From a virus, in the IMG/VR virus record IMGVR_UViG_3300043446_002688: a stretch of 64,000 nt of DNA. One strand, given 5' to 3'. The notes under the pieces were generated by a model. That model worked only from the letters and a program-made list of their open reading frames with translations. It was not told the DNA's origin and made no database searches. This document shows positions 1 to 64,000 of the stretch, one piece after another; position 1 is the stretch's first letter; the number at the start of each line of letters is the position of its first letter. The translations under genes and the position numbers were made by a program.

Positions 1-1
1 A

Positions 2-1171
2 ATATACCAAGGTAGTAATGTTGAAGTATCATCCTACCGTTCAATGGTTAATTCAGTGTCATTATTGACACCATATAATAATCCTTCGCAGTCACTATAC
101 AATTTGCGTGTGTTTAACTACACATCTAATCCTGATCCAACACTGAATCTAAAGATTGATAGAAACATCAACCTAATTATGGCAAATACTGCCATAGATT
201 CTTCATACAACCAAAATGGTGTTAAGAATTATGGTGATGGCGCAGCAAAAGCAACGGCATCTTTCTTAAATGGTTTGTCATTAAGTCAAGGACAATACTT
301 GAACGCACAAGGTCAACCAAGTTCATTTAGTGTATTGCAAAGTGAAAAATTCAACAACTATACTTATGAAATTACAGTTGAAAAAGAAATTGAGAAGTAT
401 AGAAATGTGTTGAAGAGCTTGATACACCCAAGTGGTATGAAAGTTATTGGTAGGATGGCAGCCAAGATTCCATCAAACTTTGATTATCATGTACAGAAAG
501 CTTTGTTTGATGCACGACCATTCTATTATTATGTTGGTGCAACTGGTACAACGGCAACAATTGCAACAGATTTTACCAACAAGAGCAACAACATCATCAA
601 GTTTAATAACTTACTTGGTGCAAACCTTGCAAACATTATCTTTGCAAACTCAACAATCATTTCATTAGAGTCTGCACACGGCCCTAATGTTATGGCTCAA
701 GTAACAAAAGTGGATTCAGTTTCAGATACAATTACGGTTGCAGGTAATGTTTGGTTGACATTCACAAATGTGGCCACAGCAACTGCAAATTCTGGTTCAA
801 ACACCATAAATATTACAAGAGTTATAACCGACTCATACAATGTTGTTAACAACGGCACTTACAGTAACACCGCATATCCTTTGATGGATATATTATATCC
901 TGGTGATACAGTATTGGTCGCAAACAACACAGCAAAAGTAATTAGTTCGGTAGACTATGCAAACGGTAAAATTTATCTGACAAGTAATTTGTCGAGCGCA
1001 GCAAACTCTTATTTGCATGTCAGAAGAACATCATGGATTGCAAACAGTGCAATTGTAGGAAACCAAATTAGACTATTAGGTCCAGTCGGAACAGTATACA
1101 TACCAGAACTTATGACAGAAGATGGTAGAATAATAATAACAGAAGATGGCAGAACAATTATATTGGGGTAA
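2..1171 (+). CDS. C-terminal part of a large baseplate wedge protein (gp7-like); 5' end lies outside the window
   Basis: Frame is open from position 2, upstream of the ATG at 44. Contains KYRNVLKSLIHPSGMKVIG, resembling the Y..VK.L.HPAG motif of gp7-like wedge proteins. Lies upstream of gp8 and ends in tandem TEDG motifs. Confidence 0.6.
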   Translation: MYQGSNVEVSSYRSMVNSVSLLTPYNNPSQSLYNLRVFNYTSNPDPTLNLKIDRNINLIMANTAIDSSYNQNGVKNYGDGAAKATASFLNGLSLSQGQYLNAQGQPSSFSVLQSEKFNNYTYEITVEKEIEKYRNVLKSLIHPSGMKVIGRMAAKIPSNFDYHVQKALFDARPFYYYVGATGTTATIATDFTNKSNNIIKFNNLLGANLANIIFANSTIISLESAHGPNVMAQVTKVDSVSDTITVAGNVWLTFTNVATATANSGSNTINITRVITDSYNVVNNGTYSNTAYPLMDILYPGDTVLVANNTAKVISSVDYANGKIYLTSNLSSAANSYLHVRRTSWIANSAIVGNQIRLLGPVGTVYIPELMTEDGRIIITEDGRTIILG

Positions 1172-1174
1172 ACA

Positions 1175-2995
1175 ATGTCAACAGTAAAGATTTCGGAATT
1201 ACCATTAATTACGGCACTTAATGCCAACACAGCACAGACAATATTCTTGGCTGTGGACACCATCACCGATGTGACTGGTAGATTTACTGGTACAACACTA
1301 GCACAAGGCTTATATTCACACAATGTGTTGAATGTGGGTAACAATGCTGTTGTTTTACCCAATATCACCGGACAATTTGCTGGGTCATCGGACTATTATC
1401 TACAACTAAACCTACAAAATAATAGTGGTAATGGTTCAGGTGACATTGTTATTACCGCAAATAACGGTACAGATTCCACATATTATATTGATATGGGTTT
1501 AAATGGTTCAACATACAACTATGATGGATATACCTACGCAAAACCTCTGGACGGTTATCTGATTGTTCAGGGTGATACATCTGCGTTGCCTGGTGGTAAC
1601 CTGGTGATAGGTACAACTACTCCAAATAAGAATGTATCGTTTGTTTTGGGAACCACAGATGCAACTGGCATCATTGCACAGTTTGTACACAACCAAGGTT
1701 TCAAAATGATTGGCAAACCAATCATCTTTCAAGACAACACTTCTCAGAATACCGCAGCGGCACCTTTCATATACAGTAACGCATCATTCTTACATGCCAA
1801 CTCCGGTTTCGTTCACGCAAACGCAGCCATTCTAAAAGCAAACGCAGCATTTATTGTTGCAAACTCGGGCGCAGCATTTGCCAATACTGTTGCTGATACT
1901 GCCGCACAGGCCATCATCAACGCCGCAACAGCAGATTCTAAGGCAGTTACTGCTGGTAACTATGCAAACTCAGCATTCTTAAAGGCGAATACACCAACAC
2001 ATGTTGCAAACTCTGCTGCGTTGTATGCTAACGGTGCTTTCATAAAGGCAAACGCTGCATTTGCATCTGCTAACGCAACAGATTCTTATGCATATTTTGG
2101 TTACACACACGCAAACTCTGCATTTGCCAAGGCCAACTCTGCACTTGCAAATACATCTGGTACATTTGCTGGTTCAATGACAATTACAGACAACTTAAAT
2201 GTTAATGGTGTCATCAAGTTTGCAAACTCATCATTCGGTTCAAGTCAGGCATTGGTTACAATTAGTGCATCAAATACAGGCATAACACAAACTCCAGGTG
2301 GTGATGGTTATGTTCTGCATATTACAGGCAAACATAATGTTTCAACAAGAGTTATTTCAGATTCTTATGGTGCTAACGGACAATTAGTTTTTCCTATATT
2401 TGGTGGCCGTGCAGCACGAGGTAATGTATCACATCCATCTGCTGTTCAGACTGATGATGTATTGACACGCATCGGCGCAAGCGGTTATGGGGCGACCGCA
2501 TGGCAATCTGGAGGAACATCAAGAATTGATTTTGTTGCAACAGAAAATTATACAGACACAACTCGTGGTTCAGCAATCAAGTTCTACAATGTTGAGAACG
2601 GTTCAAACACACTAGTAAATATTGCAACCTTCAATGCAAATAATGTTTCATTTACTGGTTATGTAAATCCATCGAAAGGTGTCGTATATTCACCAAGATT
2701 ACCAGCAGGTCCACAGACTGCAATCACGATTGACTATATATCAGACTCGGTGATTAAAGCCAACTGTGCTGCTGATGTAACAATTTCACACAGTAACTAT
2801 GTTGCAGGTAAAATTGTTGAAATGTGGTTAGTCAATACAGACAACTCAAACCACACCATCACACACGGTTGTGCTGCGTTGCGTTCAACAAACAAATCAA
2901 CTACTGTCACAATTACTGCGGGAAGTTCTATGTACATGAAGTTCTTTAGTATTGACGGTGATAATGCAAACACATTCGTTTCTATTAATGGTTAA
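1175..2995 (+). CDS. Baseplate-associated fibre/structural protein (606 aa)
   Basis: N-terminal KISELP motif, central ANAAF/ANSA heptad repeats, a module shared with ORFs 17887 and 27522, and a beta-rich C-terminal domain. Confidence 0.6.
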   Translation: MSTVKISELPLITALNANTAQTIFLAVDTITDVTGRFTGTTLAQGLYSHNVLNVGNNAVVLPNITGQFAGSSDYYLQLNLQNNSGNGSGDIVITANNGTDSTYYIDMGLNGSTYNYDGYTYAKPLDGYLIVQGDTSALPGGNLVIGTTTPNKNVSFVLGTTDATGIIAQFVHNQGFKMIGKPIIFQDNTSQNTAAAPFIYSNASFLHANSGFVHANAAILKANAAFIVANSGAAFANTVADTAAQAIINAATADSKAVTAGNYANSAFLKANTPTHVANSAALYANGAFIKANAAFASANATDSYAYFGYTHANSAFAKANSALANTSGTFAGSMTITDNLNVNGVIKFANSSFGSSQALVTISASNTGITQTPGGDGYVLHITGKHNVSTRVISDSYGANGQLVFPIFGGRAARGNVSHPSAVQTDDVLTRIGASGYGATAWQSGGTSRIDFVATENYTDTTRGSAIKFYNVENGSNTLVNIATFNANNVSFTGYVNPSKGVVYSPRLPAGPQTAITIDYISDSVIKANCAADVTISHSNYVAGKIVEMWLVNTDNSNHTITHGCAALRSTNKSTTVTITAGSSMYMKFFSIDGDNANTFVSING

Positions 2996-3001
2996 TAAAT
3001 A
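2994..3001 (+). promoter_or_regulatory. T4-type late promoter candidate (AATAAATA) for g8
   Basis: TAAATA core just upstream of the g8 ATG; matches the gp55-dependent late consensus TATAAATA at 7 of 8 positions. Confidence 0.5.
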
Positions 3002-3005
3002 AATC

Positions 3006-4385
3006 ATGGCAAATAAATCACTCATTACATATGGCGCAAAGGTTGGACAGGTCGAACAGACCTACTATGCGCCTGTTGCTGTAGTTCCACCAGCGAACAC
3101 ATCTATCAGTCAGTCATATTGTTTCTTGGCAAAGGCAGAACCTTGGCCAGATGAAAACAATCCGCCTATACCATCACAAGATGTTAAGTCATTGAAGTTA
3201 ATCTTCAAGAACATTTTTGCTGCAAAACATATCACATCAAATGATATTGCACCCGTAATTAAACGATATGATTGGGTGTCAGGCACAGTTTATGACCGTT
3301 ATATTGACACGGTTGACATGTTTGAGTTGGACGAAAACGGAAACCCAACTAAATTTTACTATGTGAAAAATAGATACGACCAAGTATTTAAATGCCTATG
3401 GAATAATAATGGTGCAGCTTCGACTGAAGAACCATACTTTGAACCAGGTACATACAATGCAAGTAACATTTTCCAAGGTACAGATGACTACAAGTGGAAG
3501 TATATGTACACAGTTGACGCTGGTTCTAAATTGAAATTCATGGACTCATCTTGGTTACCAGTACCAATTGGTAAAAACATACCAAACCCATTGGACAATA
3601 CGGCTGGTGCAGGTAACATTGATGTCATCAACGTATTGGATGGTGGCCTTGGTTATGATCCTGCCAACTCAGTTGTTTCCGTAGTGATTACAGGCGATGG
3701 TAAAGATGCGGCCGCAACGGCCGTAGTTTCAGGTGAAGTCATCACAGACATTCTCGTGACCAATGCAGGTAGTAATTATACATACGCAAACGTTGCAATC
3801 TCAACTTCTATTGGTTTCGGTGCAATCTTGGAGTGTTCCACATCACCAATTGGTGGCCACGGGTTTGATCCAATCTCAGAACTAGGTTGCAATCATGTTA
3901 TGTTGAGTGTTGAGTTTAATGGTTCTGAGAGTGGTATTATACCAACAGACATTGACTATCACCAAGTAGGTATCATTGTAAATCCAACCACAAAAACATT
4001 AGATGAAGCCTACGCAAACTATATTCCTGCATCAGGCAACATCTACAAAACAACAACAGACTTCGTTGTGGCGCCAGGTTTTGGTTTATTTACAAACGAT
4101 GAGATTGTATATCAAGGTCCAGACCTTGCAACTGCATCATTTTTTGGAAGAGTTTTGAGTTTTGACCCAGCAACCAATGTGGTAAGACTTCTAAATATGA
4201 CAGGAACACCAACAATCAACTCGCCGTTGAAGGGTGACACATCAACAACAACAAGAACAATATTATCATACAGTGAACCAGACTTTGCAATTTTCTCCGG
4301 TTACATATCACACATCGAGAATAGAGCTGGAGTTTCTAGAAGCACTGATGGTATAGAACAATATAAATTTGTATTAGGTTACTAA
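3006..4385 (+). CDS. g8: Baseplate wedge subunit gp8
   Basis: Motifs RYDWVSGTVYDRY, FYYVKNRYDQVFKCLWNNNG, DDYKWKYMYTV, GGHGFDPISELG and C-terminal IENR...EQYKFVL are typical of gp8 in T4-like phages. Confidence 0.9.
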   Translation: MANKSLITYGAKVGQVEQTYYAPVAVVPPANTSISQSYCFLAKAEPWPDENNPPIPSQDVKSLKLIFKNIFAAKHITSNDIAPVIKRYDWVSGTVYDRYIDTVDMFELDENGNPTKFYYVKNRYDQVFKCLWNNNGAASTEEPYFEPGTYNASNIFQGTDDYKWKYMYTVDAGSKLKFMDSSWLPVPIGKNIPNPLDNTAGAGNIDVINVLDGGLGYDPANSVVSVVITGDGKDAAATAVVSGEVITDILVTNAGSNYTYANVAISTSIGFGAILECSTSPIGGHGFDPISELGCNHVMLSVEFNGSESGIIPTDIDYHQVGIIVNPTTKTLDEAYANYIPASGNIYKTTTDFVVAPGFGLFTNDEIVYQGPDLATASFFGRVLSFDPATNVVRLLNMTGTPTINSPLKGDTSTTTRTILSYSEPDFAIFSGYISHIENRAGVSRSTDGIEQYKFVLGY

Positions 4386-4394
4386 AGGAAAAAA

Positions 4395-7300
4395 ATGGCT
4401 CTGTATTTTAACGTTGATCCTTACTACGATGATTTTGATTCAACAAAAAACTTCCATCGTATTCTTTTCAAGCCAGGTTTTGCGGTTCAGGCTAGAGAAT
4501 TAACACAGGCACAAACCATCCTTCAAAACCAAGTTACAAAGTTTGCAGATAACATCTTCAAACAAAATTCACCCGTAACTGGTGGTCAGGTAACAACCAA
4601 CTTCGATTGTTACTATATCAAATTACAATCTACCTACAATAATGTTGCAATTGATGTAACACAATGGGAAGGTTTGTTGGTACAAAGTGCAGAAGGTGAT
4701 GTTATTGCACGAGTTCTGCAAGTGGCTGTACCAACCGGTACTGGCGGTGAAGGTGATCCACCAACATTGGTTGTTGCATATAAGACCGGCACACACTTCA
4801 CAGACAATGATGTAATCTATGATGTGAATTCTAACCTTGCTGTTCAGGCCTTAGCAAATAGTTCCACAGGCAAATCTTCTGTTGCATCTATTGCTGATGG
4901 TGTATTCTATATTGAAGGACACTTTGTTCAGATTCAATCACAAACAGTTATCATTGACAAGTACAATGATGCACCAAGCAGACGCATTGGTTTGAATGTT
5001 GCAGAAACAATCTATGATTATGTCAACGATGCATCGTTGTTGGATCCAGCCGTTGGTTCTTCCAACTATCAGGCACCAGGTGCAGACAGATATGTTATAC
5101 AATTAACATTAGAGACTCGTCCAATTCAGTTGGGTGATGATGATGCTTTCGTGGAATTGGTTCGTGTGACCAATGGTTCTGTTGCCAAATTGGTAGACGG
5201 ATCAGTATACAATGTTATTGATGATTACTTTGCTAAACGTGACTATGAAACCAATGGTGATTATGTTGTAGAAGATTTCAAACTAACACCAAAAACAAAC
5301 GAAGATACAACCAAATACACACTATCGGTTGGTAAAGGTTTGGCTTATGTACACGGATATCGTGTAGAGAATCCAACAGCAACTGATTTGGTATCCAATC
5401 GTGCAAGAACAACCGCAACCCGTGGAAATGGTCCTGTTTATATTGACTATGGTTCTTATGTCTATGTTGATACTGTTCGTGGCAACTCACAAGACTTTTT
5501 CGATTTCACTACTGCACAACCAATAGATTTACATTGTGTTAATGTAAACAATGTAAATAGAACAAACACAACCACATACGGCGCAACAACAGTTGCTTCA
5601 GGTTACATTCGCAATTTGGTTTATACTGGTGCATCCAATAGTGCAAACGCAAACACATACATCTACAAAGCATATGTTTATGGGTTACAAAATGGTGCAC
5701 CATCAGCAAATGCAACCGCAGGTTCAACAAATACAATCACTTTGCCTGGTACATTCTCTGCAACAAGCAATGCATATGATGGTGTAAATATTACCATCAC
5801 AAATGGTACCAACGCAGGTGACACTAGAACCATCACAGGTTACAATGGTACAACTCGTGTTGCATATCTAAATCAAAACTGGACAACAACACCTGATACA
5901 ACATCAGTATTCGTATTGAATTTTGATATCAAAGATACTGAAGCTTTGGTGTCTGTGGATGGTAGTTTCAATGTTCTCGGTTCATCTTCTATCAACACTC
6001 AAGGTAAAACAAATGGTGTTGGTTCGGGAGATACAGAACTAAAAAATCCTGGTTCACCAGAACTAATCTTTAATGTTGGTAATCCTTATATTTCCACAAT
6101 ATCAGATACTTCATACACCACTCAACAAGTGTGGAGAAACTTATCATTCACATCTGCTGGTGGATCAGTTACAGCTGAAGTGAATTACAGTAACGCATTA
6201 CAAGGCATCTTCACACACTTTGGAACACCAAGTTCTGTATTGAGTGATGAAACAGTAATGGAAAATTTTACAGTCATTGTAACAGACAAAGGTTCAAACA
6301 CCACAATTAAAAATGGTGACATTGTACCTTGGGTTTCAGCAGAAAGAACTGTGACTTTAGACAGTACATCAGCTGTTGCAACATTAGCTGCAACAGATTT
6401 ATTACCGTTCACCGCAATGGTTATTGTAAAAGTATTTGTTGTGAACGCAGACAACACAGGTTATGTGTTAAGGTCTAAGAACTTAATTGAAGCAAACACA
6501 ACTGCGGTAAACATTTCTGGTACACAAGTTAACACATATACATTTGTTGATGATGCAGCATTAACTTCTAAAGGTCAAGTGTATATTCAAAATGGTGGAC
6601 TAGTATCACCAGGACAAAAACAAACATTATATTTGTCTGATGTTAAACGTATTGTAAAAATAATTGATACAAAAGCATCCGGCACAACACCAACATCTGG
6701 TATGTTGTCGAGTCCAACATATGATATTACAAACAACTATACATTCGATAATGGTCAAAGAGATGGTTACTATGACCATGCCTCTATCACATTAAAACCA
6801 GGTGCACCACAACCTGTTGGTAACATCTTAGTATTGGTAGATTACTACCAACACACAGGTGGTGACGGTTACTTTGCAGTAACATCATATACAAGTTCAA
6901 CTCTTCCAGAAGATTATAGAAGTATTCCTTCTTATAGAAGTAATGGCGGTACTGTTTATAGTCTGCGTGATTGTTTAGACTTTAGACCTGCAAGATTAAA
7001 TGCACAAGCAGATTTCACTTTCCGATTCTCAACAACAGGTACACAGAACTATGGTTTGAATTTGCCAGTTGACTTGACAACATTCGTTGGTGATTCTGAG
7101 TATTATCTTGGTAGAAAAGATAAGTTGACTCTAAGTAAAGACCGTCAATTTAATATCATTGAAGGTTCTCCTTCATTAACACCATTACCACCAACAGAGC
7201 CAGATGGTTCATTGGTATTGGCCAACATCGAACATGCACCTTACACAGGTTATATTCCAACAGAAGTACCAGCAGGTTTAATTTCTGACCTGTCTATCGA

Positions 7301-10300
7301 AAAAGTACAACACAAACGTTATACTATGCAAGACATTTCTGGTTTGGAATCCAGAATCAACAAGGTTGAGTACTATACTTCATTGAACTTGTTGGAACAA
7401 AAAGCACAGTCTCTACAAATTTCCGATTCATATGGTCTAAACAGATTCAAGAATGGCATTTTAGTTGATGACTTCTCAAGTTATGCAGCTGCTGATACTA
7501 TGAGTTCAGATTATTCTGCCTCTATCAACCGCAGAGACCGTATACTGAGTGCATCACATACAGTTAAAAACTTCCCATTGAAATCAACCGCATTGGTTAA
7601 TAACATCGGCAAGTTGGCTGCAAACTCAGCAGCATCTTTGGGTTATGAAATTGACAGTAGTGGTTTGGTAAACTACTTCAGTCTACCATACTCAACATCA
7701 AATGTGGCAACACAAAAATTTGCATCACGCACCGTGAATGTTAACCCATTCTCATTTATTTCCAGACAAGGTGTGGTAGATTTGACACCTAACATTGACA
7801 ACTGGGTTGATACCGACTATGCACCAGCATTGTTGGTGGTTGATCCTAACCTACAGGTGTACAGCCAATCTAATACCATTACAACAATGTCTGTTGGTGA
7901 CTGGAAGGGTATTCCTGGAACACAGACAAAAAAATTAACAGAAAAAGTAACTAGTGGTCTAAACTTTACAATTACCAATACCACAACCGATACTTATGAA
8001 AACAAATTACAACAAAATCTTCTTGGTGCATACCAGAAAATAGATAACACATACTCAATTAATAATGGTTACATAACTGATATTACAATTTTACCATATA
8101 TTCGTCCACAACAGGTCGTTATTCGTGGTAAAGATATGTTGTTGAACACAACAGTTAATAACTATTTTGATGATGTTAATGTTGATAAGTATGTGCGTAA
8201 GGCCAACATCATTGAATTGACAGGAGTTTCTGGTACATTCAATGAGAATGATGTGATTGGTTATTACACAGGCGGTGTGTTCACACCCACTGGTCGTATT
8301 TTAGGTGTCTATAAGAAAACATCTACAACAGTAAGATTGTATGTTGCTGCTGATGGTAAAACATCATCTTATACAACCAACGGCGTTATACAAAATGGAT
8401 TCTTCAACTCAAGTGGTACATACACATCATCTACCGCATCAGGTTCGTTGAGTTCAACATCACACTTTGGTGGTCAGATTGCATACGCTCAGACAGCAAC
8501 AAAGATTGTTCTGACTGGTACTGCATCAACAACAAATGATTACTATGTTGGCAATACAATCTACATCAATACAGGTTCTGCTGCAGGTCAATCTGCAACC
8601 ATTTCTACATACTATGGTGCAAACCAAACAGCAGTATTGAGTACAAGTATTGGTACTGCCAACGGCGATATCTATTCTATGGGCACATTCAAGACAGACC
8701 AAACTGGTTCAATGTATGGTGTTTTCAGTATTCCACCAAATACTTTCCATACAGGTCAACGTGTTCTACGCATTGATGATTCTAATGGAAATTCAGGATC
8801 ACAAAGTACATTTGCAAGAGGTACATTTTACTCCGAAGGTCTTCACACCAGAGCGCAACAATTGGACTTTGGTGCCTCACCAGCTGGTGCAAAAGGTACA
8901 TTCATTCAAAATAACTATGCGAACAATGTATTAATATCTTCATCAACCTCAACACTTGAAAATCGTTGGGATCCTATTGCACAAACATTTATCTTTGATA
9001 AAGACAATTATCCAAATGGTTTATTCCTAAGTTCAGCAACATTCTTCTTCAAGACCAAACCAACTTCTGACAGTTCACCAATTATGTTGTCTATCGTTGG
9101 TACATTAAATGGTTATCCAAATGGTGAAACATTAGACAACTCTATTGTAAGTTTGATACCAGAACAAGTTAATATTTCAGACACACCACAATTCTTGGAC
9201 AAAACAACTGCAACAACATTCCAGTTCCCTGTTCCAATTTACATTCAACCTGGCGTGTTGTATTCTTTCATTCTGAAATCAAACTCTAAAGAGTATACAG
9301 TTTGGACCGCATCAAGTGGTGATACAGCTTTAACATCTTCAGTTAAGAATCAACCAAGCGATCCAACACCATCAACAATCACCAAGATTGGTGGTGCACC
9401 TTATGTTGGTGGATTGTTTGTGTCTCAAAACTCACAGACATGGACTGCTGACCAAAATCAGAGTCTGATGTTTGTGATAGACCGTTGTGTCTTTGATACA
9501 ACTGCCACACCTACATTACAGTATGTGGTGCCTAAGAAGTTGCCACAAAGAACATTGGTTGAACAAGGCATTCAATACTACCTAAATGCAAACAATATTT
9601 CTGGTGTAATTGATTCTGTGTCTAACACAAGCATTTATGCTGATGCATTTAACATCACAACAACAGACTTCTTGCCCACAACAACAGCAATCAACTACAC
9701 ATACAATGCAACATTGGTTGGTGGTACTGCTGCGGGTACAGTAAACATCCGTCCTGGTAAATTCGGTACACCATCATCTGATGACATTTACTTGAGTGAT
9801 GGTAAAGGTAAGCGTATGTTGGATGCAAATAGTGGCACCTCATTCTCATTATATGCACAGTTATCAACAAACGATAACGCAGTAAGTCCTATCATTTCTG
9901 ATGCAGGCCTTTCTACATATGCAATCAAGTGGAACATCAACAACTGTGAATTGTCTAACAACTTAATCACAGTAACAAATGGTGGAAGTAACTTTAATGC
10001 ATCAAATGCTGTTGTGACTTTCTCTGCACCAACGGGTACAGGTGGCACACAGGCTTATGGTGTTGCAAATGTGGTTTCTGGCAAAGTCGATGCAGTTTAT
10101 GTGACACAACCAGGTTCTGGTTATATTACCACACCTACTGTAACAATTACGGCATCATCTGGTTCTGCAACAGGTGCCACAGCAATTGTTTCAGGTGAAA
10201 CATCTAAGTCTGGTGGTAATGCGACTGCAAAATATGTTACTAAGAAGGTAGTATTGGATGCAGGTTTCGATTCTGGTGACTTGAATGTTTACTTGTCTGC

Positions 10301-10646
10301 ATATCGTCCAGTCAACACAGACATTCATGTGTACTACAAGATTCTAAATCGTAACGACACACAACGATTTGATGATGGTTCATGGCAATTGATGACACCA
10401 ATTAACAGTTCTGGTTCTAAGTATTCTACTGGCCGCAATGATATTATTGAGTATTCATTTGCACCAGGAACAAACGGTACAGACCAAGGTTATGTAAAAT
10501 ACACCAGTACAAATGGACAAACATACTCATCGTTTAGTCAATTTGCAATTAAAATTGTATTTACATCATCAGACAGTACATATGTACCGTATGTAACCGA
10601 TTTGAGAGCAATTGCATTGCCTTCTAACGTTAACACCACATTCTAA
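4395..10646 (+). CDS. Giant virion structural protein, DUF4815/VrlC-like (2083 aa)
   Basis: N-terminal FNVDPYYDDFD..KNFHRILFKPGFAVQARELTQAQTILQNQ, plus APGADRY, RDYETNGDY, NRFKNGILVDDF and DPIAQTF motifs. Directly follows g8, as in cyanophage-like T4 genomes. Confidence 0.85.
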   Translation: MALYFNVDPYYDDFDSTKNFHRILFKPGFAVQARELTQAQTILQNQVTKFADNIFKQNSPVTGGQVTTNFDCYYIKLQSTYNNVAIDVTQWEGLLVQSAEGDVIARVLQVAVPTGTGGEGDPPTLVVAYKTGTHFTDNDVIYDVNSNLAVQALANSSTGKSSVASIADGVFYIEGHFVQIQSQTVIIDKYNDAPSRRIGLNVAETIYDYVNDASLLDPAVGSSNYQAPGADRYVIQLTLETRPIQLGDDDAFVELVRVTNGSVAKLVDGSVYNVIDDYFAKRDYETNGDYVVEDFKLTPKTNEDTTKYTLSVGKGLAYVHGYRVENPTATDLVSNRARTTATRGNGPVYIDYGSYVYVDTVRGNSQDFFDFTTAQPIDLHCVNVNNVNRTNTTTYGATTVASGYIRNLVYTGASNSANANTYIYKAYVYGLQNGAPSANATAGSTNTITLPGTFSATSNAYDGVNITITNGTNAGDTRTITGYNGTTRVAYLNQNWTTTPDTTSVFVLNFDIKDTEALVSVDGSFNVLGSSSINTQGKTNGVGSGDTELKNPGSPELIFNVGNPYISTISDTSYTTQQVWRNLSFTSAGGSVTAEVNYSNALQGIFTHFGTPSSVLSDETVMENFTVIVTDKGSNTTIKNGDIVPWVSAERTVTLDSTSAVATLAATDLLPFTAMVIVKVFVVNADNTGYVLRSKNLIEANTTAVNISGTQVNTYTFVDDAALTSKGQVYIQNGGLVSPGQKQTLYLSDVKRIVKIIDTKASGTTPTSGMLSSPTYDITNNYTFDNGQRDGYYDHASITLKPGAPQPVGNILVLVDYYQHTGGDGYFAVTSYTSSTLPEDYRSIPSYRSNGGTVYSLRDCLDFRPARLNAQADFTFRFSTTGTQNYGLNLPVDLTTFVGDSEYYLGRKDKLTLSKDRQFNIIEGSPSLTPLPPTEPDGSLVLANIEHAPYTGYIPTEVPAGLISDLSIEKVQHKRYTMQDISGLESRINKVEYYTSLNLLEQKAQSLQISDSYGLNRFKNGILVDDFSSYAAADTMSSDYSASINRRDRILSASHTVKNFPLKSTALVNNIGKLAANSAASLGYEIDSSGLVNYFSLPYSTSNVATQKFASRTVNVNPFSFISRQGVVDLTPNIDNWVDTDYAPALLVVDPNLQVYSQSNTITTMSVGDWKGIPGTQTKKLTEKVTSGLNFTITNTTTDTYENKLQQNLLGAYQKIDNTYSINNGYITDITILPYIRPQQVVIRGKDMLLNTTVNNYFDDVNVDKYVRKANIIELTGVSGTFNENDVIGYYTGGVFTPTGRILGVYKKTSTTVRLYVAADGKTSSYTTNGVIQNGFFNSSGTYTSSTASGSLSSTSHFGGQIAYAQTATKIVLTGTASTTNDYYVGNTIYINTGSAAGQSATISTYYGANQTAVLSTSIGTANGDIYSMGTFKTDQTGSMYGVFSIPPNTFHTGQRVLRIDDSNGNSGSQSTFARGTFYSEGLHTRAQQLDFGASPAGAKGTFIQNNYANNVLISSSTSTLENRWDPIAQTFIFDKDNYPNGLFLSSATFFFKTKPTSDSSPIMLSIVGTLNGYPNGETLDNSIVSLIPEQVNISDTPQFLDKTTATTFQFPVPIYIQPGVLYSFILKSNSKEYTVWTASSGDTALTSSVKNQPSDPTPSTITKIGGAPYVGGLFVSQNSQTWTADQNQSLMFVIDRCVFDTTATPTLQYVVPKKLPQRTLVEQGIQYYLNANNISGVIDSVSNTSIYADAFNITTTDFLPTTTAINYTYNATLVGGTAAGTVNIRPGKFGTPSSDDIYLSDGKGKRMLDANSGTSFSLYAQLSTNDNAVSPIISDAGLSTYAIKWNINNCELSNNLITVTNGGSNFNASNAVVTFSAPTGTGGTQAYGVANVVSGKVDAVYVTQPGSGYITTPTVTITASSGSATGATAIVSGETSKSGGNATAKYVTKKVVLDAGFDSGDLNVYLSAYRPVNTDIHVYYKILNRNDTQRFDDGSWQLMTPINSSGSKYSTGRNDIIEYSFAPGTNGTDQGYVKYTSTNGQTYSSFSQFAIKIVFTSSDSTYVPYVTDLRAIALPSNVNTTF

Positions 10647-10648
10647 TC

Positions 10649-10867
10649 ATGTTACTTAAAGTCCAAGGTACAGAATTTGTCCGTGACACAAACTCCACGG
10701 CCCTCATCAATAGAGATGCAACGGGCCTAGAGGAGTACTATAAGAAAAGACGCATGATGGCTGCCCAAAAGGATGAAATAAATAACCTGAAGAAAGAACA
10801 CGAGAACATCAAAATGGAATTATCCGAAATCAAACAACTGATGTTAAAACTATTGGAAAAAAACTAA
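10649..10867 (+). CDS. Small conserved coiled-coil protein (72 aa)
   Basis: LVRD..S.ALIN-type N-terminus (FVRDTNSTALINRD) and a heptad C-terminus; usual neighbour of the VrlC-like gene. Confidence 0.7.
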   Translation: MLLKVQGTEFVRDTNSTALINRDATGLEEYYKKRRMMAAQKDEINNLKKEHENIKMELSEIKQLMLKLLEKN

Positions 10868-13660
10868 ATGGCTAATACAGTTTCACTTTTAAGTTATGCA
10901 AACACCTTTGGTGAATGGGTTGTTAACACAAACACTCTTGCAAAAGAGAACAATGACCTTGCTGCAAACAACTACACAAAAACCACAGGAACTCTGTTCT
11001 TAAATGATAACTCTCTTGGTCTACAAGTTGCCAATAATTCTATTTTTGGCGGACAATTCCAGGTACAAGGTATAGGTTCTTCTGCATATGTACAAAACAA
11101 CCTGAGAGTTGACGGCCAAGTTTATTTTACCAACACAACACTAGGTCTAACCAATACAGGACAAGCAAACATTGGTGGTCCTCTACTTGCTTTAGGTTTA
11201 AACACAGGTTTGACAGTTGCCAATACCGCAAACGTTGGTCGCAACCTAAATGTTACAGGAAATACCACAGTTGGTGGTAACTCTAGTGTTGTTGGTGATT
11301 CCCATTTATATACAGTAACTGCCACAGGTGCTGTGCGTGTTGCAAACAATATATCCGTTACACAAAATGCATACATTGATGGTTCATCTTTTGCTGACCA
11401 CTATTATGCAAACATTGATGTTGTGTCGCCACGAATTGTGGTAACAAATGCTGTATATGGTCCAACCGCACGAGCCGACTTTGATATTTTTTATGCAAAT
11501 ACAACAACATTATCCGTTGCATATATTACAACATTACAAGCAAACTCATCTATTAACACACAGACATTAAATGCCAGAACATTTTATGCACAATCTGTTT
11601 CTACACCAAGTGCAAATGTGACCGGTTTAATTGATGCTAATAATGCAACAGCATACATTAATAACCTACAAACAAATGGTCAGTTGAGTGTTGGTGGTAA
11701 TTTTGTTATCAATGGTGCAACAATATACAACTCAAATGAATTTACAATTAATGCTGGTTCAACTACAGGACAATATAGTTCATTTATTGTAAATCGTGGT
11801 ACTGACGGTTCAAATGCCGCAATTCGTTGGAATCAACCACTTGGTTATTGGGACATTAAAAATGTTACATCAAACACATTCTATCGAGTTGTAACAAACG
11901 AATATATTAATGACACATTAACATCCACAAGTAATACAGATTTTGCCACAGCAAACGTTGCTAACACATTGAATAATGTTATTACTGCCGCAAATACATT
12001 CTTGCAGGCAGCAGTTGCATCAGCAGGTTCATATGCTAACTCAGGTTTCTTACATGCTAATGCAGCATTTGCAGCTGCAAACAATGTGGCACCACAGATT
12101 GCACCAGCATTTAGCCAAGCAAACGCAGCCTTCTCAAGAGCAAACACATCTGCAAATGCCATTTTAGGTACAACAGGTTCCGGAATCACACCAACAAGTG
12201 GTGGTATAACTTTTGCAAGTAATAACGGTGTTGTAATCTCAACACCAGGCGGTAACACAGCCTTCATTAGCACATCACAAGACCTAAGAACATCTGCAAC
12301 ACCAACCTTTGCAGGCCTAAGTCTATCTAATCCTTTGGCAGTAACACAAGGTGGTACTGGTGGTTCTTCTTCTACCGCAGCATTGATTAATCTATTACCA
12401 GATGCATCTAGTGCTCCAGCAGGTTACGTTCTTGCTACTGGTGGTGTTGGTAGTTATTATTGGGCAGCTGGTGGTTCAGGTGGCGGTGGCGGCGGCACAC
12501 AACCTGGTACCAGAATTAACACAACAAGATTGTTTCCAACTGTTAACACAAATCAAACAGTATTCACCACACCAACATATACAACCGGTACAGGTCAACT
12601 TAGAGTTTATATAGATGGTGTTCGTCAATATCCATCCGACTATACGGAAACAAATTCAACTTCTGTAACATTGGGTTCAACAATACCAGCTGGATCATCT
12701 TTAATGATTGAAGTAGATGCATACACATCATATGCATACTATGCGAATAACATTCCATTCACTTCACCATTTGGTGGAATCGTTACAACCGCAAACACAA
12801 TTCAGTTGGCAATACAGGATGTTGAGACTAGAAAAGCCACATTGGCATCACCAACATTTACTGGTTTAGTTAATGTGCCTACAGCACCAACAACCACAAG
12901 TAATACGGTTGTTGCATCAACTGCATATGTAACAAATCGTTTGGGTGACGGTGGCACATACGCACACAGCATTACAGGAAATGCAGGCACAGCCACTACA
13001 GCTGCTGCGGTACCTGCAAGTGGTATTACAGGCCAAACTGGTATGTGGACAAGTTCAGTTCGTCCAGGACCATATAGATTATATCGCCGTGATAACAACA
13101 GTGATTATTCTGTACAAACATATTGGACAGGTAGTTACTGGAGATTATATGGTTATAGTGGTGACACTGCTCACGCTGACACACATGTTGGTTATGCAGA
13201 TTCTGCTGGTAGTGCATCATCAGCATCAACAGCTAGCACAGCAAACGCATTGAACACTGGTAACAACTATCAGATGAATGCTTTGTGGGTTGGCTCAGGA
13301 TCACCATCTTATTCATCCAATGAAATAAAATCAGTTGGAAATATTACCGCTTATGTTTCAGACGAAAGATTAAAAAACAATCTGGGTAAAATTGAAAACG
13401 CATTAGATAAGATTGAACAACTGACAGGTTTCTATTATGAACTAAACGATGTTGCAAAAAGTCTTGGTTTAGAATCAAAAGGCCGTGAAGTTGGTGTGTC
13501 TGCACAGAAAGTGCAATTAGTCCAACCCGAAGCAGTAGCACCAGCACCAGTTGATGAAAATTATTTAACAGTTCGTTATGAAAGATTGGTTCCACTTATT
13601 ATTGAAGCAATCAAAGAATTGAAATCAGAAGTCGAAGTGTTAAAAGGACAAATTAAATGA
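10868..13660 (+). CDS. Tail fibre with C-terminal peptidase S74 intramolecular chaperone (930 aa)
   Basis: C-terminal AYVSDERLKNNL...REVGVSAQKVQLVQPEAV...YLTVRYERLVPLIIEAIKELKSEVEVLK is a classic S74 autocleaving chaperone. N-terminus NTFGEWVVNTN is typical of a baseplate anchor. Confidence 0.85.
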   Translation: MANTVSLLSYANTFGEWVVNTNTLAKENNDLAANNYTKTTGTLFLNDNSLGLQVANNSIFGGQFQVQGIGSSAYVQNNLRVDGQVYFTNTTLGLTNTGQANIGGPLLALGLNTGLTVANTANVGRNLNVTGNTTVGGNSSVVGDSHLYTVTATGAVRVANNISVTQNAYIDGSSFADHYYANIDVVSPRIVVTNAVYGPTARADFDIFYANTTTLSVAYITTLQANSSINTQTLNARTFYAQSVSTPSANVTGLIDANNATAYINNLQTNGQLSVGGNFVINGATIYNSNEFTINAGSTTGQYSSFIVNRGTDGSNAAIRWNQPLGYWDIKNVTSNTFYRVVTNEYINDTLTSTSNTDFATANVANTLNNVITAANTFLQAAVASAGSYANSGFLHANAAFAAANNVAPQIAPAFSQANAAFSRANTSANAILGTTGSGITPTSGGITFASNNGVVISTPGGNTAFISTSQDLRTSATPTFAGLSLSNPLAVTQGGTGGSSSTAALINLLPDASSAPAGYVLATGGVGSYYWAAGGSGGGGGGTQPGTRINTTRLFPTVNTNQTVFTTPTYTTGTGQLRVYIDGVRQYPSDYTETNSTSVTLGSTIPAGSSLMIEVDAYTSYAYYANNIPFTSPFGGIVTTANTIQLAIQDVETRKATLASPTFTGLVNVPTAPTTTSNTVVASTAYVTNRLGDGGTYAHSITGNAGTATTAAAVPASGITGQTGMWTSSVRPGPYRLYRRDNNSDYSVQTYWTGSYWRLYGYSGDTAHADTHVGYADSAGSASSASTASTANALNTGNNYQMNALWVGSGSPSYSSNEIKSVGNITAYVSDERLKNNLGKIENALDKIEQLTGFYYELNDVAKSLGLESKGREVGVSAQKVQLVQPEAVAPAPVDENYLTVRYERLVPLIIEAIKELKSEVEVLKGQIK

Positions 13661-14343
13661 CAACAAAAGTAAAACCATCAGTACTAGCAGACACCGCAGT
13701 AACAGCAGGTACATATGGTGGTTCAACACAACACACAGTATTTACAGTTGACGAACAAGGTCGGTTGACATATGCAGCCAATGCCACACCAAGTATTGCA
13801 ACTTCACAGTTGACTGGTACTATTTCCGCAACGCAGGTAGCAAATAACCAAACATATGGTATCAATGTTAGTGGTAACTCCGGCACTGTGACAAATGGTG
13901 TATATACCAGTGGTTCTTACTCCGATCCTTCATGGTTAACAATTTCAAAATCTAAGGTTGGCCTAGGTAATGTAGACAATACAGCTGATGCCAGCAAGAG
14001 TGTGAGTTATGCAGCAACCGCAGGCACCGCAGGCAATGGTGGTGTAACATCAGTTAACGGAAGCACAGGTGCTGTAACTGTTAACGTGGCAGCTACAACC
14101 GCAGGGTTGGCAGTAGGTGCTATTGGATCATATGCACTTTTGTATACTGGTCCATCAACCGGTGGAATAGAAGGAGCTCTAATTGCAGGTTCCAATCTCT
14201 ATTATGCTGCAGCGAATGACGGTAACAGTAGTAGTAGGAATGTACAACCATCAGGAACCTGGAGAAGAATGGGTGTATCTTCTGGTCCCGGTGGTGCTTC
14301 TGGTTATGGTACATTTACAACCGTTTATTTAAGAGTGTCTTAA
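13657..14343 (+). CDS. Short tail fibre / receptor-binding tip protein (228 aa)
   Basis: N-terminal AVTAGTYGG..TVDEQGRLT shaft motif and C-terminal GAIGSYALLY...PSGTWRRMG tip motif. Followed by a Tfa-like chaperone. Confidence 0.7.
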   Translation: MTTKVKPSVLADTAVTAGTYGGSTQHTVFTVDEQGRLTYAANATPSIATSQLTGTISATQVANNQTYGINVSGNSGTVTNGVYTSGSYSDPSWLTISKSKVGLGNVDNTADASKSVSYAATAGTAGNGGVTSVNGSTGAVTVNVAATTAGLAVGAIGSYALLYTGPSTGGIEGALIAGSNLYYAAANDGNSSSRNVQPSGTWRRMGVSSGPGGASGYGTFTTVYLRVS

Positions 14344-14357
14344 TAGGAAATTAATTT

Positions 14358-14747
14358 ATGAAATTGAAATACGCAAAAAATCCAAAATGGATGAACGAAG
14401 AAAAAACATTGATTGATGTTGTCGTTCGTTTTGAGGAAATAGAGGAAGAATTGCCATTCACAGCCAACAAAAATGATGTTGAGGAACATGGGCGCAACAT
14501 ATTTGAATTGTGTGTTGCAGGACAATTCGGAAAAATTCAAGATTATATTCCTCCAACAAGAGAACAATTATCATTCCATATAAAAATCAAAAGAGACACA
14601 CTATTAAATAATACAGATTGGACACAGTTGCCGGATGTTGCAGAAGAAACAAAACAAAAGTGGTCCACATATCGTCAAGCTCTAAGGGATATTACTAAAC
14701 AAGAAGGTTATCCAAAAAATGTCACTTGGCCGACAGAACCAACATAA
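14358..14747 (+). CDS. Tail fibre assembly chaperone (Tfa / Phage_tail_APC-like)
   Basis: C-terminal KRDTLLNNTDWTQLPDV...WSTYRQALRDITKQEGYPKNVTWPTEP; AGGA RBS upstream. Confidence 0.85.
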   Translation: MKLKYAKNPKWMNEEKTLIDVVVRFEEIEEELPFTANKNDVEEHGRNIFELCVAGQFGKIQDYIPPTREQLSFHIKIKRDTLLNNTDWTQLPDVAEETKQKWSTYRQALRDITKQEGYPKNVTWPTEPT

Positions 14748-14768
14748 CATTTTATTTTTGGTATGTCT

Positions 14769-14776
14769 TATAAATA
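14769..14776 (+). promoter_or_regulatory. T4-type late promoter TATAAATA
   Basis: Exact consensus, intergenic, 23 nt before the ATG at 14800. Confidence 0.8.
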
Positions 14777-14799
14777 ATACAATAATATAAAGATAAAAA

Positions 14800-15153
14800 A
14801 TGGCCGCAGGATATCAAAATTTATACTTAGAACAGGGCGCCACATTTGAAATTTCGATTGCACTAGATGATGTATATGGCAACAACTATGATTTGACAGG
14901 CGCAACAGCCAAAAGTCAAATAAGAAAATCATATTATTCTGCAAACACAACTGCGGAATTCACAAGCACGATTGATGTAACTTCAGGTACCATTGCACTA
15001 TCACTTTCTTCAACGACAACCGCAAACATTGCACCAGGTCGTTATCTGTATGATGCGGCCATTTCTATTCCTGGTGTTCCTGGAACCGCAAACACGGTCA
15101 TTCGTGTGTTAGAAGGCACCATGGATGTTTCACCTAGAGTAACAAGGTTCTAA
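14800..15153 (+). CDS. Conserved virion structural protein (117 aa, BppU-like beta-sandwich)
   Basis: NLYLEQGATF...GTIALSLSSTTTANIAPGRYLYD...RVLEGTMDVSPRVT resembles a family common in T4-like aquatic phages. Confidence 0.65.
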   Translation: MAAGYQNLYLEQGATFEISIALDDVYGNNYDLTGATAKSQIRKSYYSANTTAEFTSTIDVTSGTIALSLSSTTTANIAPGRYLYDAAISIPGVPGTANTVIRVLEGTMDVSPRVTRF

Positions 15154-15154
15154 A

Positions 15155-15376
15155 ATGGCAACAACACCTCCATCCACAGTACGTGTTACCATAGGACAAA
15201 ACAATCCTTCCGTAACATCTTTAAGTTATGGTACCAGAACACTAAAGAGTGCTTCTGATTTAAGTTTGACGAACGCACAAGATGGGTTCCCAATCATTTA
15301 TCGTGCAAACACAAATAGTTTTGTGGTTGGTCCTGCTACTGCCGAAATTCTTACAATTGATAACGGGTTCTTCTAA
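15155..15376 (+). CDS. Small structural protein (73 aa)
   Basis: Translationally coupled to the next gene (TAATG); ends in IDNGFF. Confidence 0.6.
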   Translation: MATTPPSTVRVTIGQNNPSVTSLSYGTRTLKSASDLSLTNAQDGFPIIYRANTNSFVVGPATAEILTIDNGFF

Positions 15377-17853
15377 TGGCAAATACCAGTACCATACAGA
15401 TACTAAGGTCTTATGCAAACACCGCACCGACATTCCTGTATGACGGTCAGTTAGCTTACTCTTTTGTAAACGACACATTATACATTGGTAATACTGCACA
15501 GAATGTTCGTGCAATCGGTGGTAATAACTTTGTAGGTCTAACATTAGGTGCATACAATAGAGCCAACTCAGCAGCAAACGTTGCACAACTTGCATTTGAT
15601 ACTGCTAATGCGGCAGGCACAAGTTCAACAGTTAATGCCGCCTTCTTACAAGCCAACTCATCATTCAGACACGCTAACGCTGGTTATACACAAGCTAACA
15701 CAGCAACAACATTAGCACAGGCAGCATTCAACGCAGCAAATACAGGTGCTGTTGCACAATCAGCATTCACACAAGCTAATGCAGCATTTAATACCGCCAA
15801 TAGTGCAGGTGCCGGTATCATAGAATTGTCTAATATTGATGCATACCAAAACGGTGTCATTTCTGCGGTAAATACTTTCGCAGGGGCAGCATTCAATAAG
15901 GCCAACGGTGCAATTGCAAATACTGGTGGTACAATCACTGGTTCTTTGAATGTTACAAGCGACCTTTCTGTAACAGGTTCATTGACAATTTTAGGTAATA
16001 CATTTACTGTTAATGCAACCGATTTATATGTAAATGATTCCTTAATACACCTTGCAAATAATAATGTCACAGATGTTGTTGACATTGGTGTTATTGGTCA
16101 ATATAATAATGGCACAACAAATGCTACAACAGGTATAATCCGTGATGCTACCTTGAAAGAATTTATATTCTTCCAAGGTTATACCGCAAGAATATCATCC
16201 AACAACCTAATTAATATTGCACATCCAACATTTGCATATGCAAACGTATATGCATCTACTTTCAAAGGTAATGTTGTTGCAAATACAGTATTTGTTGGTG
16301 GTATTAATGTACAACCATTCTTAACATCTTCTTTTAATCAGGCAAATACTGCATCCAATAATGCTACAAGTGCGGGTTTGTATGCCAACGGTGCATTTGT
16401 ACAGGCTAATGCTGCGTACACACAGGCAAATACTGCCACAACTAATGCACTGGCAGCCAGTTCCTATGCCAATTCTGCATATGCAGCTGCCAATTCAGCA
16501 TCTTCTGGTGGTACATTGGCTGTGGCCGCATTTATACAGGCCAATGCTGCATTTGCATCAGGCAATACAAATGCCAATAATATAACCGTAGCTGGTTCTT
16601 ATGCTAACTCAGCATTCACTAGAGCAAATAGTGCATTTGCTGCTGCAAACAATGTTGAAGTTTTAACTGGTGTTGCATACGACACCGGTGCAGCAGCACA
16701 AGTTACTGCAAACAAGGCTTACGCTCATGCAAATGCTGCGTTTGATAAGGCAAATACTGGTGCAACACCCGCAACAACAGACCAATATGCCAGAGATACT
16801 GCGAACATTGCTTATATCAAAGCAGATTCTGGTCAATTATATGCTAACGGTGCCTTCATTCAGGCAAATGCTGCGTTCGCAGCGGCCAATGCTGCATCTT
16901 CTGGTGGCACATTAGCTGCATCAGCATTTATACAAGCAAACGCAGCATTCTTACATTCAAATTCAACTGCATCTAATGTTGCAACAGTTGGAATATATGC
17001 CAATGGTGCCTTCATACAGGCCAATGCAGTATACAGTTTCGCAAATACAACCGCAAACAACTCCGTGTCTGCCAGTTTATATGCCAACGGTGCATTTATA
17101 CAAGCCAATGCTGCGTTTGGAAGTCAAAATGTAACCGGCACTTATGCCAATTCAGCATATGCTGCGGCAAACTCAGCTGGTGTATATGCAAACGGTGCGT
17201 TCTTAAAGGCCAATGCAGCACAGACTCATGCTCAAGCAGCATTTAATACTGCAAACACCACTGGTTCAAGTATCATTGAACTAACAAACATTGAAACATA
17301 TCAGAATACTACAATCAGTAATCTGAATACATATGCACAAGCAGGTTATGCAACTGCAAACTCAGGCGCTTTGTATGCAAATGGTGCATTTGTACAGGCT
17401 AATGCTGCCTTCTTTGTTGCCAATAATGCTTTACCATTATCTGGTGGTACAATTACAGGTGCGTTGACAGTACAAGGTCAAACCACATTACAAGCAAACA
17501 CTTATGCAGTACACTTCTTACCTGCAGCAAACGTAACTTATGATTTAGGTTCTCCTACAAGACGATGGAGAAAATTGTGGATTGCTGGTAATACCATTGA
17601 CTTGGGTGGCGCACAAATTTCCGCAGAAGGTGGTGCAATCTCTCTTGCAAGTGATACTGGTGCATCATTCACAGTATCAGGTACAGCAGGTTCAAGTCTA
17701 GGTAACTTTGGTGCAATCGTGGCAAATTCACAGATTGCTTCTACTAACACCACATCAGGTACAATTGTTGTTGATGGTGGTATTGGTGCAACAGGTAATG
17801 TAATTTTAGGTGGTACACTCCGAGCTAATTTGATTTCCGGTGGCATGTTCTAA
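15376..17853 (+). CDS. Coiled-coil fibre protein, Mtd_N-like N-terminus, ANAAF repeats (825 aa)
   Basis: N-terminal TIQILRS...DGQLAYS..DTLYIG; extensive QANAAF/ANSAY heptads. Confidence 0.7.
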   Translation: MANTSTIQILRSYANTAPTFLYDGQLAYSFVNDTLYIGNTAQNVRAIGGNNFVGLTLGAYNRANSAANVAQLAFDTANAAGTSSTVNAAFLQANSSFRHANAGYTQANTATTLAQAAFNAANTGAVAQSAFTQANAAFNTANSAGAGIIELSNIDAYQNGVISAVNTFAGAAFNKANGAIANTGGTITGSLNVTSDLSVTGSLTILGNTFTVNATDLYVNDSLIHLANNNVTDVVDIGVIGQYNNGTTNATTGIIRDATLKEFIFFQGYTARISSNNLINIAHPTFAYANVYASTFKGNVVANTVFVGGINVQPFLTSSFNQANTASNNATSAGLYANGAFVQANAAYTQANTATTNALAASSYANSAYAAANSASSGGTLAVAAFIQANAAFASGNTNANNITVAGSYANSAFTRANSAFAAANNVEVLTGVAYDTGAAAQVTANKAYAHANAAFDKANTGATPATTDQYARDTANIAYIKADSGQLYANGAFIQANAAFAAANAASSGGTLAASAFIQANAAFLHSNSTASNVATVGIYANGAFIQANAVYSFANTTANNSVSASLYANGAFIQANAAFGSQNVTGTYANSAYAAANSAGVYANGAFLKANAAQTHAQAAFNTANTTGSSIIELTNIETYQNTTISNLNTYAQAGYATANSGALYANGAFVQANAAFFVANNALPLSGGTITGALTVQGQTTLQANTYAVHFLPAANVTYDLGSPTRRWRKLWIAGNTIDLGGAQISAEGGAISLASDTGASFTVSGTAGSSLGNFGAIVANSQIASTNTTSGTIVVDGGIGATGNVILGGTLRANLISGGMF

Positions 17854-17856
17854 ATA
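17850..17856 (+). promoter_or_regulatory. Late promoter candidate CTAAATA
   Basis: TAAATA core overlapping the upstream stop codon, 30 nt before the ATG at 17887. Confidence 0.55.
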
Positions 17857-17886
17857 TAAGATAATTATTTTAAGAGTAAGGTAACA

Positions 17887-20800
17887 ATGGCACAAGCCAA
17901 TTCAACCCCGATTCAGTTATACTATTCAAATACCAGTGGTAATCAACCATTGGCAAGTACGCTTATTCCCGGTGAATTAGCAATTAACATAATGGATGGA
18001 AAGTTATTCTTCCTAGATGGAAATAACTCTGTCAATTTAATTGCCACTCGTGCTGCAACATCAGGTGAATTCCCTCAAGTAAGATTTACAGGCGACAGTA
18101 CAATTCAAGTAACTGCTGCTGCGCCTTATGCCTACTCAAACGCATCTTTCTTAAAAGCAAACTCTGCTTACGCCAGTCAAAATACAACTGGTGTATATGC
18201 CAACTCGGCATTTGACCGTGCCAACACAGGAATATCAAATGCAGGTGGTGCATCCTTATATGCCAACGGAGCATTCACACAGTCCAACGCAGCATTCATT
18301 ACTGCAAACAACAATACACAAAGTATCACCGCACTGCAAGGTGTAGACTTAACACAGAATACTAATATCACCAACACTTTGACATTTGCGGGCAAGGCTT
18401 TTGACCAAGCAAATACAAATGCGTTGAACATTATTAATATACAAGGTGTTGATGCAAAACAAAATACAGATATTGCATATGCTAATGCTCATGCTGAAGC
18501 TGCGTATGCATATGCAAATACTTTGGCTGGTGGTACCGCATCTGACGGTGTTGCTAGAACAACTGCAACAGCAGCTTTCATACAAGCAAACTCTGCATAT
18601 GCAAAGGCAAACGCAGCAGTAGCAAACACATCAACAATTACTGTTGCAGGTTCATTAACTGTACCTGGTCAAGCAAACGTATTCCAAAGACTTGCTGTTG
18701 GTACAGGTTCATACCAAATATTACCTAACCTGATTGCACAATTTACTGGTACATCAGATTACTATTCACAAGTTAACCAACAGAACCTATCAGATAAAGG
18801 TACAAGCGACTTTGTTTTGACTGCTGATAATGGTACCGACAATGTTAACTATGCAGACTTTGGTTTTGCTGGTAGCAATTACGATAACACCACACCTAAT
18901 GCATTTAGTTTCGTAAAACCAAACGATGGTTACATGATGGTTGTTGGCAATCCAGGTCAAAACTATGGCGGTAATATATACTTTGGTACAACAGGTTCAT
19001 CAGCTTATGCAGATATTGTTTTTATTCAAGGTTCTGGTTATGATGAGGTTGCAAGATTTAAGAACGGTGATAAATTAGAAGTCTATCGTCCTTTGGTTGC
19101 AAATAGTTTCACCACAAAAGATGGTGTAAACGTTATCACATACACTAATACAGCCAACACATACTTACAAACTCTTATTTCAGGTAAAGTAAGTAAGTCT
19201 GGTGATACAATCAATGGTGTTTTGACCGTAAGTAACACAACAAGTGCAAACGCATTGGTTGTTACTGGTAATGTGGTTATTTCTCAAGACTTACGTGTAT
19301 CCGGTAACTTGTATTTGGGTGGCAATGCAACCACTATCACTTCAAACAATCTGACACTAACCGATTCATTAATTTATCTTGCTGATAATAATCCTTCAGA
19401 CCTTGTTGACATTGGTTTCGTTGGTGCATACAATGATGGCACATACAAACACACAGGTTTGGCTCGTGACCATTCAGATGGCAAATGGAAATTATTTAAT
19501 TCTGTAACAGATGAGCCTACCACGACAATCAATTTTGGCCAAGCAACATATGGTACATTAAAAGTTGGTGGATTAGAATCAAATACCGCAATCATCAAAG
19601 GTGTTAACCTATTTGATTACGCAAATACAATACACACACATGCAAATGCGGCATTCATCAGAGCAAATGCAGTTGTACAATCTGTAACAGTTGTTTCTAC
19701 GAGCAGACTTGCACAAAGCGCAACAACAGGCAATCTAACAATCGACCTTGCAACATCAGGTGTAATTGGTGGTACATATAGTTACCCAGAAATTAGTGTT
19801 GATGCTTATGGTCGTGTTACTTCTATTGGTAACCAAACACCAGTTACAACATTCAACACTAGAAGTGGTGCAGTTACATTATCATCAGCAGATGTTACAA
19901 CTGCATTAACATTTACACCAGAAAATGCAGCATCAGCGGTAGCCAACTTGGCACTGATTGCAGGTATAAATGCATCACAAAATACGGATATATCAGGCGC
20001 ACTTGATGCTGGTTTAACAGGTCAAGTTATTGCCTTGGGTGCATTTGGCCAAGCAAACTCTGCTGCATCTTATGCCAATTCAGGTTTTACTGCTGCAAAC
20101 TCAGCGGGTTCATACGCCAATTCATCATTTACTACTGCAAACGCTGCATATACTTTATCGACAGTTGGTATTGCAGATGCGTTATCTGCAAGCACATACG
20201 CAAATGCATCATTCGTAAAAGCAAACTCATCATATTCTAGCCAGAATGTAACTGGTACATATGCCAACTCGGCATACAACCAAGCAAACTCTGCTGCATC
20301 ATATGCAAATAGTTCTTTTGTTAAGGCCAACTCAGCATACTTTAGTCAGAACACAACAGGAACATATGCCAACTCAGCATATGATAAGGCTAATGCAGCA
20401 TTTATATTGGCACAAGGTGCATATGATACTGCCAATGCAGGTGTAACTGCTGCGTTCGCATTTGAAAAGGCTAATGCTGCTTTCTTAAAGGCAAACTCTG
20501 CATATGAATCTCAGAATGTAACTGGCATATATGCAAACAACTCTTACACTCAGGCAAATACAGCAACGAATAATGCTGCAAGTGCATCTTTATATGCCAA
20601 TGCTGCGTTCTTAAAGGCAAATTCAGCCTATGCATCACAGAATGTAACAGGAACATATGCTAATGCTGCATACTCACAAGCAAACTCTGGTACGATTCTA
20701 GCACAGGCAGCATTTGCTTTCGCCAATAACATTGCCATCGGTTCAAACTTCTTAACAACACTTACATACAAGGTCGATAGTTTTGTTGGTGATGGTACAA

Positions 20801-21936
20801 CTACAAGTTTTGTTTTGGCTGATGCTCCAGTTGGTGCAAATAATATCAGCATCAACTACAACGGTGCAACAGTACTAAAGAGTGACTTCACTCTCGTAAA
20901 CAAGACTGTAACATTCTCTAGCCCACCGGCAAACAATGCTAAGATAGAAATTACCACTGCTGTGCCTTTAGTCAATGAGAGTTACTTCAGCAACTCTACC
21001 ATTTCTATACAGTTTGCAAACGACAATTCAAACTCAGCATACATTCATGCTAATGCGGCGTTTACTCAGGCAAACTCAACAATTAGTGCAGCTGCAGGTC
21101 CATCCTTGTATGCCAACGGTGCCTTCATACAGGCAAATGCGGCATACACAAATTCAAATACTGCCAATAGTAATGCGATAACCGCAGGTTCATATGCTAA
21201 CTCTGCTTTCTCTAGAGCAAACACCGCAGCAAATGATGGTGCAGGTGCATCTTTATATGCCAATGGTGCTTTTGTACAGGCTAATGCCGCATACTCAAGT
21301 CAAAATACAACAGGCACATATGCCAACTCAGCATACACTCAGGCAAATACTGGTGTAACAAATGCTGCGACTGCTGATTCTAAAGCAGTGTCAGCAGGTT
21401 CATATGCCAACTCAGCATTTGCTGTGGCAAACTCAGCATCAACATATGCAAATGGTGCCTTCTTACAGGCCAACTCAGCATATGCAGCAGTTAATGCAAT
21501 ATCAAATTCAATTTCTTCATCAAATGTTATTGCATCTAGTGTCTATGCAGGCAGTCTATTTGTTTCTGGTTGGACAACACTGACAGAAACAACAGAACTG
21601 TTAGCAACAAAAACTGGTGGCACAGGCACAGTTGTTCATAATTTGAATGAAGGTACAATTTTCTATCATAGTTCTATTGCAGCAAATATGACTGCAAACT
21701 TTACAAATGTACCAACAACAAACGAAAGAGTTACATCTGTCGCATTGATTCTGGATCAAGGAACATCACCATTCTATGCAAGTGTTGTACAGATTGATGG
21801 TGCATCTCAAACAATTAAGTGGTTAAATAACCAAACACCAACATTATATCCAAATAAAACACAAATAGAAACACTAACATTGATAAGAGTTGGTAACGCA
21901 TGGGTCGTTACTGGTCAAATGGCTACTTATGGTTAA
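17887..21936 (+). CDS. Long coiled-coil fibre protein with Mtd_N-like N-terminus (1349 aa)
   Basis: N-terminal TPIQLYYSN...LIPGELAINIMDGKLFF; many ANSAY/ANAAF heptads; internal FVGDGTTTSFVL beta module; C-terminal beta-sandwich (ANFTNVP...IKWLNNQTP). Confidence 0.75.
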   Translation: MAQANSTPIQLYYSNTSGNQPLASTLIPGELAINIMDGKLFFLDGNNSVNLIATRAATSGEFPQVRFTGDSTIQVTAAAPYAYSNASFLKANSAYASQNTTGVYANSAFDRANTGISNAGGASLYANGAFTQSNAAFITANNNTQSITALQGVDLTQNTNITNTLTFAGKAFDQANTNALNIINIQGVDAKQNTDIAYANAHAEAAYAYANTLAGGTASDGVARTTATAAFIQANSAYAKANAAVANTSTITVAGSLTVPGQANVFQRLAVGTGSYQILPNLIAQFTGTSDYYSQVNQQNLSDKGTSDFVLTADNGTDNVNYADFGFAGSNYDNTTPNAFSFVKPNDGYMMVVGNPGQNYGGNIYFGTTGSSAYADIVFIQGSGYDEVARFKNGDKLEVYRPLVANSFTTKDGVNVITYTNTANTYLQTLISGKVSKSGDTINGVLTVSNTTSANALVVTGNVVISQDLRVSGNLYLGGNATTITSNNLTLTDSLIYLADNNPSDLVDIGFVGAYNDGTYKHTGLARDHSDGKWKLFNSVTDEPTTTINFGQATYGTLKVGGLESNTAIIKGVNLFDYANTIHTHANAAFIRANAVVQSVTVVSTSRLAQSATTGNLTIDLATSGVIGGTYSYPEISVDAYGRVTSIGNQTPVTTFNTRSGAVTLSSADVTTALTFTPENAASAVANLALIAGINASQNTDISGALDAGLTGQVIALGAFGQANSAASYANSGFTAANSAGSYANSSFTTANAAYTLSTVGIADALSASTYANASFVKANSSYSSQNVTGTYANSAYNQANSAASYANSSFVKANSAYFSQNTTGTYANSAYDKANAAFILAQGAYDTANAGVTAAFAFEKANAAFLKANSAYESQNVTGIYANNSYTQANTATNNAASASLYANAAFLKANSAYASQNVTGTYANAAYSQANSGTILAQAAFAFANNIAIGSNFLTTLTYKVDSFVGDGTTTSFVLADAPVGANNISINYNGATVLKSDFTLVNKTVTFSSPPANNAKIEITTAVPLVNESYFSNSTISIQFANDNSNSAYIHANAAFTQANSTISAAAGPSLYANGAFIQANAAYTNSNTANSNAITAGSYANSAFSRANTAANDGAGASLYANGAFVQANAAYSSQNTTGTYANSAYTQANTGVTNAATADSKAVSAGSYANSAFAVANSASTYANGAFLQANSAYAAVNAISNSISSSNVIASSVYAGSLFVSGWTTLTETTELLATKTGGTGTVVHNLNEGTIFYHSSIAANMTANFTNVPTTNERVTSVALILDQGTSPFYASVVQIDGASQTIKWLNNQTPTLYPNKTQIETLTLIRVGNAWVVTGQMATYG

Positions 21937-21938
21937 TT

Positions 21939-24779
21939 ATGGAAAGAATTAGTTCATTATTTTCTCCAACAATTGTTGCAGCTTCTATACAAAAAGCATT
22001 TCAATATCCAGTAGTGGGTGAAGCAATATACACGGGTGTAGGACTAAACACATGGACCTGTCCTGCTGGTGTTTATTCTGTGTCAGTAGTTTGTGTTGCT
22101 GGTGGAGGAGGTGGTTTTTACAATGCCCAAAACTCTGCAACCGGTGGCGGCGGTGGCGCATTAGCTTATAAAAATACTATTTCTGTTGTTCCTGGTGTAA
22201 CTTATAACTTACAAGTTGGTGAAGGCGGATATACTTCCACAACTGGAATACGCATGTTAGCAACCAATAGCTGGTTTGGAAACACATCAACCGTCTTTGC
22301 TGAGAGAGGTCAGTATGGAAGAACCGCAACAGGAGCAACAACTGTTCAAAGCATAACACAAGGTGGTTTTGGTGGACAAATCTATATTGGTGATGGAGGT
22401 GGACCAGGAGGAAACTGCGGATTACCAACAGTAACGGGCGCACTCAATAATGGTTTAGGTGGCGGCGGTGCAGGTGGTTATAGTGGTTCAGGTGGATCAG
22501 GCGGTTCATCAAACAGCACTGTTGCTTTGAATGGAACTAGCGGAAGTGGTGGTGGTGGTGGCGGCGGCGCCGGTGCTCTGTCTATTAGTGGTGGTGCCGG
22601 TGGCGGTGTGGGTTTATATGGTGAGGGAACTTCTGGAGCTGGTGGTCAAGCTGGAGTAGCATCTAACAGTCCTCTAAGAGCTGGTCAACCTGGTTCAAAT
22701 GGTTCACCATTAGTCGCCAACACAGTAGGTACAACAATCTATAACATTGGTGGTGATTATGGTGGTGGCGGTGGTGCTGGTTACATATATGCTAGCAGAG
22801 GTGCAAACGGTGCAATTCGTATCGTATGGCCTGGAGATTTCAGAACTTTTCCATCACAGAATTTAGAAACACATACAGTTACACAAAACTATCAATATGC
22901 AAACTTACAAATGGGTTATGCTGTATCTTTAAAACCAGTATCAATCTCAGGTAATATTGGACCAGTAACATATACAATATCACCATCCATACCAGCAAAT
23001 ACAAACATAACATTTAATGCAAATACAGGTATACTTTCAGGAAATGCTGCACTTGGATATCCAGAAACTTCACACATAATTTCAACAGTAGATTCTGTTG
23101 GACAATCTTCATCCAATACATTAATAATATCCATTGGTGCACCGTCAGACCAAGTTGTTTTTTCTGGTGATCCTGGTGGTATAGCATTCAACACACTACA
23201 AACAACATGGACAGTACCAGCAAATGTTTATTCAATCAGTATGATTGCAGTTGGTTGTGGTGGTAGTACACTAATCGAGGCTAATGGTTATTCTTCACTA
23301 TCAGGTGCAGGCGGCGGCGCAACAGCATTTGTAAACAATTACAAAGTTACACCAGGACAAGTGTTAGATATTTACATTGATAAACCAAAAATTGGTTATA
23401 ATGTTGTATCAAATGGAACAACTGTCAGTTACAATGGTTCAACAATATGTAAAGCGAATTCTGGTGGAAATTCTACCGCATATTATACAGGACGAGGTTT
23501 TGCAGGAACTTTTGTAACAGGCCAATATGGTTATAATGGTGGAAATGGTGGTAATGTTGGCAGTGGTTTCTATAAAGGTGGCGGTGGCGGCGCAGCTGGT
23601 TATTCAGGCGACGGTGGAGCTGGAGCTCAAGCACTACTAAGTGGTTCTGGTGGAGCTACAGGTAGTGGTGCTGCTGGTGGAGGTGCGCCATCAAATGATG
23701 CTACCGCAACTGGTAAAGGTGGTGGCGGCGGCGGTATTGGATTACAAGGCCAAGGCGCAACCGGCGGCGGCACCTCATATGTAGCAGGTACGGCAGTTGG
23801 TGCACACGGTAGAAATGGATCGTATAGAGGTGATATAGTGCAACTGGTCAGCACCAACCTTGGTGGTGATTATGGTGGTGGTGCTGGTGGTGGAAACTAC
23901 AATACATTAAATGCTGGTGGTTATGGTGGTCCAGGTGCAATTCGTATCATGTGGCCTGGAACACTTAGAAGATATGATGCAAACACAAGAACTGAAGATA
24001 CACAACCAGTTGGTCAAGTAGAATTCACCACTTATGGTGCATACACATGGACATGTCCAGAGGGTGTGTATTCTGTTTCTGCTGTTTGTATTGGTGCTGG
24101 TGGCACCGCTGCGGCAAGTCAGTTTGGTATTGTACAGGCATATGCGGGCGGCGGCGGTGGATTAGGTTATAAAAATAATATTCCTGTTGTTCCAGGACAA
24201 ACTTATACAATTCAAGTTGGTCGAAGAGGTGAATGGGTTGCAAATAACTATGCGTTATTAAGTACAGATTCTTATTTTATTGCAAACACAATTGTTGCTG
24301 GTTTGGCACCGAAACCCTCTGCATGGAATGCTGGCGGTTATGTTGGTGATGGCGGCGGCAATGGCGGCACAGGCGGCACAGCTAGCCAAGGAGCAACAGG
24401 TGGCGGCGGTGCAGGTGGTTACTCAGGTAATGGCGGTAATGGTGGATCTCCTAGTTCTAGTGCTGGAGGCAACGGTTCAGGTGGCGGTGGCGGCGGTGGT
24501 GCTAACTATGGTTCATTATCTGGTGTCAATTATGTTGGTGGCAAAGGCGGCGGCACAGGAATTTATGGACAAGGAACAAGTGGTACAGGCGGTTCAGGTT
24601 TTGTAAGATTATCAACCACATATTATGCAAACAATGGTACTGCTGGTTCAGGTGGTTCTAATCAATTATATGGCGGCGGTGGCGGTGTATATGCTAGTTA
24701 TGGTGGCGATGGAGCAGTAAGATTAATATGGCCCGGCGACCAAAGACAGTTCCCTTCAACAAGAACGGCCAACGAGTAA
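21939..24779 (+). CDS. Glycine-rich adhesin: three Gly-rich domains plus one putative Ig (He_PIG-like) domain
   Basis: Start re-called at ATG 21939, just after the upstream stop. Three TWT[CV]P.[GN]VYS[VI]S...GGGGG...GA[IV]R[IL].WPG units; TYTISPSIPA..ITFNANTGILSG Ig-like unit. Confidence 0.75.
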   Translation: MERISSLFSPTIVAASIQKAFQYPVVGEAIYTGVGLNTWTCPAGVYSVSVVCVAGGGGGFYNAQNSATGGGGGALAYKNTISVVPGVTYNLQVGEGGYTSTTGIRMLATNSWFGNTSTVFAERGQYGRTATGATTVQSITQGGFGGQIYIGDGGGPGGNCGLPTVTGALNNGLGGGGAGGYSGSGGSGGSSNSTVALNGTSGSGGGGGGGAGALSISGGAGGGVGLYGEGTSGAGGQAGVASNSPLRAGQPGSNGSPLVANTVGTTIYNIGGDYGGGGGAGYIYASRGANGAIRIVWPGDFRTFPSQNLETHTVTQNYQYANLQMGYAVSLKPVSISGNIGPVTYTISPSIPANTNITFNANTGILSGNAALGYPETSHIISTVDSVGQSSSNTLIISIGAPSDQVVFSGDPGGIAFNTLQTTWTVPANVYSISMIAVGCGGSTLIEANGYSSLSGAGGGATAFVNNYKVTPGQVLDIYIDKPKIGYNVVSNGTTVSYNGSTICKANSGGNSTAYYTGRGFAGTFVTGQYGYNGGNGGNVGSGFYKGGGGGAAGYSGDGGAGAQALLSGSGGATGSGAAGGGAPSNDATATGKGGGGGGIGLQGQGATGGGTSYVAGTAVGAHGRNGSYRGDIVQLVSTNLGGDYGGGAGGGNYNTLNAGGYGGPGAIRIMWPGTLRRYDANTRTEDTQPVGQVEFTTYGAYTWTCPEGVYSVSAVCIGAGGTAAASQFGIVQAYAGGGGGLGYKNNIPVVPGQTYTIQVGRRGEWVANNYALLSTDSYFIANTIVAGLAPKPSAWNAGGYVGDGGGNGGTGGTASQGATGGGGAGGYSGNGGNGGSPSSSAGGNGSGGGGGGGANYGSLSGVNYVGGKGGGTGIYGQGTSGTGGSGFVRLSTTYYANNGTAGSGGSNQLYGGGGGVYASYGGDGAVRLIWPGDQRQFPSTRTANE

Positions 24780-24780
24780 A

Positions 24781-24787
24781 CTAAATA
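24781..24787 (+). promoter_or_regulatory. Late promoter candidate CTAAATA
   Basis: Intergenic TAAATA core 24 nt before the ATG at 24812. Confidence 0.55.
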
Positions 24788-24811
24788 TTAGATAACTATA
24801 AGAACATATAA

Positions 24812-27487
24812 ATGTCAATCACCCAATTACAACCGTTTAACTTAGATAGCACCAAAGACTATTCATTAGCAAACGTTAGTGCTAATAATATTGTTGCGAC
24901 AGGAAATATTACTTTTTCTGGTGCAAGTGTTTCTTTGGGTGGTGTGGCCAATCTACACATTACTGGTGGTAGTACAGGTCAATTACTACAAACAGATGGT
25001 GCAGGCAATTTAACATTCGTAGATAATCCATCTAGCACATCATCATCAGCAGGTGTGTATGCGAACGGTGCTTTTGTACAAGCTAATGCAGCATACGCAC
25101 AAGCAAACACAGCAACCAATAATGCTTCTGGTGCATCGTTATATGCTAATGGTGCTTTTATACAGGCAAACTCAGCATACGCATCACAAAATGTAACTGG
25201 CACATATGCTAATGCAGCATATACACAAGCAAACACAGCAACCAATAATGCTGCAGGTGCTTCTTTATATGCTAACGGTGCATTTATTGCCGCAAATACA
25301 AATGCAACCAATATCACTGCGTTGCAAGGTGTAAACCTAACACAGAACACAAACATAACTGTTGCAAATACAAATGCAATAGGTGCAGGACTGTATGCCA
25401 ATGCAGCATTTATACAGGCCAATGCAGCATTTGAATTTGCAAATGCATTATCGGGTGGTACCGCAACAGACGGACTGGCAAGAGCAACTGCAACTGCTGC
25501 ATTGACTGCTGCAAATGCGGCATACAATCAAGCCAATACAGCCACCACAAATGCCGCAACAGCAGACTCTAAGGCTGTTACTGCTGGTTCTTATGCCAAC
25601 TCAGCATACACACAGGCAAATACTGCAACAGCATATGCCACTTCAGCAGGTTCATATGCTAACGCAGCCTTTACTGCTGCGAACAATGCAGGTTCAAGTA
25701 CAACAGTTGTTGCAGCTTTCTTGCAGGCAAATGCGGCATTCATACAAGCCAATAGTGCATATGATTTGGCAGGTACAGCAAATATCGTTGCAACAATTGC
25801 TGATTCTAAGGCAGTAACATCTGGTTCGTATGCCAACTCGGCATTTATTCATGCAAATGCAGCGTTTGCCTTTGCAAATACAATTGTAAGTGACACACAA
25901 ATTGATCCTTTTGCGAGAACCAATTCTAATGCGGCTTTTGATAAGGCAAATACAGCAACCAATAATGCCGCTGGTGCTTCGTTATATGCTAATGGTGCCT
26001 TTATTCAGGCAAATACAGCAACCACAAATGCATCTGTCGCTGACGGTAAAGCAGTAACTGCTGGTTCATATGCCAATTCTGCATACACTCAAGCAAATAC
26101 AGCCACAACCAATGCGTTGGCCGCCAGTTCTTATGCCAACTCAGCGTTCTTGCAGGCCAACACAGCAACTACTAACGCTGCGACTGCTGACGGTAAGGCA
26201 GTAACTGCTGGTTCATATGCCAACTCTGCTTATACTCAGGCCAACACAGCAACTACTAACGCTGCGACTGCTGACGGTAAAGCAGTAACTGCTGGAAGTT
26301 ATGCTAACTCAGCATATACACAGGCTAATACTGTTACAACAAATGCATTGGCAGCCAGTTCATATGCCAATTCAGCATTCTTGCAGGCAAATACAGCAAC
26401 CACCAATGCAGCAACAGCAGACGGCAAAGCAACTTCTGCCGGTGTATATTCCAACGGCGCCTTTATACAAGCCAATACAGCAACCACCAATGCAGCAACA
26501 GCAGACGGCAAAGCAACTTCTGCCGGTGTATATGCCAACGGTGCATTTATACAATCCAATTCTTCATTCTCAACTGCCAATTCTAAGACATTTGTTTTCT
26601 ATCAGAATACGGCACCATCTACAGCCAATGTAAGAGACTCGTGGATCAATAGTGATACAGGTATAAAGTATGAGAACCTTAGTGGTACAACTCCAGTATG
26701 GGTTGAATTAGGACCAACAACAGCAGTTTCAGAATCACCAATTGCACAGGCAGCATTTGATAAAGCAAACACAGCAATCACCACATCAGGTGGTTCAATT
26801 ACTGGTACATTAAACGTTGCATACACACCTGCAAGTGCAGTAGGTACAGCATTAACAGTAAGAGCGGCCAACACAATTGGTGGTACTGGTTACGCCGATG
26901 TTTTGAAGTTTACAAACAGTTCTGGTGGAGCAACCAATACAAATAAAACTATTCGTATGAATAATTTGGGTGCTTTAGAAATTATTAACAGTGCATACAC
27001 ATCATCGTTGTTATTAATACAAGACAACGGTGATACAACCTTTGGTGGTAACGTAACAATTAATGGTATCAGTTCAGGTTATTCACCCAATCGTCCAGCA
27101 TTCCGTGTTGTCGGTGGTGGAACAACTAACATCACTGCAACAAACACACTAACAAGCAGTAACTTTACAGTTGACTACAATCAAGGAAGTTACTTAAACA
27201 CTTCTACTGGTATATTCACTGCACCCGTTGCTGGTCTATATCAAATTGGTCTTGTTGCAAGATTTTCTGGTTCCGCTAGCATAGCAGCCATTCAAGTACA
27301 AAAGACAAGTGGTGGAACCACCACCACACAAGTGTATCTAGAATGGGCAGGTAATTCAACAGCTTATCACATGGGTGGTGCCGGTATTGCCAAGTTGGCA
27401 GTAGGCGATACACTTAAACTGGTTGTTACAAGTGGTACAGTTACTTTTGACTCCAATGATAGTTGGTCTGTGGCATACATTGGCTAA
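24812..27487 (+). CDS. Coiled-coil fibre with C-terminal C1q/TNF-like globular domain (891 aa)
   Basis: C-terminal RPAFRV...VDYNQGSYLNTSTGIFTAPVAGLYQIG...AKLAVGDTLKL...NDSWSVAYIG follows the C1q pattern; 28-aa tandem repeats upstream. Confidence 0.8.
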   Translation: MSITQLQPFNLDSTKDYSLANVSANNIVATGNITFSGASVSLGGVANLHITGGSTGQLLQTDGAGNLTFVDNPSSTSSSAGVYANGAFVQANAAYAQANTATNNASGASLYANGAFIQANSAYASQNVTGTYANAAYTQANTATNNAAGASLYANGAFIAANTNATNITALQGVNLTQNTNITVANTNAIGAGLYANAAFIQANAAFEFANALSGGTATDGLARATATAALTAANAAYNQANTATTNAATADSKAVTAGSYANSAYTQANTATAYATSAGSYANAAFTAANNAGSSTTVVAAFLQANAAFIQANSAYDLAGTANIVATIADSKAVTSGSYANSAFIHANAAFAFANTIVSDTQIDPFARTNSNAAFDKANTATNNAAGASLYANGAFIQANTATTNASVADGKAVTAGSYANSAYTQANTATTNALAASSYANSAFLQANTATTNAATADGKAVTAGSYANSAYTQANTATTNAATADGKAVTAGSYANSAYTQANTVTTNALAASSYANSAFLQANTATTNAATADGKATSAGVYSNGAFIQANTATTNAATADGKATSAGVYANGAFIQSNSSFSTANSKTFVFYQNTAPSTANVRDSWINSDTGIKYENLSGTTPVWVELGPTTAVSESPIAQAAFDKANTAITTSGGSITGTLNVAYTPASAVGTALTVRAANTIGGTGYADVLKFTNSSGGATNTNKTIRMNNLGALEIINSAYTSSLLLIQDNGDTTFGGNVTINGISSGYSPNRPAFRVVGGGTTNITATNTLTSSNFTVDYNQGSYLNTSTGIFTAPVAGLYQIGLVARFSGSASIAAIQVQKTSGGTTTTQVYLEWAGNSTAYHMGGAGIAKLAVGDTLKLVVTSGTVTFDSNDSWSVAYIG
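26030..26560 (+). repeat. 84-bp (28-aa) tandem repeat array encoding ANSAYTQ-ANTATTN-AATADGK-AVTAGSY, with shorter 21-aa units interspersed
   Basis: Exact 44-nt duplicates at 26153-26196 and 26237-26280; exact 60-nt duplicates at 26390-26449 and 26474-26533. Both pairs are 84 bp apart. Confidence 0.9.
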
Positions 27488-27490
27488 ATA
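27484..27490 (+). promoter_or_regulatory. Late promoter candidate CTAAATA
   Basis: TAAATA core overlapping the upstream stop codon, upstream of the ATG at 27522. Confidence 0.55.
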
Positions 27491-27521
27491 GATAAGAAGA
27501 AAATAAAAAGAGTACTCAATA

Positions 27522-30185
27522 ATGGCATTAAGTTTTCCAGTATCACCGTCACTAAACCAAACATACACGGTAGGTTCAAAAACATGGACATGGAATGGTT
27601 CTGCATGGTCTTTACTTGCAGTAACAGGAACATCATCAGATAGTACCGCAAGACAATCAGCATCAGATGCGGCAAACACAGCTGCAGCTGCATTTACTCA
27701 AGCCAATACCGCAGTTTCTAATGCTGCAGGTGCATCACTATATGCTAACGCAGCTTTCTTGGCAGCTAACGCCGCAGGTTCTTCTGCAACAGTTACAGCT
27801 GCATTTTTACAAGCCAATGCAGCATTCAATCAGGCCAATACATCAATCTCCAATGATATTGGTAATGGCCTTTATGCCAACGGTGCCTTCATACAAGCAA
27901 ATGCTGCATATACATTAGCCAACTCAACATCTTTGCGTACAGATGCTGCGTTCATTCAGGCCAACTCAGCATTTACTGCCGCAAATATTGGTAAAACATT
28001 TGTACAATCAGGTGGTACAATCACTGGTACTGTTACAATTTCACAAAACTTAAACGTAACTGGTAACCTTACCATTGGTGGTAACTCTACAACCATTTCT
28101 TCAAATAATTTATCATTAACAGATTCTTTATTGTATCTTGCAGACGGAAATTCTGGCAATACTATTGATATTGGTTTGGTTGGTGCATTTACACAAGGTA
28201 GATATCAACATACCGGTGTTGTTCGTGACCACCTAGACGGCCGTTGGAAGTTTTTCAGTAATGTTGTTGCAGAACCAGTAACAACAGTAGATTTTGCAAA
28301 CGCACAATATGATATTATTAAATCTGGTGGTCTTGAAACCGTAGGTTCAATAAACATTGGTACCGTGGCCTTCGTTGGTTCAAATACAGGCAGTGCATTA
28401 GGTGGTGCAACTAACCCAATCATCGGTTCTTTGGGCAGTTCATCAGGTTATATTCAATCTTATATCTACAACACAGCCAACGGCACATCATCTTCTGCCG
28501 ACTTAGTGGCATATCCAAACAATGGTGCTGACACCAGTGGTTGGATTGATATGGGTATCACATCCAATAACTTCACAGATGCAACCTATAATGTAACTGG
28601 TCGTAATGAAGGTTATGTATTCATGTCAGCACCAAGTGGTGCACAAACATCCGGTAACTTAATTCTAGCAACAGATTCTACTGGTGTACACAATGCGGTT
28701 GAAGTATATGTTGGTGGTTTTGCACAAGGTAAAACTAACCCAGCATTGTTGATTAATAACACAACATTTAAGACAACAAAACCAATTGTTTTTGTAGATA
28801 ACACATTACAAAATACTGCTGCGGCACCATATACATTTACAAATGCCAGTTTCACCACAGCCAATACTGCATTAACAACAGCAACTTCAGCTGGTGTGTA
28901 TGCTAACGGTGCTTTTATTCAGGCAAATACAGCCACAACCAACGCCGCAACGGCAAATACTAATGCTGCAACAGCAGATAGTAAAGCTGTTACAGCTGGA
29001 AATTATGCTAACTCTGCATACTCTCAGGCAAATACAGCAACCACTAATGCTGCAACTGCGGATAGTAAAGCGGTAACTGCTGGTTCATATGCTAATGGTG
29101 CCTTTATTCAGGCAAATACTGCAACCACTAATGCTGCGACTGCTGATGGTAAGGCAGTAACTGCTGGTTCATATGCTAATAGTGCTTATGTACAAGCCAA
29201 TACTGCAACCACTAATGCATCAACGGCAGATAGTAAAGCGGTAACTGCTGGATCATATGCCAACTCGGCATATCTACAAGCAAACACAGCCACAACCAAT
29301 GCAGCAACAGCCGATTCTAAGGCAGTATCAGCGGGTTCATATGCTAACTCAGCATTTGGTGTTGCTAATACTGCCACAAATAATGCCGCTGGTGCATCAT
29401 TGTATGCCAATGGTGCATTTACGCAAGCCAATACTGGTGTAACAAACGCAGCAACGGCAGATAGTAAAGCGGTAACTGCTGGTTCTTATGCCAACTCTGC
29501 CTATCTCCAAGCAAATACCGCTACAAGTAATGCATCCGTTGCAGATGGCAAAGCAGTAATAGCAGGTCAATATGCTAACTCGGCATTTACTGTTGCGAAT
29601 AATGCCTTCACAAATGCAGAAGCAGCAAGTTCTTATGCTAACTCAGCATTCTTGGCCGCCAACAACGCAGGATCTTCAACGACAGTTGTTGCCGCTTTCT
29701 TACAAGCAAACGCAGCATTCATACAGGCTAATGCCGCTTATGCACAAGCAAATACAGGCGGTTCAGGTACAGATTCTTGGGCAAGAACACAGGCCAATGC
29801 GGCCTTCATACAAGCAAATGCTGCATTTGCACAGGCAAACACCGGCGGCGGTATAAGTGGTGGCAATTCAACATTTGTAACTAGAAATTATACTGCTGAT
29901 GGTACAACAACTAATTACACTGTAACAGCAAATACGAATGTCAATAATGTTATTGTCACCGAAAATGGTGTTGTTCAGACACCAACAACAGACTATACGA
30001 TTTCAGGAACAACATTATCGTTTGTTGGAGGAGCACCTGTTAGTGGTGTAAAAATTCAAATTAGAGAGATTGGTGCTTCAGAGGATAGCTTTGCAAGAAC
30101 ACAAGCCAACTCAGCATATGCAAAAGCAAACACTGGAACAACATTAGGTAAAGCTATTGCCATGACAATAGTATTCGGAGGATAA
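27522..30185 (+). CDS. Coiled-coil fibre protein with GKAIAM.IVFG C-terminus (887 aa)
   Basis: N-terminal LSFPVSPSLNQTY...WTWNGSAW; 28-aa repeat array; YTADGTTTNYTV beta module; C-terminal TLGKAIAMTIVFGG. Confidence 0.75.
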   Translation: MALSFPVSPSLNQTYTVGSKTWTWNGSAWSLLAVTGTSSDSTARQSASDAANTAAAAFTQANTAVSNAAGASLYANAAFLAANAAGSSATVTAAFLQANAAFNQANTSISNDIGNGLYANGAFIQANAAYTLANSTSLRTDAAFIQANSAFTAANIGKTFVQSGGTITGTVTISQNLNVTGNLTIGGNSTTISSNNLSLTDSLLYLADGNSGNTIDIGLVGAFTQGRYQHTGVVRDHLDGRWKFFSNVVAEPVTTVDFANAQYDIIKSGGLETVGSINIGTVAFVGSNTGSALGGATNPIIGSLGSSSGYIQSYIYNTANGTSSSADLVAYPNNGADTSGWIDMGITSNNFTDATYNVTGRNEGYVFMSAPSGAQTSGNLILATDSTGVHNAVEVYVGGFAQGKTNPALLINNTTFKTTKPIVFVDNTLQNTAAAPYTFTNASFTTANTALTTATSAGVYANGAFIQANTATTNAATANTNAATADSKAVTAGNYANSAYSQANTATTNAATADSKAVTAGSYANGAFIQANTATTNAATADGKAVTAGSYANSAYVQANTATTNASTADSKAVTAGSYANSAYLQANTATTNAATADSKAVSAGSYANSAFGVANTATNNAAGASLYANGAFTQANTGVTNAATADSKAVTAGSYANSAYLQANTATSNASVADGKAVIAGQYANSAFTVANNAFTNAEAASSYANSAFLAANNAGSSTTVVAAFLQANAAFIQANAAYAQANTGGSGTDSWARTQANAAFIQANAAFAQANTGGGISGGNSTFVTRNYTADGTTTNYTVTANTNVNNVIVTENGVVQTPTTDYTISGTTLSFVGGAPVSGVKIQIREIGASEDSFARTQANSAYAKANTGTTLGKAIAMTIVFGG
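28880..29650 (+). repeat. Second 84-bp (28-aa) tandem repeat array, same family as 26030-26560
   Basis: Repeated QANTATTNAATADSKAVTAGSYANSAY units; recurring DNA segment gatagtaaagcggtaactgctgg. Confidence 0.85.
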
Positions 30186-30189
30186 TTAA

Positions 30190-30552
30190 ATGGCTCAAAT
30201 GAACGTAGTAAATGTATCTACAATTTATGGCAATACAAACGGTATGGTCGTTTCGACTGTGCCCACATCAATAGTTACAAATCCCGCAAACAGCAATTCG
30301 GTTTACAAGATAAATAGTCTTGTGGTATCCAATATCTCTGGTACAGGTGCAGCGAGTGTTACTGTTGATGTGTATAAAAATCAATCAACAGCCTATCGTT
30401 TATCGTATCAAGTATCGGTTGCCGCAAATACATCATTCACACCGATTGATAAAGGTCTGATTATGTATTTACAAGAAAACGATTCAATTAGATTGACTGC
30501 AAGTGCAAATAGTTTCTTGGAGGCAGTCTGTTCATACGAGGCTATTAGTTAA
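30190..30552 (+). CDS. Small structural adaptor protein (120 aa)
   Basis: MAQMNVVNVSTIYGNT...VYKINSLVVSNISG...MYLQENDSIRLTAS...LEAVCSYEAIS; as I recall, this family habitually follows GKAIAM-ending fibres. Confidence 0.65.
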   Translation: MAQMNVVNVSTIYGNTNGMVVSTVPTSIVTNPANSNSVYKINSLVVSNISGTGAASVTVDVYKNQSTAYRLSYQVSVAANTSFTPIDKGLIMYLQENDSIRLTASANSFLEAVCSYEAIS

Positions 30553-33500
30553 TGTACAATTCTGGTCGCAGAGGTAAAAGAGCAAATGATGGATATGGTA
30601 TACTTTCTCAGGCTGATAGATTTAATCAGACAGAATATCCAATACCAATCGTCACTTCGTTTGCCGTAACAGATGGTTCATATGTACCACTAGATGATAC
30701 CGCAGCATCTACTGCTGGCGGACAAACTATCGTTGTATATGGATCCGGTTTTGCACCAGGAGCCACCATTATGGTCGGTGGAACCACAATAAGTTCTGTA
30801 ACATACTTAGACCAGGGTAGATTAACCTTTACTTCTCCTGCAAATACATCTGGTAGTTATACTATTATTGTTATAAACGCAAATGGTGGTACCGGTATTT
30901 TGGTACCAGGACTTGTATATTCTGGCGTACCAACATGGTCAACATCGGCGGGTTCTGTTGGTTCAGTATATGAAAGAACAAGTGTAAGTTCAACTTTTGT
31001 GGCCACAGGTGATGCACCTGTAACATATAGTATTTTGTCTGGTAGTCTGCCACCAGGAACAACATTGTCTACAACAGGCGTGTTGTCTGGTTCTGCTCCA
31101 GCAGAATCTGGTTCTACAACATACTCATTTACTATTCGTGCAACTGACGGACAATTACAAGATTCAGACCGTTCATTCAGTCTGACAATCAACACAGATG
31201 TGGTTTCTTGGTCTAGTCCAACAAACAACCAAGTCATATCTAGTTATGAATATACACCAATTTCAAATGTAACCGCCTCAGCAACATCTGCAGCTGGTTA
31301 TGGTGTGGTCTATTCCGCAAACGCAGTACCAACTGGCATCAATTTAAATGCGTCAAGTGGTGTAATTTCCGGTACAGTAAATACTGTTGGTAATACATAC
31401 ACAAGACTAACAGCAACTGCAAACACAACAACAAGAACTGCAATCCGTGATGTAGTATTCAATATTAACTCCGATGTGGTTACATGGAATACACCTGCAA
31501 ACAATTATGTAATTAGTGCATATGAGTATTCTGCCATTTCTAATGTTACCGCAAATGCAACCAGTGCTGCTGGATTTGGTGTACTTTATTCAGCGAACAC
31601 AACACCAACCGGTATCACATTAGATGCAAACACTGGTTTAATTTCTGGTACACCAACAACAGTTGGCAATACATATGCATTATTGACTGCAACAGCCAAT
31701 ACAACAACTCGTTCAAATACAAGAAACATTATTTATAATGTTAATCAAGATTTAGTGACATGGAGTTCACCAGCTGACCAAACTGCATATTCGTTACAAG
31801 GTGGTTCTCCAATAGCTAACGTAACATTAAGTGCAACTAGTGCAGCAGGCAGAACAATCACATACACAGCCAATGCTTTACCTTCAGGTTTGGCAATTAG
31901 TGGTAGTGTTATTTACGGAACTCCAGATACAGCACAGACAGTTACAACACTATTGACTGCAACAGCAAATACAACTAATAGAACTGCAACAAGAACAATC
32001 AGTTGGACAATTAATTTGGGTGATACTTATTGGAAGTACACATCATTATTATTGAGTGCCAATACACCAACTCCAACATTTATTAATGATGCAAGTTTGA
32101 ATAATGCTCAATTGACTATTGTTGGAGATACTAGACCAAGTAATTTTGATCCATATATGGGTGGTTATTATAGTAATTACTTTGATGGTACTGGTGATTA
32201 CTTATCATTTACACCAAATAGTTCACTAGCTATTGGTTCAAATGCATTTACATTTGAAGCGTGGGTATATCCTACTTCCAGCGCTACTGCTGGTATATGG
32301 GGAAACGGCAATGGTGCAAGTGCTAACCCATATGTTTACCTTAATTCATTAGTGCCATCACTTTTCTTTTTGAATGTTGGAATAGCTGTCGGACCTGCAT
32401 TAACATTGAATAGATGGAATCATGTAGCAGTAGTTAGAAGTTCCGGAACAATTAAAATTTATACAAACGGTGTTTCTGGTACAGGGGTATCGGACGCAAA
32501 CGTACTCATTTCCGCAGGACCAATGACAATCGGTGGCGCTAGTGATGGCACACAAGTTTTATCTGGTTATATTTCCAATCTTCGTTTACTTAATGGTACT
32601 GCATTATATACAACCAACTTCACACCACCAACAGCACCATTAACAGCAGTAGCAAATACTGTTTTATTAACCTGTCAATCAAACAGATTAATTGATAATT
32701 CAAATAACAACTTTGCAATCACAAAGAACGGCGATACAACCGTAAGTTCAGCACATCCATTCATCACACCAACTACGGTGGCATACAATACACAGTATAG
32801 TACATACTTCACCGGCAATACAAATGATTCTGTATCCATTGCATCGGCTGGTACACCTTTGAATTTGGATGGAGATTTTACTGTGGAGTTTTGGATACTG
32901 AAAACCGCATATAGTACTAACGGATACACACAATACCTGAACACAGGATGGAATTCTCAAGCCTTCAAATCACAAAACACCGGAGCATTATATTTCTACA
33001 ACGGAACCAGTTATTCCTATACCGGCGCAGTAGTGCCTTTGGGTACATGGACACACATTGCTTGGGTGAGATCCGGCACATCATCTAGGGTGTATGTGAA
33101 TGGGACAGGATCCACTACACTAACTACACTCACTGCAACTATTACTTGGGGAACAGGTACATTTAGAGTAGGATCCGATGCTGGTGTAGGTGTAGGTGAA
33201 ACTTTGATTGGGAATATATCTAATTTGCGTATTATAAAAGGTACTGCGATATACGACTTAACACAATCTACTATCACCGTTCCGACAGCAAAATTGACAG
33301 CGATATCAGGTACAAGTCTTCTAACTTGCCAGGATGCGACACTAAAGGACAATTCGACAAATGCTTTAACCATCACAAGTTCAGGCAATGCACAACCAAT
33401 CACAGTAAGCCCATTCACCATGACAACTAGTAACACAACAGTAACTAGTTTAGGTTCAGCATATTTTGATGGCACCGGGGATTACTTAACATTACCTAGT

Positions 33501-36500
33501 AATGCAGCATTTGCATTTGGTACTGGTAATTTTACAGTTGAGCTTTGGGCAAATTTTTCAAACGCTAGCGCATCTGGTTTATATTTCATAGATGCAAGAA
33601 ATTCAGGAGCCACAGGCACATGGGCCTTCTTTAGAAATTCTTCTAATAATCTTGTATGGTATACTGGTTCTGCTGACGGCGCAACTGCTTCATTGGCAAC
33701 AATAAACACTTGGGTCCATCTTGCTTATACAAGACAAAACACCACCGGTAGGTTGTTTATTAACGGAGTACTGTCTGCCACTACAACCGATAGTACAAAT
33801 TATTCAATCTCACCTAGTATTTCTTATATTGGCTCTAGATACTCGGTTGTAGAATTAATACAGGGATATATTTCTGATTTACGAGTGGTTAAAGGTACTG
33901 CACTATACACTGCTAACTTTTTACCACCACAGACACCATTAACAGCAGTTGCAAACACACAGTTGTTAACTTGTCAATATAATGGCGGTGCAACAAACAA
34001 TGGATTTTTGGACCAATCTAGTTTCAACCTTCCAATCACAAGAAATGGTAATACAACACAAGGCACATTTAGTCCGTATAGTCAAACTGGTTGGAGTAAT
34101 TACTTTGATGGTACTGGAGATTATTGGACCATTCCAGATAACACTGCTCTGCAAATGGGTACAGGTGACTTTACTCTAGAGTTTTGGTATTACTTCAATT
34201 CGTTGGCAAGTTATCAAACATTGTATAGTAAAGGATACACTCTGGCCGGAGGTATTGTTGTACAAACAGGTAACGGTACAGGTAGATTGATTGTATATGC
34301 ATCTGGTTCTGCGGTGATAACCGAAACGGGAACAGGCACGGTTGGTGTATGGTACCATTATGCTTTGGTAAGAAGTGGTACAACACTAACATTGTATAGA
34401 GATGGTGTATCAACTGGAACCGCAACAAACTCAACAAACTTTAACAACACTGGTTTAGTATATGCCGGTGATACTACTTATCCAATGAACGGATATATGA
34501 GTAATCTTAGATTGGTTAAAGGTCAGGCAGTTTACACAGGAGCTTTCACGCCACCAACAACACCGTTAACAGCAACAGCAAATACACAGTTGTTAACATG
34601 TCAATCAAATAGATTAGTTGACAACTCACTCAATAATTTTACAATTACTAAGGTTGGCGATACAACAGTACAATCATTTAGTCCATTCGGTGGCGTAACA
34701 AGTGTGCCAGCAAGTTATAGTTTATACTATGACTATTTGACAATTCCTGATAATACAGCATTTACTTTCGGTTCAAGTGACTTTACAATAGAAAGTTGGG
34801 CGTATGCTACAGCCAGAACTGCATCATATATTATTTTTGCTCAAACAGATAATTCCACAGCGGCTGGTTCTTCTGTTATTTTATATGTCACCTCAAATGC
34901 ATTAAATGCATTGGTATATTATGGAGGTACAAGTTACTATTCTCTTGTTGATCCAACTTATTTCCCATTAAATGCCTGGACACACGTAGCATTGGTAAGA
35001 AAAACAACCACATTATCACTATATGTAAACGGTACAAGAGTTGCAACAACTTCAGCAGGAACAAGTGTAGTTAATGATTCTTCAGCTACTGTTAGCATTT
35101 ATGCAAGAAACACACAAGGAGATATGTTTAGTGGTTACCTATCAAACTTGCGAGTGGTTAAAGGTACTGCTGTATATGATGCAACACAAACATCATTTAC
35201 AGTACCCACTTCACCATTAACAGCAGTGGCAAATACAAGTTTGTTGACCTTGGTAACAAATAAATTTGTTGATATTGGTCCAAACAATTTGACAATAACT
35301 CCTGGTGTTCCAAAAATAACTTCATTTAACCCATTTGGTTTGACAAATACAACACAAGTATCATATTCACCAAGTGTGAATGGTGGCAGTATGTATTTTG
35401 ATGGTAGTGGTGATTACTTAACAATTCCATCTACTAATCTAGTAGCACTGACCGCAGATTTTACTATTGAACTGTGGTTATATTTAACTGCAACTGCTGG
35501 AACAAGTTCTGGAATGATTATACATAATAGTCCAGCAAGTGCTGGTACTTACTGGGCATTATTTGTTAACGCAGCATCAAGTATTGCTTGGTTGAAACCT
35601 GATGGAAATTTTCAGGCACTTTCAAGTGTGTTATTAAATCAATGGATTCACCTTGCAGTAACTCGTTCCGGAACAACAATATATTATTTCCTTAATGGTA
35701 CATTGGTTACTAGTTCTACTGTAACAACAGCAAACTTCAGCACACAAAATACAGTTTATATCGGTGGTGGACCTGCTAGTTATTTCGCATCTGCAACATC
35801 AATAACTGGTTATATCAGTGATGCACGAATTACTAAATCCGCATTGTATACATCAAACTTCTATCCACCAACCACACCACTAACACCAACAACTACAATT
35901 GGTGCAAACACATATCTCTCAAATCTATTAGTGAGTGGAACAAGTGGTGGTATCATTGACTATCACAGTACTAACAACTTAGAAACAGTTGGTGATGTAA
36001 AATTGGCCAGTGAGGATCCATACAGTGGTAGTTATTATAGTAACTATTTTGATGGAACAGGTGATTATTTAAGTATTGCAGATAACACTGCTTTTACTCT
36101 TGGATCAGGTGACTTTACTATTGAATATTGGATTAATGTACCATCACTTCCATCAATTGCTGGTTACATCTATGGTCAATGTGATGCATCAGCAACCACA
36201 GCCAGTCGCAATGTGTATGATACAGTTGCCTCAGATGGAACTATACAAACACAAATTTATTTCAATGGAAGTTCTACTTTATCTATCACAAGCGTTTCAA
36301 CCTTAACTACTGGAAGATGGAGTCATATTGCTGTGGTCAGAAATGGAACCACAATACGACAGTACTTTAACGGTGTTCAGCAAGGTACAGCAAATATTTC
36401 TACAAACTCATTAAATGACTCATCTAGTAATTTTGCTATAGGAAGATTAGGAGACTATACATCCAATTCGTTACTTGGGTCTGTTTCTAATTTTAGAATA

Positions 36501-37202
36501 ATAAAGGGTACATGTTTATATCCTAACGGAACAGCATTCACGCCAAGTACTACACCACTAACCGCAGTATCAAGTACAAGTTTGTTAACCTGTCAATCAA
36601 ATAGTTTCAAAGATAATAGTACTAATAATTTTACTATTACTAGAAATGGAGATACAAAAGTTCAATCAAGAAACCCATTCCAACAAAACACTGGAAAGAG
36701 TATCTACTTTGATGGTACCGGTGATTATTTAACTATACCAGTTTCACCTAATATGACTTTTGGGTCATCAGACTTCACTTTTGAAACTTGGGTATATCCA
36801 ACAGATGTATCCTCGTTGCAATCAATATTATACTTAAATGCAAACACATCAGGTTATGCTGCACTTGCTTTACAAATACAAAGTGGTGCTCTGAACTTAT
36901 GGATGTCCTCAACCGGATCTGCTTGGTCATTGCAACAAGGTTCAATAGGCACAATAGTTGCTGGTGTCTGGACACATATTGCTGTTACTAAGAGTGGTAC
37001 CACCATGAAAGTGTATATCAACGGAACTCAAGCTGGTACCAACTACACTGTGGCACAATCACTGATGACAACATATACACTGAATCAAATCGGAGTTTAT
37101 AACACATCATCATATTTATTAACTGGATATCTAAAAGACCTAAGAATCACTAGAGGTGTTAGAACAATTTCGGTGCCTACATCACCGTTGGAAATTAAAT
37201 AA
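30552..37202 (+). CDS. Giant adhesin: IPT/TIG plus Ig-like (He_PIG) repeats plus 8 LamG/ConA-like lectin domains (2216 aa)
   Basis: Eight units begin YFDG[TS]GDYL-like and contain FT.E.W.Y, W.H.A.[VT]R.G, GYISNLR and LLTCQ. N-terminal GGQTIVVYGSGF (IPT) and SLPPGTTLSTTGVLSG (Ig). Confidence 0.85.
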   Translation: MYNSGRRGKRANDGYGILSQADRFNQTEYPIPIVTSFAVTDGSYVPLDDTAASTAGGQTIVVYGSGFAPGATIMVGGTTISSVTYLDQGRLTFTSPANTSGSYTIIVINANGGTGILVPGLVYSGVPTWSTSAGSVGSVYERTSVSSTFVATGDAPVTYSILSGSLPPGTTLSTTGVLSGSAPAESGSTTYSFTIRATDGQLQDSDRSFSLTINTDVVSWSSPTNNQVISSYEYTPISNVTASATSAAGYGVVYSANAVPTGINLNASSGVISGTVNTVGNTYTRLTATANTTTRTAIRDVVFNINSDVVTWNTPANNYVISAYEYSAISNVTANATSAAGFGVLYSANTTPTGITLDANTGLISGTPTTVGNTYALLTATANTTTRSNTRNIIYNVNQDLVTWSSPADQTAYSLQGGSPIANVTLSATSAAGRTITYTANALPSGLAISGSVIYGTPDTAQTVTTLLTATANTTNRTATRTISWTINLGDTYWKYTSLLLSANTPTPTFINDASLNNAQLTIVGDTRPSNFDPYMGGYYSNYFDGTGDYLSFTPNSSLAIGSNAFTFEAWVYPTSSATAGIWGNGNGASANPYVYLNSLVPSLFFLNVGIAVGPALTLNRWNHVAVVRSSGTIKIYTNGVSGTGVSDANVLISAGPMTIGGASDGTQVLSGYISNLRLLNGTALYTTNFTPPTAPLTAVANTVLLTCQSNRLIDNSNNNFAITKNGDTTVSSAHPFITPTTVAYNTQYSTYFTGNTNDSVSIASAGTPLNLDGDFTVEFWILKTAYSTNGYTQYLNTGWNSQAFKSQNTGALYFYNGTSYSYTGAVVPLGTWTHIAWVRSGTSSRVYVNGTGSTTLTTLTATITWGTGTFRVGSDAGVGVGETLIGNISNLRIIKGTAIYDLTQSTITVPTAKLTAISGTSLLTCQDATLKDNSTNALTITSSGNAQPITVSPFTMTTSNTTVTSLGSAYFDGTGDYLTLPSNAAFAFGTGNFTVELWANFSNASASGLYFIDARNSGATGTWAFFRNSSNNLVWYTGSADGATASLATINTWVHLAYTRQNTTGRLFINGVLSATTTDSTNYSISPSISYIGSRYSVVELIQGYISDLRVVKGTALYTANFLPPQTPLTAVANTQLLTCQYNGGATNNGFLDQSSFNLPITRNGNTTQGTFSPYSQTGWSNYFDGTGDYWTIPDNTALQMGTGDFTLEFWYYFNSLASYQTLYSKGYTLAGGIVVQTGNGTGRLIVYASGSAVITETGTGTVGVWYHYALVRSGTTLTLYRDGVSTGTATNSTNFNNTGLVYAGDTTYPMNGYMSNLRLVKGQAVYTGAFTPPTTPLTATANTQLLTCQSNRLVDNSLNNFTITKVGDTTVQSFSPFGGVTSVPASYSLYYDYLTIPDNTAFTFGSSDFTIESWAYATARTASYIIFAQTDNSTAAGSSVILYVTSNALNALVYYGGTSYYSLVDPTYFPLNAWTHVALVRKTTTLSLYVNGTRVATTSAGTSVVNDSSATVSIYARNTQGDMFSGYLSNLRVVKGTAVYDATQTSFTVPTSPLTAVANTSLLTLVTNKFVDIGPNNLTITPGVPKITSFNPFGLTNTTQVSYSPSVNGGSMYFDGSGDYLTIPSTNLVALTADFTIELWLYLTATAGTSSGMIIHNSPASAGTYWALFVNAASSIAWLKPDGNFQALSSVLLNQWIHLAVTRSGTTIYYFLNGTLVTSSTVTTANFSTQNTVYIGGGPASYFASATSITGYISDARITKSALYTSNFYPPTTPLTPTTTIGANTYLSNLLVSGTSGGIIDYHSTNNLETVGDVKLASEDPYSGSYYSNYFDGTGDYLSIADNTAFTLGSGDFTIEYWINVPSLPSIAGYIYGQCDASATTASRNVYDTVASDGTIQTQIYFNGSSTLSITSVSTLTTGRWSHIAVVRNGTTIRQYFNGVQQGTANISTNSLNDSSSNFAIGRLGDYTSNSLLGSVSNFRIIKGTCLYPNGTAFTPSTTPLTAVSSTSLLTCQSNSFKDNSTNNFTITRNGDTKVQSRNPFQQNTGKSIYFDGTGDYLTIPVSPNMTFGSSDFTFETWVYPTDVSSLQSILYLNANTSGYAALALQIQSGALNLWMSSTGSAWSLQQGSIGTIVAGVWTHIAVTKSGTTMKVYINGTQAGTNYTVAQSLMTTYTLNQIGVYNTSSYLLTGYLKDLRITRGVRTISVPTSPLEIK

Positions 37203-37205
37203 ATA
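37198..37205 (+). promoter_or_regulatory. Late promoter candidate AATAAATA
   Basis: Overlaps the stop codon of the 30552 gene; 15 nt before the ATG at 37221. Confidence 0.55.
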
Positions 37206-37220
37206 ATATAAAAAAGTAAA

Positions 37221-38246
37221 ATGACAACAAAAATACAACCAGCAAACATTGACCAAACACTGGACTACTCAGTTGACCAATTGTCGGCCAATACGGTCGT
37301 GGTTTCTGGTGTTGATGTATTGAGTTATGCACAGTCAGCATTTTTACAGGCAAATTCCTCTTTTGTTCAAGCAAATTCAGCATACACTCAGGCAAACACA
37401 GCAACTACCAACGCAGCAACTGCTGATTCTAAGGCTGTTAGTGCTGGTTCTTATGCAAATGCTGCATTTGTTCAGGCGAACACCGACTACACAACATTAT
37501 CAACAATAAATGGTGTATATGGCGGTTCATCAAATATTCCAGTTATCACTTTGGCCGCAAACGGACGTGTTTCTTCAATCACAAACACATCCATTTCCAT
37601 TCCTGCTGGAACATCCGTATACGGCAACACAGGTCAAATCACCGCAAACGTGTCAACAGGCACTGTTGCTCTAGGTCTTGCTACAACAGCAGTAACTCCT
37701 GGTGTTTATGGTGGCACATCAAATACTGTTACAATAACAGTAGACGCATATGGTAGAGTCACTGCATTATCAAATAATGCCATTAGTGGTGGTGGTGGAG
37801 GTGGTGCAACACTATCGGCGGTTGCTGCAGCAACCACATATTATATCGGACTATCAGCAAGTTCTTCCGGCACTTGGACAGATGCAAGAGTTGATACATC
37901 CAACTTATATTACAGTTCTGCAACAAGCACATTATATTCCACAAACTTTAATACCAGTTCAGATGAGAACCTAAAGTCATCTATTGAAACTATACTAAAT
38001 GCATTAGAAACTGTTAATCTATTAAGAGGTGTTAGTTTCCTTTGGAAGAGTAATGGATTAAAATCGTATGGTGTGATTGCTCAGGAATTAGAAAAGATTA
38101 TTCCTGATTTAGTTACGACAGATGCCAACGGTAGAAAGACTGTTAACTATAATGCTTTGATTGGTTTTTTAATTGAAGCCATCAAAACACAATCAACACA
38201 AATACAAAGTCTAGAAGAAAGAATCACCAGGCTGGAGGAAAAATAA
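37221..38246 (+). CDS. Short fibre with C-terminal peptidase S74 chaperone (341 aa)
   Basis: NTSSDENLKSSI...LRGVSFLWK...YGVIAQELEKIIPDLV...VNYNALIGFLIEAIK; GVYGG..TVDAYGRVT shaft motifs. Confidence 0.85.
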   Translation: MTTKIQPANIDQTLDYSVDQLSANTVVVSGVDVLSYAQSAFLQANSSFVQANSAYTQANTATTNAATADSKAVSAGSYANAAFVQANTDYTTLSTINGVYGGSSNIPVITLAANGRVSSITNTSISIPAGTSVYGNTGQITANVSTGTVALGLATTAVTPGVYGGTSNTVTITVDAYGRVTALSNNAISGGGGGGATLSAVAAATTYYIGLSASSSGTWTDARVDTSNLYYSSATSTLYSTNFNTSSDENLKSSIETILNALETVNLLRGVSFLWKSNGLKSYGVIAQELEKIIPDLVTTDANGRKTVNYNALIGFLIEAIKTQSTQIQSLEERITRLEEK

Positions 38247-39418
38247 TGGCCTTCAATTTTAGTAACGGTGATACACTTGATAAAAAATATTTAAAAGAAT
38301 CCGATTTAATTGATAATTATATCGGTAATAGATTGTGGGCGTGGGGACTGAATAACCACGGTCAGTTAGGAAATAATGCGACTGGTAATTACAACGGTAG
38401 TCCGTTACAAACTATTTCAGGTGGAACTAATTGGAAGCAAACATCCACGGGATATTATCACATTGCTGGAATAAAAACTGATGGCACCTTATGGTTGTGG
38501 GGCGATAATCGTTATTATGGACAGTTAGGAGATAACACAACAACCAAAAAATCTAGCCCTGTACAGACTATAAGTGGTGGCAATAATTGGAATCTTGTCT
38601 CGTGTGGATCCTACTACACAACAACAATTAAAACTGACGGAACGTTGTGGTTATGGGGCAGAAACAATGTTGGTCAATTAGGAACCAATAACACAACCAA
38701 CTATTCCAGTCCCGTTCAAACCATTGCTGCTGGAAATAATTGGAAAAAATTAAGTGCCGGTTTTCAACACGTTGCTGCAATTAAAACCGATGGCACACTG
38801 TGGTTGTGGGGCCAAAATAATAATGGTCAATTGGGCGACAATACTCTAACCAATAAAAGTAGTCCAGCACAAACATTTGGTACCGGAAATAATTGGAATC
38901 AAGTGAGTGTTGGCTCAAGTTTTACTGCTGCGATTAAAACAGATGGTACCTTATGGTTGTGTGGTAATAATCAATATGGTCAATTAGGTGATAACACAAC
39001 AACCAATAAATCCAGTCCTGTACAAACAATTGCAGGCGGAAATAATTGGAAGTCAGTTTCTGCCAGCATTGGTGGCCACATTAGTGCTATTAAAACAGAT
39101 GGTACGTTGTGGCTCTTTGGAAATAATGGTAATGCTCAACTAGGTGATAATACCACAGTATCCAAATCGAGCCCAGTTCAAACTATAACCGGTGGAACAA
39201 ATTGGAAATCTGTTGCTACCGGTTCAAGCCATACTGCCGCTATTAAGACTAATGGCGAGCTGTGGCTTTGGGGGAGTGATGCGTTCGGCCAATTAGGAAC
39301 CAATACTTTTACATCCACATCCAGTCCAGTCCAAACTATATCCAGTGGAACAAATTGGAAACAAGTTTCTTGTGGGTATCTTATTACCTCAGCAACGACT
39401 TTTTCGGATCTACAATAA
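38246..39418 (+). CDS. RCC1/BLIP-II 7-blade beta-propeller protein A
   Basis: Seven ~52-aa repeats AIKTDGTLWLWG.N..GQLG.N.....SSPVQT..GG.NWK.VS.G. Confidence 0.9.
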   Translation: MAFNFSNGDTLDKKYLKESDLIDNYIGNRLWAWGLNNHGQLGNNATGNYNGSPLQTISGGTNWKQTSTGYYHIAGIKTDGTLWLWGDNRYYGQLGDNTTTKKSSPVQTISGGNNWNLVSCGSYYTTTIKTDGTLWLWGRNNVGQLGTNNTTNYSSPVQTIAAGNNWKKLSAGFQHVAAIKTDGTLWLWGQNNNGQLGDNTLTNKSSPAQTFGTGNNWNQVSVGSSFTAAIKTDGTLWLCGNNQYGQLGDNTTTNKSSPVQTIAGGNNWKSVSASIGGHISAIKTDGTLWLFGNNGNAQLGDNTTVSKSSPVQTITGGTNWKSVATGSSHTAAIKTNGELWLWGSDAFGQLGTNTFTSTSSPVQTISSGTNWKQVSCGYLITSATTFSDLQ

Positions 39419-39432
39419 TAAGGAATATAATA

Positions 39433-40077
39433 ATGTTTGTAATCGTATACAATAATCAAGTAATTCTAGGGCCAATGCCATGGAGAAAGTTTTTCTTTGA
39501 AAACATCATAGAAGAAGATTGTGAAGTTCAAGTAACACTACCACAAAAAAATGATGTCCCGTACACAGTAAATGATGAAATTGTCATTCTTCCAGCAAGA
39601 TATACACATGAAGAACACAATCCAATAACACAAAAACACAACGGTCCTTTCTGGACTATTACTGAAACAGAAGCAGTAGGTAATTTTGTTGCGATAGACA
39701 AAGATGTAGAACATTTAAAATCTGAATTGAAACAAATTGTTGCAGATAAAAGATGGAAGAAAGAAGTCGGCGGAATTAAAGTTACTATCAATGATATAGA
39801 ATATTCAGTTGATACCTCTCGTGAAGGTAGAAAAATATACATTGAACAATTACAAATGAACTCTAGTTCATATGATTGGAAGTTCAATGAGGGTTATGTA
39901 ACATTATCTTTGGTTGATTTACAAAATATTGTTCAATCTATTAATGAACATATACAAAATTGTTTTGCAGAAGAACGCAATAGAATCAATCTTATTGATA
40001 GTAAAACATCATTAGAAGATTTAGAATTATTACACAATGAATTTAATCCAAGGGTGACCTTAAATGGCATACAGTGA
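39433..40077 (+). CDS. DUF4376-like fibre-associated protein
   Basis: Start re-called at ATG 39433 (AGGA RBS at 39421). C-terminal RWKKEVGGIKV...DTSREGR...DWKFNEGYVTLS..DLQNI...HIQNCFAEE resembles DUF4376. Confidence 0.7.
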   Translation: MFVIVYNNQVILGPMPWRKFFFENIIEEDCEVQVTLPQKNDVPYTVNDEIVILPARYTHEEHNPITQKHNGPFWTITETEAVGNFVAIDKDVEHLKSELKQIVADKRWKKEVGGIKVTINDIEYSVDTSREGRKIYIEQLQMNSSSYDWKFNEGYVTLSLVDLQNIVQSINEHIQNCFAEERNRINLIDSKTSLEDLELLHNEFNPRVTLNGIQ

Positions 40078-41275
40078 AAGTGGAGTTCCTATACCCATTG
40101 ATGGATATTTTAGTCCAGGTGGATATGTAACTAAACAATATTTGTTTGATGCATATCCACAACTTAGTGACCAAGCAAAGAGTGCTGGATTGTGGGGATG
40201 TGGTTATGCTCTCGTCGGTCAACTGGGCGACAGAACTAGTGTTGACAAGTCTAGCCCAGTACAAACTATATCGGGGGGCGCCAACTGGAAGCAAGTAACA
40301 TCCAGTTGGGGGCCATCGGCAGCAGCAATCAAAACAGACGGTACCCTGTGGTTATGGGGATATAATGCTTATGGTGAATTAGGTAACAATAACACAAATT
40401 CAGTCAGTTCTCCCGTACAGACAATTAGTGCAGGGACGAACTGGATTCAAGTTGGCGCCGGAGATAGAACATTTGGAGCAATCAAAACAGATGGCACATT
40501 ATGGATGTGGGGGAAAAATAACTCTGGCCAGTTGGGCGATAACACTGCAACTAATAGATCCAGTCCAGTTCAAACAGTATCTGGTGGAACTAATTGGAAG
40601 TACACCACTGGTGGAGATTTGTTTATGTCAGCAATCAAAACAGACGGTACCCTGTGGTTATGGGGAGACAACGGCAATGGTCAATTGGGTACAAATAATA
40701 CAACCAATAGGTCAAGTCCAGTACAAACTATATCCGCTGGTACCAATTGGAAACAGGTTTCAGCTGGCGGATCAACAGTTGCGGCAATCAAAACAGACGG
40801 TACCCTGTGGTTATGGGGATTTAATGGTTATGGTGGGTTGGGTGATAATACGAGCGTAAGAAAATCCAGTCCAGTTCAAACGGTTTCTGGTGGAAATAAT
40901 TGGAAACAGTGTTCTGTCAGTAGTTACAATCATATTGCATCCATTAAGACTAATGGTACCCTGTGGTTATGGGGTAATAATAATTATGGTCAATTAGGTA
41001 CAAATAATACAACCAATACGTCAAGTCCAGTGCAAACTATATCCGCTGGTACCAATTGGAAACAGGTTTCAACTGGCAATTACAGTACATACTCTTTGAA
41101 AACGGATGGCACTCTTTGGACTTGGGGAGCTAATTTTTATGGTAATCTGGGAACCAATAACACAACACATTACTCTAGTCCAGTGCAAACAGTTAGTGGT
41201 GGAACTAATTGGAAACAAATTAGCGGCGGAACAGGAAAATTTTTTGCCATCAAAGATTTTAATGAGGACTTCTAA
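40064..41275 (+). CDS. RCC1/BLIP-II 7-blade beta-propeller protein B
   Basis: Seven repeats of the same consensus as protein A. Confidence 0.9.
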   Translation: MAYSESGVPIPIDGYFSPGGYVTKQYLFDAYPQLSDQAKSAGLWGCGYALVGQLGDRTSVDKSSPVQTISGGANWKQVTSSWGPSAAAIKTDGTLWLWGYNAYGELGNNNTNSVSSPVQTISAGTNWIQVGAGDRTFGAIKTDGTLWMWGKNNSGQLGDNTATNRSSPVQTVSGGTNWKYTTGGDLFMSAIKTDGTLWLWGDNGNGQLGTNNTTNRSSPVQTISAGTNWKQVSAGGSTVAAIKTDGTLWLWGFNGYGGLGDNTSVRKSSPVQTVSGGNNWKQCSVSSYNHIASIKTNGTLWLWGNNNYGQLGTNNTTNTSSPVQTISAGTNWKQVSTGNYSTYSLKTDGTLWTWGANFYGNLGTNNTTHYSSPVQTVSGGTNWKQISGGTGKFFAIKDFNEDF

Positions 41276-41277
41276 TC

Positions 41278-42417
41278 ATGTCGTATAATAATTTAGAGGA
41301 ATTGTTGGTACCGGTAAGTTATTTTAACCAAGGCGGATTGTGGTCATGGGGATACAACGGATTTGGAGCTGCTGGTGATGAAACCTTAGTCAATAGATCC
41401 AGTCCTGTGCAAACTGTTGCTTCCGGATCAAATTGGAAATTAGTTGGAATCGGTGGCTATCATAATGCAGCAATAAAAACAGACGGCACGTTATGGACAT
41501 GGGGATATAATAGCAATGGTACATTAGGTAATAACACAACCGCTAGCACATCCAGTCCTGTGCAAACAATTGCAGCCGGTACAAATTGGAAGTATGTATA
41601 TTCTAATCAAATGTCAGTGTTCGCAATCAAAACAGACGGATCATTGTGGGTATGGGGAAATAATGGAAACGGTCAACTGGGAACAGGTAACATCACAAAT
41701 TATTCCAGTCCTGTACAACTTGGTACAGAAAAAAATTGGAAATTAATTTCTTCTAATTCATACTTTTCTGCGGCAATCAAAACAGATGGCACGTTATGGA
41801 CATGGGGATATAACAATGACGGTACTTTGGGTGATAACACAAGAATAGACAAATCTAGTCCTGTACAAACAATTGCAGCCGGTACAAATTGGAAATCAAC
41901 ATCAACGGGAATATATCATGTAACAGCAATCAAAACAGATGGTACACTATGGTTATGGGGCAGAAACAATGTTGGTCAATTAGGTACAAATAATATAACA
42001 AACAGGTCTAGTCCAGTTCAAACTGTTGCAGGTGGAACTAATTGGAAACAATCATCTGGCGGACAGTCTCATACTGCCGCAATCAAAACAGATGGTACAC
42101 TATGGTTGTGGGGCCGAAACATTTATGGTCAATTAGGAACCAACAACATAACAGATTATTCAAGTCCAGTTCAAACTGTTGCATCGGGTACCAATTGGAA
42201 ACTATTGGCATGTGGAAGAAACCATACTGCCGCAATCAAAACAGATGGCACATTATGGTTATGGGGTTATAATAATTATGGCCAATTAGGTGATAATACA
42301 GTACTGTCTAAATCTAGTCCAATACAAACAATTTCAGGTGGTACTAATTGGAAACAAGTATCCTCTGTGGGGTTTAACACATCCGCAATCAACGGCACCT
42401 GGAGAACCATCACTTAA
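41278..42417 (+). CDS. RCC1/BLIP-II 7-blade beta-propeller protein C
   Basis: Seven repeats of the same consensus as protein A. Confidence 0.9.
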   Translation: MSYNNLEELLVPVSYFNQGGLWSWGYNGFGAAGDETLVNRSSPVQTVASGSNWKLVGIGGYHNAAIKTDGTLWTWGYNSNGTLGNNTTASTSSPVQTIAAGTNWKYVYSNQMSVFAIKTDGSLWVWGNNGNGQLGTGNITNYSSPVQLGTEKNWKLISSNSYFSAAIKTDGTLWTWGYNNDGTLGDNTRIDKSSPVQTIAAGTNWKSTSTGIYHVTAIKTDGTLWLWGRNNVGQLGTNNITNRSSPVQTVAGGTNWKQSSGGQSHTAAIKTDGTLWLWGRNIYGQLGTNNITDYSSPVQTVASGTNWKLLACGRNHTAAIKTDGTLWLWGYNNYGQLGDNTVLSKSSPIQTISGGTNWKQVSSVGFNTSAINGTWRTIT

Positions 42418-42443
42418 ACATCAGGAAACTGAACATATATAAT
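42414..42443 (+). promoter_or_regulatory. Possible sigma70-like promoter for the enzyme island
   Basis: Perfect TATAAT at 42438-42443 in the intergenic gap; only a weak -35 (TTAAAC/TAAACA) at 17-18 nt spacing. Confidence 0.35.
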
Positions 42444-42473
42444 AGTATCATCAGATTATTATTGTGAAATATT

Positions 42474-43037
42474 ATGAAACTAAACCTTGGATCCGGTTCA
42501 AAAAGAATTCCCGGTTATTTAAATATTGATAATGATGCTGGTTCAAAACCAGATTTTGTTATCGACTTAGAAAAAGATAAACTACCATTTGAAGATAGTT
42601 CTGTGGACAGTATTATTGCTCATCACATACTAGAACACCTGGGTGATGGGTTTTTTCATTGTGTCAAGGAACTATACCGTGTGTGTAAACACGGCACAAC
42701 GATTGATGTTAGAGTTCCACATCCTAGACACGACACATTCTTAATAGACCCCTCTCATAAAAGACCTGTATATCCACACACATTGGATATGTTCTCTAAA
42801 GAACGTAACCTAAGAGATATTGCCGCAGGTGGATGTGAAACACCTATTGGTTTAATCAATAATGTTGACATGCGTGTTTTAAATTTTTCTCCTGTTTTGG
42901 ATGAATATTGGCAAAAACAATTTCAACAAATGACCGAAGAACAGTGTGAACATGCAGCAAGGTCTTTTAATAATGTTATCAATGAATATCATATACAATG
43001 GGTAGTTTATAAAGATGAATCCGTTATCGACCGCTGA
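42474..43037 (+). CDS. Class I SAM-dependent methyltransferase (type 11-like)
   Basis: Motif I KLNLGSGSKR, DL...LPFEDSSVDSIIAHHILEHL and VRVPH...DPSH. Confidence 0.85.
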   Translation: MKLNLGSGSKRIPGYLNIDNDAGSKPDFVIDLEKDKLPFEDSSVDSIIAHHILEHLGDGFFHCVKELYRVCKHGTTIDVRVPHPRHDTFLIDPSHKRPVYPHTLDMFSKERNLRDIAAGGCETPIGLINNVDMRVLNFSPVLDEYWQKQFQQMTEEQCEHAARSFNNVINEYHIQWVVYKDESVIDR

Positions 43038-44334
43038 ATTTTTTATTAAAATTAAACAAAGTGAGAAAGCTAAAATAGTTCTAGACCTTCTTAAACCATA
43101 TGCCACCGGTTTGGGTGAAATGGACCAACTAGGTAAATTATATGCCGAGATTAGAGAGTTCAATGATACACTAGAACTGGCACAAAAAATGTATGCATTG
43201 GTGACCAACGATGATGCCAGATTTGATGCAAGAGTTAATATCATTCGTGCATATCTAAACCTTAACAAGCCAAAAGAAGCATTGGTTTATATCGGTATTA
43301 ACGAAAAGGAAAGACCAAATGACCATCCAAATCAAATGGATAAGGCAATGGCATATTTCTTACTTGACAGAAAAGATGAAGGTGAAAAGATACTGAGAAA
43401 CATTTTAACCGAGCCGCACACAGATGATATTGATTTTAGAGTAAACTTTAATCTAGGTACATATGACTTACGTAATGGAAATTTCAAAGAAGGTTTGAGG
43501 CATGTGTTACTAGATGGTAGAAAATTAAACATCTGGGAATCATTCAACTTTCCAAAAAATCAACTATGGGAAGGCACACCACAACCGGGTAAAACAATCG
43601 TGCTTTGTGCCGAAGGTGGTATTGGTGACGAAATCATTTCAGTTAGATTTATGAAACACTTTAAAGATGTTGGAATGAATCCTATTTGGTTTACAAATAG
43701 AAAAGATATTGCAAGCATTTTCAATCGTTGTGGTTTTGAAACGGTAACAAATCTTAAAGAAATATCATATGATTGGTTATGGACATATTCTATGCCAAGC
43801 CCAACTTACTTGGATTTAGAAGAAGATGATTTATGGTACGGCACATATCTGAAACCATTAAACGTTTCACCTAAATTACCAAACACTGGCAAAAAGAAAA
43901 TTGGCATCAAGTGTATGGGTAATCCAAAGTATGACCAAGACTTACATAGAACTATTCCATTTGAAGAATTGATTGATAGTATTCCGGAAGATTATGAAAT
44001 TTATTCTTTTCACATAGATGAAGATTTTAGTCATCCTAGAGTTATACAATTAAAAGATAAAATTAAAACCTGGGACGATACACTTGATTACATCAATCAA
44101 ATGGATATTGTGGTTTCTAGTTGTACATCATTGATACATGCAGCCGGTGCAATTGGAAAACAATCAGTTGTTATTATTCCAATTCTAACATATTACACTT
44201 GGGCAAAACCAGAGTATCACACCAAATGGTATGGTGATAATCTGACAATCTTCAGGCAAAGTGAGTATGATAATTGGAAAGCACCATTACTTGAATTGAA
44301 TGATTATTTGAAGAATGAAAATACAAACAATTAA
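43015..44334 (+). CDS. TPR-repeat protein fused to a GT-B (GT9-like) glycosyltransferase domain
   Basis: Helical TPR-like N-half, then LWEGTPQPGKTIVLCAEGGIGDEIISVRF, IGIKCMGNP and WDDTLDYINQMDIVVSSCTSLIHAAGAIGK. These match the EQG.GD / W.G.P / D.V.T.DT...HLAGA.G motifs of TPR-glycosyltransferases. Confidence 0.8.
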   Translation: MNPLSTAEFFIKIKQSEKAKIVLDLLKPYATGLGEMDQLGKLYAEIREFNDTLELAQKMYALVTNDDARFDARVNIIRAYLNLNKPKEALVYIGINEKERPNDHPNQMDKAMAYFLLDRKDEGEKILRNILTEPHTDDIDFRVNFNLGTYDLRNGNFKEGLRHVLLDGRKLNIWESFNFPKNQLWEGTPQPGKTIVLCAEGGIGDEIISVRFMKHFKDVGMNPIWFTNRKDIASIFNRCGFETVTNLKEISYDWLWTYSMPSPTYLDLEEDDLWYGTYLKPLNVSPKLPNTGKKKIGIKCMGNPKYDQDLHRTIPFEELIDSIPEDYEIYSFHIDEDFSHPRVIQLKDKIKTWDDTLDYINQMDIVVSSCTSLIHAAGAIGKQSVVIIPILTYYTWAKPEYHTKWYGDNLTIFRQSEYDNWKAPLLELNDYLKNENTNN

Positions 44335-44668
44335 TATAAATCTATCTTCCATAAAATCTGAAGAGCCGGAAGAAATTGTGCCGTGTGGCACCTGTACACT
44401 TTGTTGTGAAAAATTATCACCATTTCTATCACCGGAAGAAGTTGCTTCAGGATTATATCCATTGAGTTTAATAAATCCAACAATAGAACAAAAACAAATT
44501 AATCCAGATATCGGACCCGTTGTCGTTTTATACAGAAAGAAAGAAGGTGGATGTGGAATGTTTATTGACGGCAAATGTTCGATATATGAATACAGACCTA
44601 AAGCTTGCAGACAATTTGATTGTCGCAAAGGACACCACCCAACTATACCCAACATGATTGACAAATGA
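44315..44668 (+). CDS. YkgJ/FliB-like CxxCxxCC cysteine-cluster (Zn/Fe-S) protein
   Basis: CGTCTLCC ... CGMFIDGKCSIYEYRPKACRQFDC. Confidence 0.85.
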   Translation: MKIQTININLSSIKSEEPEEIVPCGTCTLCCEKLSPFLSPEEVASGLYPLSLINPTIEQKQINPDIGPVVVLYRKKEGGCGMFIDGKCSIYEYRPKACRQFDCRKGHHPTIPNMIDK

Positions 44669-45450
44669 AAACATTACATTTTTTATCAGGATTACCAAGA
44701 TCCGGATCAACATTACTGGCGAGTATACTAAACCAAAACCCACAGGTATATGTAACACCCACAAGTCCTATGTTGAATGTGACAGTGAAGATGCAGGACG
44801 CATGGAGAGAAGATCCGACAGTCAAAGCAAACTACTTTGAGGAACAAGCACGCAATATTACCAAAGCAGTTCTTCCTGCTTTTTGGCAGCACAGACCAGA
44901 ACCCATTATCATAGATAAAGGTAGAGGTTGGGCAAAGAATATGTTAACAGCCAATGCGTTGTTTGAAAAGAAAATCAAAGTCATTGTAATGGAACGAGAC
45001 TTACCCAGTATTATGGCTAGTTGGTTAACTATTATCAGAAAACAAAAAGAATGTTACTTAGACGAAACCATTATGCGTAAAGGTTTTCCGCCAACCGATG
45101 ATAACCGCATGGCAGAGATGTGGTTTGATATGGTCAAAGACTGCATGGAAGGTACATATCAAATTAAAAAAGAAGTTCCTGACCAAATAGTGGTGGTGAC
45201 ATATGATGATTTGATGAATGATGCCAGAACACAACTACAAAGAATTGAAGATTTTTTAGAGTTACCAAAATTCAATTATGACTTTGAAAACATCATCAAC
45301 GATACCGTAGATGACGATTTGGTGGCCTGGGGTTTTGATGGGTTACACACCATCAGACCTAAGTTGGAAAAAACCGCAAAAGATCCAAGAATTATTTTGG
45401 GTGACGAACTATACAATAGATTTGTGGAATTAGAAAAACAATATGTATAA
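44665..45450 (+). CDS. PAPS-dependent sulfotransferase (Sulfotransfer_3-like)
   Basis: 5'-PSB loop FLSGLPRSGSTLLASIL; IIDKGRGW; 3'-PB motif MERDLPSIMAS; YDDLM..A...L..I.DFL. Confidence 0.85.
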   Translation: MKTLHFLSGLPRSGSTLLASILNQNPQVYVTPTSPMLNVTVKMQDAWREDPTVKANYFEEQARNITKAVLPAFWQHRPEPIIIDKGRGWAKNMLTANALFEKKIKVIVMERDLPSIMASWLTIIRKQKECYLDETIMRKGFPPTDDNRMAEMWFDMVKDCMEGTYQIKKEVPDQIVVVTYDDLMNDARTQLQRIEDFLELPKFNYDFENIINDTVDDDLVAWGFDGLHTIRPKLEKTAKDPRIILGDELYNRFVELEKQYV

Positions 45451-46336
45451 TGTATTAAATTTTATTCACACATCAAACTTTTACAATGAAGAACAAGTTA
45501 AAGGATTGAACTCAATAGTAAATACTTTAGTGTATGCACCTACTGAATTTGGTAGTGTTAATACAGGTTTTAATTATATTCAACCAGATGCAATCAAAAC
45601 ATTCAGTGAAGTATTAAATACAAAAGTAACAATCAGTGAAGAATCCGGTTACTTTTACAAGCCAAATACAGGAATTAGATACAATACTTTCACAAATTAC
45701 ACCGAGTGGAAATTTGTTGTTGCAATTCAACCAACAATCTTTACGATGTTTTACCACAAAACTGGTGTCACTTCTGCTCTACAAAATTATAATTTTAATT
45801 ACAATAATCTTTTTGAGTGGGAATACCAGACACAGATATTAATGGAACCAGGTCAAGGATTATTTTATAGGCCATGGATGTTTCATGCCTTCAGTGAGCC
45901 AACAATCATTCAGTCGTTTGATATAACAGAAAATCCAACACCACTATCAAATACCATTTTAGTTATGGGTGAAAAAGGTTCCGGAAAAACCACTTTCAGT
46001 AAAAAATTAGCAGACAGACTGAAGGCCACATATATACATGGTGAAACGATAAACGAAATGTTTAACGATACCGATACATCCATAGAAGGTGAAAACAGAC
46101 AGGCCGAACGATTGAAAAAGTTGGCAGTGTTGGCACCAACAGAGTTTACGGTTATAGATTTCAAATGTGAACGTTTATCATCACGTGATTACTTATCACC
46201 CAATTTTGTGGTTTGGATGAATACCGTGGAAATAAAGTCGGACACCTTTGAAATACCTAAAAGAGCAAATGTGGTATATGATTCTTTCGATATTAATATG
46301 GATAAATTTATTGACAAAATGATGGAGAAAAAATGA
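45443..46336 (+). CDS. Fusion of a DUF6445/2OG-Fe(II)-like DSBH domain and a degenerate APS-kinase-like P-loop domain
   Basis: N-half EWKFVVAIQ...FYHKTG...EWEY...PGQGLFYRPWMFHA. C-half ILVMGEKGSGKTTF aligns by eye with the kinase half of the next gene. Confidence 0.6.
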   Translation: MYNVLNFIHTSNFYNEEQVKGLNSIVNTLVYAPTEFGSVNTGFNYIQPDAIKTFSEVLNTKVTISEESGYFYKPNTGIRYNTFTNYTEWKFVVAIQPTIFTMFYHKTGVTSALQNYNFNYNNLFEWEYQTQILMEPGQGLFYRPWMFHAFSEPTIIQSFDITENPTPLSNTILVMGEKGSGKTTFSKKLADRLKATYIHGETINEMFNDTDTSIEGENRQAERLKKLAVLAPTEFTVIDFKCERLSSRDYLSPNFVVWMNTVEIKSDTFEIPKRANVVYDSFDINMDKFIDKMMEKK

Positions 46337-47127
46337 CACAACGAATTTTAATTATGGGATTGCCAGGTTCTGGTAAAACATACCTAGCACAATATGTACT
46401 GGATCATTTACAATCAGCCAACAAGAAAGTTGGTTGGTTGAATGCTGATGATGTACGCAAAAAATATAATGACTGGGACTTCAGTACAGAAGGAAGAATC
46501 AGGCAAAGTCACCGCATGAGAGAACTGGCAGACTCCATGACTGATATGGATTATGTCATCTGTGATTTTGTGGCACCTTTGGTTGAAATGCGTAACAACT
46601 TCAAAGCAGACTGGACTGTGTGGGTTGACACTATCGAAAAGGGGAGATTTGAAGATACCAACAAGGCTTTTATTCCACCAGAGGTATATGATTTTAGAAT
46701 CACGGAACAGAACAGTGAAAAATGGAGTGAATTTATTGCACACCACATCTTAGGAAACTTCCGTAGACCAGTATTTGACTGGCAAAAAGAAACGGTACAA
46801 ATGTTAGGTCGTTGGCAACCATGGCATGCTGGTCACCGTGCTTTGTTTGAGCGTGCAATTCAAAAGACAGGTCAGGTCGTAATACAGATTAGAGACTGTC
46901 AAGGTTGGCAAGGATCAAATCCTTTTGCAATCGAACAGGTCAAACAATATATCAGACGAGACTTGGACCCTATTTACCAGGGAAAATATGAAATTCAGGT
47001 TGTGCCAAATATTGTAAACATTACCTATGGACGTGATGTGGGATATAAGATTGAACAAGAGGTATTTGATGATAAGACACATGAAATCTCTGCTACAAAA
47101 ATTCGTAAATCAATGGGCCTTAAATAA
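46333..47127 (+). CDS. APS-kinase-like domain fused to a HIGH-superfamily nucleotidyltransferase (candidate minimal PAPS synthase)
   Basis: GLPGSGKT P-loop, WLNADDVR, DWDFSTEGRIRQ and ICDFVAP (CysC-like). Then GRWQPWHAGH (46807-46836), YGRDVG (GRD at 47029-47037) and ISATKIR. Confidence 0.7.
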   Translation: MTQRILIMGLPGSGKTYLAQYVLDHLQSANKKVGWLNADDVRKKYNDWDFSTEGRIRQSHRMRELADSMTDMDYVICDFVAPLVEMRNNFKADWTVWVDTIEKGRFEDTNKAFIPPEVYDFRITEQNSEKWSEFIAHHILGNFRRPVFDWQKETVQMLGRWQPWHAGHRALFERAIQKTGQVVIQIRDCQGWQGSNPFAIEQVKQYIRRDLDPIYQGKYEIQVVPNIVNITYGRDVGYKIEQEVFDDKTHEISATKIRKSMGLK

Positions 47128-47329
47128 ATCTGAAACTGCAACCAGAAGCTTTGTAAAGGCATATAGTTACAGGTTCTGTGGTACATTTACCACGATGTTA
47201 ATTTCTTATGCTTTTACTGGCGAATGGATAGTTAGTCTGAGTATAGGTGCCACAGAAATGGTTGTAAAACCGTTTATCTACTGGTGTCACGAAAGAGTGT
47301 GGAATGGCATAGGATGGGGTCGAATATAA
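47081..47329 (+). CDS. DUF2061 family small membrane protein
   Basis: ETATRSFVKAYSYR...TMLISYAFTG...SIGATEMVVKPFIYWCHERVWNGIGWG is the DUF2061 signature. The nearest in-frame ATG is 47081, inside the upstream gene. Confidence 0.75.
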   Translation: MKSLLQKFVNQWALNKSETATRSFVKAYSYRFCGTFTTMLISYAFTGEWIVSLSIGATEMVVKPFIYWCHERVWNGIGWGRI

Positions 47330-47332
47330 ATA
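47325..47332 (+). promoter_or_regulatory. T4-type late promoter TATAAATA for g13
   Basis: Exact consensus overlapping the DUF2061 stop codon; GGAG RBS downstream. Confidence 0.8.
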
Positions 47333-47355
47333 CCTTATTATAAGGAGTTTTAGTA

Positions 47356-48129
47356 ATGGCTACAATCACAGATAGAGCCGCCTTCAAGAATTATTGCCTA
47401 AAACGTCTAGGTTTCCCAGTCATAGATATCAACGTTGATGATGACCAGATAGAAGACCGTATTGACGATGCTTTACAGTATTGGCACGATTACCATTTTG
47501 ACGGTCTACAAAAAGTTTATTACATCAAAAAAATAGACCAAACGGATATAGACAACCGTTATTTGGACCTGACTCAGGCACAAGACCGTGCAAACAACAC
47601 ACTAGAAATTACTGGTGTTACACGCATTTTCCCAATTCAAGATTCACAATCCTCAATCAATATGTTTGATTTGAGATACCAGTTGCGTCTAAACGAATTG
47701 TATGATTTCACATCCGCATCATACATCAACTATACACTAACTCAACAACACTTGCGTTCTCTGGAACTAATGTTCACAGGTGAAGTACCAATTCGTTTCA
47801 ATCGTCACATGCAAAGACTGATGATTGATTGGGCGTGGGGTCAATCTCAGGCACCAGTTGGCACCACAGTTGTTGCAGAATGTTATGCAACATTGGATCC
47901 AGAAACTTATGGCCAAGTTTGGAATGACCGTTGGTTAAAAGAATATGCAACCGCATTGATTAAGAAACAATGGGGTTCCAACCTTAAAAAGTTTGGTGGT
48001 ATACAATTGCCTGGTGGTGTCGTTCTAAATGGCGACAAAATCTATGACGAAGCGGAAGAAGAAAAGAAAACTTTAGAAGCTGACATGGAAAAAAACTATG
48101 GTGGTATGTTAGACTGGTATATGAATTAA
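47356..48129 (+). CDS. g13: Neck protein gp13
   Basis: YCLKRLGFPVIDINVDDDQIEDRIDDALQYWHDYHFDG; WLKEYATALIKKQWGSNLKKFGGIQLPGGV. Confidence 0.95.
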   Translation: MATITDRAAFKNYCLKRLGFPVIDINVDDDQIEDRIDDALQYWHDYHFDGLQKVYYIKKIDQTDIDNRYLDLTQAQDRANNTLEITGVTRIFPIQDSQSSINMFDLRYQLRLNELYDFTSASYINYTLTQQHLRSLELMFTGEVPIRFNRHMQRLMIDWAWGQSQAPVGTTVVAECYATLDPETYGQVWNDRWLKEYATALIKKQWGSNLKKFGGIQLPGGVVLNGDKIYDEAEEEKKTLEADMEKNYGGMLDWYMN

Positions 48130-48130
48130 C

Positions 48131-49015
48131 ATGGCAACAAGTGTATACTTCAATAATTACAACGCTCTCAATGAGCAGAGGGTTGTGGAAGACTTAATTG
48201 TAGAATCAATTAAGATTATGGGTTCTGACGCCTTCTATCTTCCTAATGACAATGATACTGCCAGAGATTTGTTGTATGGTGAAGATCCAGTTAAGAAATT
48301 CCAATCGGCATTTCCAATTGAATTCTATTTGTCTAGTGCTTTAGAGTATAGTGGTGAAAGAGAATTCTTCTCCAAATTTGGCCTAGAAATTAAAAACAAT
48401 GTTAATGTTATTATTTCTAAGCGTTCATTCTCCCAAAGAGTACCACAAAATACATTCACAAGACCTCGTGAAGGTGATTTGATTTATGTTCCATTTCTAA
48501 ATGGTACTGGTGAATTGTTTGAGATTAAGTTTGTGAATCAAACAAAAGACTTCTTCACATTAGGTCGTAAGATACCATTCTTCTACGAAATCGAAATGGA
48601 GAAATTCAAGTATTCACAGGAAGTTATCGACACTGGTGTACCAGATATCGACATGATTGTGGACAATTCTGCTTATACCATCGACATGCAAATGCGTTCG
48701 GGTGGTATCGGCAACTATGAATACAAAGAAATAGTATATCATTCATCCGATTTAACACTTGCAAACGCAACAGCTTTTGGTACAGTATCAGAATGGGTTG
48801 CAGACACAAGAGTTCTTTCAATCACAAACATTTCTGGTGAATTTGCAGCCAATAATTTGGTAATTGGCGCAACAAGTAATGCACGATTCAGATTGTCATC
48901 ATATGATCCATTAGATGTAGAATTACACAATGAAAAATATGACAATCTGTATATAGAACAACAAGCAAATTCTATTATAGACTTTAGTGAAACTAATCCT
49001 TTTGGTGAAATTTAA
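48131..49015 (+). CDS. g14: Neck protein gp14
   Basis: EQRVVEDLIVESIKIMG, FFSKFGLEI, RPREGDLIYVP and DFSETNPFGEI. Confidence 0.95.
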   Translation: MATSVYFNNYNALNEQRVVEDLIVESIKIMGSDAFYLPNDNDTARDLLYGEDPVKKFQSAFPIEFYLSSALEYSGEREFFSKFGLEIKNNVNVIISKRSFSQRVPQNTFTRPREGDLIYVPFLNGTGELFEIKFVNQTKDFFTLGRKIPFFYEIEMEKFKYSQEVIDTGVPDIDMIVDNSAYTIDMQMRSGGIGNYEYKEIVYHSSDLTLANATAFGTVSEWVADTRVLSITNISGEFAANNLVIGATSNARFRLSSYDPLDVELHNEKYDNLYIEQQANSIIDFSETNPFGEI

Positions 49016-49995
49016 TGGCAAACGTATTTTATAATCGAATCATTCGTAAAATGGTTGTAGGTTTTGGTAACCTATTCAACGAAATTACCATGGTTAGATA
49101 TAACCCAGACAATACCGAATCGGAAAGATTTTTGGTGCCTATCACATATGCACCTAAAGAACACTATGTTTTGCGTCTGGAAGAAGATTATAATCTAGAT
49201 AAAAAAGTTCAAATGACTTTACCTAGGTTGTCTTTTGAAATGATGGGTCTAACATATGATCCTTCAAGAAAACAAAACACAAACATCAGAAACTATGCAC
49301 AAACAGCCACTGGTGTAAAAGGTCAATATACTCCTGTTCCATACAATTTTGATTTCAACCTATATTTGTATATCAGAAATATTGAAGATGGTACACAAGT
49401 CATTGAACACATTTTACCATACTTCACACCAGACTATACAATCAAACTGAATTTGATTCCAGAAATGGGAATCGTAAAAGAAGTTCCTGTTATTCTCAAT
49501 AGTGCAACACATGACACTCAATATGAAGGCAACAGAGAATCTGATCCTAGATTAATTATTTGGACATTAAATTTTACCGTTAAAGGTTTTGTTTATGGTC
49601 CAGTAACAGATACAAATGTTATTAAAAATTCTATCACTAATATATTAGAACAAATTACCAGTGAAGATGAAGTTAGATTCTCAATGAATCCCACAACAGG
49701 AACTGGTGACTATAAGATAGGCGAGTTGGTGTATCAAGGGTTTAGTTCTACAAATTCAACCGCATCAGCAAAAGTAACCGGTTGGTCAAACAATAAATTA
49801 AGTCTTGTGAACATAGATGGTAATTTCATTTCATCGCAACCAATATATGGTTACACGACAAATGCAAATTACAGATTTACATCTTATAATGTAGAACCAT
49901 CACAAAGAGTTACAATTGATATTGTTCCTGATCCATTAAATGCAAACGCTGCATCGCCTTGGACAGCCAACACAACAATAACCGAGTATAATTAA
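49015..49995 (+). CDS. g15: Tail sheath stabiliser / tail terminator gp15
   Basis: FYNRIIRKMVVGFGNLFN, VPITYAPKE, TLPRLSFEM and QVIEHILPYFTPD. Confidence 0.95.
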   Translation: MANVFYNRIIRKMVVGFGNLFNEITMVRYNPDNTESERFLVPITYAPKEHYVLRLEEDYNLDKKVQMTLPRLSFEMMGLTYDPSRKQNTNIRNYAQTATGVKGQYTPVPYNFDFNLYLYIRNIEDGTQVIEHILPYFTPDYTIKLNLIPEMGIVKEVPVILNSATHDTQYEGNRESDPRLIIWTLNFTVKGFVYGPVTDTNVIKNSITNILEQITSEDEVRFSMNPTTGTGDYKIGELVYQGFSSTNSTASAKVTGWSNNKLSLVNIDGNFISSQPIYGYTTNANYRFTSYNVEPSQRVTIDIVPDPLNANAASPWTANTTITEYN

Positions 49996-50006
49996 TCTTA
50001 AACAAC

Positions 50007-50423
50007 ATGAATACATTTGACAAAAACATGGAAAAACTTTTTGATGTAACTCCTGTTGAACAGGAATCAAAACCATTGCTACCGGTTATCAATAACACAC
50101 CGGTGGATGGTCCAGACCTAAAGAACGACCTGGCAGATGCCTATGAACAAACCAAGTCCAACTTACAAGATTTAATAGATAATGGCAAAGATGCAATGGA
50201 AGAATTGCGTCAAATTGCCAGTGCAGGTCAACACCCAAGAGCATTTGAAGTTTATGCCACTTTATTAAAGAATGTGGTAGATGCCAACAAAGAACTTCTG
50301 GCAGTACAAAAACAAATGCGTACCATGGACGGCAAACAACAAAATGGTGATACACGAATTGATAAAGCTGTTATCTTTAATGGTTCCACCGCAGAGTTGA
50401 ACAAGTTACTCAAAGGTAAATAA
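50007..50423 (+). CDS. g16: Terminase small subunit gp16
   Basis: DAYEQTKSNLQDLI..G..A...L..IA..GQHPRAFEVYATL; FNGSTAELNKLLK. Confidence 0.95.
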   Translation: MNTFDKNMEKLFDVTPVEQESKPLLPVINNTPVDGPDLKNDLADAYEQTKSNLQDLIDNGKDAMEELRQIASAGQHPRAFEVYATLLKNVVDANKELLAVQKQMRTMDGKQQNGDTRIDKAVIFNGSTAELNKLLKGK

Positions 50424-52126
50424 TGATTGATGATGATGACGATTATACTTTAGACGCCAAGGATTCATATAGAGATAACCCTTTATTAAAAAAAGTTGGC
50501 GTCAAGGTCGAATGGACCAAAGAAACAATTGAAGAATATAAAAGATGTGCAAATGATCCAGTATACTTTGCAGAGAACTATGTAACGATTGTTAACGTTG
50601 ATGTGGGTCTGATGAAGTTTAAGATGTGGCCTTTTCAAAAGGAAATGATTCGCACCTACCATGAAAACAGATTCTCAATCACCAAATGTCCTCGTCAGGT
50701 TGGTAAGACTACCACCTCAGTTGCATACCTTCTTTGGTTGACATTATTCACAGACCAACAAAACGTTGCCGTTCTTGCTAACAAGGGTTCACTAGCTCGT
50801 GACATTCTTGGTAAATATCAACTTGCGTATGAAAACTTACCTATGTGGTTACAACAAGGTATTGTGGTATGGAACAAGGGTAATGTGGAACTAGAGAACG
50901 GTTCTAAGATTGTTGCAGCTTCTACCTCATCATCCGCAGTTCGTGGTGGTTCATTTAACTTGGTATTCTTGGACGAATTTGCGTTCGTTCCAAACAACAT
51001 TGCTGAAGAATTCTTCAACTCAGTATACCCTGTTATTTCATCTGGTAAAACTTCCAAGATTATTATCGTGTCTACACCGAACGGTATGAATCTGTTTTAC
51101 AAGTTGTGGATGGATGCCATTCACAAAAAGAACAACTATAGGACCTTTGAAATTCACTGGTCTATGGTACCAGGTCGTGATGAGGCATGGAAAGAAGAAA
51201 CAATCCGTAACACAAGCGAACGCCAGTTTAGACAAGAATTTGAAACCGAGTTCTTGGGTTCATCCAATACTCTGGTTTCTGGTTACAAGTTACAGACAAT
51301 CGCATATCGTGATCCTGTGGCGACACACGACTTGATGAAAATCTATGAACATCCAGTCAAAGAAACCGATGGTGCAAAATCAGACCACTTGTATTGTATA
51401 TGTGTTGATGTGTCTGAAGGTAAAAACTTGGACTGTTCTGCATTTCAAGTTATTGATATCTCACAAACACCATACAAACAAGTGGCAACTTATGCCAGTT
51501 CGTCAATCACACCTATTCTTTTCCCTACCGTCATCTACAACGCAGCCAGATATTACAACGATGCGTATATTTTGGTAGAAATCAACAACAATCCACAGGT
51601 GGCAGACTCGTTACATGCAGACTTTGAGTATGAGAACCTATGGAAAGTATACACAGGCAATAAGAAACCTCAACAACTGTCTGCCGGTTTTGCCCGTGGT
51701 ATACAAATGGGACTGAAAATGTCGCCTCAAGTTAAGGCAATTGGTTGTTCTAACCTAAAGACTTTGATTGAAGGTGACAAATTAACCATCTGTGACTTTG
51801 ATACATACTCAGAATTGACCACATTTGAACAACAAAAGAATTCATTTGCGGCGGCCTTAGGTGCCAACGATGATTTGGTAATGTCACTGGTTATTTTTGG
51901 ATGGGTAACAACACAACAGTATTTCAAAGAAATTGTTAATCACGATATTCGTAAACAAATCCAATTGGAGACTATGAACCAAATGGACGATGAGGTTCTT
52001 CCTGCACCAATCATTGAAGATGGTTTGGAACATGACTTTGAAATACTTGACGGTGATTTGTGGGAAGTTGCAAATGGTGGTGAAACCTATGCATCTTTCA
52101 CTAGAAAAATGTTAGACAGGTTGTAA
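50423..52126 (+). CDS. g17: Terminase large subunit gp17
   Basis: YRDNPLLKK, Walker A CPRQVGKTT, FLDEFAF, IIIVSTPNG, CVDVSEG nuclease motif and GANDDLVMSL. Confidence 0.97.
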   Translation: MIDDDDDYTLDAKDSYRDNPLLKKVGVKVEWTKETIEEYKRCANDPVYFAENYVTIVNVDVGLMKFKMWPFQKEMIRTYHENRFSITKCPRQVGKTTTSVAYLLWLTLFTDQQNVAVLANKGSLARDILGKYQLAYENLPMWLQQGIVVWNKGNVELENGSKIVAASTSSSAVRGGSFNLVFLDEFAFVPNNIAEEFFNSVYPVISSGKTSKIIIVSTPNGMNLFYKLWMDAIHKKNNYRTFEIHWSMVPGRDEAWKEETIRNTSERQFRQEFETEFLGSSNTLVSGYKLQTIAYRDPVATHDLMKIYEHPVKETDGAKSDHLYCICVDVSEGKNLDCSAFQVIDISQTPYKQVATYASSSITPILFPTVIYNAARYYNDAYILVEINNNPQVADSLHADFEYENLWKVYTGNKKPQQLSAGFARGIQMGLKMSPQVKAIGCSNLKTLIEGDKLTICDFDTYSELTTFEQQKNSFAAALGANDDLVMSLVIFGWVTTQQYFKEIVNHDIRKQIQLETMNQMDDEVLPAPIIEDGLEHDFEILDGDLWEVANGGETYASFTRKMLDRL

Positions 52127-52137
52127 ATCCAGCCTTT

Positions 52138-52145
52138 CATAAATA
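52138..52145 (+). promoter_or_regulatory. Late promoter CATAAATA for g18
   Basis: Intergenic 7/8 match to the late consensus; followed by a small TGGTA/TACCA hairpin and an AAGGAG RBS. Confidence 0.7.
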
Positions 52146-52197
52146 TCTCTATGGTATAAACTACCAGAAGAACACATAATAATTCAAGGAGAAAAAA

Positions 52198-53880
52198 ATG
52201 GCGTTTCAAATCTCTCCAGGCGTAAACGTTTCAGAAGTTGACCAAACTACCGTTGTCCCTTCTGTCCTAACTACAGCTGGCGCATATGCAGGGGCATTCA
52301 AGTGGGGCCCAGCAGACACAATTACACAAGTTGATAATGAAATTACTTTAGTAAGTCGTTTTGGTAAACCAGATTCTAACACAGCAACATCATTCTTTAC
52401 TGCTGCCAACTTCTTGGCATATGGTAACAATTTGAATATTGTTCGTGCAGTAGGTTCTACTTCAAAAAATGCAACAGGTTCAACCACAGTTTTAATTAAA
52501 AATAAAGATGTTTTTGAAGCATCTTACTTAAACAGAAATAATAGTGGTACTTATGGCGCCTTTGTTGCTCGTTACCCAGGTGCATTAGGTAACTCATTGC
52601 AAGTTGCTGTTTGTGACAATTCAACACAATTTGCATCATGGGCATACAAATCTTATTTCACATCTGCTCCAGGAACATCAACACAAATTAGTACAGCTGG
52701 CGGTTCAGCAGACGAAATGCACGTTGTTGTTATTGATGAAAATGGTTTGTTTACAGGTACAGCAGGTACTGTATTAGAAACATTTCCTTTTATTTCAAAA
52801 GCTTCTGACGCAGTTATCAATGGTGTTTCAAATTACTGGAAACAAGTTATATTCAATAACTCAAAATATGTTTATGCGATGGATCCACCAGATTATGCAA
52901 CACAAGTTGTTACATGGGGATTAACATCTTCAACAGCATTTACAACATTACCAGCAGTAGAATTAATTTCTCTTGCAGGTGGTATTGATGCCTCACCAAC
53001 AGAAGGTAATGTAGAATCCGCATACGATTTGTTTAACAACAAAGAAACTATTGATATCTCTTTATTGTTGTCTGGTGGTCATGGTTCAAATGTACAAAAC
53101 TATATTATCACAACAATTGCTGCTTCTCGTGCAGATTGTGTTGCTTTTGTATCTCCTCCATCTACAGCAGTTGTTAATAACGCAGGCAGCGAAACAACAA
53201 GCATTGCTTCTTGGTTGACTGCTTTGGCTACAACTTCTACATACGCAGTTGCAGATTCTGGTTACAAATATCAATACGACAAGTACAACAATGTATACCG
53301 TTGGATTCCATTGAACGGTGACATTGCTGGTCTATGTGTTTACACAGACACAGTTCGTGACCCATGGTTCTCACCAGCTGGTCTAAGTCGTGGTCAAATT
53401 AAAAACGCCATCAAGTTGGCATGGAATCCAAACAAAACTCAGCGTGACACATTGTATGCCGCAGGTGTTAACCCTGTTGTATCATTCCCAGGTCAAGGTA
53501 TCGTATTGTTTGGCGACAAGACATTGACAAACAAACCATCTGCATTTGACCGTATTAATGTCCGTAGACTATTCTTGGTATTGGAAAAGGCAATTGCAAC
53601 ATCCGCTAAGTATTCATTGTTTGAACAAAACGATGAGTTCACTCGTGCTCAGTTTGTTTCTACTGTTACTCCATTCTTGCGTGATGTTCAAGGTCGCCGT
53701 GGTATCACAGATTTCAAAGTGGTATGCGATACAACCAATAACACAGCACAAGTTATAGATTCCAACCAATTTGTTGGTGACATTTATATTAAGCCTTCTC
53801 GTTCAGTCAACTTCATCCAATTGAACTTTGTTGCTGTTGGAACTGGTGTAGACTTCAATACCATCGTTGGTGTGGCTTAA
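52198..53880 (+). CDS. g18: Tail sheath protein gp18
   Basis: FQISPGVNVSEVD, FKWGP, FLAYGNNL, ARYPGALGN, PWFSPAG..RGQI, FDRINVRRLF and IKPSRSVNFIQLNF. Confidence 0.97.
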   Translation: MAFQISPGVNVSEVDQTTVVPSVLTTAGAYAGAFKWGPADTITQVDNEITLVSRFGKPDSNTATSFFTAANFLAYGNNLNIVRAVGSTSKNATGSTTVLIKNKDVFEASYLNRNNSGTYGAFVARYPGALGNSLQVAVCDNSTQFASWAYKSYFTSAPGTSTQISTAGGSADEMHVVVIDENGLFTGTAGTVLETFPFISKASDAVINGVSNYWKQVIFNNSKYVYAMDPPDYATQVVTWGLTSSTAFTTLPAVELISLAGGIDASPTEGNVESAYDLFNNKETIDISLLLSGGHGSNVQNYIITTIAASRADCVAFVSPPSTAVVNNAGSETTSIASWLTALATTSTYAVADSGYKYQYDKYNNVYRWIPLNGDIAGLCVYTDTVRDPWFSPAGLSRGQIKNAIKLAWNPNKTQRDTLYAAGVNPVVSFPGQGIVLFGDKTLTNKPSAFDRINVRRLFLVLEKAIATSAKYSLFEQNDEFTRAQFVSTVTPFLRDVQGRRGITDFKVVCDTTNNTAQVIDSNQFVGDIYIKPSRSVNFIQLNFVAVGTGVDFNTIVGVA

Positions 53881-53907
53881 TAAATAAATCATAACTAGGA
53901 GATTACA

Positions 53908-54450
53908 ATGGCATTTAACGTAGCAGAATTTAGAGCGAACATGGTTGGTGACGGTGCCCGTCCCAATCTGTTTCAAGTCTCTCTAACATTCCCAGCATTA
54001 GTTGCAAACGGTGTTGCTGCTAGCCAAAAGGCAACTTTTATGGCTAAAGCTGCACAACTACCAGGTTCAACCGTAGGTATGGTTTCAGTACCATACTTTG
54101 GTCGTGAACTGAAGTTCGCAGGTAACAGAACATTCCCAGACTGGACAATTACAGTCATCAACGATGAAGATTTTACAATTAGAAATACTATCGAATCTTG
54201 GATGAACGCAGTTAACAGTCACGCAGGTAATGTTCGTGATGGCGCCGCAATCAATCCATCCAGTTATTCTGTTGATGCTGAAGTTATTCAGTACGGCAAA
54301 ACTGGAAATGAATTGAAGCGTTACACGTTTGTAGGTTTGTTCCCTGTTGATTTGGCACCAATTGATTTGGATTGGGGTTCAAATGACACAATCGAAGAAT
54401 TCGCTGTGACATTTGCTTATCAATACTGGCAAACTGAAACAACAACTTAA
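53908..54450 (+). CDS. g19: Tail tube protein gp19
   Basis: GARPNLFQV, KAAQLPGSTVG, PYFGRELKFAGNRTFPDWTITVINDEDF and FAYQYW. Confidence 0.97.
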   Translation: MAFNVAEFRANMVGDGARPNLFQVSLTFPALVANGVAASQKATFMAKAAQLPGSTVGMVSVPYFGRELKFAGNRTFPDWTITVINDEDFTIRNTIESWMNAVNSHAGNVRDGAAINPSSYSVDAEVIQYGKTGNELKRYTFVGLFPVDLAPIDLDWGSNDTIEEFAVTFAYQYWQTETTT

Positions 54451-54460
54451 TGACTTATAT

Positions 54461-54482
54461 GGAGGACTTCGGTCCTCCTTTT
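54461..54482 (+). terminator. Rho-independent terminator with C(UUCG)G tetraloop
   Basis: GGAGGAC-TTCG-GTCCTCC followed by TTTT. Confidence 0.9.
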
Positions 54483-54515
54483 ATGTTTTCTTGATTTTAT
54501 TATTATCTAAAAAAT

Positions 54516-56261
54516 ATGGCAACACCTAATAAATTTTCACTTTTCGGTTTTACAATTTCTCGTCAGAAAGATGAGGAAGAACAAACAAACCAACAATCGT
54601 TTACGCCTCCCGCACAGGAAGACGGCGCATTAACTATCACATCTGCCGCTTATTACGGCACATATGTAGACTTAGACGGTACAGCTAAGAATGAGGTTGA
54701 ATTAATTTCTCGTTACCGTGAAATGGCAATGCAACCAGAAATTGAGTCAGCGATAGATGACATAGTTAATGAAGCCATTTGTCAAGACGATGACGGCAAA
54801 ATAATTGAGATTGTACTGGACAATTTAAAACAACCAGAAAAAATTAAGAATGCTATTAAGGCGGAGTTCCAAACCATTCTAAGAATGATGAACTACAACA
54901 ATATGGCACAAGATATCTTCCGTAGATTCTATGTTGATGGTCGTTTATTCTATCATATGATTATTGACCGTGAGAAACCACAAGAAGGTATCAAAGAATT
55001 GCGTTATGTGGATCCACGCCGTTTGCGTAAAGTGCGTGAGATTAAGAAACAAAAAGATGAACGCACAGGCGCAGAAGTAATGAAAACTGTAAATGAGTAT
55101 TACATTTACAACGACAAAGTGGTAACTGCATCTTCATCCAATTTTGGTCCTGTTGGTGTTCGTATCACAACAGATTCAATCGTCAATGTTGTTTCTGGTT
55201 TGATGGATTCTCGCAGAGCTGTTGTGTTGAGTTACCTACACAAGGCAATTAAACCACTCAACCAGTTGCGTATGATTGAAGATGCGACAGTTATCTATCG
55301 TATCTCTCGTGCACCAGAACGCCGTATTTTCTACATTGATGTTGGTAACTTACCAAAATTAAAAGCAGAACAATATCTCCGTGATATCATGGTCAAGTAC
55401 AAGAACAAGTTGGTATATGATGCCAACACAGGTGAAGTCCGTGATGACCGTAAATTCATGTCTATGATGGAAGACTTCTGGTTACCTCGCCGTGAAGGTG
55501 GCAAGGGTACAGAAATCACCACACTACCAGGTGGACAGAACCTAGGTGAGTTGGAAGATGTTAAATATTTTGAAAAGAAACTATACAAAGCTCTTTGCGT
55601 TCCTATCTCCAGATTGAATCCTGAGACTTCTGGTTTCTCTTTAGGTCGTACAGGTGAAATCACCCGTGACGAACTGAAGTTCTCCAAGTTTGTTGACCGT
55701 CTACGCAACAAGTTCTCTGAGGTATTTGACCAAGCATTGCGTGTGCAATGTGTATTGAAAGGTATTTGTACAGCAGAAGAATGGGACTTGTTCAAAGAAA
55801 ACATTCACTATGACTTCATCAAAGACAACAACTTCTCTGAACTAAAAGATGCAGAGTTGATGACCAATCGTTTACAATTGTTGGGTGCAGTTGACCCATA
55901 TACAGGTCGTTATTTCTCTCAAGCATGGATTCAGCGTAATGTATTGCGTATGAACGATGATGAAATTGCTCAGATGGAAGATGAAATCGAACAAGAAAAG
56001 GCAGAAGGTAACGGATTGCCAGTTGAAGTAACCAACCAAGTTGCACAAGCACAAATGGTAGGTCAAGTTGATGCAGAGAACCAAGTTGCTATGGCACAAG
56101 CTATGCCGCAAGATCCTGCACAATCCGGTGGCGGTTCTTCATCTTCTTCAAGTACAAGTTCTAAACCAAAAGAAAAATCAAAATCAGAATCAAGCAGTGT
56201 TAAAGGTGATTTGAGTCTGAAAGAAGATAATACATTTACCAAATTGAAGCGAATACTATAA
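54516..56261 (+). CDS. g20: Portal protein gp20
   Basis: YREMAMQPEIESAIDDIVNEAI, SYLHKAIKPLNQLRMIEDA, RAPERRIFYIDVGNLP and EDFWLPRREGGKGTEITTLPGG. Confidence 0.98.
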   Translation: MATPNKFSLFGFTISRQKDEEEQTNQQSFTPPAQEDGALTITSAAYYGTYVDLDGTAKNEVELISRYREMAMQPEIESAIDDIVNEAICQDDDGKIIEIVLDNLKQPEKIKNAIKAEFQTILRMMNYNNMAQDIFRRFYVDGRLFYHMIIDREKPQEGIKELRYVDPRRLRKVREIKKQKDERTGAEVMKTVNEYYIYNDKVVTASSSNFGPVGVRITTDSIVNVVSGLMDSRRAVVLSYLHKAIKPLNQLRMIEDATVIYRISRAPERRIFYIDVGNLPKLKAEQYLRDIMVKYKNKLVYDANTGEVRDDRKFMSMMEDFWLPRREGGKGTEITTLPGGQNLGELEDVKYFEKKLYKALCVPISRLNPETSGFSLGRTGEITRDELKFSKFVDRLRNKFSEVFDQALRVQCVLKGICTAEEWDLFKENIHYDFIKDNNFSELKDAELMTNRLQLLGAVDPYTGRYFSQAWIQRNVLRMNDDEIAQMEDEIEQEKAEGNGLPVEVTNQVAQAQMVGQVDAENQVAMAQAMPQDPAQSGGGSSSSSSTSSKPKEKSKSESSSVKGDLSLKEDNTFTKLKRIL

Positions 56262-56264
56262 ATA
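56257..56264 (+). promoter_or_regulatory. T4-type late promoter TATAAATA
   Basis: Exact consensus overlapping the g20 stop codon. Confidence 0.8.
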
Positions 56265-56282
56265 TTTCATTAGGAGAAAATT

Positions 56283-56477
56283 ATGACAACAAGACAAATC
56301 ATCGACTACGCAGAAAACGACCAAGCACTAGAAATGCGTAATGCTTTCTATTCAGCTTTGCAAGACAAAGTTATGGCACATATTGAAGCAAAGAAAATGG
56401 AAGTTGCAAAAACTATGTTTAATCAGCCTGATCCAATGGCAACTGCTGATGATGTAGCAATTACACAAGCACAATAA
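56283..56477 (+). CDS. Prohead core protein, gp67-like
   Basis: Small helical protein right after g20 (AFYSALQDKVMAHIEAKKMEVAKTMF); AGGAG RBS. Confidence 0.65.
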   Translation: MTTRQIIDYAENDQALEMRNAFYSALQDKVMAHIEAKKMEVAKTMFNQPDPMATADDVAITQAQ

Positions 56478-56489
56478 TAGGAAAAAATA

Positions 56490-57017
56490 ATGGCAAACTC
56501 ATACGAATATCAAGTCATTAAAGACACCACAGAACATACTGTTATTAAGTTAACAGCATCTTTTGACGGTACAGGACAAGAAGCAAACGTAGTTCGTATT
56601 CAAGCAAACACACTTTACGGCGCATTAGCAACTAATGGTTATCTTGTTGCAAACAACCAAGGTGGTTCAGCAAATACAACATTGGGTTATTACGGACTAG
56701 CAATCAACCGTGTATGGTATGATTGTTCAGTAACAGGTGATGTCCAATTAACATGGAACGCAGCAACACCTAAAACTATCATGTTCTTAAACGGCAACGG
56801 AGAATTTGATGGTATGGGTAACTGGACAACCATTCCAAATAACGCAGCGGGTACAACAGGTTGCAAGGGTGATATTGGTGTAGTAACAAGAGGTATGGTA
56901 TCTGGCGATAGTTACACAATTATACTGGAACTACGCAAAGACAATGCATACTACCAACGTGGTCAGTTCAATGATCCTGCAGCATTCAACTACGCTCCAT
57001 ATAACATTCGTCCATAA
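56490..57017 (+). CDS. Uncharacterised beta-rich head-module protein (175 aa)
   Basis: VIKLT..FDGTGQE.. / RVWY / LTW / NNAAG / GDI..VT / YTIILELRK resembles a widespread aquatic-phage hypothetical family. Occupies the g68 position; AGGA RBS. Confidence 0.6.
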   Translation: MANSYEYQVIKDTTEHTVIKLTASFDGTGQEANVVRIQANTLYGALATNGYLVANNQGGSANTTLGYYGLAINRVWYDCSVTGDVQLTWNAATPKTIMFLNGNGEFDGMGNWTTIPNNAAGTTGCKGDIGVVTRGMVSGDSYTIILELRKDNAYYQRGQFNDPAAFNYAPYNIRP

Positions 57018-57025
57018 GGTAACCT

Positions 57026-57670
57026 ATGAAACTCATTAAAGAACTTGTTGAGAATGTAAATTACTTAACAGAAGAAAAAGACGGAAAGAAAACCCTATAC
57101 ATTGAGGGTCCTTTCCTTGTTGCAGAAGCTGTTAACCGCAACAAACGCATGTACAAAGAAGAAACAATGCGTAATGAAGTTGCTCGTTATACAGAAGAAT
57201 ATGTATCTAAAAATCGTGCCTTTGGTGAACTGGGACACCCAGATACACCTTCCATCAACTTAGACCGTGTGTCACATTTAATTGTTGGCCTGCGTCAAGA
57301 AGGTAATGCATGGATAGGCAAAGCTAAAATTCTTGAAACACCAATGGGCAATATTGCCAGAAACCTAATCGAAGGTGGTGCTCAACTCGGCGTGTCATCA
57401 CGTGGTATGGGTTCACTAAAGATGGAGAATGGCATCAACGTTGTTCAAGGAGACTTTCATCTGGCCACAGCGGCAGATATTGTAGCAGACCCTTCTGCAC
57501 CAGGCGCTTTCGTGCAAGGTATTATGGAAGGTAAAGAATGGGTGATGGTAAATGGTATTTGGACTGAACAACAGTTTGAAGAAGCAAAGACACAAGTTCG
57601 TCAAGCTTCTCGTAAAGAAATTGAATCAGTAAGTCTGAAGATATTTGAAAACCTCATCAAAAAACTTTAA
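57026..57670 (+). CDS. g21: Prohead core protease gp21
   Basis: LYIEGPFLVAE..NRNKRMY, GELGHPD, NLDRVSH, GVSSRGMGS and DIVADPSAPGAFV. Confidence 0.97.
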   Translation: MKLIKELVENVNYLTEEKDGKKTLYIEGPFLVAEAVNRNKRMYKEETMRNEVARYTEEYVSKNRAFGELGHPDTPSINLDRVSHLIVGLRQEGNAWIGKAKILETPMGNIARNLIEGGAQLGVSSRGMGSLKMENGINVVQGDFHLATAADIVADPSAPGAFVQGIMEGKEWVMVNGIWTEQQFEEAKTQVRQASRKEIESVSLKIFENLIKKL

Positions 57671-57671
57671 T

Positions 57672-57679
57672 TATAAATA
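57672..57679 (+). promoter_or_regulatory. T4-type late promoter TATAAATA for g22
   Basis: Exact intergenic consensus; AAGGAG RBS downstream. Confidence 0.85.
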
Positions 57680-57709
57680 TCCAATATAAAAATCAAGGAG
57701 ATTCTCAAA

Positions 57710-58987
57710 ATGGGAAAATTTAATCTGACAGACGCCGCTAAAGCAATTTTGACAGAAGGTGCAAAAGAAACTTTCGATTCCAACATTGCATCTAAGAAAA
57801 GCGGTCAAGATGGTCCACAAAAACTACCTACATCAGTTGCATATGGCACAAAAGATGCTGGTGAAGTTGCTGACGTTGTTGATAAGAAAGATGACGATAA
57901 GCCAGACTATACAAAAGGTGCACCAACAGCAACACCTCCAGGCGCAACACCACCAGTTGGCGCACAACCAGGTGCTAAGTTGTCTGGTCCAGCAGAAACA
58001 CAAGGTTCTGAACACGCTGTTTCTCAAGCAGAACCAACATCATACGAAAACATTCGTGACCGTGTTAAGGCTAAATTAGCACAACAAACATTCCACGCCA
58101 ACCCAGGTGCCACATTCCAATCTTATGCTGAAGAAAAAGTAGAAGATGAGTCTGTTGTATCTGAAGAAAAAGATGAAGGTCACGAAGACGCAGCCGAAGA
58201 TAAGAAAATGATTAAGGCTATGTTGAAGAAACAAAAAATGAAAGAAGATATGGACGCAGACGTTTCTGCTCTATTGTCTGGTGAAGAATTATCAGAAGAT
58301 TTCAAAGAAAAGGCATCTACAATTTTTGAAGCTGCCGTTATTGCCCGTACACAAGCAATGATGGAAGAAGTTGAAGAAGCTTTGTTTGAAGAATTTGAAT
58401 TAGCCGTTGAAGAAGTTAAGAACGACTTGTCTGCCAAGTTGGATGACTACATCGGTTACATGGCAGAAGAATGGGTTAAAGAAAACACATTGGCAATCGA
58501 AAAAGGTCTACGTGCTGAAATCGTAGAAGAATTCATTGCTGGTTTGAAGAACTTGTTCGTTGAACACTACATTGATATCCCAGAAGAAAAAGTGGATGTC
58601 GTAGAAGAATTGACAAACAAAGTTGAAGAATTGGAAGCTCAAATCAATGAAGAAATCCAATCTGCCGTTGAATTACGCAAAGAATTGAACGAACACAAAA
58701 AGAATGAGGCGATCCATGCAGTATGTGAAGGCCTAACGCAGACACAGGTAGAAAAAATGAAGTCACTTGCAGAGAGTGTTGAGTTTACTACCGATGAAGA
58801 ATTTGCAGACAAACTGGTAACATTGAGAACATCGTATTTCACTGAAGCCGTTAAAGCTGCTGACAGTTCTGCATTGAATGAGGAAGTACAAATCGAAGAA
58901 GATAAACCAGAAGTTAAGACAACTGCTTCTGCTGATCCTTTGATTAATGCTGCCGCATCAGCAATCTCAAAATCTGTGGTAAAATAA
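57710..58987 (+). CDS. g22: Prohead scaffolding protein gp22
   Basis: Acidic coiled coil with LSEDFKEKASTIFEAAV, YMAEEWVKEN..AIE.GLRAEI.EEFI.GLK.LF.EHYIDIPEEKVD and TLRTSYF. Confidence 0.93.
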   Translation: MGKFNLTDAAKAILTEGAKETFDSNIASKKSGQDGPQKLPTSVAYGTKDAGEVADVVDKKDDDKPDYTKGAPTATPPGATPPVGAQPGAKLSGPAETQGSEHAVSQAEPTSYENIRDRVKAKLAQQTFHANPGATFQSYAEEKVEDESVVSEEKDEGHEDAAEDKKMIKAMLKKQKMKEDMDADVSALLSGEELSEDFKEKASTIFEAAVIARTQAMMEEVEEALFEEFELAVEEVKNDLSAKLDDYIGYMAEEWVKENTLAIEKGLRAEIVEEFIAGLKNLFVEHYIDIPEEKVDVVEELTNKVEELEAQINEEIQSAVELRKELNEHKKNEAIHAVCEGLTQTQVEKMKSLAESVEFTTDEEFADKLVTLRTSYFTEAVKAADSSALNEEVQIEEDKPEVKTTASADPLINAAASAISKSVVK

Positions 58988-58990
58988 ATA
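58983..58990 (+). promoter_or_regulatory. Late promoter AATAAATA for g23
   Basis: Overlaps the g22 stop codon; AAGGAG RBS before g23. Confidence 0.7.
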
Positions 58991-59031
58991 AAAATTACCG
59001 AATCTAAAAGAAACTAACAAGGAGAAAACTA

Positions 59032-60384
59032 ATGTTTCTATCTGAAGAACTACAACAAAAATGGCAACCAGTTCTGGAACACCCAGAATTAGAAGCTATT
59101 AAAGATCCATACAAGAAAGCTGTTACAGCTTTGGTTTTGGAAAACCAACAACGTGAAATGTCAGCTGCTGCTCAGCAGTTGAACGAAACAACATACAGTG
59201 CTGCACCTACAAACGTGACAGGCGCTGGTGTTCAAAACTTCGACCCAATCTTGATTAGCTTGGTTCGCCGTGCATTGCCAAACTTGATTGCGTATGATGT
59301 TGCTGGCGTTCAGCCAATGACAGGACCTACAGGTCTAATCTTCGCAATGCGTGCTAAGTACAATGCAATGGGTACAGCTGGTACAGGCGACTCTAACGAA
59401 GCATTCTTCAACGAAGCTAACACAATCTTCTCAGGTGCTGGTTCATCTGGTAACTTGTATGGCTTCCGTGGTAACAATGCAACAGACATCGTTACAAACA
59501 CTGGTGCTGACTTGACTGCTAACAGCTTCACAACTGGTATCGGCATGAGAACATCTACTGCTGAAGGTTTGGGTGCAGACACTTCAACAGGTATGTTCAA
59601 TCAAATGGCTTTCTCTATCGAGAAGGTTACAGTTACTGCTCAAAGCCGTGCTTTGAAGGCAGAATACTCACTTGAATTGGCACAAGACTTGAAGGCAATC
59701 CATGGTTTGGATGCTGAAACAGAATTGTCTAACATTCTGTCAACAGAAATCTTGGCTGAAATCAACCGTGAAGTTATCCGTACAATCTACACAACTGCTG
59801 TTGCAGGTGCTCAGTACGGTGTTACAACAGCTGGTGCTTTCGACTTGGACACAGACTCTAACGGTCGTTGGTCAGTTGAACGTTTCAAAGGTTTGATTTT
59901 CCAAATCGAACGTGATGCAAACGTTATTGCAAAACAAACTCGTCGTGGTAAAGGTAACGTGATGATTGTATCATCAGACGTTGCTTCTGCTATGGCTATG
60001 GCTGGCGTGTTGCAATATACACCTGCTTTGTCTGCTGACTTGCAAGTTGACGATACAGGCAACACATTCGCTGGTATGTTGCACGGTCGTATCAAGGTCT
60101 ATATCGACCCATACTTCGGTGGTTACACATCTAACCAAGAATTGGTAACAATCGGTTATAAGGGTACTTCTCCTTATGACGCTGGTTTGTTCTACTGCCC
60201 ATACGTACCTCTACAAATGGTTCGTGCTGTTGACCAGTACACATTCCAACCAAAGATTGGTTTCAAGACTCGTTACGGCATGGTTGCTAACCCATTTGCA
60301 ACAGGTCTAACAGTTGGTAACGGTGCTTTGAACTCTCGTTCAAACGTTTACTACCGTATTTTCCAAGTCAAGAATTTAATGTGA
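59032..60384 (+). CDS. g23: Major capsid protein gp23
   Basis: LQQKWQPVLEH, FDPILISLVRR, GVQPMTGPTGLIFAMR, SRALKAEYSLELAQDLKAIHGLDAE, YCPYVPL and GFKTRYG. Confidence 0.99.
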   Translation: MFLSEELQQKWQPVLEHPELEAIKDPYKKAVTALVLENQQREMSAAAQQLNETTYSAAPTNVTGAGVQNFDPILISLVRRALPNLIAYDVAGVQPMTGPTGLIFAMRAKYNAMGTAGTGDSNEAFFNEANTIFSGAGSSGNLYGFRGNNATDIVTNTGADLTANSFTTGIGMRTSTAEGLGADTSTGMFNQMAFSIEKVTVTAQSRALKAEYSLELAQDLKAIHGLDAETELSNILSTEILAEINREVIRTIYTTAVAGAQYGVTTAGAFDLDTDSNGRWSVERFKGLIFQIERDANVIAKQTRRGKGNVMIVSSDVASAMAMAGVLQYTPALSADLQVDDTGNTFAGMLHGRIKVYIDPYFGGYTSNQELVTIGYKGTSPYDAGLFYCPYVPLQMVRAVDQYTFQPKIGFKTRYGMVANPFATGLTVGNGALNSRSNVYYRIFQVKNLM

Positions 60385-60425
60385 TTTGGTTTTTACAATA
60401 AGTCACCGTTAAGAGTGACACTTTT

Positions 60426-60452
60426 AGAGGGTACTTCGGTACCCTCTTTTTG
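60426..60452 (+). terminator. Rho-independent terminator with C(UUCG)G tetraloop after g23
   Basis: AGAGGGTAC-TTCG-GTACCCTCT followed by a T run. Confidence 0.92.
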
Positions 60453-60481
60453 TATATCTATTACATAAGGTTTTTAGAAAA

Positions 60482-60877
60482 ATGGATGATATTTTTGAAA
60501 GTTTGAAAACATTTCCTTTTGATATGGATTCATTAAAAAATAATTCTCATATAAGGTTCTATGAAAAAACTCGTTCAGAAGAAACCAAAAAAGCAATAAG
60601 TGAAACTAAAATGGGTTCAAAACAAACACCACAACATATACGAAATAGAGCAGAAAGTGCAAAAGGATTTAAGCAATCTGAACACCAAAAAGATAGAGCT
60701 AGAGAAACATTTTCGTGTTCTTGGTTAGTTACTAATCCAGAAGGCAAATCTTTCAATATAGTAAACCTTAGAAAGTTTTGTTCAGACAATTCACTGGATC
60801 AAGGTAATATGGTCAAGGTATCACAAGGCATACTGAAGCAACACAAGGGTTGGAAGTGTCTTAAAATTGGCTCCTAA
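60482..60877 (+). CDS. NUMOD3-type DNA-binding protein; homing-endonuclease-like but lacking a nuclease domain
   Basis: RSEETKKAISETKMG, QTPQHIRNR and QSEHQK repeats; C-terminal WLVTNPEG...NLRKFC..NSL....M.KV..G..KQHKGWKC. No GIY-YIG or HNH motif. Confidence 0.65.
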   Translation: MDDIFESLKTFPFDMDSLKNNSHIRFYEKTRSEETKKAISETKMGSKQTPQHIRNRAESAKGFKQSEHQKDRARETFSCSWLVTNPEGKSFNIVNLRKFCSDNSLDQGNMVKVSQGILKQHKGWKCLKIGS

Positions 60878-60880
60878 ATA
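60874..60880 (+). promoter_or_regulatory. Late promoter candidate CTAAATA for g3
   Basis: Overlaps the upstream stop codon; AGGAG RBS follows. Confidence 0.6.
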
Positions 60881-60897
60881 GTAGTATAGGAGAAACA

Positions 60898-61407
60898 ATG
60901 ACAGTTCTTAACAGAAATCCACAGAATACAAACCCGTTACAACCCAGTAAATTTCTATTATCATTCAATAGAACTGGTGCGGTACCATATTTCTGTCAAC
61001 AAGTAAACATACCTGGTATGTCAATGGGTTCTGCACCATTTAATACTCCAACTTTGGACATTAATTACCCAGGTCATAAACTATCATTTAATAGTCTGAA
61101 TGTTACCTATATTGTTGATGAAGAATTGACTGCATGGAAAAACATGTATGATTGGTTCTTGGCATTGGCACACCCAAATATGGATGAAAGAAAAAGGTTA
61201 TTGGAACTCCAAGGTGGTAGTACAGTATCAGACGCAACACTTACCGTCATGTCTGCGTTAAACAATCCAATTGCTCGTATACAATTTCATAATGTATTTC
61301 CAGTTGACATGACCGATATCAATTTTGATACCACACAGTCTGCCGATAACATAATTTATTCTACGGTAACTTTTAACTTTAATTACTACGAAGTATTGCC
61401 TTTGTGA
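60898..61407 (+). CDS. g3: Tail tube terminator / tail completion protein gp3
   Basis: NPLQPSKFLL...YFCQQVNIPGMSMG...PGHKLSFNSLNVTYIVDEEL..W...YDW; SDATLTV...F..VFP. Confidence 0.88.
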   Translation: MTVLNRNPQNTNPLQPSKFLLSFNRTGAVPYFCQQVNIPGMSMGSAPFNTPTLDINYPGHKLSFNSLNVTYIVDEELTAWKNMYDWFLALAHPNMDERKRLLELQGGSTVSDATLTVMSALNNPIARIQFHNVFPVDMTDINFDTTQSADNIIYSTVTFNFNYYEVLPL

Positions 61408-61424
61408 TTGACTTCTGATATAAT
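61396..61424 (+). promoter_or_regulatory. Sigma70-type early promoter for uvsY-uvsW
   Basis: TTGCCT (61396-61401), 17 nt spacer, TATAAT (61419-61424), with extended -10 TG at 61416-61417. Confidence 0.8.
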
Positions 61425-61451
61425 CTACATTATTTGTTTTTATTATTAATT

Positions 61452-61886
61452 ATGGAAAATCTAGAGCACATTTTGAAATGGTGGGAAGTAGATGCGGTCA
61501 TAGACCAAACAGAACCATCTAAAGAATTATTGAAGATTCCCACACTACACAGTAAGTATCTTGCCGAGTTGACCAAACACAAGATTGCCGCAAAGAAGGC
61601 ACATTTTGATTATCTGCGTATGCGTAAGATTAAATGGGAATACTACACAGGCAAAACCACACAAGAAGAATTGGAACAATATGGTTGGGAACCATTCCAA
61701 TTTACACTCAAATCTGACATTACTACATACTTAGAAGCAGACAAAGACCTTATCAAGTTACTTGAAAAGAAGGTCTACCATGAAGAAGTTGTATCAGTTA
61801 TTGAATCTATTATGAACGAATTGAAACAAAGAACATGGCAGCTGCGTGATTTTATTTCATGGGAAAAATTTGTAAATGGCCAGTGA
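61452..61886 (+). CDS. uvsY: Recombination mediator UvsY
   Basis: Start re-called at ATG 61452. W..DAVIDQ.E...E.LKIP.LHSKY, KWEYYTGK, YLEADKDL and LKQRTWQLRDFISWEKF. Confidence 0.92.
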   Translation: MENLEHILKWWEVDAVIDQTEPSKELLKIPTLHSKYLAELTKHKIAAKKAHFDYLRMRKIKWEYYTGKTTQEELEQYGWEPFQFTLKSDITTYLEADKDLIKLLEKKVYHEEVVSVIESIMNELKQRTWQLRDFISWEKFVNGQ

Positions 61887-63372
61887 TGTTGTTATAACCA
61901 AAAAAGATGGTGTGTATGCCAAGGTGACCTGCGAGCGTCATGTGGCCATGGAACTATCTCAGTTCTTCACCTTCTTTGTACCAGGTTTCCAGTTTGTTCC
62001 TGCCTTCAGGAATAAAATCTGGGACGGTAAGATACGGTTATTCAATCTACAAACACAACAAATATATCTTGGTCTAATTCCATACATCAAAGCTTTCTGT
62101 GAAGATAGAGAGTATAGTTATGAGGATGATATTGTTGAATCTGAATTCTCAATGTACCACGCAAAGAAGTTTGCAGACAACCTCAATATACATTCACAAG
62201 GAAAGAAATTGGAAGTGCATCCGCACCAGTTGGATGCGTTTGTACATGCCATGCAGTCACATAGAGCACTATTCGTGTCTCCAACATCGTCTGGTAAGTC
62301 CCTGATTGCATATCTATTGTATAGACAGTTGCACAATTATCATCAACTTAAAGGTCTTATGATTGTTCCGACCACATCTTTGGTTGAACAGATGTATACG
62401 GACTTCCAAGATTACTCATCTCACAATGGTTTTTATGTTGAAGATAATGTACATAAAATCTATGACTACAAAGGTATGGTCAAAGAAACAGATAAGTCAT
62501 TGACAATATCAACATGGCAATCTCTGTTCAAAATGCCTAAAGAATTCTTTGAACAGTTTGATTATGTTATTGGTGATGAGGCACACTTGTTCAAGGCTCA
62601 ATCGTTGACCACAATTATGACCTCACTATCAAATACACAGTATCGTATTGGTATGACTGGTACTTTGGATGGAACTAAGACACACAAGTTGGTTTTGGAA
62701 GGTCTATTTGGTCCTGCAAAACAAATCATCACAACAAAAGAACTTATTGAACAAGGTAAAGTAACTGCTTTTGATATTAAATGCCTGATATTGAAACACC
62801 CTGATGATATTTGTGAAGATAGTACCAAGTGGACATATCAGGAAGAAATGGAATACCTTATTAAATCAGAATCACGGAACAAATTCATACGCAATCTGGC
62901 ATTGAGTATGGATAAAAACTCATTGGTATTGTTCCAACAGGTAGAAAAACATGGTAGTGTATTGTATGATATGATTAAGGGTGCCGAAAAACTTAATGGC
63001 AGAAATGTTTATTTTATCCACGGAGGCGTGGACACGGAAGACCGAGAAAAGGTTCGTGCAATCATGGAGAAGGAAAGTGACGCAATTATTGTGGCTTCTT
63101 ATGGCACTTATTCTACTGGAATTAATATTCGTAACTTGCATAATATTGTTTTCGCATCTCCGTCAAAGTCACGAGTTCGCAATCTTCAATCTATTGGACG
63201 AGGCCTTCGCAAATCGGAAGGCAAAGAACAAGCAACACTCTACGACATTGCAGATGACCTCAGACACAAAAAACACATGAACTTTACTCTACGACATTTC
63301 GTGGAAAGAGTAAAGATATATACTGAGGAGAAGTTCCCTTTTAAGATTTACAATATAGGACTTAAAAAATGA
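61876..63372 (+). CDS. uvsW: SF2 DNA/RNA helicase UvsW
   Basis: FRNKIWDGKIRLF, SPTSSGKS, STWQS, GDEAHLFKA, GMTGT and VRNLQSIGRGLR. Confidence 0.97.
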   Translation: MASDVVITKKDGVYAKVTCERHVAMELSQFFTFFVPGFQFVPAFRNKIWDGKIRLFNLQTQQIYLGLIPYIKAFCEDREYSYEDDIVESEFSMYHAKKFADNLNIHSQGKKLEVHPHQLDAFVHAMQSHRALFVSPTSSGKSLIAYLLYRQLHNYHQLKGLMIVPTTSLVEQMYTDFQDYSSHNGFYVEDNVHKIYDYKGMVKETDKSLTISTWQSLFKMPKEFFEQFDYVIGDEAHLFKAQSLTTIMTSLSNTQYRIGMTGTLDGTKTHKLVLEGLFGPAKQIITTKELIEQGKVTAFDIKCLILKHPDDICEDSTKWTYQEEMEYLIKSESRNKFIRNLALSMDKNSLVLFQQVEKHGSVLYDMIKGAEKLNGRNVYFIHGGVDTEDREKVRAIMEKESDAIIVASYGTYSTGINIRNLHNIVFASPSKSRVRNLQSIGRGLRKSEGKEQATLYDIADDLRHKKHMNFTLRHFVERVKIYTEEKFPFKIYNIGLKK

Positions 63373-63740
63373 CAGTTAAAATTGTAAGATTCAAAGACGG
63401 TTTGGATGTAATCAGTAATGTTTTCTATAAACATGATATGGGTGACCAACCCAATGGTGAAGTGGAACTTACCAATCCAATGATGTTTGAATTGCGTAAT
63501 CAAAACCTTGTAATGCAACATTGGTTGCCATTGGCCATTATGAAAGATAAATCTGTGGTTATTAAAAACTCCGAGATACTTTGCACTATGGAACCAAATG
63601 AAGATTTTGAAGAATATTATGTCAATACGGTAAAGCAAATGAATAAAGCTTTGAAAGAATCTAAAGATAAGGAAGATATCCAAGATATGTTAGAAGCCTT
63701 AGCTGAACTAGAAGATAATAAAGGAATTAAATTCCATTAA
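63369..63740 (+). CDS. Conserved hypothetical protein between uvsW and g55 (Sm-like fold possible)
   Basis: VKIVRFKDGLDVIS...LTNPM...HWLP...Y...V; usual syntenic position in aquatic T4-like phages. Confidence 0.7.
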   Translation: MTVKIVRFKDGLDVISNVFYKHDMGDQPNGEVELTNPMMFELRNQNLVMQHWLPLAIMKDKSVVIKNSEILCTMEPNEDFEEYYVNTVKQMNKALKESKDKEDIQDMLEALAELEDNKGIKFH

Positions 63741-63823
63741 CATCATCAACCGGGCTACACCGTGGACTGTATCACATGTCAAGCCCTTTGTCAACAACTT
63801 TTTATGGTAAACTTGAATAAATT

Positions 63824-64000
63824 ATGAACCAACCGACTAAAAAACCTAAAGAATATGTTAATAATGCAGACTTTCTCAAAGCTCTGGTAGATTACAAGTC
63901 TGCCTGTGAGGAAGCAAAGAAGAACGGCAAACCAGAACCCAAGATACCGAACTACATCGGCGAATGTTGGATGAAAATTGCCGAAGGTCTATCACACAAG
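63824..64000 (+). CDS. g55: Late sigma factor gp55, N-terminal fragment (runs off the window; absent from the ORF track)
   Basis: Translates as MNQPTKKPKEYVNNADFLKALVDYKSACEEAKKNGKPEPKIPNYIGECWMKIAEGLSHK, matching the gp55 YVNN..F / PNYIGEC..KIA.GLS motifs. Confidence 0.93.
   Translation, partial: MNQPTKKPKEYVNNADFLKALVDYKSACEEAKKNGKPEPKIPNYIGECWMKIAEGLSHK

Follow-up and report, generated by a model that had tools for sequence, protein, structure and literature searches.

RCC1-type propellers with a variable, tyrosine-rich face in the tail-fibre module of a freshwater T4-like phage: probably fast-evolving host-binding parts of the virus particle

Introduction

Why would a T4-like phage carry three RCC1-type propellers among its tail-fibre genes, and what would such proteins do there? 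The question is raised by a 64-kb stretch of DNA (hereafter, the window) from an uncultured freshwater T4-like myovirus related to cyanophages, in which the genes RCC_A, RCC_B and RCC_C sit among the tail-fibre genes, that is, in the host-recognition module. An earlier note on this DNA had proposed that they form a repertoire of BLIP-II-like binding proteins, serving either as receptor-binding tips or as inhibitors of host envelope enzymes. Given that the proteins combine a fixed scaffold with a variable, tyrosine-rich face, we consider them to be probably fast-evolving host-binding parts of the virus particle.

Results

The features discussed here are listed in Table 1. The fibre protein that precedes RCC_A carries its Peptidase_S74 domain at residues 247-299 (Pfam PF13884, E 1.9e-13) and matches many PHROG tail-fibre families (top match phrog_5668, E 3.5e-34), and the stop of its gene overlaps the start of RCC_A. 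The earlier note had described an array of three propellers at 38246-42417; three propeller genes are indeed found there, with open reading frames at these limits and seven units in each, but they are not contiguous, as a DUF4376 gene, which had been missed, separates the first from the second. The product of this gene matches Pfam PF14301 (E 2.6e-9) and phrog_10508, annotated "tail fiber protein" (E 5.6e-17), its 3' end overlaps the start of RCC_B by 14 nt, and its position between RCC genes is kept in related loci. DUF4376 proteins have been shown by experiment to be tail-fibre chaperones (PMC7289586, PMC10579305). All junctions from the fibre gene to RCC_C are either overlapping or 2-14 nt long; eight large fibre-like ORFs lie upstream of the propeller genes, and neck, gp15, terminase and sheath genes lie downstream. 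What is more, the order S74 fibre, RCC1, DUF4376, RCC1, RCC1 recurs in many uncultured phages (IMG/VR loci), the fibre-propeller order is also found in Synechococcus phage S-SRM01, and RCC_A groups with the position-1 propellers of related loci (SH-aLRT 89).

Table 1. Coordinates of the genes, the exchanged cassette and the conversion tracts in the window
Feature	Position	Strand	Remarks
Short tail-fibre protein (S74 fibre), 341 aa	37221..38246	+	C-terminal Peptidase_S74 intramolecular chaperone domain
RCC_A, 390 aa	38246..39418	+	Seven-blade RCC1-type propeller; position 1 (fibre, RCC_A, DUF4376)
DUF4376 protein, 214 aa	39433..40077	+	Homologue of Alteromonas phage V22 and A5 tail-fibre chaperones
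RCC_B, 403 aa	40064..41275	+	Seven-blade RCC1-type propeller
RCC_C, 379 aa	41278..42417	+	Seven-blade RCC1-type propeller
Recently exchanged cassette, 1 kb of RCC_C	41394..42393		Sliding identity against metagenome contig L033
Tract 1	41931..41972		10 of 32 L033 differences in 42 nt; blade C5, WG-loop
Tract 2	42138..42192		16 of 32 L033 differences in 55 nt; blade C6, GQLG loop to D-A loop
TPR + GT9-fold glycosyltransferase (TPR-GT9), 439 aa	43015..44334	+	Conserved RCC1-gene neighbour; possible propeller modifier

The propellers themselves are bare: their N-terminal extensions measure 3-25 aa, neither an anchor nor a trimerisation domain is recognisable, and inspection of the N-termini shows no signal peptide. 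Pfam detects 6-7 RCC1 repeats per protein (E 4.9e-64, 3.8e-53 and 1.2e-62 for RCC_A, RCC_B and RCC_C, respectively), and WD40_RLD scores above the gathering score in all three (236 bits in RCC_A). RCC_A and RCC_B match phrog_4219 (E 1.7e-49 and 3.7e-51), which is the second-best PHROG match of RCC_C. With units delimited by the S-S-P-V-Q and NWK motif anchors, blades are spaced 50-52 aa apart (a period of about 51 aa), giving seven units per protein and 21 in total. The first unit of each protein is without the AIKTDG strand, which the C-terminal tail supplies in a velcro closure. While the full motif had been claimed for all 21 blades, it is carried, as AIKTDGTLWLWG...GQLG...SSPVQT...NWK, by 18. 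Single deviations occur (WLCG, WLFG, NAQLG, GGLG, GNLG, GTLG, GAAG). Blades are 63% identical to one another in DNA and 62% in protein, and their invariant residues are written with as many as five synonymous codons, Ser with both of its codon families; the repeat is not a recent duplication.

The AF2 model of RCC_C (pLDDT 88.6, pTM 0.87) has four strands per blade, its best Foldseek match is UVR8 (TM 0.85, rmsd 2.0 A, 28% identity), and UVR8 is also matched in sequence (phmmer E 9e-56). The propellers are thus of the canonical four-stranded RCC1/UVR8 type and not, as had been suggested, of the BLIP-II type, whose blades are three-stranded (PMC6121496).

Where, then, does the variability lie? 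In an alignment of 923 unique blades from about 110 related loci, HMM columns 6, 7, 23, 25, 26 and 36 are hypervariable (each above 3.3 bits), and the same six columns are entropy maxima among the window blades, coinciding with the stretches listed in the earlier note, namely those after WG, before SSP and after NWKxVS. They are rich in Tyr, Asn and Ser, with Tyr the top residue at columns 7, 23 and 26 across the family; in the 18 full blades of the window, Tyr occupies 20 of the 108 positions, and Tyr, Phe and His together 25. The columns align with W285, R286, W94, D96, F97 and D107 of UVR8, and the Trp and Arg residues in this set belong to the dimer, i.e. protein-protein, interface (PMC4501546). 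The topology of the model assigns columns 6 and 7 to the A-B turn and columns 23-36 to the C-D loop, and these lie on the same face. Taking D96 and D107 to be dimer-interface residues as well, five of the six aligned positions are interface positions, and, as most of the aligned UVR8 residues build its dimer interface, the six columns share one face of the propeller.

The same columns also stand apart in their rate of change. Namely, in close pairs dN/dS is about 1.2 at the six columns and 0.18-0.26 at the other 45 (Fisher p <= 1e-9), these comparisons being few and, owing to conversion tracts, partly non-independent. With the variable columns gathered on one face and non-synonymous change concentrated there, the picture of a constant scaffold bearing variable, tyrosine-rich loops holds good. 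That said, omega at the six columns is not significantly above 1 in close pairs (p 0.34-0.45), so positive selection is not demonstrated, and relaxed constraint accounts for the loop variability equally well.

Some of the loop differences come from gene-conversion tracts and not from point changes. Within the cassette in Table 1, RCC_C is mostly 98-100% identical to its counterpart in contig L033, whereas the genes on either side of it there reach only 70-85% identity to those of the window; dS is 0.11 for RCC_C, but for the genes of the methyltransferase, TPR-GT9, CxxC and sulfotransferase it is 1.75-2.5. RCC_C was thus swapped recently, as a cassette, between diverged phages. Most of the remaining differences fall in two short inter-blade conversion tracts. 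In the first, the L033 version is nearest to blade A4 of the window, with 5 mismatches in 51 nt to window position 38791 and 8 to the allelic site. In the second, the C6 segment of L033 has 4 mismatches in 81 nt to blade C5 of L033 and 15 to C6 of the window; in L033 this tract is a copy of its own blade C5 made by inter-blade gene conversion. Blades B2, B4 and B5 of RCC_B are joined by in-register exact DNA runs of 36-38 nt. Finally, identity in the closest loci is about 58-62% for the propellers and 74-85% for the adjoining TPR-GT9; propellers more diverged than this neighbour are the pattern expected for host-range genes.

Discussion

That the three propellers are virion-borne accessory adhesins of the phage is a proposition to which we give about an even chance; we infer that they are present in the virion, attached to the fibres and in contact with the host. 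As free-standing, seven-bladed parts of the tail-fibre module, they carry on one face a ring of about 42 variable residues, rich in Tyr, Asn and Ser. Each blade contributes its A-B turn and both ends of its long C-D loop to this ring, which would contact a host-surface ligand, while the strands and the other face, with its KTDG and GGTNW turns, are kept constant. Diversity enters by three routes: amino acids at the six columns of each blade change at a near-neutral or faster rate, short gene-conversion tracts of about 40-55 nt are copied from one blade or paralogue to another, and diverged phages swap entire propeller genes.

An alternative that we find unlikely is that the propellers serve chiefly as substrates or partners of the modification island next to them (TPR-GT9, methyltransferase, sulfotransferase and PAPS-synthesis genes). 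By analogy with TibC and AAH, which heptosylate autotransporter adhesin repeats, each blade would be glycosylated or sulfated on its copy of the repeated Ser/Thr/Asn-rich loop [DT]-N-[TN]-T-T-N-x-S-S-P, and an invariant S-S-P with a Thr-rich stretch is indeed present in every one. TPR-GT9 (AF2 model pLDDT 91.7) has the TPR plus GT-B layout of the protein glycosyltransferases OGT and SPY, which its whole chain resembles (Foldseek E 3e-8), and among the matches of its GT9-fold C-domain are WaaF (1psw, Z 16.5) and TibC, a protein heptosyltransferase (4rap, Z 15.7, 240 aligned). A homologue occurs in 31 of 42 dereplicated RCC1 loci, in 22 of them adjacent and within 300 nt of an RCC gene, a count biased by the selection of the loci through RCC_C; it is kept even in very divergent loci, at 28-34% identity, and some loci fuse a GT-like to a sulfotransferase-like domain in a gene sited between RCC genes. 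However, GT9 enzymes are mostly LPS heptosyltransferases, so the targets could be host envelope sugars; the island could act on other virion proteins, such as the Asn/Ser/Thr-rich upstream fibres; and the adjacency may be plain conserved synteny of the structural region. Modification would also fit with a role in the virion, to which it may add a further layer without being a real rival.

We think it distinctly improbable that the roles of the two faces are reversed, i.e. that the propellers are multivalent lectins whose conserved face binds a repeated host polysaccharide by avidity, through seven near-identical sugar sites per propeller (Trp, Asn, Lys, Thr and Asp of the GTNWK and KTDG turns), with the variable face an unconstrained surface. 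Lectins built as propellers with a site in every blade form an established class, the blades here resemble one another unusually closely, selection has preserved W50, K13, T14, D15, G16 and N49 although synonymous sites are saturated, and relatives carry fusions to carbohydrate-associated domains (e.g. CHB_HEX_C_1 and Fn3_assoc in locus L097). Yet the conserved turns belong to the normal build of an RCC1 repeat as well, and both the Tyr/Ser/Asn/Gly composition and the equivalence to the UVR8 interface favour the variable face as the interaction surface.

The option of soluble, non-virion proteins acting as BLIP-II-like inhibitors or as intracellular effectors of host enzymes, part of which the earlier note had entertained, comes out weaker still, and we hold it to be very unlikely. 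RCC1-superfamily propellers are generic protein binders, BLIP-II being a picomolar inhibitor (PMC6121496), and a virion-anchor domain is absent from all three propellers. On the other hand, BLIP-II is secreted and three-stranded, unlike these proteins with four-stranded 51-aa blades and, by inspection, no signal peptide; in sequence and fold they match best to UVR8, HERC, RPGR and RCC1, with no BLIP-II among PDB sequence hits at E <= 1e-5 or among the Foldseek matches listed; and the genes are embedded in the fibre module, translationally coupled to the fibre and to the fibre-chaperone homologue. Targeted hypermutation by a diversity-generating retroelement, which the Asn-rich variable codons, superficially like AAY-based variable regions, might suggest, is effectively refuted and has next to no chance of being right, for no other part of the 64-kb window holds a template-like repeat of the RCC region, the mismatches between the most similar blades are without adenine specificity, and the variable columns include Gln, Lys and Met, none of which an NNY codon can encode.

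Returning to the proposed accessory adhesins, similar phage genes are already known. The closest isolate, at 58% identity to RCC_C, is S-SRM01 (Kyanoviridae, Serangoonvirus), with gp335, gp337 and gp344; their sole annotation is "regulator of chromosome condensation", and the paper on the genome does not discuss them. Its genes run S74 fibre, RCC1, DUF4376-like, RCC1 and TPR protein, with an RCC1 and a sulfotransferase gene further on, and in its clade positional orthologues of the window propellers are recognisable; however, the third propeller lies five genes away from the other two, and the TPR protein is only 29% identical to that of the window. More distant relatives have been detected by mass spectrometry in virions, namely gp237-239 of coliphage W70, three tandem RCC1 proteins of phrog_4219 found in purified virions, and GAP_001 of Cronobacter phage GAP32, with an RCC1/BLIP-II domain (IPR009091); for the former, the authors' guess, taken from the name, was a role in DNA condensation (PMC11370258, PMC5259590). 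The W70 genes resemble ours in being tandem, 40-kDa, single-propeller genes of the family that is the best PHROG match of RCC_A and RCC_B, but they lie outside the W70 structural module, and W70 is absent from our tblastn hits at E <= 1e-5. Phages 121Q and PBECO4 have multi-copy sets of RCC1-repeat proteins. No analysis of variable faces, conversion or cassette exchange is reported for the RCC1 proteins of these four phages.

Among solved structures, the closest is Arabidopsis UVR8 (PDB 4D9S, 4DNW), of the same seven-bladed, four-stranded RCC1 fold, where W285 and R286, with which hypervariable columns coincide, lie in the GWRHT motif. UVR8, however, is a plant photoreceptor with fixed Trp and Arg where the phage columns vary, and as the phage proteins are without the GWRHT triad, no photoreception is implied. 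BLIP-II of Streptomyces exfoliatus shares the superfamily, the seven blades and the binding of a protein target, but it is a 28-kDa secreted protein (PMC6121496; PMC9218822) with no directly detectable sequence match to the phage propellers. A parallel in mode of evolution is offered by the HNWD (het-d/het-e) WD40 repeats of Podospora anserina, which are highly conserved internally, are exchanged within and between paralogues, and diversify at few surface positions on the interaction face (PMC1805685), much as conversion tracts and six fast columns on one face do here. The likeness has limits: the folds are of different families, one system is a fungal NLR and the other a phage, positive selection is not significant in our propellers, and homogenisation is weak in the window, where the repeats share only 63% identity in DNA and synonymous sites are saturated, so that it is mostly purifying selection that keeps the repeats alike. 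In the T-even phages T2, T6 and S16, the adhesin gp38 is made as a separate small protein from a gene directly downstream of that of the distal fibre, and hypervariable loops on its conserved framework set the host range. Its fold (a polyglycine-II sandwich) is unrelated and its attachment to the fibre tip is demonstrated, whereas that of the propellers is proposed; in outline, however, the two are alike, both being small separate proteins encoded next to a fibre gene, each with a fixed framework and variable loops.

Results

The window is a structural region of a T4-like myovirus, and the three propeller genes RCC_A, RCC_B and RCC_C lie there in a stretch (37221-44334) in which every gene is on the plus strand and closely packed against its neighbors (see the table). 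The earlier note had described an array of three propellers; three propeller genes are indeed present, but the DUF4376 gene interrupts them. It is the gene packing that argues for an operon, since all promoter and terminator scans were without signal: the window has no excess of the T4 late-promoter motif TATAAATA (5 found, 5.2 expected), which is absent from 37000-42500, and sigma-70 and terminator scans of the window stayed at background level.

Upstream of the module there are eight large fibre-like ORFs, which include a second S74 fibre as well as Gly_rich_2 and C1q-like domains. Judging by its domains, the 2216-aa protein directly upstream of the S74 fibre is a further candidate host-binding protein in the same module. 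At 22-26 kb, the GC content is 0.44-0.45, above that of the surroundings, and the GC skew is positive relative to them. Downstream of the module follow a modification island and then the T4 neck protein, gp15, the large terminase and the sheath. The terminase reaches no more than 56% identity with its counterparts in Prochlorococcus and Synechococcus myoviruses. For the propellers, the freshwater Synechococcus phage S-SRM01 is the nearest isolate (58% identity), and a megablast of the module against cultured phages gave no match. No tRNAs were found in the window.

Near-identical pieces of the region come exclusively from freshwater and riverine metagenomes, including freshwater samples from three further studies. 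The search of four freshwater runs covered short Logan contigs only, with many partial matches from other RCC1 repeats. In the runs X3 and X4, both from one other study, there are contigs approximately 99.5% identical to the methyltransferase and TPR genes (42542-44204) and approximately 94% identical to the DUF4376 gene (39586-39940). Short as they are, these contigs hint at a relative with near-identical flanks and possibly a different fibre/propeller segment.

Genes, regions and exchanged tracts of the propeller module and its surroundings, in window coordinates
Feature	Coordinates	Strand	Remarks
Fibre-like ORF	21900-24779		Gly_rich_2 domain
Fibre-like ORF	24812-27487		weak C1q-like match at its end
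2216-aa protein	30552-37202		directly upstream of S74 fibre; eight Laminin_G_3 (concanavalin-like lectin) and four He_PIG Ig-like domains
S74 tail fibre, 341 aa	37221-38246	+	C-terminal Peptidase_S74 chaperone domain
RCC_A, 390 aa	38246-39418	+	start overlaps stop of S74 fibre
DUF4376 protein, 214 aa	39433-40077	+	between RCC_A and RCC_B
RCC_B, 403 aa	40064-41275	+	14-nt overlap with DUF4376 gene
RCC_C, 379 aa	41278-42417	+	
Tract in RCC_C	41931-41972		version of contig L033 closest to a blade like window A4
Conversion tract in RCC_C	42138-42192		blade C6 of L033 copies L033's own C5, differing from it at 4 of 81 nt and from the window allele at 15
Modification island	42474-47127		between fibre module and neck genes
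Methyltransferase	42474-43037	+	
TPR protein (TPR-GT9), 439 aa	43015-44334	+	

Both by profile and by fold, the three proteins belong to the RCC1-like domain superfamily. The RCC1 profile (Pfam PF00415) scores 178-213 bits in all of them against a cut-off of 21.7, and WD40_RLD (PF25390) scores 227-236 bits against a cut-off of 150. In PHROGs all three fall into 'regulator of chromosome condensation' families, matching phrog_4219 at E 1.7e-49 (RCC_A), 3.7e-51 (RCC_B) and 3.3e-49 (RCC_C), with this family as the top one for RCC_A and RCC_B. This label is the name of a fold and not of a function, and a phage protein would be expected neither to exchange nucleotides on Ran nor to bind chromatin. 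For RCC_C, the AlphaFold2 model (pLDDT 88.6, pTM 0.87) contains 28 strands in seven sets of four, and its Foldseek matches include UVR8, HERC2, RPGR and RCC1 at TM 0.82-0.87; UVR8 is the closest solved structure (phmmer E 9e-56; Foldseek TM 0.85, rmsd 2.0 A). Split on the S-S-P-V-Q and NWK anchors, each protein gives seven units 50-52 aa apart. The count of 21 blades in the earlier note is thus real at seven per protein, except that each protein begins with a degenerate unit, whose inner strands come from the C-terminal tail. Within a blade of the RCC_C model, strand A (W-K-Q-V-S-x) is followed by the A-B turn G-x-x (columns 5-7 of the blade HMM), strand B (H-T-A-A-I-K), the B-C turn T-D-G-T, strand C (L-W-L-W-G), the C-D loop (columns 23-36), strand D (x-S-S-P-V-Q) and the D-A loop T-x-x-G-G-T-N.

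Which positions vary on this scaffold? In the 18 full window blades, 27 of the 53 alignment columns show little or no variation, and entropy peaks after NWK-x-V-S, at three positions after W-x-W-G and directly before S-S-P. The blade HMM, applied to 111 related loci, yielded 221 ORFs with 1,794 blades, and over the 923 unique blades used for column entropy the most variable columns are 6, 7, 23, 25, 26 and 36, each above 3.3 bits. The variable stretches singled out in the earlier note coincide with the peaks in both sets and, because the same columns peak over the 923 unique blades, they are a property of the whole family. The commonest residues at the six columns are Tyr (15-25% at four of them), Asn, Ser and Gly; in the window blades, Tyr makes up 20 of the 108 residues there.

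In a blade of four antiparallel strands, one face carries the A-B turn together with both ends of the C-D loop, and the other face carries the turns B-C and D-A. Since the six hypervariable columns sit in the A-B turn and the C-D loop, they are all predicted to share one face, with the opposite face nearly invariant. In a printed alignment with UVR8, columns 6, 7, 23, 25, 26 and 36 correspond to W285, R286, W94, D96, F97 and D107, respectively, where D96 and D107 are the salt-bridge partners of R286. Entry 6XZM, with its substitutions W285A, D96N and D107N, confirmed the chain offset of +8. The dimer interface of UVR8 consists of W233/W285/W337, W94 and R286/R338 (PMC4501546). The closest solved structure thus gives independent support to the placement of the variable columns on one face.

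Substitutions were compared by Nei-Gojobori counts on 3-6 close pairs, using only residues given the same blade column in both sequences. The six columns have a dN/dS of 1.2 (71 non-synonymous and 13 synonymous differences) and the other 45 columns one of 0.26, or 1.2 against 0.18-0.19 in stricter pair sets; the contrast between the two classes gives a Fisher p <= 1e-9, in counts made without a recombination model and with substitution events partly non-independent owing to conversion tracts. The excess of non-synonymous change that the earlier note had expected in the loops is therefore present. That said, omega above 1 at the six columns is not significant (binomial p 0.34-0.45, from 3-6 close pairs and crude Nei-Gojobori counts), and positive selection there is not established by these sequence comparisons.

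As for a mechanism of diversification, DGR hypermutation is excluded within the window: the RCC region has no template repeat outside itself, the mismatches show no bias to adenine, and the variable columns also hold Gln, Lys and Met.

The constant scaffold, for its part, does not stem from recent duplication and is held by purifying selection, because blades in the window are only 63% identical to each other in DNA and their invariant residues are coded by up to five synonymous codons, Ser by both TCN and AGY. Exact in-register runs between blades reach 36-38 nt (B2, B4, B5) and exceed a null obtained by permuting synonymous codons within columns (P = 0.003 for the maximum run). Under the same null, 13 blade pairs are expected to share runs of at least 17 nt, and 32 do. 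We read this as a signal of short gene conversion among blades, with exchange both within and between paralogues.

The DNA of a 96% relative was obtained from one metagenome scan, and the most informative relative is the metagenome contig JACCEE011081766.1 (L033). The methyltransferase, TPR, CxxC and sulfotransferase genes of L033 are 70-85% identical to those of the window in DNA (dS 1.75-2.5, dN/dS 0.03-0.05), and its upstream propeller has just 59% protein identity. RCC_C, however, is mostly 98-100% identical over 41394-42393. Since its whole-gene dS is 0.11, against 1.75-2.5 in the flanking genes, one entire propeller gene has been transferred recently by recombination between phages that are otherwise approximately 20% diverged. 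Within that kilobase, 26 of the 32 differences fall in the two tracts listed in the table.

In another locus (L034:321-1304), the RCC_C homologue is a six-blade ORF of 328 aa that misses exactly blade C6 (51 aa). In the sister contig L033 the two blades C5 and C6 hardly differ, so this loss reflects either unequal crossover or assembly collapse.

The family has at least 8,000 database matches at E <= 1e-10 and comprises single genes, tandem arrays and fused chains of up to 49 blades. Across the 111 loci, seven is the modal number of blades per protein, with fused proteins of 14, 21, 27 and up to 49. Four fused chains, namely L019:1413-9968 (2851 aa, 49 blades), L002:1656-5948 (1430 aa, 27 blades), L016:9805-13272 (1155 aa, 21 blades) and L024:5331-10472 (1713 aa, 29 blades), occupy the position of the window's separate genes, beside a TPR/GT-like gene, and have blade counts near multiples of seven. 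Pfam found no tail-fibre anchor domain attached to the propellers of the fused relatives; extra matches were weak or unrelated (LRR_5, CHB_HEX_C_1, sub-threshold MlaD/MlaC). In a further set of relatives, Gly_rich_2 is fused in one protein and there is a faint match to E217_Gp32.

A recurrent gene order, namely S74 fibre, RCC1, DUF4376, RCC1, optionally a small gene and one more RCC1 gene, methyltransferase and TPR protein, is shared by S-SRM01 and numerous loci from IMG/VR and metagenomes, with the propellers fused to chains in some. In the closest loci, the propellers are approximately 58-62% identical, as against 74-85% for the TPR protein. In a quick maximum-likelihood tree of propellers with SH-aLRT supports, positional orthologues are well supported in the S-SRM01 clade (93-98). 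The window's clade has a weak positional grouping, in which RCC_A goes with position-1 propellers and RCC_B and RCC_C both go with position-2 ones. In distant clades, paralogues group by genome (99-100), a pattern that fits lineage-specific duplication or homogenisation.

The modification island encodes the methyltransferase, the glycosyltransferase TPR-GT9, a CxxCxxCC protein, a Sulfotransfer_3 sulfotransferase, a P-loop protein and an APS-kinase-like protein fused to a small nucleotidyltransferase-like domain, for which PAPS synthesis is a possible role. PDB sequence searches with the TPR protein, as a single sequence or as a profile, returned TPR repeats only, and NCBIfam had no match for either the TPR or the DUF4376 protein. 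The catalytic fold emerged from structure search alone: in the TPR-GT9 model (pLDDT 91.7), the C-terminal domain has a GT9 fold (WaaF Z 16.5, Veillonella GT9 Z 16.1, the protein heptosyltransferase TibC Z 15.7, WaaC Z 15.1), and over its full length the model is similar to SPY and OGT, protein glycosyltransferases that also carry TPR repeats. A TPR-GT9 homologue is present in 31 of the 42 dereplicated RCC1 loci with enough flank, at most 300 nt from an RCC gene in 22, and these loci include homologues at only 28-34% identity. Proteins of 581-611 aa between RCC1 genes in four distant loci (L020:5116-6861, L021:4667-6436, L025:6124-7959, L026:6193-7965) match the window sulfotransferase as well as the GT-like portion of the TPR protein, which suggests a sulfotransferase-GT fusion with the TPR domain apparently replaced. 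The island is also mosaic, since L033 carries two insertions relative to the window, of approximately 500 nt at 43014 (methyltransferase/TPR gap) and approximately 1300 nt at 44308 (TPR/CxxC gap).

Discussion

What do these propellers do? In the Alteromonas phages V22 and A5, DUF4376 proteins have been shown experimentally to be tail-fibre chaperones, and their genes directly follow the fibre gene (PMC7289586, PMC10579305). Three tandem phrog_4219 RCC1 proteins were detected by mass spectrometry in purified W70 virions, and GAP_001, with an RCC1/BLIP-II domain (IPR009091), in GAP32 virions (PMC11370258, PMC5259590). Because of these chaperones and virion proteins, together with the gene position, the variability of one face, a binder-like composition and a turnover like that of host-range genes, our preferred view, to which we give an even chance, is that the propellers are virion-borne accessory adhesins of the fibre apparatus. 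The propellers have no anchor domain, and this, like the non-significant selection test, weakens the view. A complex prediction of RCC_B with the DUF4376 protein scored 0.00, a value that tells nothing about binding in either direction. In view of the conserved TPR-GT9, the Ser/Thr/Asn-rich loop of each blade could also be glycosylated, and perhaps sulfated by the adjacent sulfotransferase; this is doubtful, but would accord with a role as adhesins.

Taken together, freshwater T4-like phages could recognise their hosts with the propellers as a natural 'binder scaffold' in widespread use. Each propeller would be a monomeric head docked on the fibres with DUF4376 as its chaperone. Micro-conversion between blades and swaps of whole propeller genes between phages would remodel its Tyr-rich face of 42 residues, and the TPR-GT9/sulfotransferase island conserved alongside would glycosylate or sulfate its repeated Ser/Thr/Asn loops. 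We consider this combination, as a whole, quite unlikely; if true, phages would have a receptor-binding system that differs from the trimeric fibre tips described to date. If the propellers do bind hosts, they are a very common and uncharacterised class of phage receptor-binding module, whose monomeric, seven-fold repeated architecture differs from the trimeric tips that dominate models of host range. In having a fixed scaffold and six positions per blade that are free to vary, the propellers are reminiscent of engineered binder libraries, and they could be of practical use as protein scaffolds. What is more, the gene-precise cassette exchange would show a route by which host-range determinants pass between lake phages otherwise approximately 20% diverged. 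The family is very large, but arrays of this type are already annotated in cultured phages, and the function given here is inferred.

Some of this is already known. Highly repetitive RCC1/BLIP-II propellers, a few of them viral, have been catalogued (PMC9218822), and tandem phage RCC1 genes and their presence in virions (W70, GAP32) have been published, without functional analysis. The earlier note had interpreted the array of RCC1/BLIP-II propellers as a binding repertoire, which is supported in part: the constant scaffold, the one-face variability and the non-synonymous excess in the loops hold, but the BLIP-II type does not, and positive selection falls short of being established. In particular, BLIP-II is a 28-kDa protein with blades of approximately 40 aa and three antiparallel strands (PMC6121496), and the AlphaFold2 model has four-stranded blades of RCC1/UVR8 type, which here are 51 aa long in proteins of approximately 41-44 kDa. 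BLIP-II is also secreted, whereas the window N-termini MAFNFSNGDTLDKK, MAYSESGVPIPIDG and MSYNNLEELLVP have, by inspection, neither a basic n-region nor a hydrophobic core. Both blade architecture and secretion thus lead us to reject a BLIP-II-type membership. BLIP-II is likewise absent from the 32 PDB sequences at E <= 1e-5 and from the Foldseek matches listed, an absence with which a distant kinship would be compatible. Another known system is that of the Podospora HNWD WD40 repeats, which are exchanged among repeats and diversify at few surface positions (PMC1805685). Homogenisation is much weaker in the window, where whole-blade DNA identity is just 63%; the likeness lies in the exchange between repeats, seen here as conversion tracts, and in the few fast columns of each blade.

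Follow-up and report, generated by a model that had tools for sequence, protein, structure and literature searches.

The analysed window, a 64,000-nucleotide stretch of IMGVR_UViG_3300043446_002688, comes from an uncultured T4-like phage. Between positions 42474 and 47329, it carries seven plus-strand open reading frames, here denoted o1 to o7, all of which overlap their neighbours (Table 1). The successive overlaps, from o1 through o7, span 23, 20, 4, 8, 4 and 101 nt, the last of these shrinking to 47 nt should translation of o7 begin at the fourth ATG (47081). Fibre and RCC1 genes detected with PHROG lie upstream, on the same strand, and the genes for gp13, gp14, gp15, gp16 and gp17 follow downstream, so that the original prediction of seven overlapping genes set between the fibre genes and g13 holds in its coordinates, overlaps and surroundings. 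The proteins encoded upstream are rich in Ser, Thr and Asn, as had also been predicted, with S+T at 22-27% compared to 9-13% in the module enzymes; such richness is usual for fibres. No signal peptide or transmembrane segment was detected in any of o1-o6, and no sugar-nucleotide genes were found in the 64 kb window.

Table 1. Genes and promoters in and around the seven-gene module
Feature	Position	Strand	Details
Short fibre gene	37221-38246	+	PHROG tail fibre match
RCC1 propeller a	38246-39418	+	PHROG RCC1 match
Small fibre protein	39355-40077	+	PHROG match
RCC1 b	40064-41275	+	PHROG RCC1 match
RCC1 c	41278-42417	+	PHROG RCC1 match
Candidate sigma-70-like promoter TAAACA-17-TATAAT	42415-42443	+	ahead of o1; 10/12 consensus
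o1, methyltransferase	42474-43037	+	187 aa; class I SAM-dependent; Methyltransf_11 and PHROG 6636
o2, TPR + GT9-fold GT-B glycosyltransferase	43015-44334	+	439 aa; model, VIA-align, Foldseek
o3, CxxCxxCC, YkgJ-type, Cys-rich putative metal-binding protein	44315-44668	+	117 aa; PF03692
o4, PAPS-dependent sulfotransferase	44665-45450	+	261 aa; Sulfotransfer_3
o5, DSBH-kinase fusion	45443-46336	+	297 aa; DUF6445/PhyH-like structure match, o6 paralogy
o6, APS-kinase-like + NMNAT-like nucleotidyltransferase	46333-47127	+	264 aa; APS_kinase, structure, profile
o7, DUF2061 small protein	47027-47329	+	100 aa; Pfam
T4-type late promoter TATAAATA of gp13	47325-47332	+	24 nt before gp13 ATG; overlaps o7 stop codon

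The late promoter of g13 bounds the block on its downstream side, as anticipated, and late motifs of the TATAAATA kind were found in 17 of 26 gp13 upstream regions of relatives. The promoter proposed at 42438 fared less clearly: the sequence ahead of o1 is the sole candidate module promoter in the window, sigma-70-like rather than late, but matches of this quality are no more frequent in the window than expected by chance (45 observed, 40.6 expected). Strong motifs do occur at the position ahead of the module in relatives, where 68 distinct upstream regions yielded TTGAC[AT]-N16-18-TAnAnT in 9 (0.12 in shuffles) and TATAAATA/CTAAATA in 20 (3.1 in shuffles); late-promoter motifs were found in 20-33 of the 68.

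Domain composition of the module proteins

Pfam, structure and profile comparisons agree with all seven family assignments made in the original prediction. The methyltransferase o1 matches Methyltransf_11 with 30.6 bits (cut-off 21.2). In o2, residues ~1-172 form a genuine TPR domain (E 1e-38 against PDB TPR proteins in a profile search), and the AlphaFold model (pLDDT 95.9) assigns to the C-terminal half (~177-439) a GT9 (heptosyltransferase) fold, with VIA-align Z scores of 17.6 for WaaF, 17.4 for 3tov, 17.0 for TibC and 16.4 for WaaC, and about 10.8 for the next unrelated fold. The protein itself falls below the Pfam PF01075 threshold, a family matched by 6 of 56 o2 homologues; D205 in its GGIGD motif is invariant among the homologues. 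With Foldseek, the whole model is matched best by SPY, OGT and XcOGT, and known protein O-glycosyltransferases share its TPR+GT-B architecture (PMC7591256).

The sulfotransferase o4 (Sulfotransfer_3, 66.7 bits, cut-off 27) belongs to a family with an invariant 5'-PSB motif, PRSGST, and invariant 3'-PB residues R111/S119. Among PDB structures, the family profile comes nearest to protein-tyrosine sulfotransferases (E 3e-10), the catalytic Glu of which pairs with TPTSP in the alignment. In o6, a P-loop kinase (1-144) precedes a NadM-NMNAT-like HIGH nucleotidyltransferase (~150-264). The protein matches APS_kinase with 44.5 bits (cut-off 21.1), and the top five structural matches of the kinase half are APS kinases (Z 15.3-17.7, 18-25% identity), whereas the NCBIfam equivalog yields 36 bits against a cut-off of 138.7. 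For the nucleotidyltransferase half, NMNAT chains are the only profile matches above noise (E 5e-6), and no ATP-sulfurylase match was obtained up to E = 1. A reading of o6 as a "mini PAPS synthase" is thus unsupported for this NMNAT-like half.

The remaining genes appear to be accessory. The small protein o3 matches PF03692 (35.2 bits, cut-off 23); its proposed likeness to FliB could not be upheld as orthology because no NCBIfam model matched at E <= 0.01. The DSBH half of o5 (1-165) resembles DUF6445/PhyH-like DSBH clusters (Atlas, TM 0.80), and the C-terminal half (170-297) is a diverged P-loop paralogue of the o6 kinase (29% identity, E 2e-15). The iron-binding His of the HxD/E motif is replaced by Arg (GIRYN compared to IHF[DENS] in homologues), and N37, A38, D39, R42, F50 and R55, all invariant in the o6 family, are missing from the kinase half, so that o5, judging by these substitutions, is probably degenerate and non-catalytic in both halves. 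Finally, o7 matches DUF2061 with 63.3 bits (cut-off 23.1).

A conserved phage module linked to RCC1 propellers

We surveyed 151 related viral loci representing 120 gene orders, 110 of them distinct orders with a GT9 gene. The near-constant core consists of the methyltransferase and the GT9-fold glycosyltransferase, usually with the sulfotransferase (94 of the 110 orders) and often with the APS-kinase-like kinase; in 62 of 95 cases, the TPR-GT9 gene directly follows that of the methyltransferase, which is present in 29 of 30 well-flanked loci. RCC1 genes are equally constant companions (94/110 gene orders; 28/30 well-flanked loci). The module is not scattered away from fibre loci, a linkage on which the original prediction depended: RCC1/fibre genes are located within 10 kb in 28 of the 30 well-flanked relatives, and the adjacency to propeller/fibre arrays is found in at least seven rearranged layouts, including RCC1 genes downstream (L135), inversion of the RCC1 array (L105) and sulfotransferase-GT9 fusions with RCC1 genes on either side. 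In most close relatives, a DSBH gene is flanked on both sides by RCC1 genes. Only three cultured or deposited phages were found to encode the GT9 protein, and these same three hold the closest multi-copy RCC1 genes. The cultured cyanophages S-SRM01 and BUCT-ZZ01 carry the module.

Relatives fuse the parts pairwise, in favour of a single system. The sulfotransferase is fused to GT9, in place of the TPR domain, in 15 gene orders, the kinase to the nucleotidyltransferase in 12 and DSBH to the kinase in 5; the methyltransferase is fused to TPR-GT9 in relatives and joined to the GT9 domain in L051 and BUCT-ZZ01, in the latter in the order GT9+methyltransferase. The CxxCxxCC gene occurs at 36 of the 110 module loci; in L123 its fusion partner is an FkbM methyltransferase and in L135 a DSBH domain. 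DUF2061 is fused to an APS-kinase-like domain (L131:8352-9029) or sits beside the kinase (L148), being otherwise absent from relatives. Relatives further encode a PfkB kinase+cytidylyltransferase (HldE-like), a cupin, an SDR epimerase, a 4,6-dehydratase, GT2, a second GT9-like protein and FkbM/RfbT-like methyltransferases. We regard the seven genes of the window as a pared-down form of a single conserved phage module.

The APS-kinase-like kinase occurs in 10 of 23 loci with the sulfotransferase and in none of 7 without it (30 well-flanked loci), a co-occurrence that by itself is not significant (Fisher p 0.064); moreover, the loci are related rather than independent. Kinase+nucleotidyltransferase proteins of the o6 type are also found in Sano-like siphophages that have no o4-type sulfotransferase, among early/DNA-metabolism genes.

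Comparison with known systems

The original prediction likened the block to a flagellin glycosylation island, and the likeness survives at the level of architecture only. In FlmG, the flagellin O-glycosyltransferase of Caulobacter crescentus, substrate binding resides in the TPR half, and the GT half by itself shows no activity in vivo (PMC7591256); FlmG and the OGT/SPINDLY class share with o2 an N-terminal TPR followed by a GT-B domain in a soluble cytoplasmic enzyme. However, o2 has the GT9 fold (Z about 17), not that of GT41 (XcOGT, Z 9.9 at rmsd 9.6), the window holds no flagellin and no pseudaminic-acid pathway or other nonulosonic-acid genes, the sugar-nucleotide genes of relatives are heptose-type, and o5 is probably inactive. 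By fold, the closer counterparts are TibC/AAH and WaaC/WaaF (CAZy GT9), of which TibC, as summarized in PMC7591256, acts in the cytoplasm, where it adds O-linked heptose to a repetitive surface adhesin (Lu et al. 2014). The HldE-like, ADP-heptose-type enzymes of the relatives provide a further link, although o2 shares only about 10% identity with TibC, WaaC and WaaF, and the latter two (320-331 residues) have no room for a TPR domain.

Similar in logic are the bacterial operons for which Iyer et al. (2010, PMC2938197) predicted hydroxylases, methyltransferases, sulfotransferases and PAPS synthetases that act on tail-collar or collagen-like proteins. Here, too, a DUF6445/PhyH-like DSBH, a methyltransferase, a sulfotransferase and a PAPS-making kinase lie beside fibre-type proteins, and the co-encoded structural protein is the proposed substrate. 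Those operons, known from prediction only, lack a glycosyltransferase core, whereas the phage module centres on GT9 and the methyltransferase, and its DSBH copy in the window, unlike theirs, has no iron-binding His. Glycosylation of virion proteins by glycosyltransferases of the phage itself, as proposed here, is known from mycobacteriophages (Freeman et al. 2023, as summarized in PMC12619734 and PMC12801897). In these summaries, the glycans reside on the capsid and tail tube of Actinobacteria phages, the glycosyltransferases are unrelated to o2, and neither sulfation nor methylation is described. Like CysC and bifunctional PAPS synthases, o6 has a kinase half best matched to APS kinases by HMM and structure, and its kinase-then-nucleotidyltransferase order is that of animal PAPS synthase, but around the lid the kinase is shorter by about 40 residues, and the second half is NMNAT-like.

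Proposed function and alternatives

Given the RCC1/fibre linkage and the TPR+GT-B architecture of o2, the module can reasonably be read as glycosylating its target and then adding methyl and sulfate groups. We propose, at about an even chance, that propeller or fibre proteins are O-glycosylated in the cytoplasm and then methylated and sulfated with phage-boosted PAPS; the RCC1 and fibre proteins encoded at 37221-42417 are the putative and probable substrates. All module enzymes would be soluble and work in the cytoplasm of the infected cell. The TPR domain of o2 would dock on new propeller or fibre proteins and its GT9 domain would use a nucleotide sugar to attach what is probably a heptose-like residue; o1 would methylate, and o4 sulfate, the sugar decoration or nearby residues, while the o6 kinase would phosphorylate host-made APS to give more PAPS. 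In this reading, o3 would serve the methyltransferase/oxygenase steps as a Cys-rich metal-binding helper, o5 would be a decayed oxygenase+kinase copy, and the kinase would have variable accessories in o7 and in the NMNAT-like half of o6. We infer the protein substrate, sugar, donor, order of steps and biological pay-off, the substrate from gene neighbourhood only, so that of the original claim that the phage modifies its own fibres, the linkage and the architecture stand and the substrate stays putative.

A protein-directed enzyme is favoured by the SPY/OGT/XcOGT matches, the TibC match and the tyrosine-sulfotransferase-like profile of o4; sugar supply, by the HldE-like, epimerase and dehydratase genes of relatives; PAPS supply, by a kinase that is nearest to APS kinases and, in the well-flanked loci, occurs only together with the sulfotransferase; and modification of the phage's own proteins, by the late-promoter motifs ahead of relatives' modules. 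Against it count the TPTSP at the position of the tyrosine sulfotransferases' Glu, the kinase+nucleotidyltransferase proteins of sulfotransferase-less phages, the lack of sugar-nucleotide genes and the non-late promoter candidate in the window, and the non-significant kinase-sulfotransferase link. Furthermore, GT9, GT2, HldE-like, epimerase and FkbM proteins are the ordinary LPS/O-antigen toolkit, and this leads to the main rival, which we consider possible but rather unlikely, namely, that a methylated or sulfated sugar is placed on the host LPS core, O-antigen or exopolysaccharide during infection. With similarly modest probability, such remodelling would mask the propellers' receptor, causing superinfection exclusion, or keep progeny off debris. 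Receptor-masking genes can adjoin receptor-binding genes, as T5 llp does oad, so the substrate cannot be read from the neighbourhood. Most functionally characterized GT9 enzymes are LPS heptosyltransferases, with WaaC/WaaF among the top structural matches of o2, the GT2, FkbM/RfbT-like, HldE-like and epimerase genes are typical of LPS loci, the sigma-70-like promoters in 9 of 68 upstream regions, with a weak one in the window, would fit early expression, and in published cyanophage work such clusters are interpreted as modifying the host surface (PMC12801897). Yet a TPR docking domain is foreign to the matched LPS heptosyltransferases, the whole o2 model matches protein-modifying TPR-glycosyltransferases, o1-o6 carry no membrane-targeting or membrane-spanning segments, and the interleaving of enzyme genes in RCC1 arrays, with many late-promoter motifs, fits virion assembly better.

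Other targets, namely, a sulfated or methylated glycosylated small molecule or peptide, or DNA, are improbable. Phage DNA hypermodification also uses P-loop kinases and glycosyltransferases, the o6 family keeps company with DNA-metabolism genes in Sano-like phages, and related oxygenase/sulfotransferase sets are tied to secondary-metabolite pathways (PMC2938197). However, no hallmark genes of peptide synthesis, carrier proteins or DNA modification were found in the module across the 151 loci. The module is invariably located in the fibre/neck block, and neither the TPR-GT architecture nor the close association with RCC1 genes is accounted for by such targets. That the genes are unrelated morons, without a common function, which have accumulated at a plastic site flanked by fibre and neck genes is very improbable indeed: gene content does vary among relatives, o7 is nearly unique to the window phage and o5 looks decayed, but the methyltransferase-GT9 pair is conserved, sulfotransferase and kinase are frequent partners, and eight kinds of pairwise fusion are unexpected of unrelated genes, which disfavours this reading. 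Should the phage indeed glycosylate, methylate and sulfate its own propellers and fibres, the pay-off would be shielding, charge or host-range tuning.

Genomic setting and expression of the module

The window derives from an uncultured T4-like phage, of whose virion module it forms a part, and its large terminase is 54-56% identical to cyanomyovirus terminases. Between the last RCC1 propeller gene and the neck gene gp13, seven plus-strand ORFs (o1-o7) are found exactly where the original prediction placed them, each overlapping the next. Searched by megablast against 50,697 phage records, the island DNA gave zero matches, and in a distant search mode the only matches among deposited phages were to RCC1 and gp13. 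PADLOC identified no defence systems, returning only a marginal AbiO match to the P-loop.

Features of the locus and of related loci cited in the text
Feature	Coordinates	Strand	Assignment or position
Gly-rich protein	21900-24779	+	959 aa
Short fibre, RCC1 a, small fibre protein, RCC1 b, RCC1 c (in this order)		+	upstream of o1
Candidate promoter	42438		TAAACA-17-TATAAT
o1	42474-43037	+	class I SAM methyltransferase
o2	43015-44334	+	TPR and GT9-like domains
o3	44315-44668	+	PF03692 CxxCxxCC protein (Pfam)
o4	44665-45450	+	sulfotransferase
o5	45443-46336	+	DUF6445/PhyH-like DSBH domain joined to a copy of the o6 kinase
o6	46333-47127	+	APS-kinase-like domain and NMNAT-like nucleotidyltransferase (NT) half
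o7	47027-47329	+	DUF2061 protein
Late promoter TATAAATA			overlaps o7 stop codon, 24 nt before gp13
gp13, gp14, gp15, gp16, gp17 (in this order)			downstream of o7
BUCT-ZZ01 fusion	L163:7872-9587		GT9-like domain and o1-type methyltransferase, 571 aa
Xylella phage Sano protein	L002:5565-6738		full-length o6-type kinase + NMNAT-like protein
Fusion in a related locus	L131:8352-9029		APS-kinase-like + DUF2061 (Pfam-confirmed)

The island had been described as bounded by two promoters. The downstream one, ahead of gp13, is indeed a perfect T4-type late promoter; the site at 42438 matches the promoter consensus no better than chance in this AT-rich region, and no convincing terminator lies between the RCC1 genes and the island. 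Among relatives, we compared 68 distinct upstream regions, each preceding the module gene that comes first after an RCC1 gene. The late motif, TATAAATA or CTAAATA, is present in 20 of these (shuffles: mean 3.1, maximum 11) and a near-consensus TTGAC[AT]-N16-18-TAnAnT in 9 (shuffles: mean 0.12, maximum 2); in the control set of gp13 upstream regions, the respective counts are 17/26 and 0/26. It follows from these counts that the module is often placed under late-type promoters and sometimes under promoters for the host RNA polymerase, which in those relatives probably entails early expression. Within the late structural block at six loci (L014, L016, L020, L023, L097, L136), a near-perfect TTGACA-N17-TATAAT precedes the methyltransferase/TPR-GT9 genes; in other relatives the same position is taken by TATAAATA or CTAAATA. 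The window itself carries only a weak sigma-70-like site ahead of the module.

Elsewhere in the window, the sole GC-rich stretch (0.447), which also has a strongly positive GC skew, encodes a protein in which Gly makes up 25.9% of the residues and which has three internal repeats with an IR[IL].WPG..R-like motif at the end of each. This protein was considered as a collagen-like substrate and rejected, being devoid of G-X-Y repeats.

A TPR-fused GT9-like transferase

In Pfam, the o2 protein has only a weak TPR match; the model built from a 56-homologue alignment (pLDDT 95.9) consists of about 10 TPR-type helices in residues 1-170 followed by a compact two-lobed Rossmann (GT-B) domain. The resemblance to a flagellin glycosylation island that had been proposed for this locus stands insofar as TPR and GT-B are combined here in one soluble protein (TPR profile E 1e-38, with structural matches to GT-B) and fails with respect to the accompanying genes: flagellin genes are absent from the locus, where the neighbours are fibre, RCC1 and neck genes, and the Pfam-annotated sugar genes of the relatives include none for nonulosonic (pseudaminic or legionaminic) acids.

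In an all-against-all structural search, the catalytic domain of o2 is closest to WaaF (1psw, Z 17.6), a Veillonella GT9 enzyme (3tov, 17.4), TibC (4rap, 17.0) and WaaC (2h1f, 16.4), with 224-240 residues aligned to these GT9 structures at an rmsd of 3.0-3.5, compared with Z of about 10-11 for unrelated GT-B enzymes and 10.8 for the next unrelated fold. When the whole o2 model is submitted to Foldseek, SPY, XcOGT and OGT rank at the top, albeit at a low TM of 0.28-0.39; XcOGT, however, aligns at Z 9.9 with an rmsd of 9.6, and the GT9 structures fit the catalytic domain far better. As judged from these models, the SPY/OGT/XcOGT ranking probably reflects the shared TPR+GT-B architecture rather than a shared catalytic family. 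At the gathering score, o2 has no match to PF01075 (Glyco_transf_9), which is matched at E <= 0.01 by 6 of its 56 homologues (best 9e-5). The invariant Asp205 (in GGIGD) is located in the loop that follows strand one of the GT domain, the place of the catalytic Asp in GT9 enzymes.

The family is large: in metagenome protein sets, o2 has 904 homologues at E <= 0.001 among 90% clusters, many of them 74-91% identical to it, and 16,850 representatives among 50% clusters, giant multi-GT proteins included. The latter (P0177, P0182, P0185 and similar) span 1,400-3,100 aa, and in each of them the o2-type GT9-like domain occurs three to eight times. The CxxCxxCC protein o3 was matched by no NCBIfam model at E <= 0.01; presumably, FliB, the flagellin lysine methylase, belongs to the same PF03692 family. 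Neither signal peptides nor transmembrane segments were found in o1-o6.

The sulfotransferase and the kinase family

The o4 protein, a sulfotransferase of the PAPS-dependent type, is well above the cut-off for Sulfotransferase PF13469 (66.7 bits against 27), has both the 5'-PSB and 3'-PB motifs, and shares invariant R12, G14, T16, R111 and S119 with 32 diverse homologues. Compared with the PDB, the family profile of these 32 homologues scores best against TPST1/2 (E 3e-10 to 4e-7), with the CurM/OLS sulfotransferases also close and carbohydrate sulfotransferases far lower-scoring (0.018). The TPST segment CGEET, where the catalytic base presumably lies, aligns to TPTSP in the o4 family, without the acid, and identification of o4 as a TPST proper was rejected because of this replacement of the catalytic-Glu segment.

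The kinase half of o6 exceeds the PF01583 (APS_kinase) cut-off (44.5 bits against 21.1), and APS kinases take the first five places among its structural matches (Z 15.3-17.7, 18-25% identity), with gluconate kinase, PSTK and Kti12 ranking behind them. The match to the TIGR00455 equivalog, at 36.2 bits, is far below the cut-off of 138.7, and the domain comprises about 135-145 residues, versus 143-186 in the matched solved APS kinase chains. Its conserved motifs are NAD.vR, D[WL][DG]FS, [GD]R..Q and DFVAP; some relatives retain NKDLGFS..DR. The C-terminal half, modelled with moderate to low confidence (pLDDT 35-83), is highly conserved (GRWQPWHxGH, SNPF, YGRDVGY, ISATKIR). A profile of this half matches only NadM-type NMN adenylyltransferases (E 5e-6, 1e-4 and 6e-3) and yields no ATP sulfurylase match up to E = 1; NCBIfam likewise returns NMNAT models. 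For this half, the notion of o6 as a bifunctional "mini PAPS synthase" was rejected on this sequence evidence.

Full-length proteins of the o6 type, 38-41% identical, are also encoded by Xylella phage Sano and related Stenotrophomonas and Xanthomonas phages, among early genes and directly after a NADAR/YbiA-like gene. These siphophages lack an o4-family sulfotransferase, and the kinase+NMNAT fusion may therefore serve purposes other than sulfation, such as the metabolism of NAD or ADP-ribose.

In o5, the DSBH half is recognizable by comparison of predicted models (the Atlas model of o5 against DUF6445 clusters: TM 0.79-0.80 over about 160 residues), with the HxD/E...H iron triad lost: R79 (in GIRYN) is found where 12 homologues have His, and the acid position is N, drifting between N, D and S throughout the fused DSBH-kinase clade. 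Stand-alone DSBH copies in relatives retain H-F-E and the distal His. Similarly, the kinase half lacks N37, A38, D39, R42, F50 and R55, all of which are invariant in 22 o6-family members. The fusion is nevertheless kept open in nine protein clusters at 42-76% identity, and we read o5, from its sequence, as a putative non-catalytic remnant or scaffold.

The DUF2061 domain of o7 begins where o6 stops, in the +1 frame, with a 101-nt overlap if the first ATG is used. An APS-kinase-like domain is fused directly to DUF2061 in one relative, and in another the two genes are adjacent; a dedicated search for longer, fused DUF2061 forms found none, and the literature gave no information on this domain. 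For the o6/o7 overlap, an independent gene, a frameshift product and an assembly indel are all possible explanations.

Linkage to RCC1 propellers and the fusion network

IMG/VR was surveyed twice, with the sulfotransferase as the centre in one case and TPR-GT9 in the other (the latter locus scan with a 7-sequence alignment as query), which yielded 151 loci with 120 distinct gene orders, ORFs in the relatives being called from the first ATG only. The closest relatives show the order RCC1, fibre, RCC1, DSBH, RCC1, methyltransferase, (FkbM methyltransferase), TPR-GT9, (230-aa protein), (DUF6445), CxxC, (GT2), sulfotransferase, kinase, gp13; the window is, therefore, a trimmed version. Among the 110 gene orders with a GT9 gene, all from phylogenetically related loci, RCC1 and the sulfotransferase are each found in 94, the methyltransferase in 71, DSBH in 45, the kinase in 42 and CxxC in 36; of the 30 loci flanked by 6 kb or more on each side, RCC1 is present in 28 and the methyltransferase in 29.

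The predicted linkage to fibre-type loci is borne out by this synteny survey, adjacency to RCC1 surviving quite different layouts: an S-SRM01-like one (S-SRM01 itself has both TPR-GT9 and the sulfotransferase); a run of six RCC1 genes, after which come the methyltransferase and TPR-GT9; two RCC1 genes, a sulfotransferase-GT9 fusion, two further RCC1 genes and kinase-NT; an inverted RCC1 array (L105); RCC1 downstream of the module (L135); and, in BUCT-ZZ01, a GT9-methyltransferase fusion placed directly after an RCC1 protein of 700 aa and a tail fibre gene. Deposited phages with o2 relatives are S-SRM01, AG-345-E08 and BUCT-ZZ01 only, the same three phages in which the closest RCC1 genes, present in multiple copies, are found; in about 20 phages with more distant RCC1 proteins, o2 relatives are absent. 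The BUCT-ZZ01 fusion (GT9-like domain, 44-357; methyltransferase, 382-551) is annotated as a "hypothetical protein" and its RCC1 neighbour as a "BNR repeat domain protein"; the host of this Synechococcus phage is the model strain S. elongatus PCC 7942. A scan of bacterial genomes for o2 relatives recovered only four MAG contigs, without informative cellular context. A 135-kb contig of an Acidimicrobiaceae MAG (CAYVOK010000005.1) encodes an epimerase, a methyltransferase, two TPR-GT9 proteins, a sulfotransferase and DSBH, and RCC1 genes are absent within 8 kb. It represents either a phage contig binned in error or a copy of the module in a cellular genome.

Gene fusions tie the components together. 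The sulfotransferase and GT9 form a single ORF in 15 gene orders, with the sulfotransferase in place of the TPR; the methyltransferase is joined to GT9 in BUCT-ZZ01 and to TPR-GT9 in L051; CxxC is fused to the FkbM methyltransferase and to DSBH, DSBH to the kinase (5 gene orders), and the kinase to NT (12 gene orders). As each island gene is linked to another by at least one fusion, the sequences argue strongly that all seven belong to one pathway. In the well-flanked TPR-GT9 loci, the kinase occurs only beside a sulfotransferase (10/23 versus 0/7; p 0.064, in related loci), a weak test that points in the right direction.

Many relatives carry additional genes, namely, a PfkB kinase and a cytidylyltransferase (often fused, HldE-like; about 25 of the 110 gene orders), a cupin, an SDR epimerase, a GDP-mannose-4,6-dehydratase-like enzyme, GT2, a second GT9-like gene and more methyltransferases. 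This complement is of the nucleotide-heptose or deoxy-sugar type, consistent with a GT9 transferase. Within the 64-kb window, there are no sugar-nucleotide genes, HldE-like ones included.

What is modified?

The mechanism we consider best supported, at about even odds, has the phage decorate its own propeller or fibre proteins in the cytoplasm. Under this scenario, the TPR of o2 would dock the protein substrate and its GT9 domain would add a sugar, after which o1 would methylate and o4 would sulfate, with the o6 kinase converting host APS to PAPS. The fold is shared with TibC, a protein heptosyltransferase that adds sugar to an adhesin, and docking by the TPR is proposed by analogy to FlmG, for which it has been shown (PMC7591256). 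Sulfation of the sugar is favoured by the sulfotransferase-GT9 fusion, and sulfation of protein is hinted at by the TPST-like profile. A more radical version, which we regard as improbable, has the TPST-like sulfotransferase O-sulfating the variable face of the receptor-binding RCC1 propellers directly, with o6 as a complete miniature PAPS synthase whose NMNAT-like half was recruited to adenylylate sulfate; if true, the phage would have the first sulfated virion, together with a new, minimal way of making PAPS. Our literature search found neither a sulfated phage particle nor proteomic evidence for this RCC1 subfamily in phage virions.

The main rival explanation is remodelling of the host envelope, to which we assign a modest probability, clearly below that of virion decoration. 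The enzyme families of the module are those of LPS synthesis, and receptor-masking genes can adjoin receptor-binding genes, as in the case of T5 llp. The cyanophage literature interprets such clusters as envelope-directed (PMC12801897). Targets other than the virion or the envelope have a slim chance, and, given the strong argument from fusions for one pathway, that the genes share no common function is very unlikely.

Relation to known systems and implications

TPR-fused protein glycosyltransferases are already well known, and virion glycosylation has been described for mycobacteriophages (Freeman et al. 2023, as cited in PMC12619734). Bacterial oxygenase/methyltransferase/sulfotransferase/PAPS-synthetase operons beside tail-collar proteins have been proposed by Iyer et al. 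(PMC2938197), and the mechanism favoured here follows the same logic. We came across no description, in the literature searched, of aquatic T4-like phages in which a conserved GT9+methyltransferase(+sulfotransferase+APS-kinase) module accompanies arrays of RCC1 propeller genes, and the S-SRM01 genome paper does not mention the module genes. The present analysis contributes the network of fusions, the structural match of the o6 kinase half to APS kinases, the recognition of the other half of o6 as NMNAT-like, the decay of o5, a census of promoters, and two cultured systems, S-SRM01 and BUCT-ZZ01.

Should the host envelope turn out to be the target, the module would be a receptor-masking device genetically coupled to receptor-binding genes, which is also of interest. 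If, instead, it is virion propellers or fibres that become glycosylated, methylated and sulfated, virion glycosylation would extend beyond mycobacteriophages, and there would be an answer to the question of the role of phage sulfotransferases, which "remains unclear" according to a 2023 paper (PMC10580990). Post-translational chemistry would then constitute a hidden layer of host range in a group of aquatic T4-like phages that is itself widespread, such that the structure or sequence of receptor-binding proteins alone would mispredict binding.

Follow-up and report, generated by a model that had tools for sequence, protein, structure and literature searches.

Does a phage that carries a sulfotransferase gene also carry the means to supply that enzyme with its substrate? 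PAPS is the universal sulfate donor. The activation of sulfate, a step central to the sulfur cycle, has only two known enzyme solutions, Sat and CysD/N. The question is raised by a 64,000-nucleotide stretch of DNA (the window) from a lake-type, T4-like phage, in which a 264-residue open reading frame was originally suggested to be a stripped-down PAPS synthase feeding a neighbouring sulfotransferase.

The gene occupies positions 46333..47127 on the + strand and, on re-reading, joins a CysC-like to a HIGH-type domain exactly as claimed. Its ATG overlaps the TGA of the preceding open reading frame (ggagaaaaaATGA) and is preceded by a GGAG Shine-Dalgarno sequence. PHROG 10255 matches the 264-residue protein over its full length (4e-50). 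More than 8000 metagenomic proteins match it, with at least 82% identity throughout the 120 matches listed, as do 2194 representatives clustered at 50%. AF2 models the whole protein with a pLDDT of 93.5, and the C-terminal domain alone with 93.7. Far from being a chance reading frame, the two-domain gene is real and conserved, and its product is a candidate minimal PAPS synthase. A P-loop kinase with APS-kinase substrate motifs and a shortened lid (residues 1–146; 46333..46770, + strand) is followed by a minimal HIGH nucleotidyltransferase (NT) of NadM ancestry (residues 149–264; 46777..47124, + strand). The motifs noticed earlier lie at residues 9–16 (GLPGSGKT), 36–42 (LNADDVR), 49–55 (DFSTEGR) and 78–82 (DFVAP) of the kinase, and 159–168 (GRWQPWHAGH), 232–237 (YGRDVG) and 252–258 (ISATKIR) of the NT.

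In both sequence and fold, the N-terminal domain is closest to true APS kinases. Pfam APS_kinase (PF01583) scores 44.5 bits (cutoff 21.1) while covering only profile positions 5–94 of 152, and TIGR00455 reaches 36.2 bits, below its equivalog cutoff of 138.7. PDB sequence matches are APS kinases (2yvu, 1.9e-6), and the top ~45 structures retrieved from the PDB by Foldseek are all APS kinases (including 7yq1, 4bzp and PAPSS1), with target TM-scores of 0.6–0.76. The GLPGSGKT motif satisfies the Walker A pattern GxxGxGK[ST], K15 being invariant in 49 family members. When aligned to 2yvu and 2gks, the canonical motifs LDGDxxR, GFS, DRxxN and FISP correspond to N37-A-D39-x-x-R42, F50-S, G-R55-x-x-Q58 and F79-V-A-P82, and D39, R42, F50, R55 and Q58 are invariant or at least 90% conserved across the family. 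Canonical CysC (PF01583/TIGR00455; 7yq1, 4bzp, 2yvu) thus shares its fold, Walker A motif and substrate-motif residues with the phage domain, which differs in length (146 residues against ~175–200), in its shortened lid helix and in two substrate-motif positions, where the first Asp of LDGD is replaced by Asn and the Asn of DRxxN by Gln.

The 116-residue C-terminal domain, in which DSSP resolves three strands and five helices, matches CTP_transf_like over residues 159–187 (22.6 bits; cutoff 21). The argument that it is of Sat type fails on HMM and PDB profile comparison. PF01747 (Sat) does not match the 264-residue protein, ATP sulfurylases are absent from the PDB sequence matches of the domain at E ≤ 10 with either a single sequence or a profile, and the Sat layout of a PUA-like N-terminal domain plus a ~200-residue catalytic domain is not present. 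Homology to Sat was therefore rejected, the profile favouring NadM (2e-10). It is the alternative raised at the outset, a NadM-type GRxQPxHxGH start, that is borne out: sequence comparison places the domain, by descent, in the NadM/NMNAT lineage. Its nearest sequence relatives are NadM-type NMN adenylyltransferases, namely F. tularensis NadM-Nudix (2qjt, 2.2e-10) and the M. jannaschii enzyme (1f9a, 7.4e-10), followed by M. thermoautotrophicum NMNAT (~1e-6), and NadM-type enzymes share with it the GRxQPxHxGH and NPF motifs and an ISxTxIR-like motif.

The kinship is nevertheless distant, with scores far under the NMNAT equivalog cutoffs (TIGR01527, 27.5 against 181.2; PRK01153, 28.7 against 127). 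NadM alignments span only residues ~4–77 of the domain, similarity stopping after strand 3. Residues 72–87 correspond to residues 70–110 of 1f9a, and the chain terminates ~35 residues sooner than archaeal NMNAT. The ~60 residues missing in total (~25 between strands 3 and 4 and ~35 at the C-terminus) are consistent with a second substrate much smaller than NMN. In the fold ranking, PPAT comes top (Z 10.7), with NMNAT extending down to Z 9.9 (NadM-type 10.4–9.9). Thermus Sat (1v47) follows at Z 9.1, with an rmsd of 2.7 Å over 111 aligned residues, and the remaining Sat structures score 6.0–6.4, well under PPAT and NMNAT; the likeness of the modelled domain to the Sat fold would be one of superfamily level only. 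Within the NT family G159, R160, Q162, H165, H168, G233, R234, G237 and R258 are invariant and R187 nearly so. Of the GRD loop proposed to be Sat-like (YGRDVGY), R234 is conserved, whereas D235 may be replaced by K, G, N or E; HAG is absent, and H165-A-G-H168 is invariant. R187 and R234 (the latter in the YGRxVGY loop) are family-specific and set the mini-NT apart from NadM, as does a gene context of sulfation rather than NAD metabolism.

The neighbouring sulfotransferase is genuine. The gene at 44665..45450 (+ strand, 261 residues) matches Sulfotransfer_3 (4.5e-18) and Sulfotransfer_1 (4.3e-12) and carries both PAPS-site motifs, a 5′-PSB loop (GLPRSGSTLL) and the 3′-phosphate-binding RD..S; it is of the PAPS-dependent type and the presumed consumer of the product. 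The next gene, 45443..46336 (+ strand, 297 residues), is translationally coupled to 46333..47127 and encodes a paralog, consisting of an N-terminal domain of no known family and a diverged short kinase (phrog_10255, 4.9e-14, residues 170–287). This kinase copy retains Walker A, and its equivalents of R42, F50 and R55 are N, T and E.

Counting co-occurrence with sulfotransferases over 80 orthologous phage loci, a check proposed with the original prediction, gave a divided answer. Sulfotransferases are the commonest neighbour family (21/80; the next reaches at most 15), but a recognisable one lies within 10 kb at only about a quarter (~25%) of the loci. Only 10 of 50,697 phage records match the sulfotransferase of the window, and an ortholog 86% identical has a quite different gene neighbourhood. 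The cultured phages Sano, Bacata and DLP_6, of Xylella and Stenotrophomonas, which have the gene, contain no member of PF13469, PF00685 or PF09037. Proteins of ~200 residues fused or adjacent to the kinase (the P0181/P0206 domain, c12, c18 and Sano gp33) align with sulfotransferases by hhalign with probabilities of 10–59%, in the PSB-loop region only, and give sub-threshold Pfam matches (Sulfotransfer_3, 0.086 and 3.8e-4; Stf0, 0.13; Sulfotransfer_4, 20.7 bits against 22.8); we did not count them as sulfotransferase evidence. The N-terminal domain of P0181 found no match in the viral-contig scan or in the shorter protein length band, which excludes ~200-residue proteins.

Bacterial relatives associate the NT with APS kinases. 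Fusions of the opposite order, in which a mini-NT 44–51% identical to that of the phage precedes a full-length canonical CysC (212–220 bits, full profile), occur in P0208, an OCS116 alphaproteobacterium and a gammaproteobacterium. In SAR116/Puniceispirillales a stand-alone NT lies 4.4–4.7 kb upstream of canonical CysC on the same strand, and in P0218 the NT precedes a short kinase. Five further NT-carrying lineages have no Sat, and PAPS_reduct is absent from four of the five. The fused gene is also present in Pelagibacteraceae genomes, where the argument from a missing sulfurylase is equivocal, since Sat occurs in two of five SAR11 carriers and a sulfotransferase in only two of five. When 300 gammaproteobacteria were sampled at class level, few genomes were NT-positive. 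In Marinoscillum-type loci, the DNA 5′ of the NT is masked.

Further genomic context comes from SAR86, among the most abundant marine bacterial groups. Here the kinase–NT pair is encoded by two genes that overlap and share 54% and 59% identity with the two parts of the phage protein. The NT is present in 54 of 121 SAR86-order genomes, and in 21 of these 54 a Sulfotransfer_3 gene lies immediately upstream of the pair; the order sulfotransferase–kinase–NT was verified for one operon (G319). Across the 121 genomes, NT and sulfotransferase are strongly associated (51/3/9/58; odds ratio ~110, p 6e-21, a calculation that ignores phylogeny and genome incompleteness). Five SAR86 genomes, complete chromosomes included, encode sulfotransferases scoring 140–160 bits, and in these Sat is found in 0/5 and CysD/CysH in 0/5, the short kinase being their sole APS_kinase match. 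In the whole order Sat occurs in 1/121 genomes and strong CysD matches in only two, both NT-negative. A search of SAR86 for AprA gave nothing over the cutoff, although its control matched no reference genome, leaving its sensitivity unvalidated. On sequence evidence, the short kinase and NT are the only visible PAPS route in SAR86.

Taken together, these data make a minimal bifunctional PAPS synthase the best-supported reading of the 264-residue protein, with a probability of roughly 0.6, and they do so through comparative genomics rather than Sat-like motifs. The reading is favoured because the kinase resembles APS kinases, because the NT is fused to canonical CysC, and because SAR86 has sulfotransferase–kinase–NT operons in which the pair is the sole candidate sulfate activator in the absence of Sat, CysD and CysC. 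Pulling in the opposite direction are the NMNAT kinship of the NT, the placing of PPAT and NMNAT above Sat in the fold ranking, and carriers with known sulfurylases, namely the gammaproteobacterium G002 (CysD and CysNC), SAR86 G313 (Sat) and two of five SAR11 genomes. We infer both enzymatic activities, with sulfate as the second substrate of the NT, and an acceptor for the sulfotransferase. The NT would act as an ATP sulfurylase (ATP + sulfate to APS + PPi), its HxGH and ISATxIR motifs binding ATP and R187 and R234 probably holding the small anion. The short kinase would then phosphorylate the 3′-OH of APS to give PAPS and so pull the unfavourable sulfurylase step forward, a coupling that would explain the constant fusion or translational coupling of the two activities. 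The sulfotransferase two genes upstream could use this PAPS to sulfate some acceptor, making phage sulfation independent of the sulfate-activation capacity of the host.

Known PAPS-forming systems offer close parallels. Metazoan PAPS synthase (human PAPSS1/2; PDB 1x6v and 1xjq) carries out the same two-step chemistry as that proposed here on one chain, with the APS kinase N-terminal and the sulfurylase C-terminal. This is the order found in the phage protein, as had been pointed out, and the kinase domains are homologous. However, PAPSS is ~620 residues long and has a Sat-type sulfurylase (PUA-like plus ~200-residue catalytic domain) where the phage has a 116-residue domain of NadM ancestry, and in the phage kinase most of the lid is missing (profile positions 95–152 unmatched). 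Sat–CysC fusions (Aquifex aeolicus 2gks; fungal) and CysD/CysN(C) also couple sulfurylase and APS kinase physically, and the NT–CysC proteins of P0208 and OCS116 mimic the Sat–CysC order. The mini-NT is unrelated to Sat (PF01747) or to CysD (PF01507, a PP-loop ATPase), and a GTPase partner is absent.

Only the kinase half might instead serve sulfate activation, converting APS from host Sat or CysDN to PAPS, while the NT would, for example, attach a nucleotide to the sulfation acceptor or to another small phosphate compound and so activate it, or would form a regulatory nucleotide-binding module. The conventional sulfurylases of the carriers just named fit such a division of labour, and so does P0235, in which the short kinase shares a chain with an unrelated NTP_transferase of the sugar-phosphate kind (PF00483). 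This fusion, together with others to GDS(L)-like domains, suits a more generic kinase-plus-NT logic, and a separate CTP_transf_like gene lies directly 5′ of the ortholog in 11/80 phage loci. Yet SAR86 genomes with the pair and sulfotransferases show no Sat, CysD or (with the reservation on sensitivity given above) AprA that could supply APS. The NT also accompanies two different kinds of APS kinase in four arrangements, as would be expected of consecutive pathway steps, and we regard the split as unlikely.

The ancestry of the NT raises two further possibilities. The first is NAD salvage, in which a NadM-like NMN adenylyltransferase and a nucleoside or nucleotide kinase would be joined much as in NadR, though in reverse order, and might replenish NAD+ in the infected cell. 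It draws on the NadM/NMNAT profile matches (2e-10 to 1e-6) with their shared motifs, and on a NADAR-domain gene that directly precedes the ortholog in two Xylella phages, Sano and Bacata. A score of 27.5 against an equivalog cutoff of 181.2 bits, an alignment that ends after ~77 residues and the ~60 missing NMNAT residues tell against it, as do a kinase that is structurally an APS kinase rather than a NadR/Nrk-type ribosylnicotinamide kinase, and NT fusions to canonical CysC. Presence in 54/121 SAR86-order genomes, following sulfotransferases, is not a housekeeping pattern, and NadV, Nudix or other NAD genes are absent from beside the NT in the window, SAR86 and OCS116. All this makes NAD salvage most improbable. 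The other possibility is a different 3′-phosphorylated adenylate, built as in CoA synthase, which combines PPAT with dephospho-CoA kinase: the NT would make ADP-X, whose 3′-OH the kinase would phosphorylate. Structurally the C-terminal domain matches PPAT best, some database annotations name orthologs phosphopantetheine adenylyltransferase, and the succession of NT and 3′-kinase is common to PAPS and CoA synthesis. The kinase, however, matches APS kinases rather than CoaE, several lineages have canonical CysC in place of the short kinase, and the sulfotransferase operons indicate PAPS specifically; a CoA-like product is very improbable.

Extending the PAPS synthase reading beyond the window, we lean slightly towards a broader proposal. 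The NadM-derived NT of 110–130 residues would be a third ATP sulfurylase class, non-orthologous to Sat and CysD/N, which with the short APS kinase would provide the sole sulfate activation of SAR86 and also occur in SAR116, OCS116 and some SAR11, which are streamlined marine bacteria as well. T4-like and siphovirus phages would have acquired it in portable form, as a fused PAPS synthase that powers phage-directed sulfation. If so, this third solution would be far smaller than Sat and CysD/N, would close a gap in the annotation of SAR86, whose sulfotransferases have no visible PAPS source, and would alter what marine metagenomes are taken to say about sulfur metabolism. Phages would carry, in PAPS synthase and sulfotransferase, a self-sufficient sulfation module whose targets could be molecules of the virion or of the host surface, and a 264-residue single-chain PAPS generator would be of practical interest for enzymatic sulfation.

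Two other features flank the locus. Downstream, 47027..47329 (+ strand) encodes a DUF2061 small membrane protein (PF09834, 2.8e-17) that probably starts at a later ATG, at 47069 or 47081. A search for longer proteins returned no fused DUF2061 forms; a DUF2061 gene follows the ortholog in 17/80 phage loci, in most cases directly at its stop codon. Upstream, an island at 42474..44668 (+ strand) encodes a methyltransferase, a TPR and glycosyltransferase-like protein and a CxxCxxCC protein. It is context that the PAPS reading does not require, and its genes accompany the sulfotransferase in about 12/80 orthologous phage loci.

The 264-aa ORF at 46333..47127 (+ strand) was found as described in the original prediction, and its translation contains all of the motifs quoted there. 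Its start codon (ATG) overlaps the TGA with which the upstream ORF ends, and a GGAG Shine-Dalgarno sequence precedes it. This two-domain gene joins a short kinase (residues 1–146) to a small HIGH-type nucleotidyltransferase (mini-NT, residues 149–264). Pfam APS_kinase matched residues 5–92 (44.5 bits, cutoff 21.1) over profile positions 5–94 of 152 only, CTP_transf_like matched residues 159–187 (22.6 bits, cutoff 21), and PHROG 10255 (“kinase”) covers the full length (4e-50). The protein has >8000 metagenomic matches (2194 representatives at 50% clustering); among the matches listed, all 120 are at least 82% identical. The predicted AF2 models of the whole protein and of the C-domain alone are confident (pLDDT 93.5 and 93.7, respectively). 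The window derives from a T4-like myovirus whose terminase shares only ~56% identity with those of cyanomyoviruses, and the gene lies in an island flanked by RCC1-repeat fibre-region genes and neck genes.

The closest solved sequence relatives of the N-domain are APS kinases (2yvu, 1.9e-6; PAPSS1, ~1e-3), and Foldseek with the full model returned APS kinases as the top ~45 matches, the first other enzyme being gluconate kinase at rank 45. Across 49 aligned two-domain members, K15 and R42 never vary, while D39, F50, R55 and Q58 are at least 90% conserved; in HMMER alignments, the conserved residues align with the canonical LDGDxxR, GFS, DRxxN and FISP motifs. At 146 aa the domain is shorter than canonical CysC, with most of the lid region missing, and its score is far below the CysC equivalog cutoff (36 versus 138.7 bits). 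We take it to be a trimmed APS kinase that is probably functional. The upstream paralogue (45443–46336, + strand, 297 aa) retains a Walker A motif (GEKGSGKT), and its 165-aa N-domain has no Pfam match. When aligned by eye with the target, it has N, T and E where the target has R42, F50 and R55, and is thus unlikely to bind APS. A true paralogue of this gene is found beside the target orthologue in only ~3 of 80 phage loci.

The C-domain had been likened to Sat-type ATP sulfurylases, with NadM-type NMN adenylyltransferases as an alternative. Sequence comparison favoured the latter and showed the Sat-homology rationale to be wrong: a single-sequence search matched NadM-type NMNATs (2qjt, 1.4e-5), a 15-sequence profile did so more strongly (2qjt, 2.2e-10; 1f9a, 7.4e-10; M. 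thermoautotrophicum NMNAT, ~1e-6), and neither search returned an ATP sulfurylase at E ≤ 10. Similarity to NadM NMNATs stops after about residue 77 of the domain, which, relative to 1f9a, is shorter by ~25 residues between strand 3 and strand 4 and by ~35 residues at the C terminus; we take the absent segment to bear nicotinamide-contacting residues in archaeal NMNAT structures. Comparison of the modelled fold does not discriminate among the candidate relatives, with Z-scores of 10.7 for PPAT, 10.4–9.9 for NadM, 9.3 for NadR, 9.1 for Thermus ATP sulfurylase (rmsd 2.7 Å over 111 residues) and 6.0–6.4 for other sulfurylases; Foldseek ranking was similar. Family-wide invariants are G159, R160, Q162, H165, H168, G233, R234, G237 and R258, with R187 near-invariant. 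D235 of the proposed “GRD” loop is variable. Neither R187 nor R234 has an equivalent among the NadM sequences aligned in the profile search; the two probably form a small-anion site.

The mini-NT and short kinase occur in many domain architectures among metagenomic proteins. In protein P0208, the mini-NT (residues 7–118) is fused to a complete canonical CysC (PF01583, 212 bits, profile 2–151), and chromosomal NT-CysC fusions were found in the single-cell genome of an OCS116 alphaproteobacterium (219.5 bits, profile 1–152) and in a gammaproteobacterial MAG. In P0218 the NT precedes the short kinase, and in SAR116/Puniceispirillales a canonical CysC lies 4.4–4.7 kb downstream of a stand-alone NT, in the same orientation. 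Four arrangements thus bring the mini-NT together with APS kinases, of two different kinds, the pattern expected for consecutive pathway steps. Other short-kinase fusions point to function less clearly: with a PF00483 sugar-phosphate NTP_transferase (P0235), with GDS(L)/SGNH-like domains (P0142, P0204, P0234), and with ~200-aa domains that begin with PSB-loop-like motifs and give only sub-threshold signals against sulfotransferases (P0181, P0206, P0202).

A C-domain profile scan of species-representative genomes identified 481 relatives, mostly in SAR86, where the system comprises two overlapping genes encoding a 136-aa kinase and a 124–130-aa NT (54% and 59% identical, respectively, to the halves of the phage protein). 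Five SAR86 genomes, including the complete chromosomes CP097973 and OX044367, each carry 1–4 strong Sulfotransfer_3 genes (140–160 bits). In these five, the short kinase is the only APS_kinase match above cutoff, and neither Sat (0/5) nor the CysD/CysH family (0/5; control, 14/14 reference genomes) was detected; AprA had no SAR86 match in a search whose control matched no reference genome either. Of 121 SAR86-order genomes sampled evenly, 54 have the NT, 60 Sulfotransfer_3, one Sat and two, both NT-negative, a strong CysD. NT and sulfotransferase co-occur (both/NT only/sulfotransferase only/neither, 51/3/9/58; odds ratio ~110, Fisher p 6e-21, uncorrected for phylogeny or incompleteness), and in 21 of the 54 NT-positive genomes they lie 560–750 bp apart, the space of the kinase gene. 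Read directly, the G319 operon consists of a sulfotransferase (363 aa; GLPRSGTTFL, RDP..S), a 14-bp gap, the kinase (136 aa), an 8-bp overlap and the NT (130 aa). A 318-aa gene (L269:3965-4921), by eye resembling a D-isomer-specific 2-hydroxyacid dehydrogenase, begins 4 bp past the NT stop and may belong to the same operon. In one CysD-strong, NT-less genome, the sole Sulfotransfer_3 match (G371:C1:93035-93668) is split by two in-frame stops (one TAG, one TAA). Outside SAR86 and other carrier groups the mini-NT is rare (found in one of 300 gammaproteobacterial genomes sampled). Sat was absent from the five other NT-carrying lineages examined, and the CysD/CysH family from four of them.

Strict displacement of known sulfurylases by the NT is a weaker argument given that they can coexist: gammaproteobacterium G002 encodes CysD and CysNC alongside NT-CysC, Sat is present in two of five SAR11 genomes bearing the fused gene, and SAR86 genome G313 has Sat. 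For SAR11, the case for a missing sulfurylase is accordingly equivocal. Such coexistence would fit assimilatory or dissimilatory routes that run separately from a sulfation route. The functional proposal of a miniature PAPS synthase is supported, on the evidence of fusions, operons and the pathway gap rather than Sat homology. The most likely reading (probability about 0.6) makes the target a minimal PAPS synthase in which a new enzyme type, derived from NadM, provides the sulfurylase half. Searches of the accessible literature found no paper describing the kinase-NT family or a SAR86 sulfation pathway.

In phages, the link to sulfotransferases is not obligate. Among 80 IMG/VR loci with orthologues 66–87% identical to the target, 20 have a homologue of the window's sulfotransferase (44665..45450, + strand) within 10 kb. 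By ORF clustering, sulfotransferase is the commonest neighbour family (21/80; next, ≤15); the window's sulfotransferase matched only 10 of 50,697 phage records. One 86%-identical orthologue sits amid PhoH, TctC, DnaJ and ClpB genes. Cultured Xylella, Stenotrophomonas and Xanthomonas phages carry full-length copies (~40% identical) neighboured by a NADAR protein and small unknowns; searches for three Pfam sulfotransferase families found none in these phages. In Xylella phage Sano, gp33 (L001:4969-5553; 195 aa, N-terminal SLPRSRSAW) scores 20.7 bits against Sulfotransfer_4, under the 22.8 cutoff, gp34 (L001:5565-6005) is a NADAR domain protein (6e-26), and the neighbours annotated “cysteine dioxygenase” and “MazG” have no supporting Pfam match. 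A separate 156-aa CTP_transf_like NT (8e-11; L025:9363-9830), whose cluster occurs in 11 of the 80 loci, lies directly upstream of the kinase-NT orthologue, placing two HIGH nucleotidyltransferases side by side in that subset.

Small membrane proteins recur beside the system. A DUF2061 protein (window 47027-47329; also L027, L024, L048 and others) is encoded directly 3′ of the kinase-NT gene, often overlapping it, in 17 of the 80 phage loci, and may serve in membrane anchoring or in sulfate or PAPS handling. A second recurrent partner, of the DoxX family, adjoins the system in a SAR86 chromosome (L252:7604-8014) and the kinase fusion P0206 (L013:92-565). Genes for 2OG-Fe(II) oxygenases also recur nearby, in bacteria (L098:3307-4872; the 5.6-kb contig of P0208) and in phage DLP_6 (L002:4471-5022); hydroxylation followed by sulfation is conceivable.
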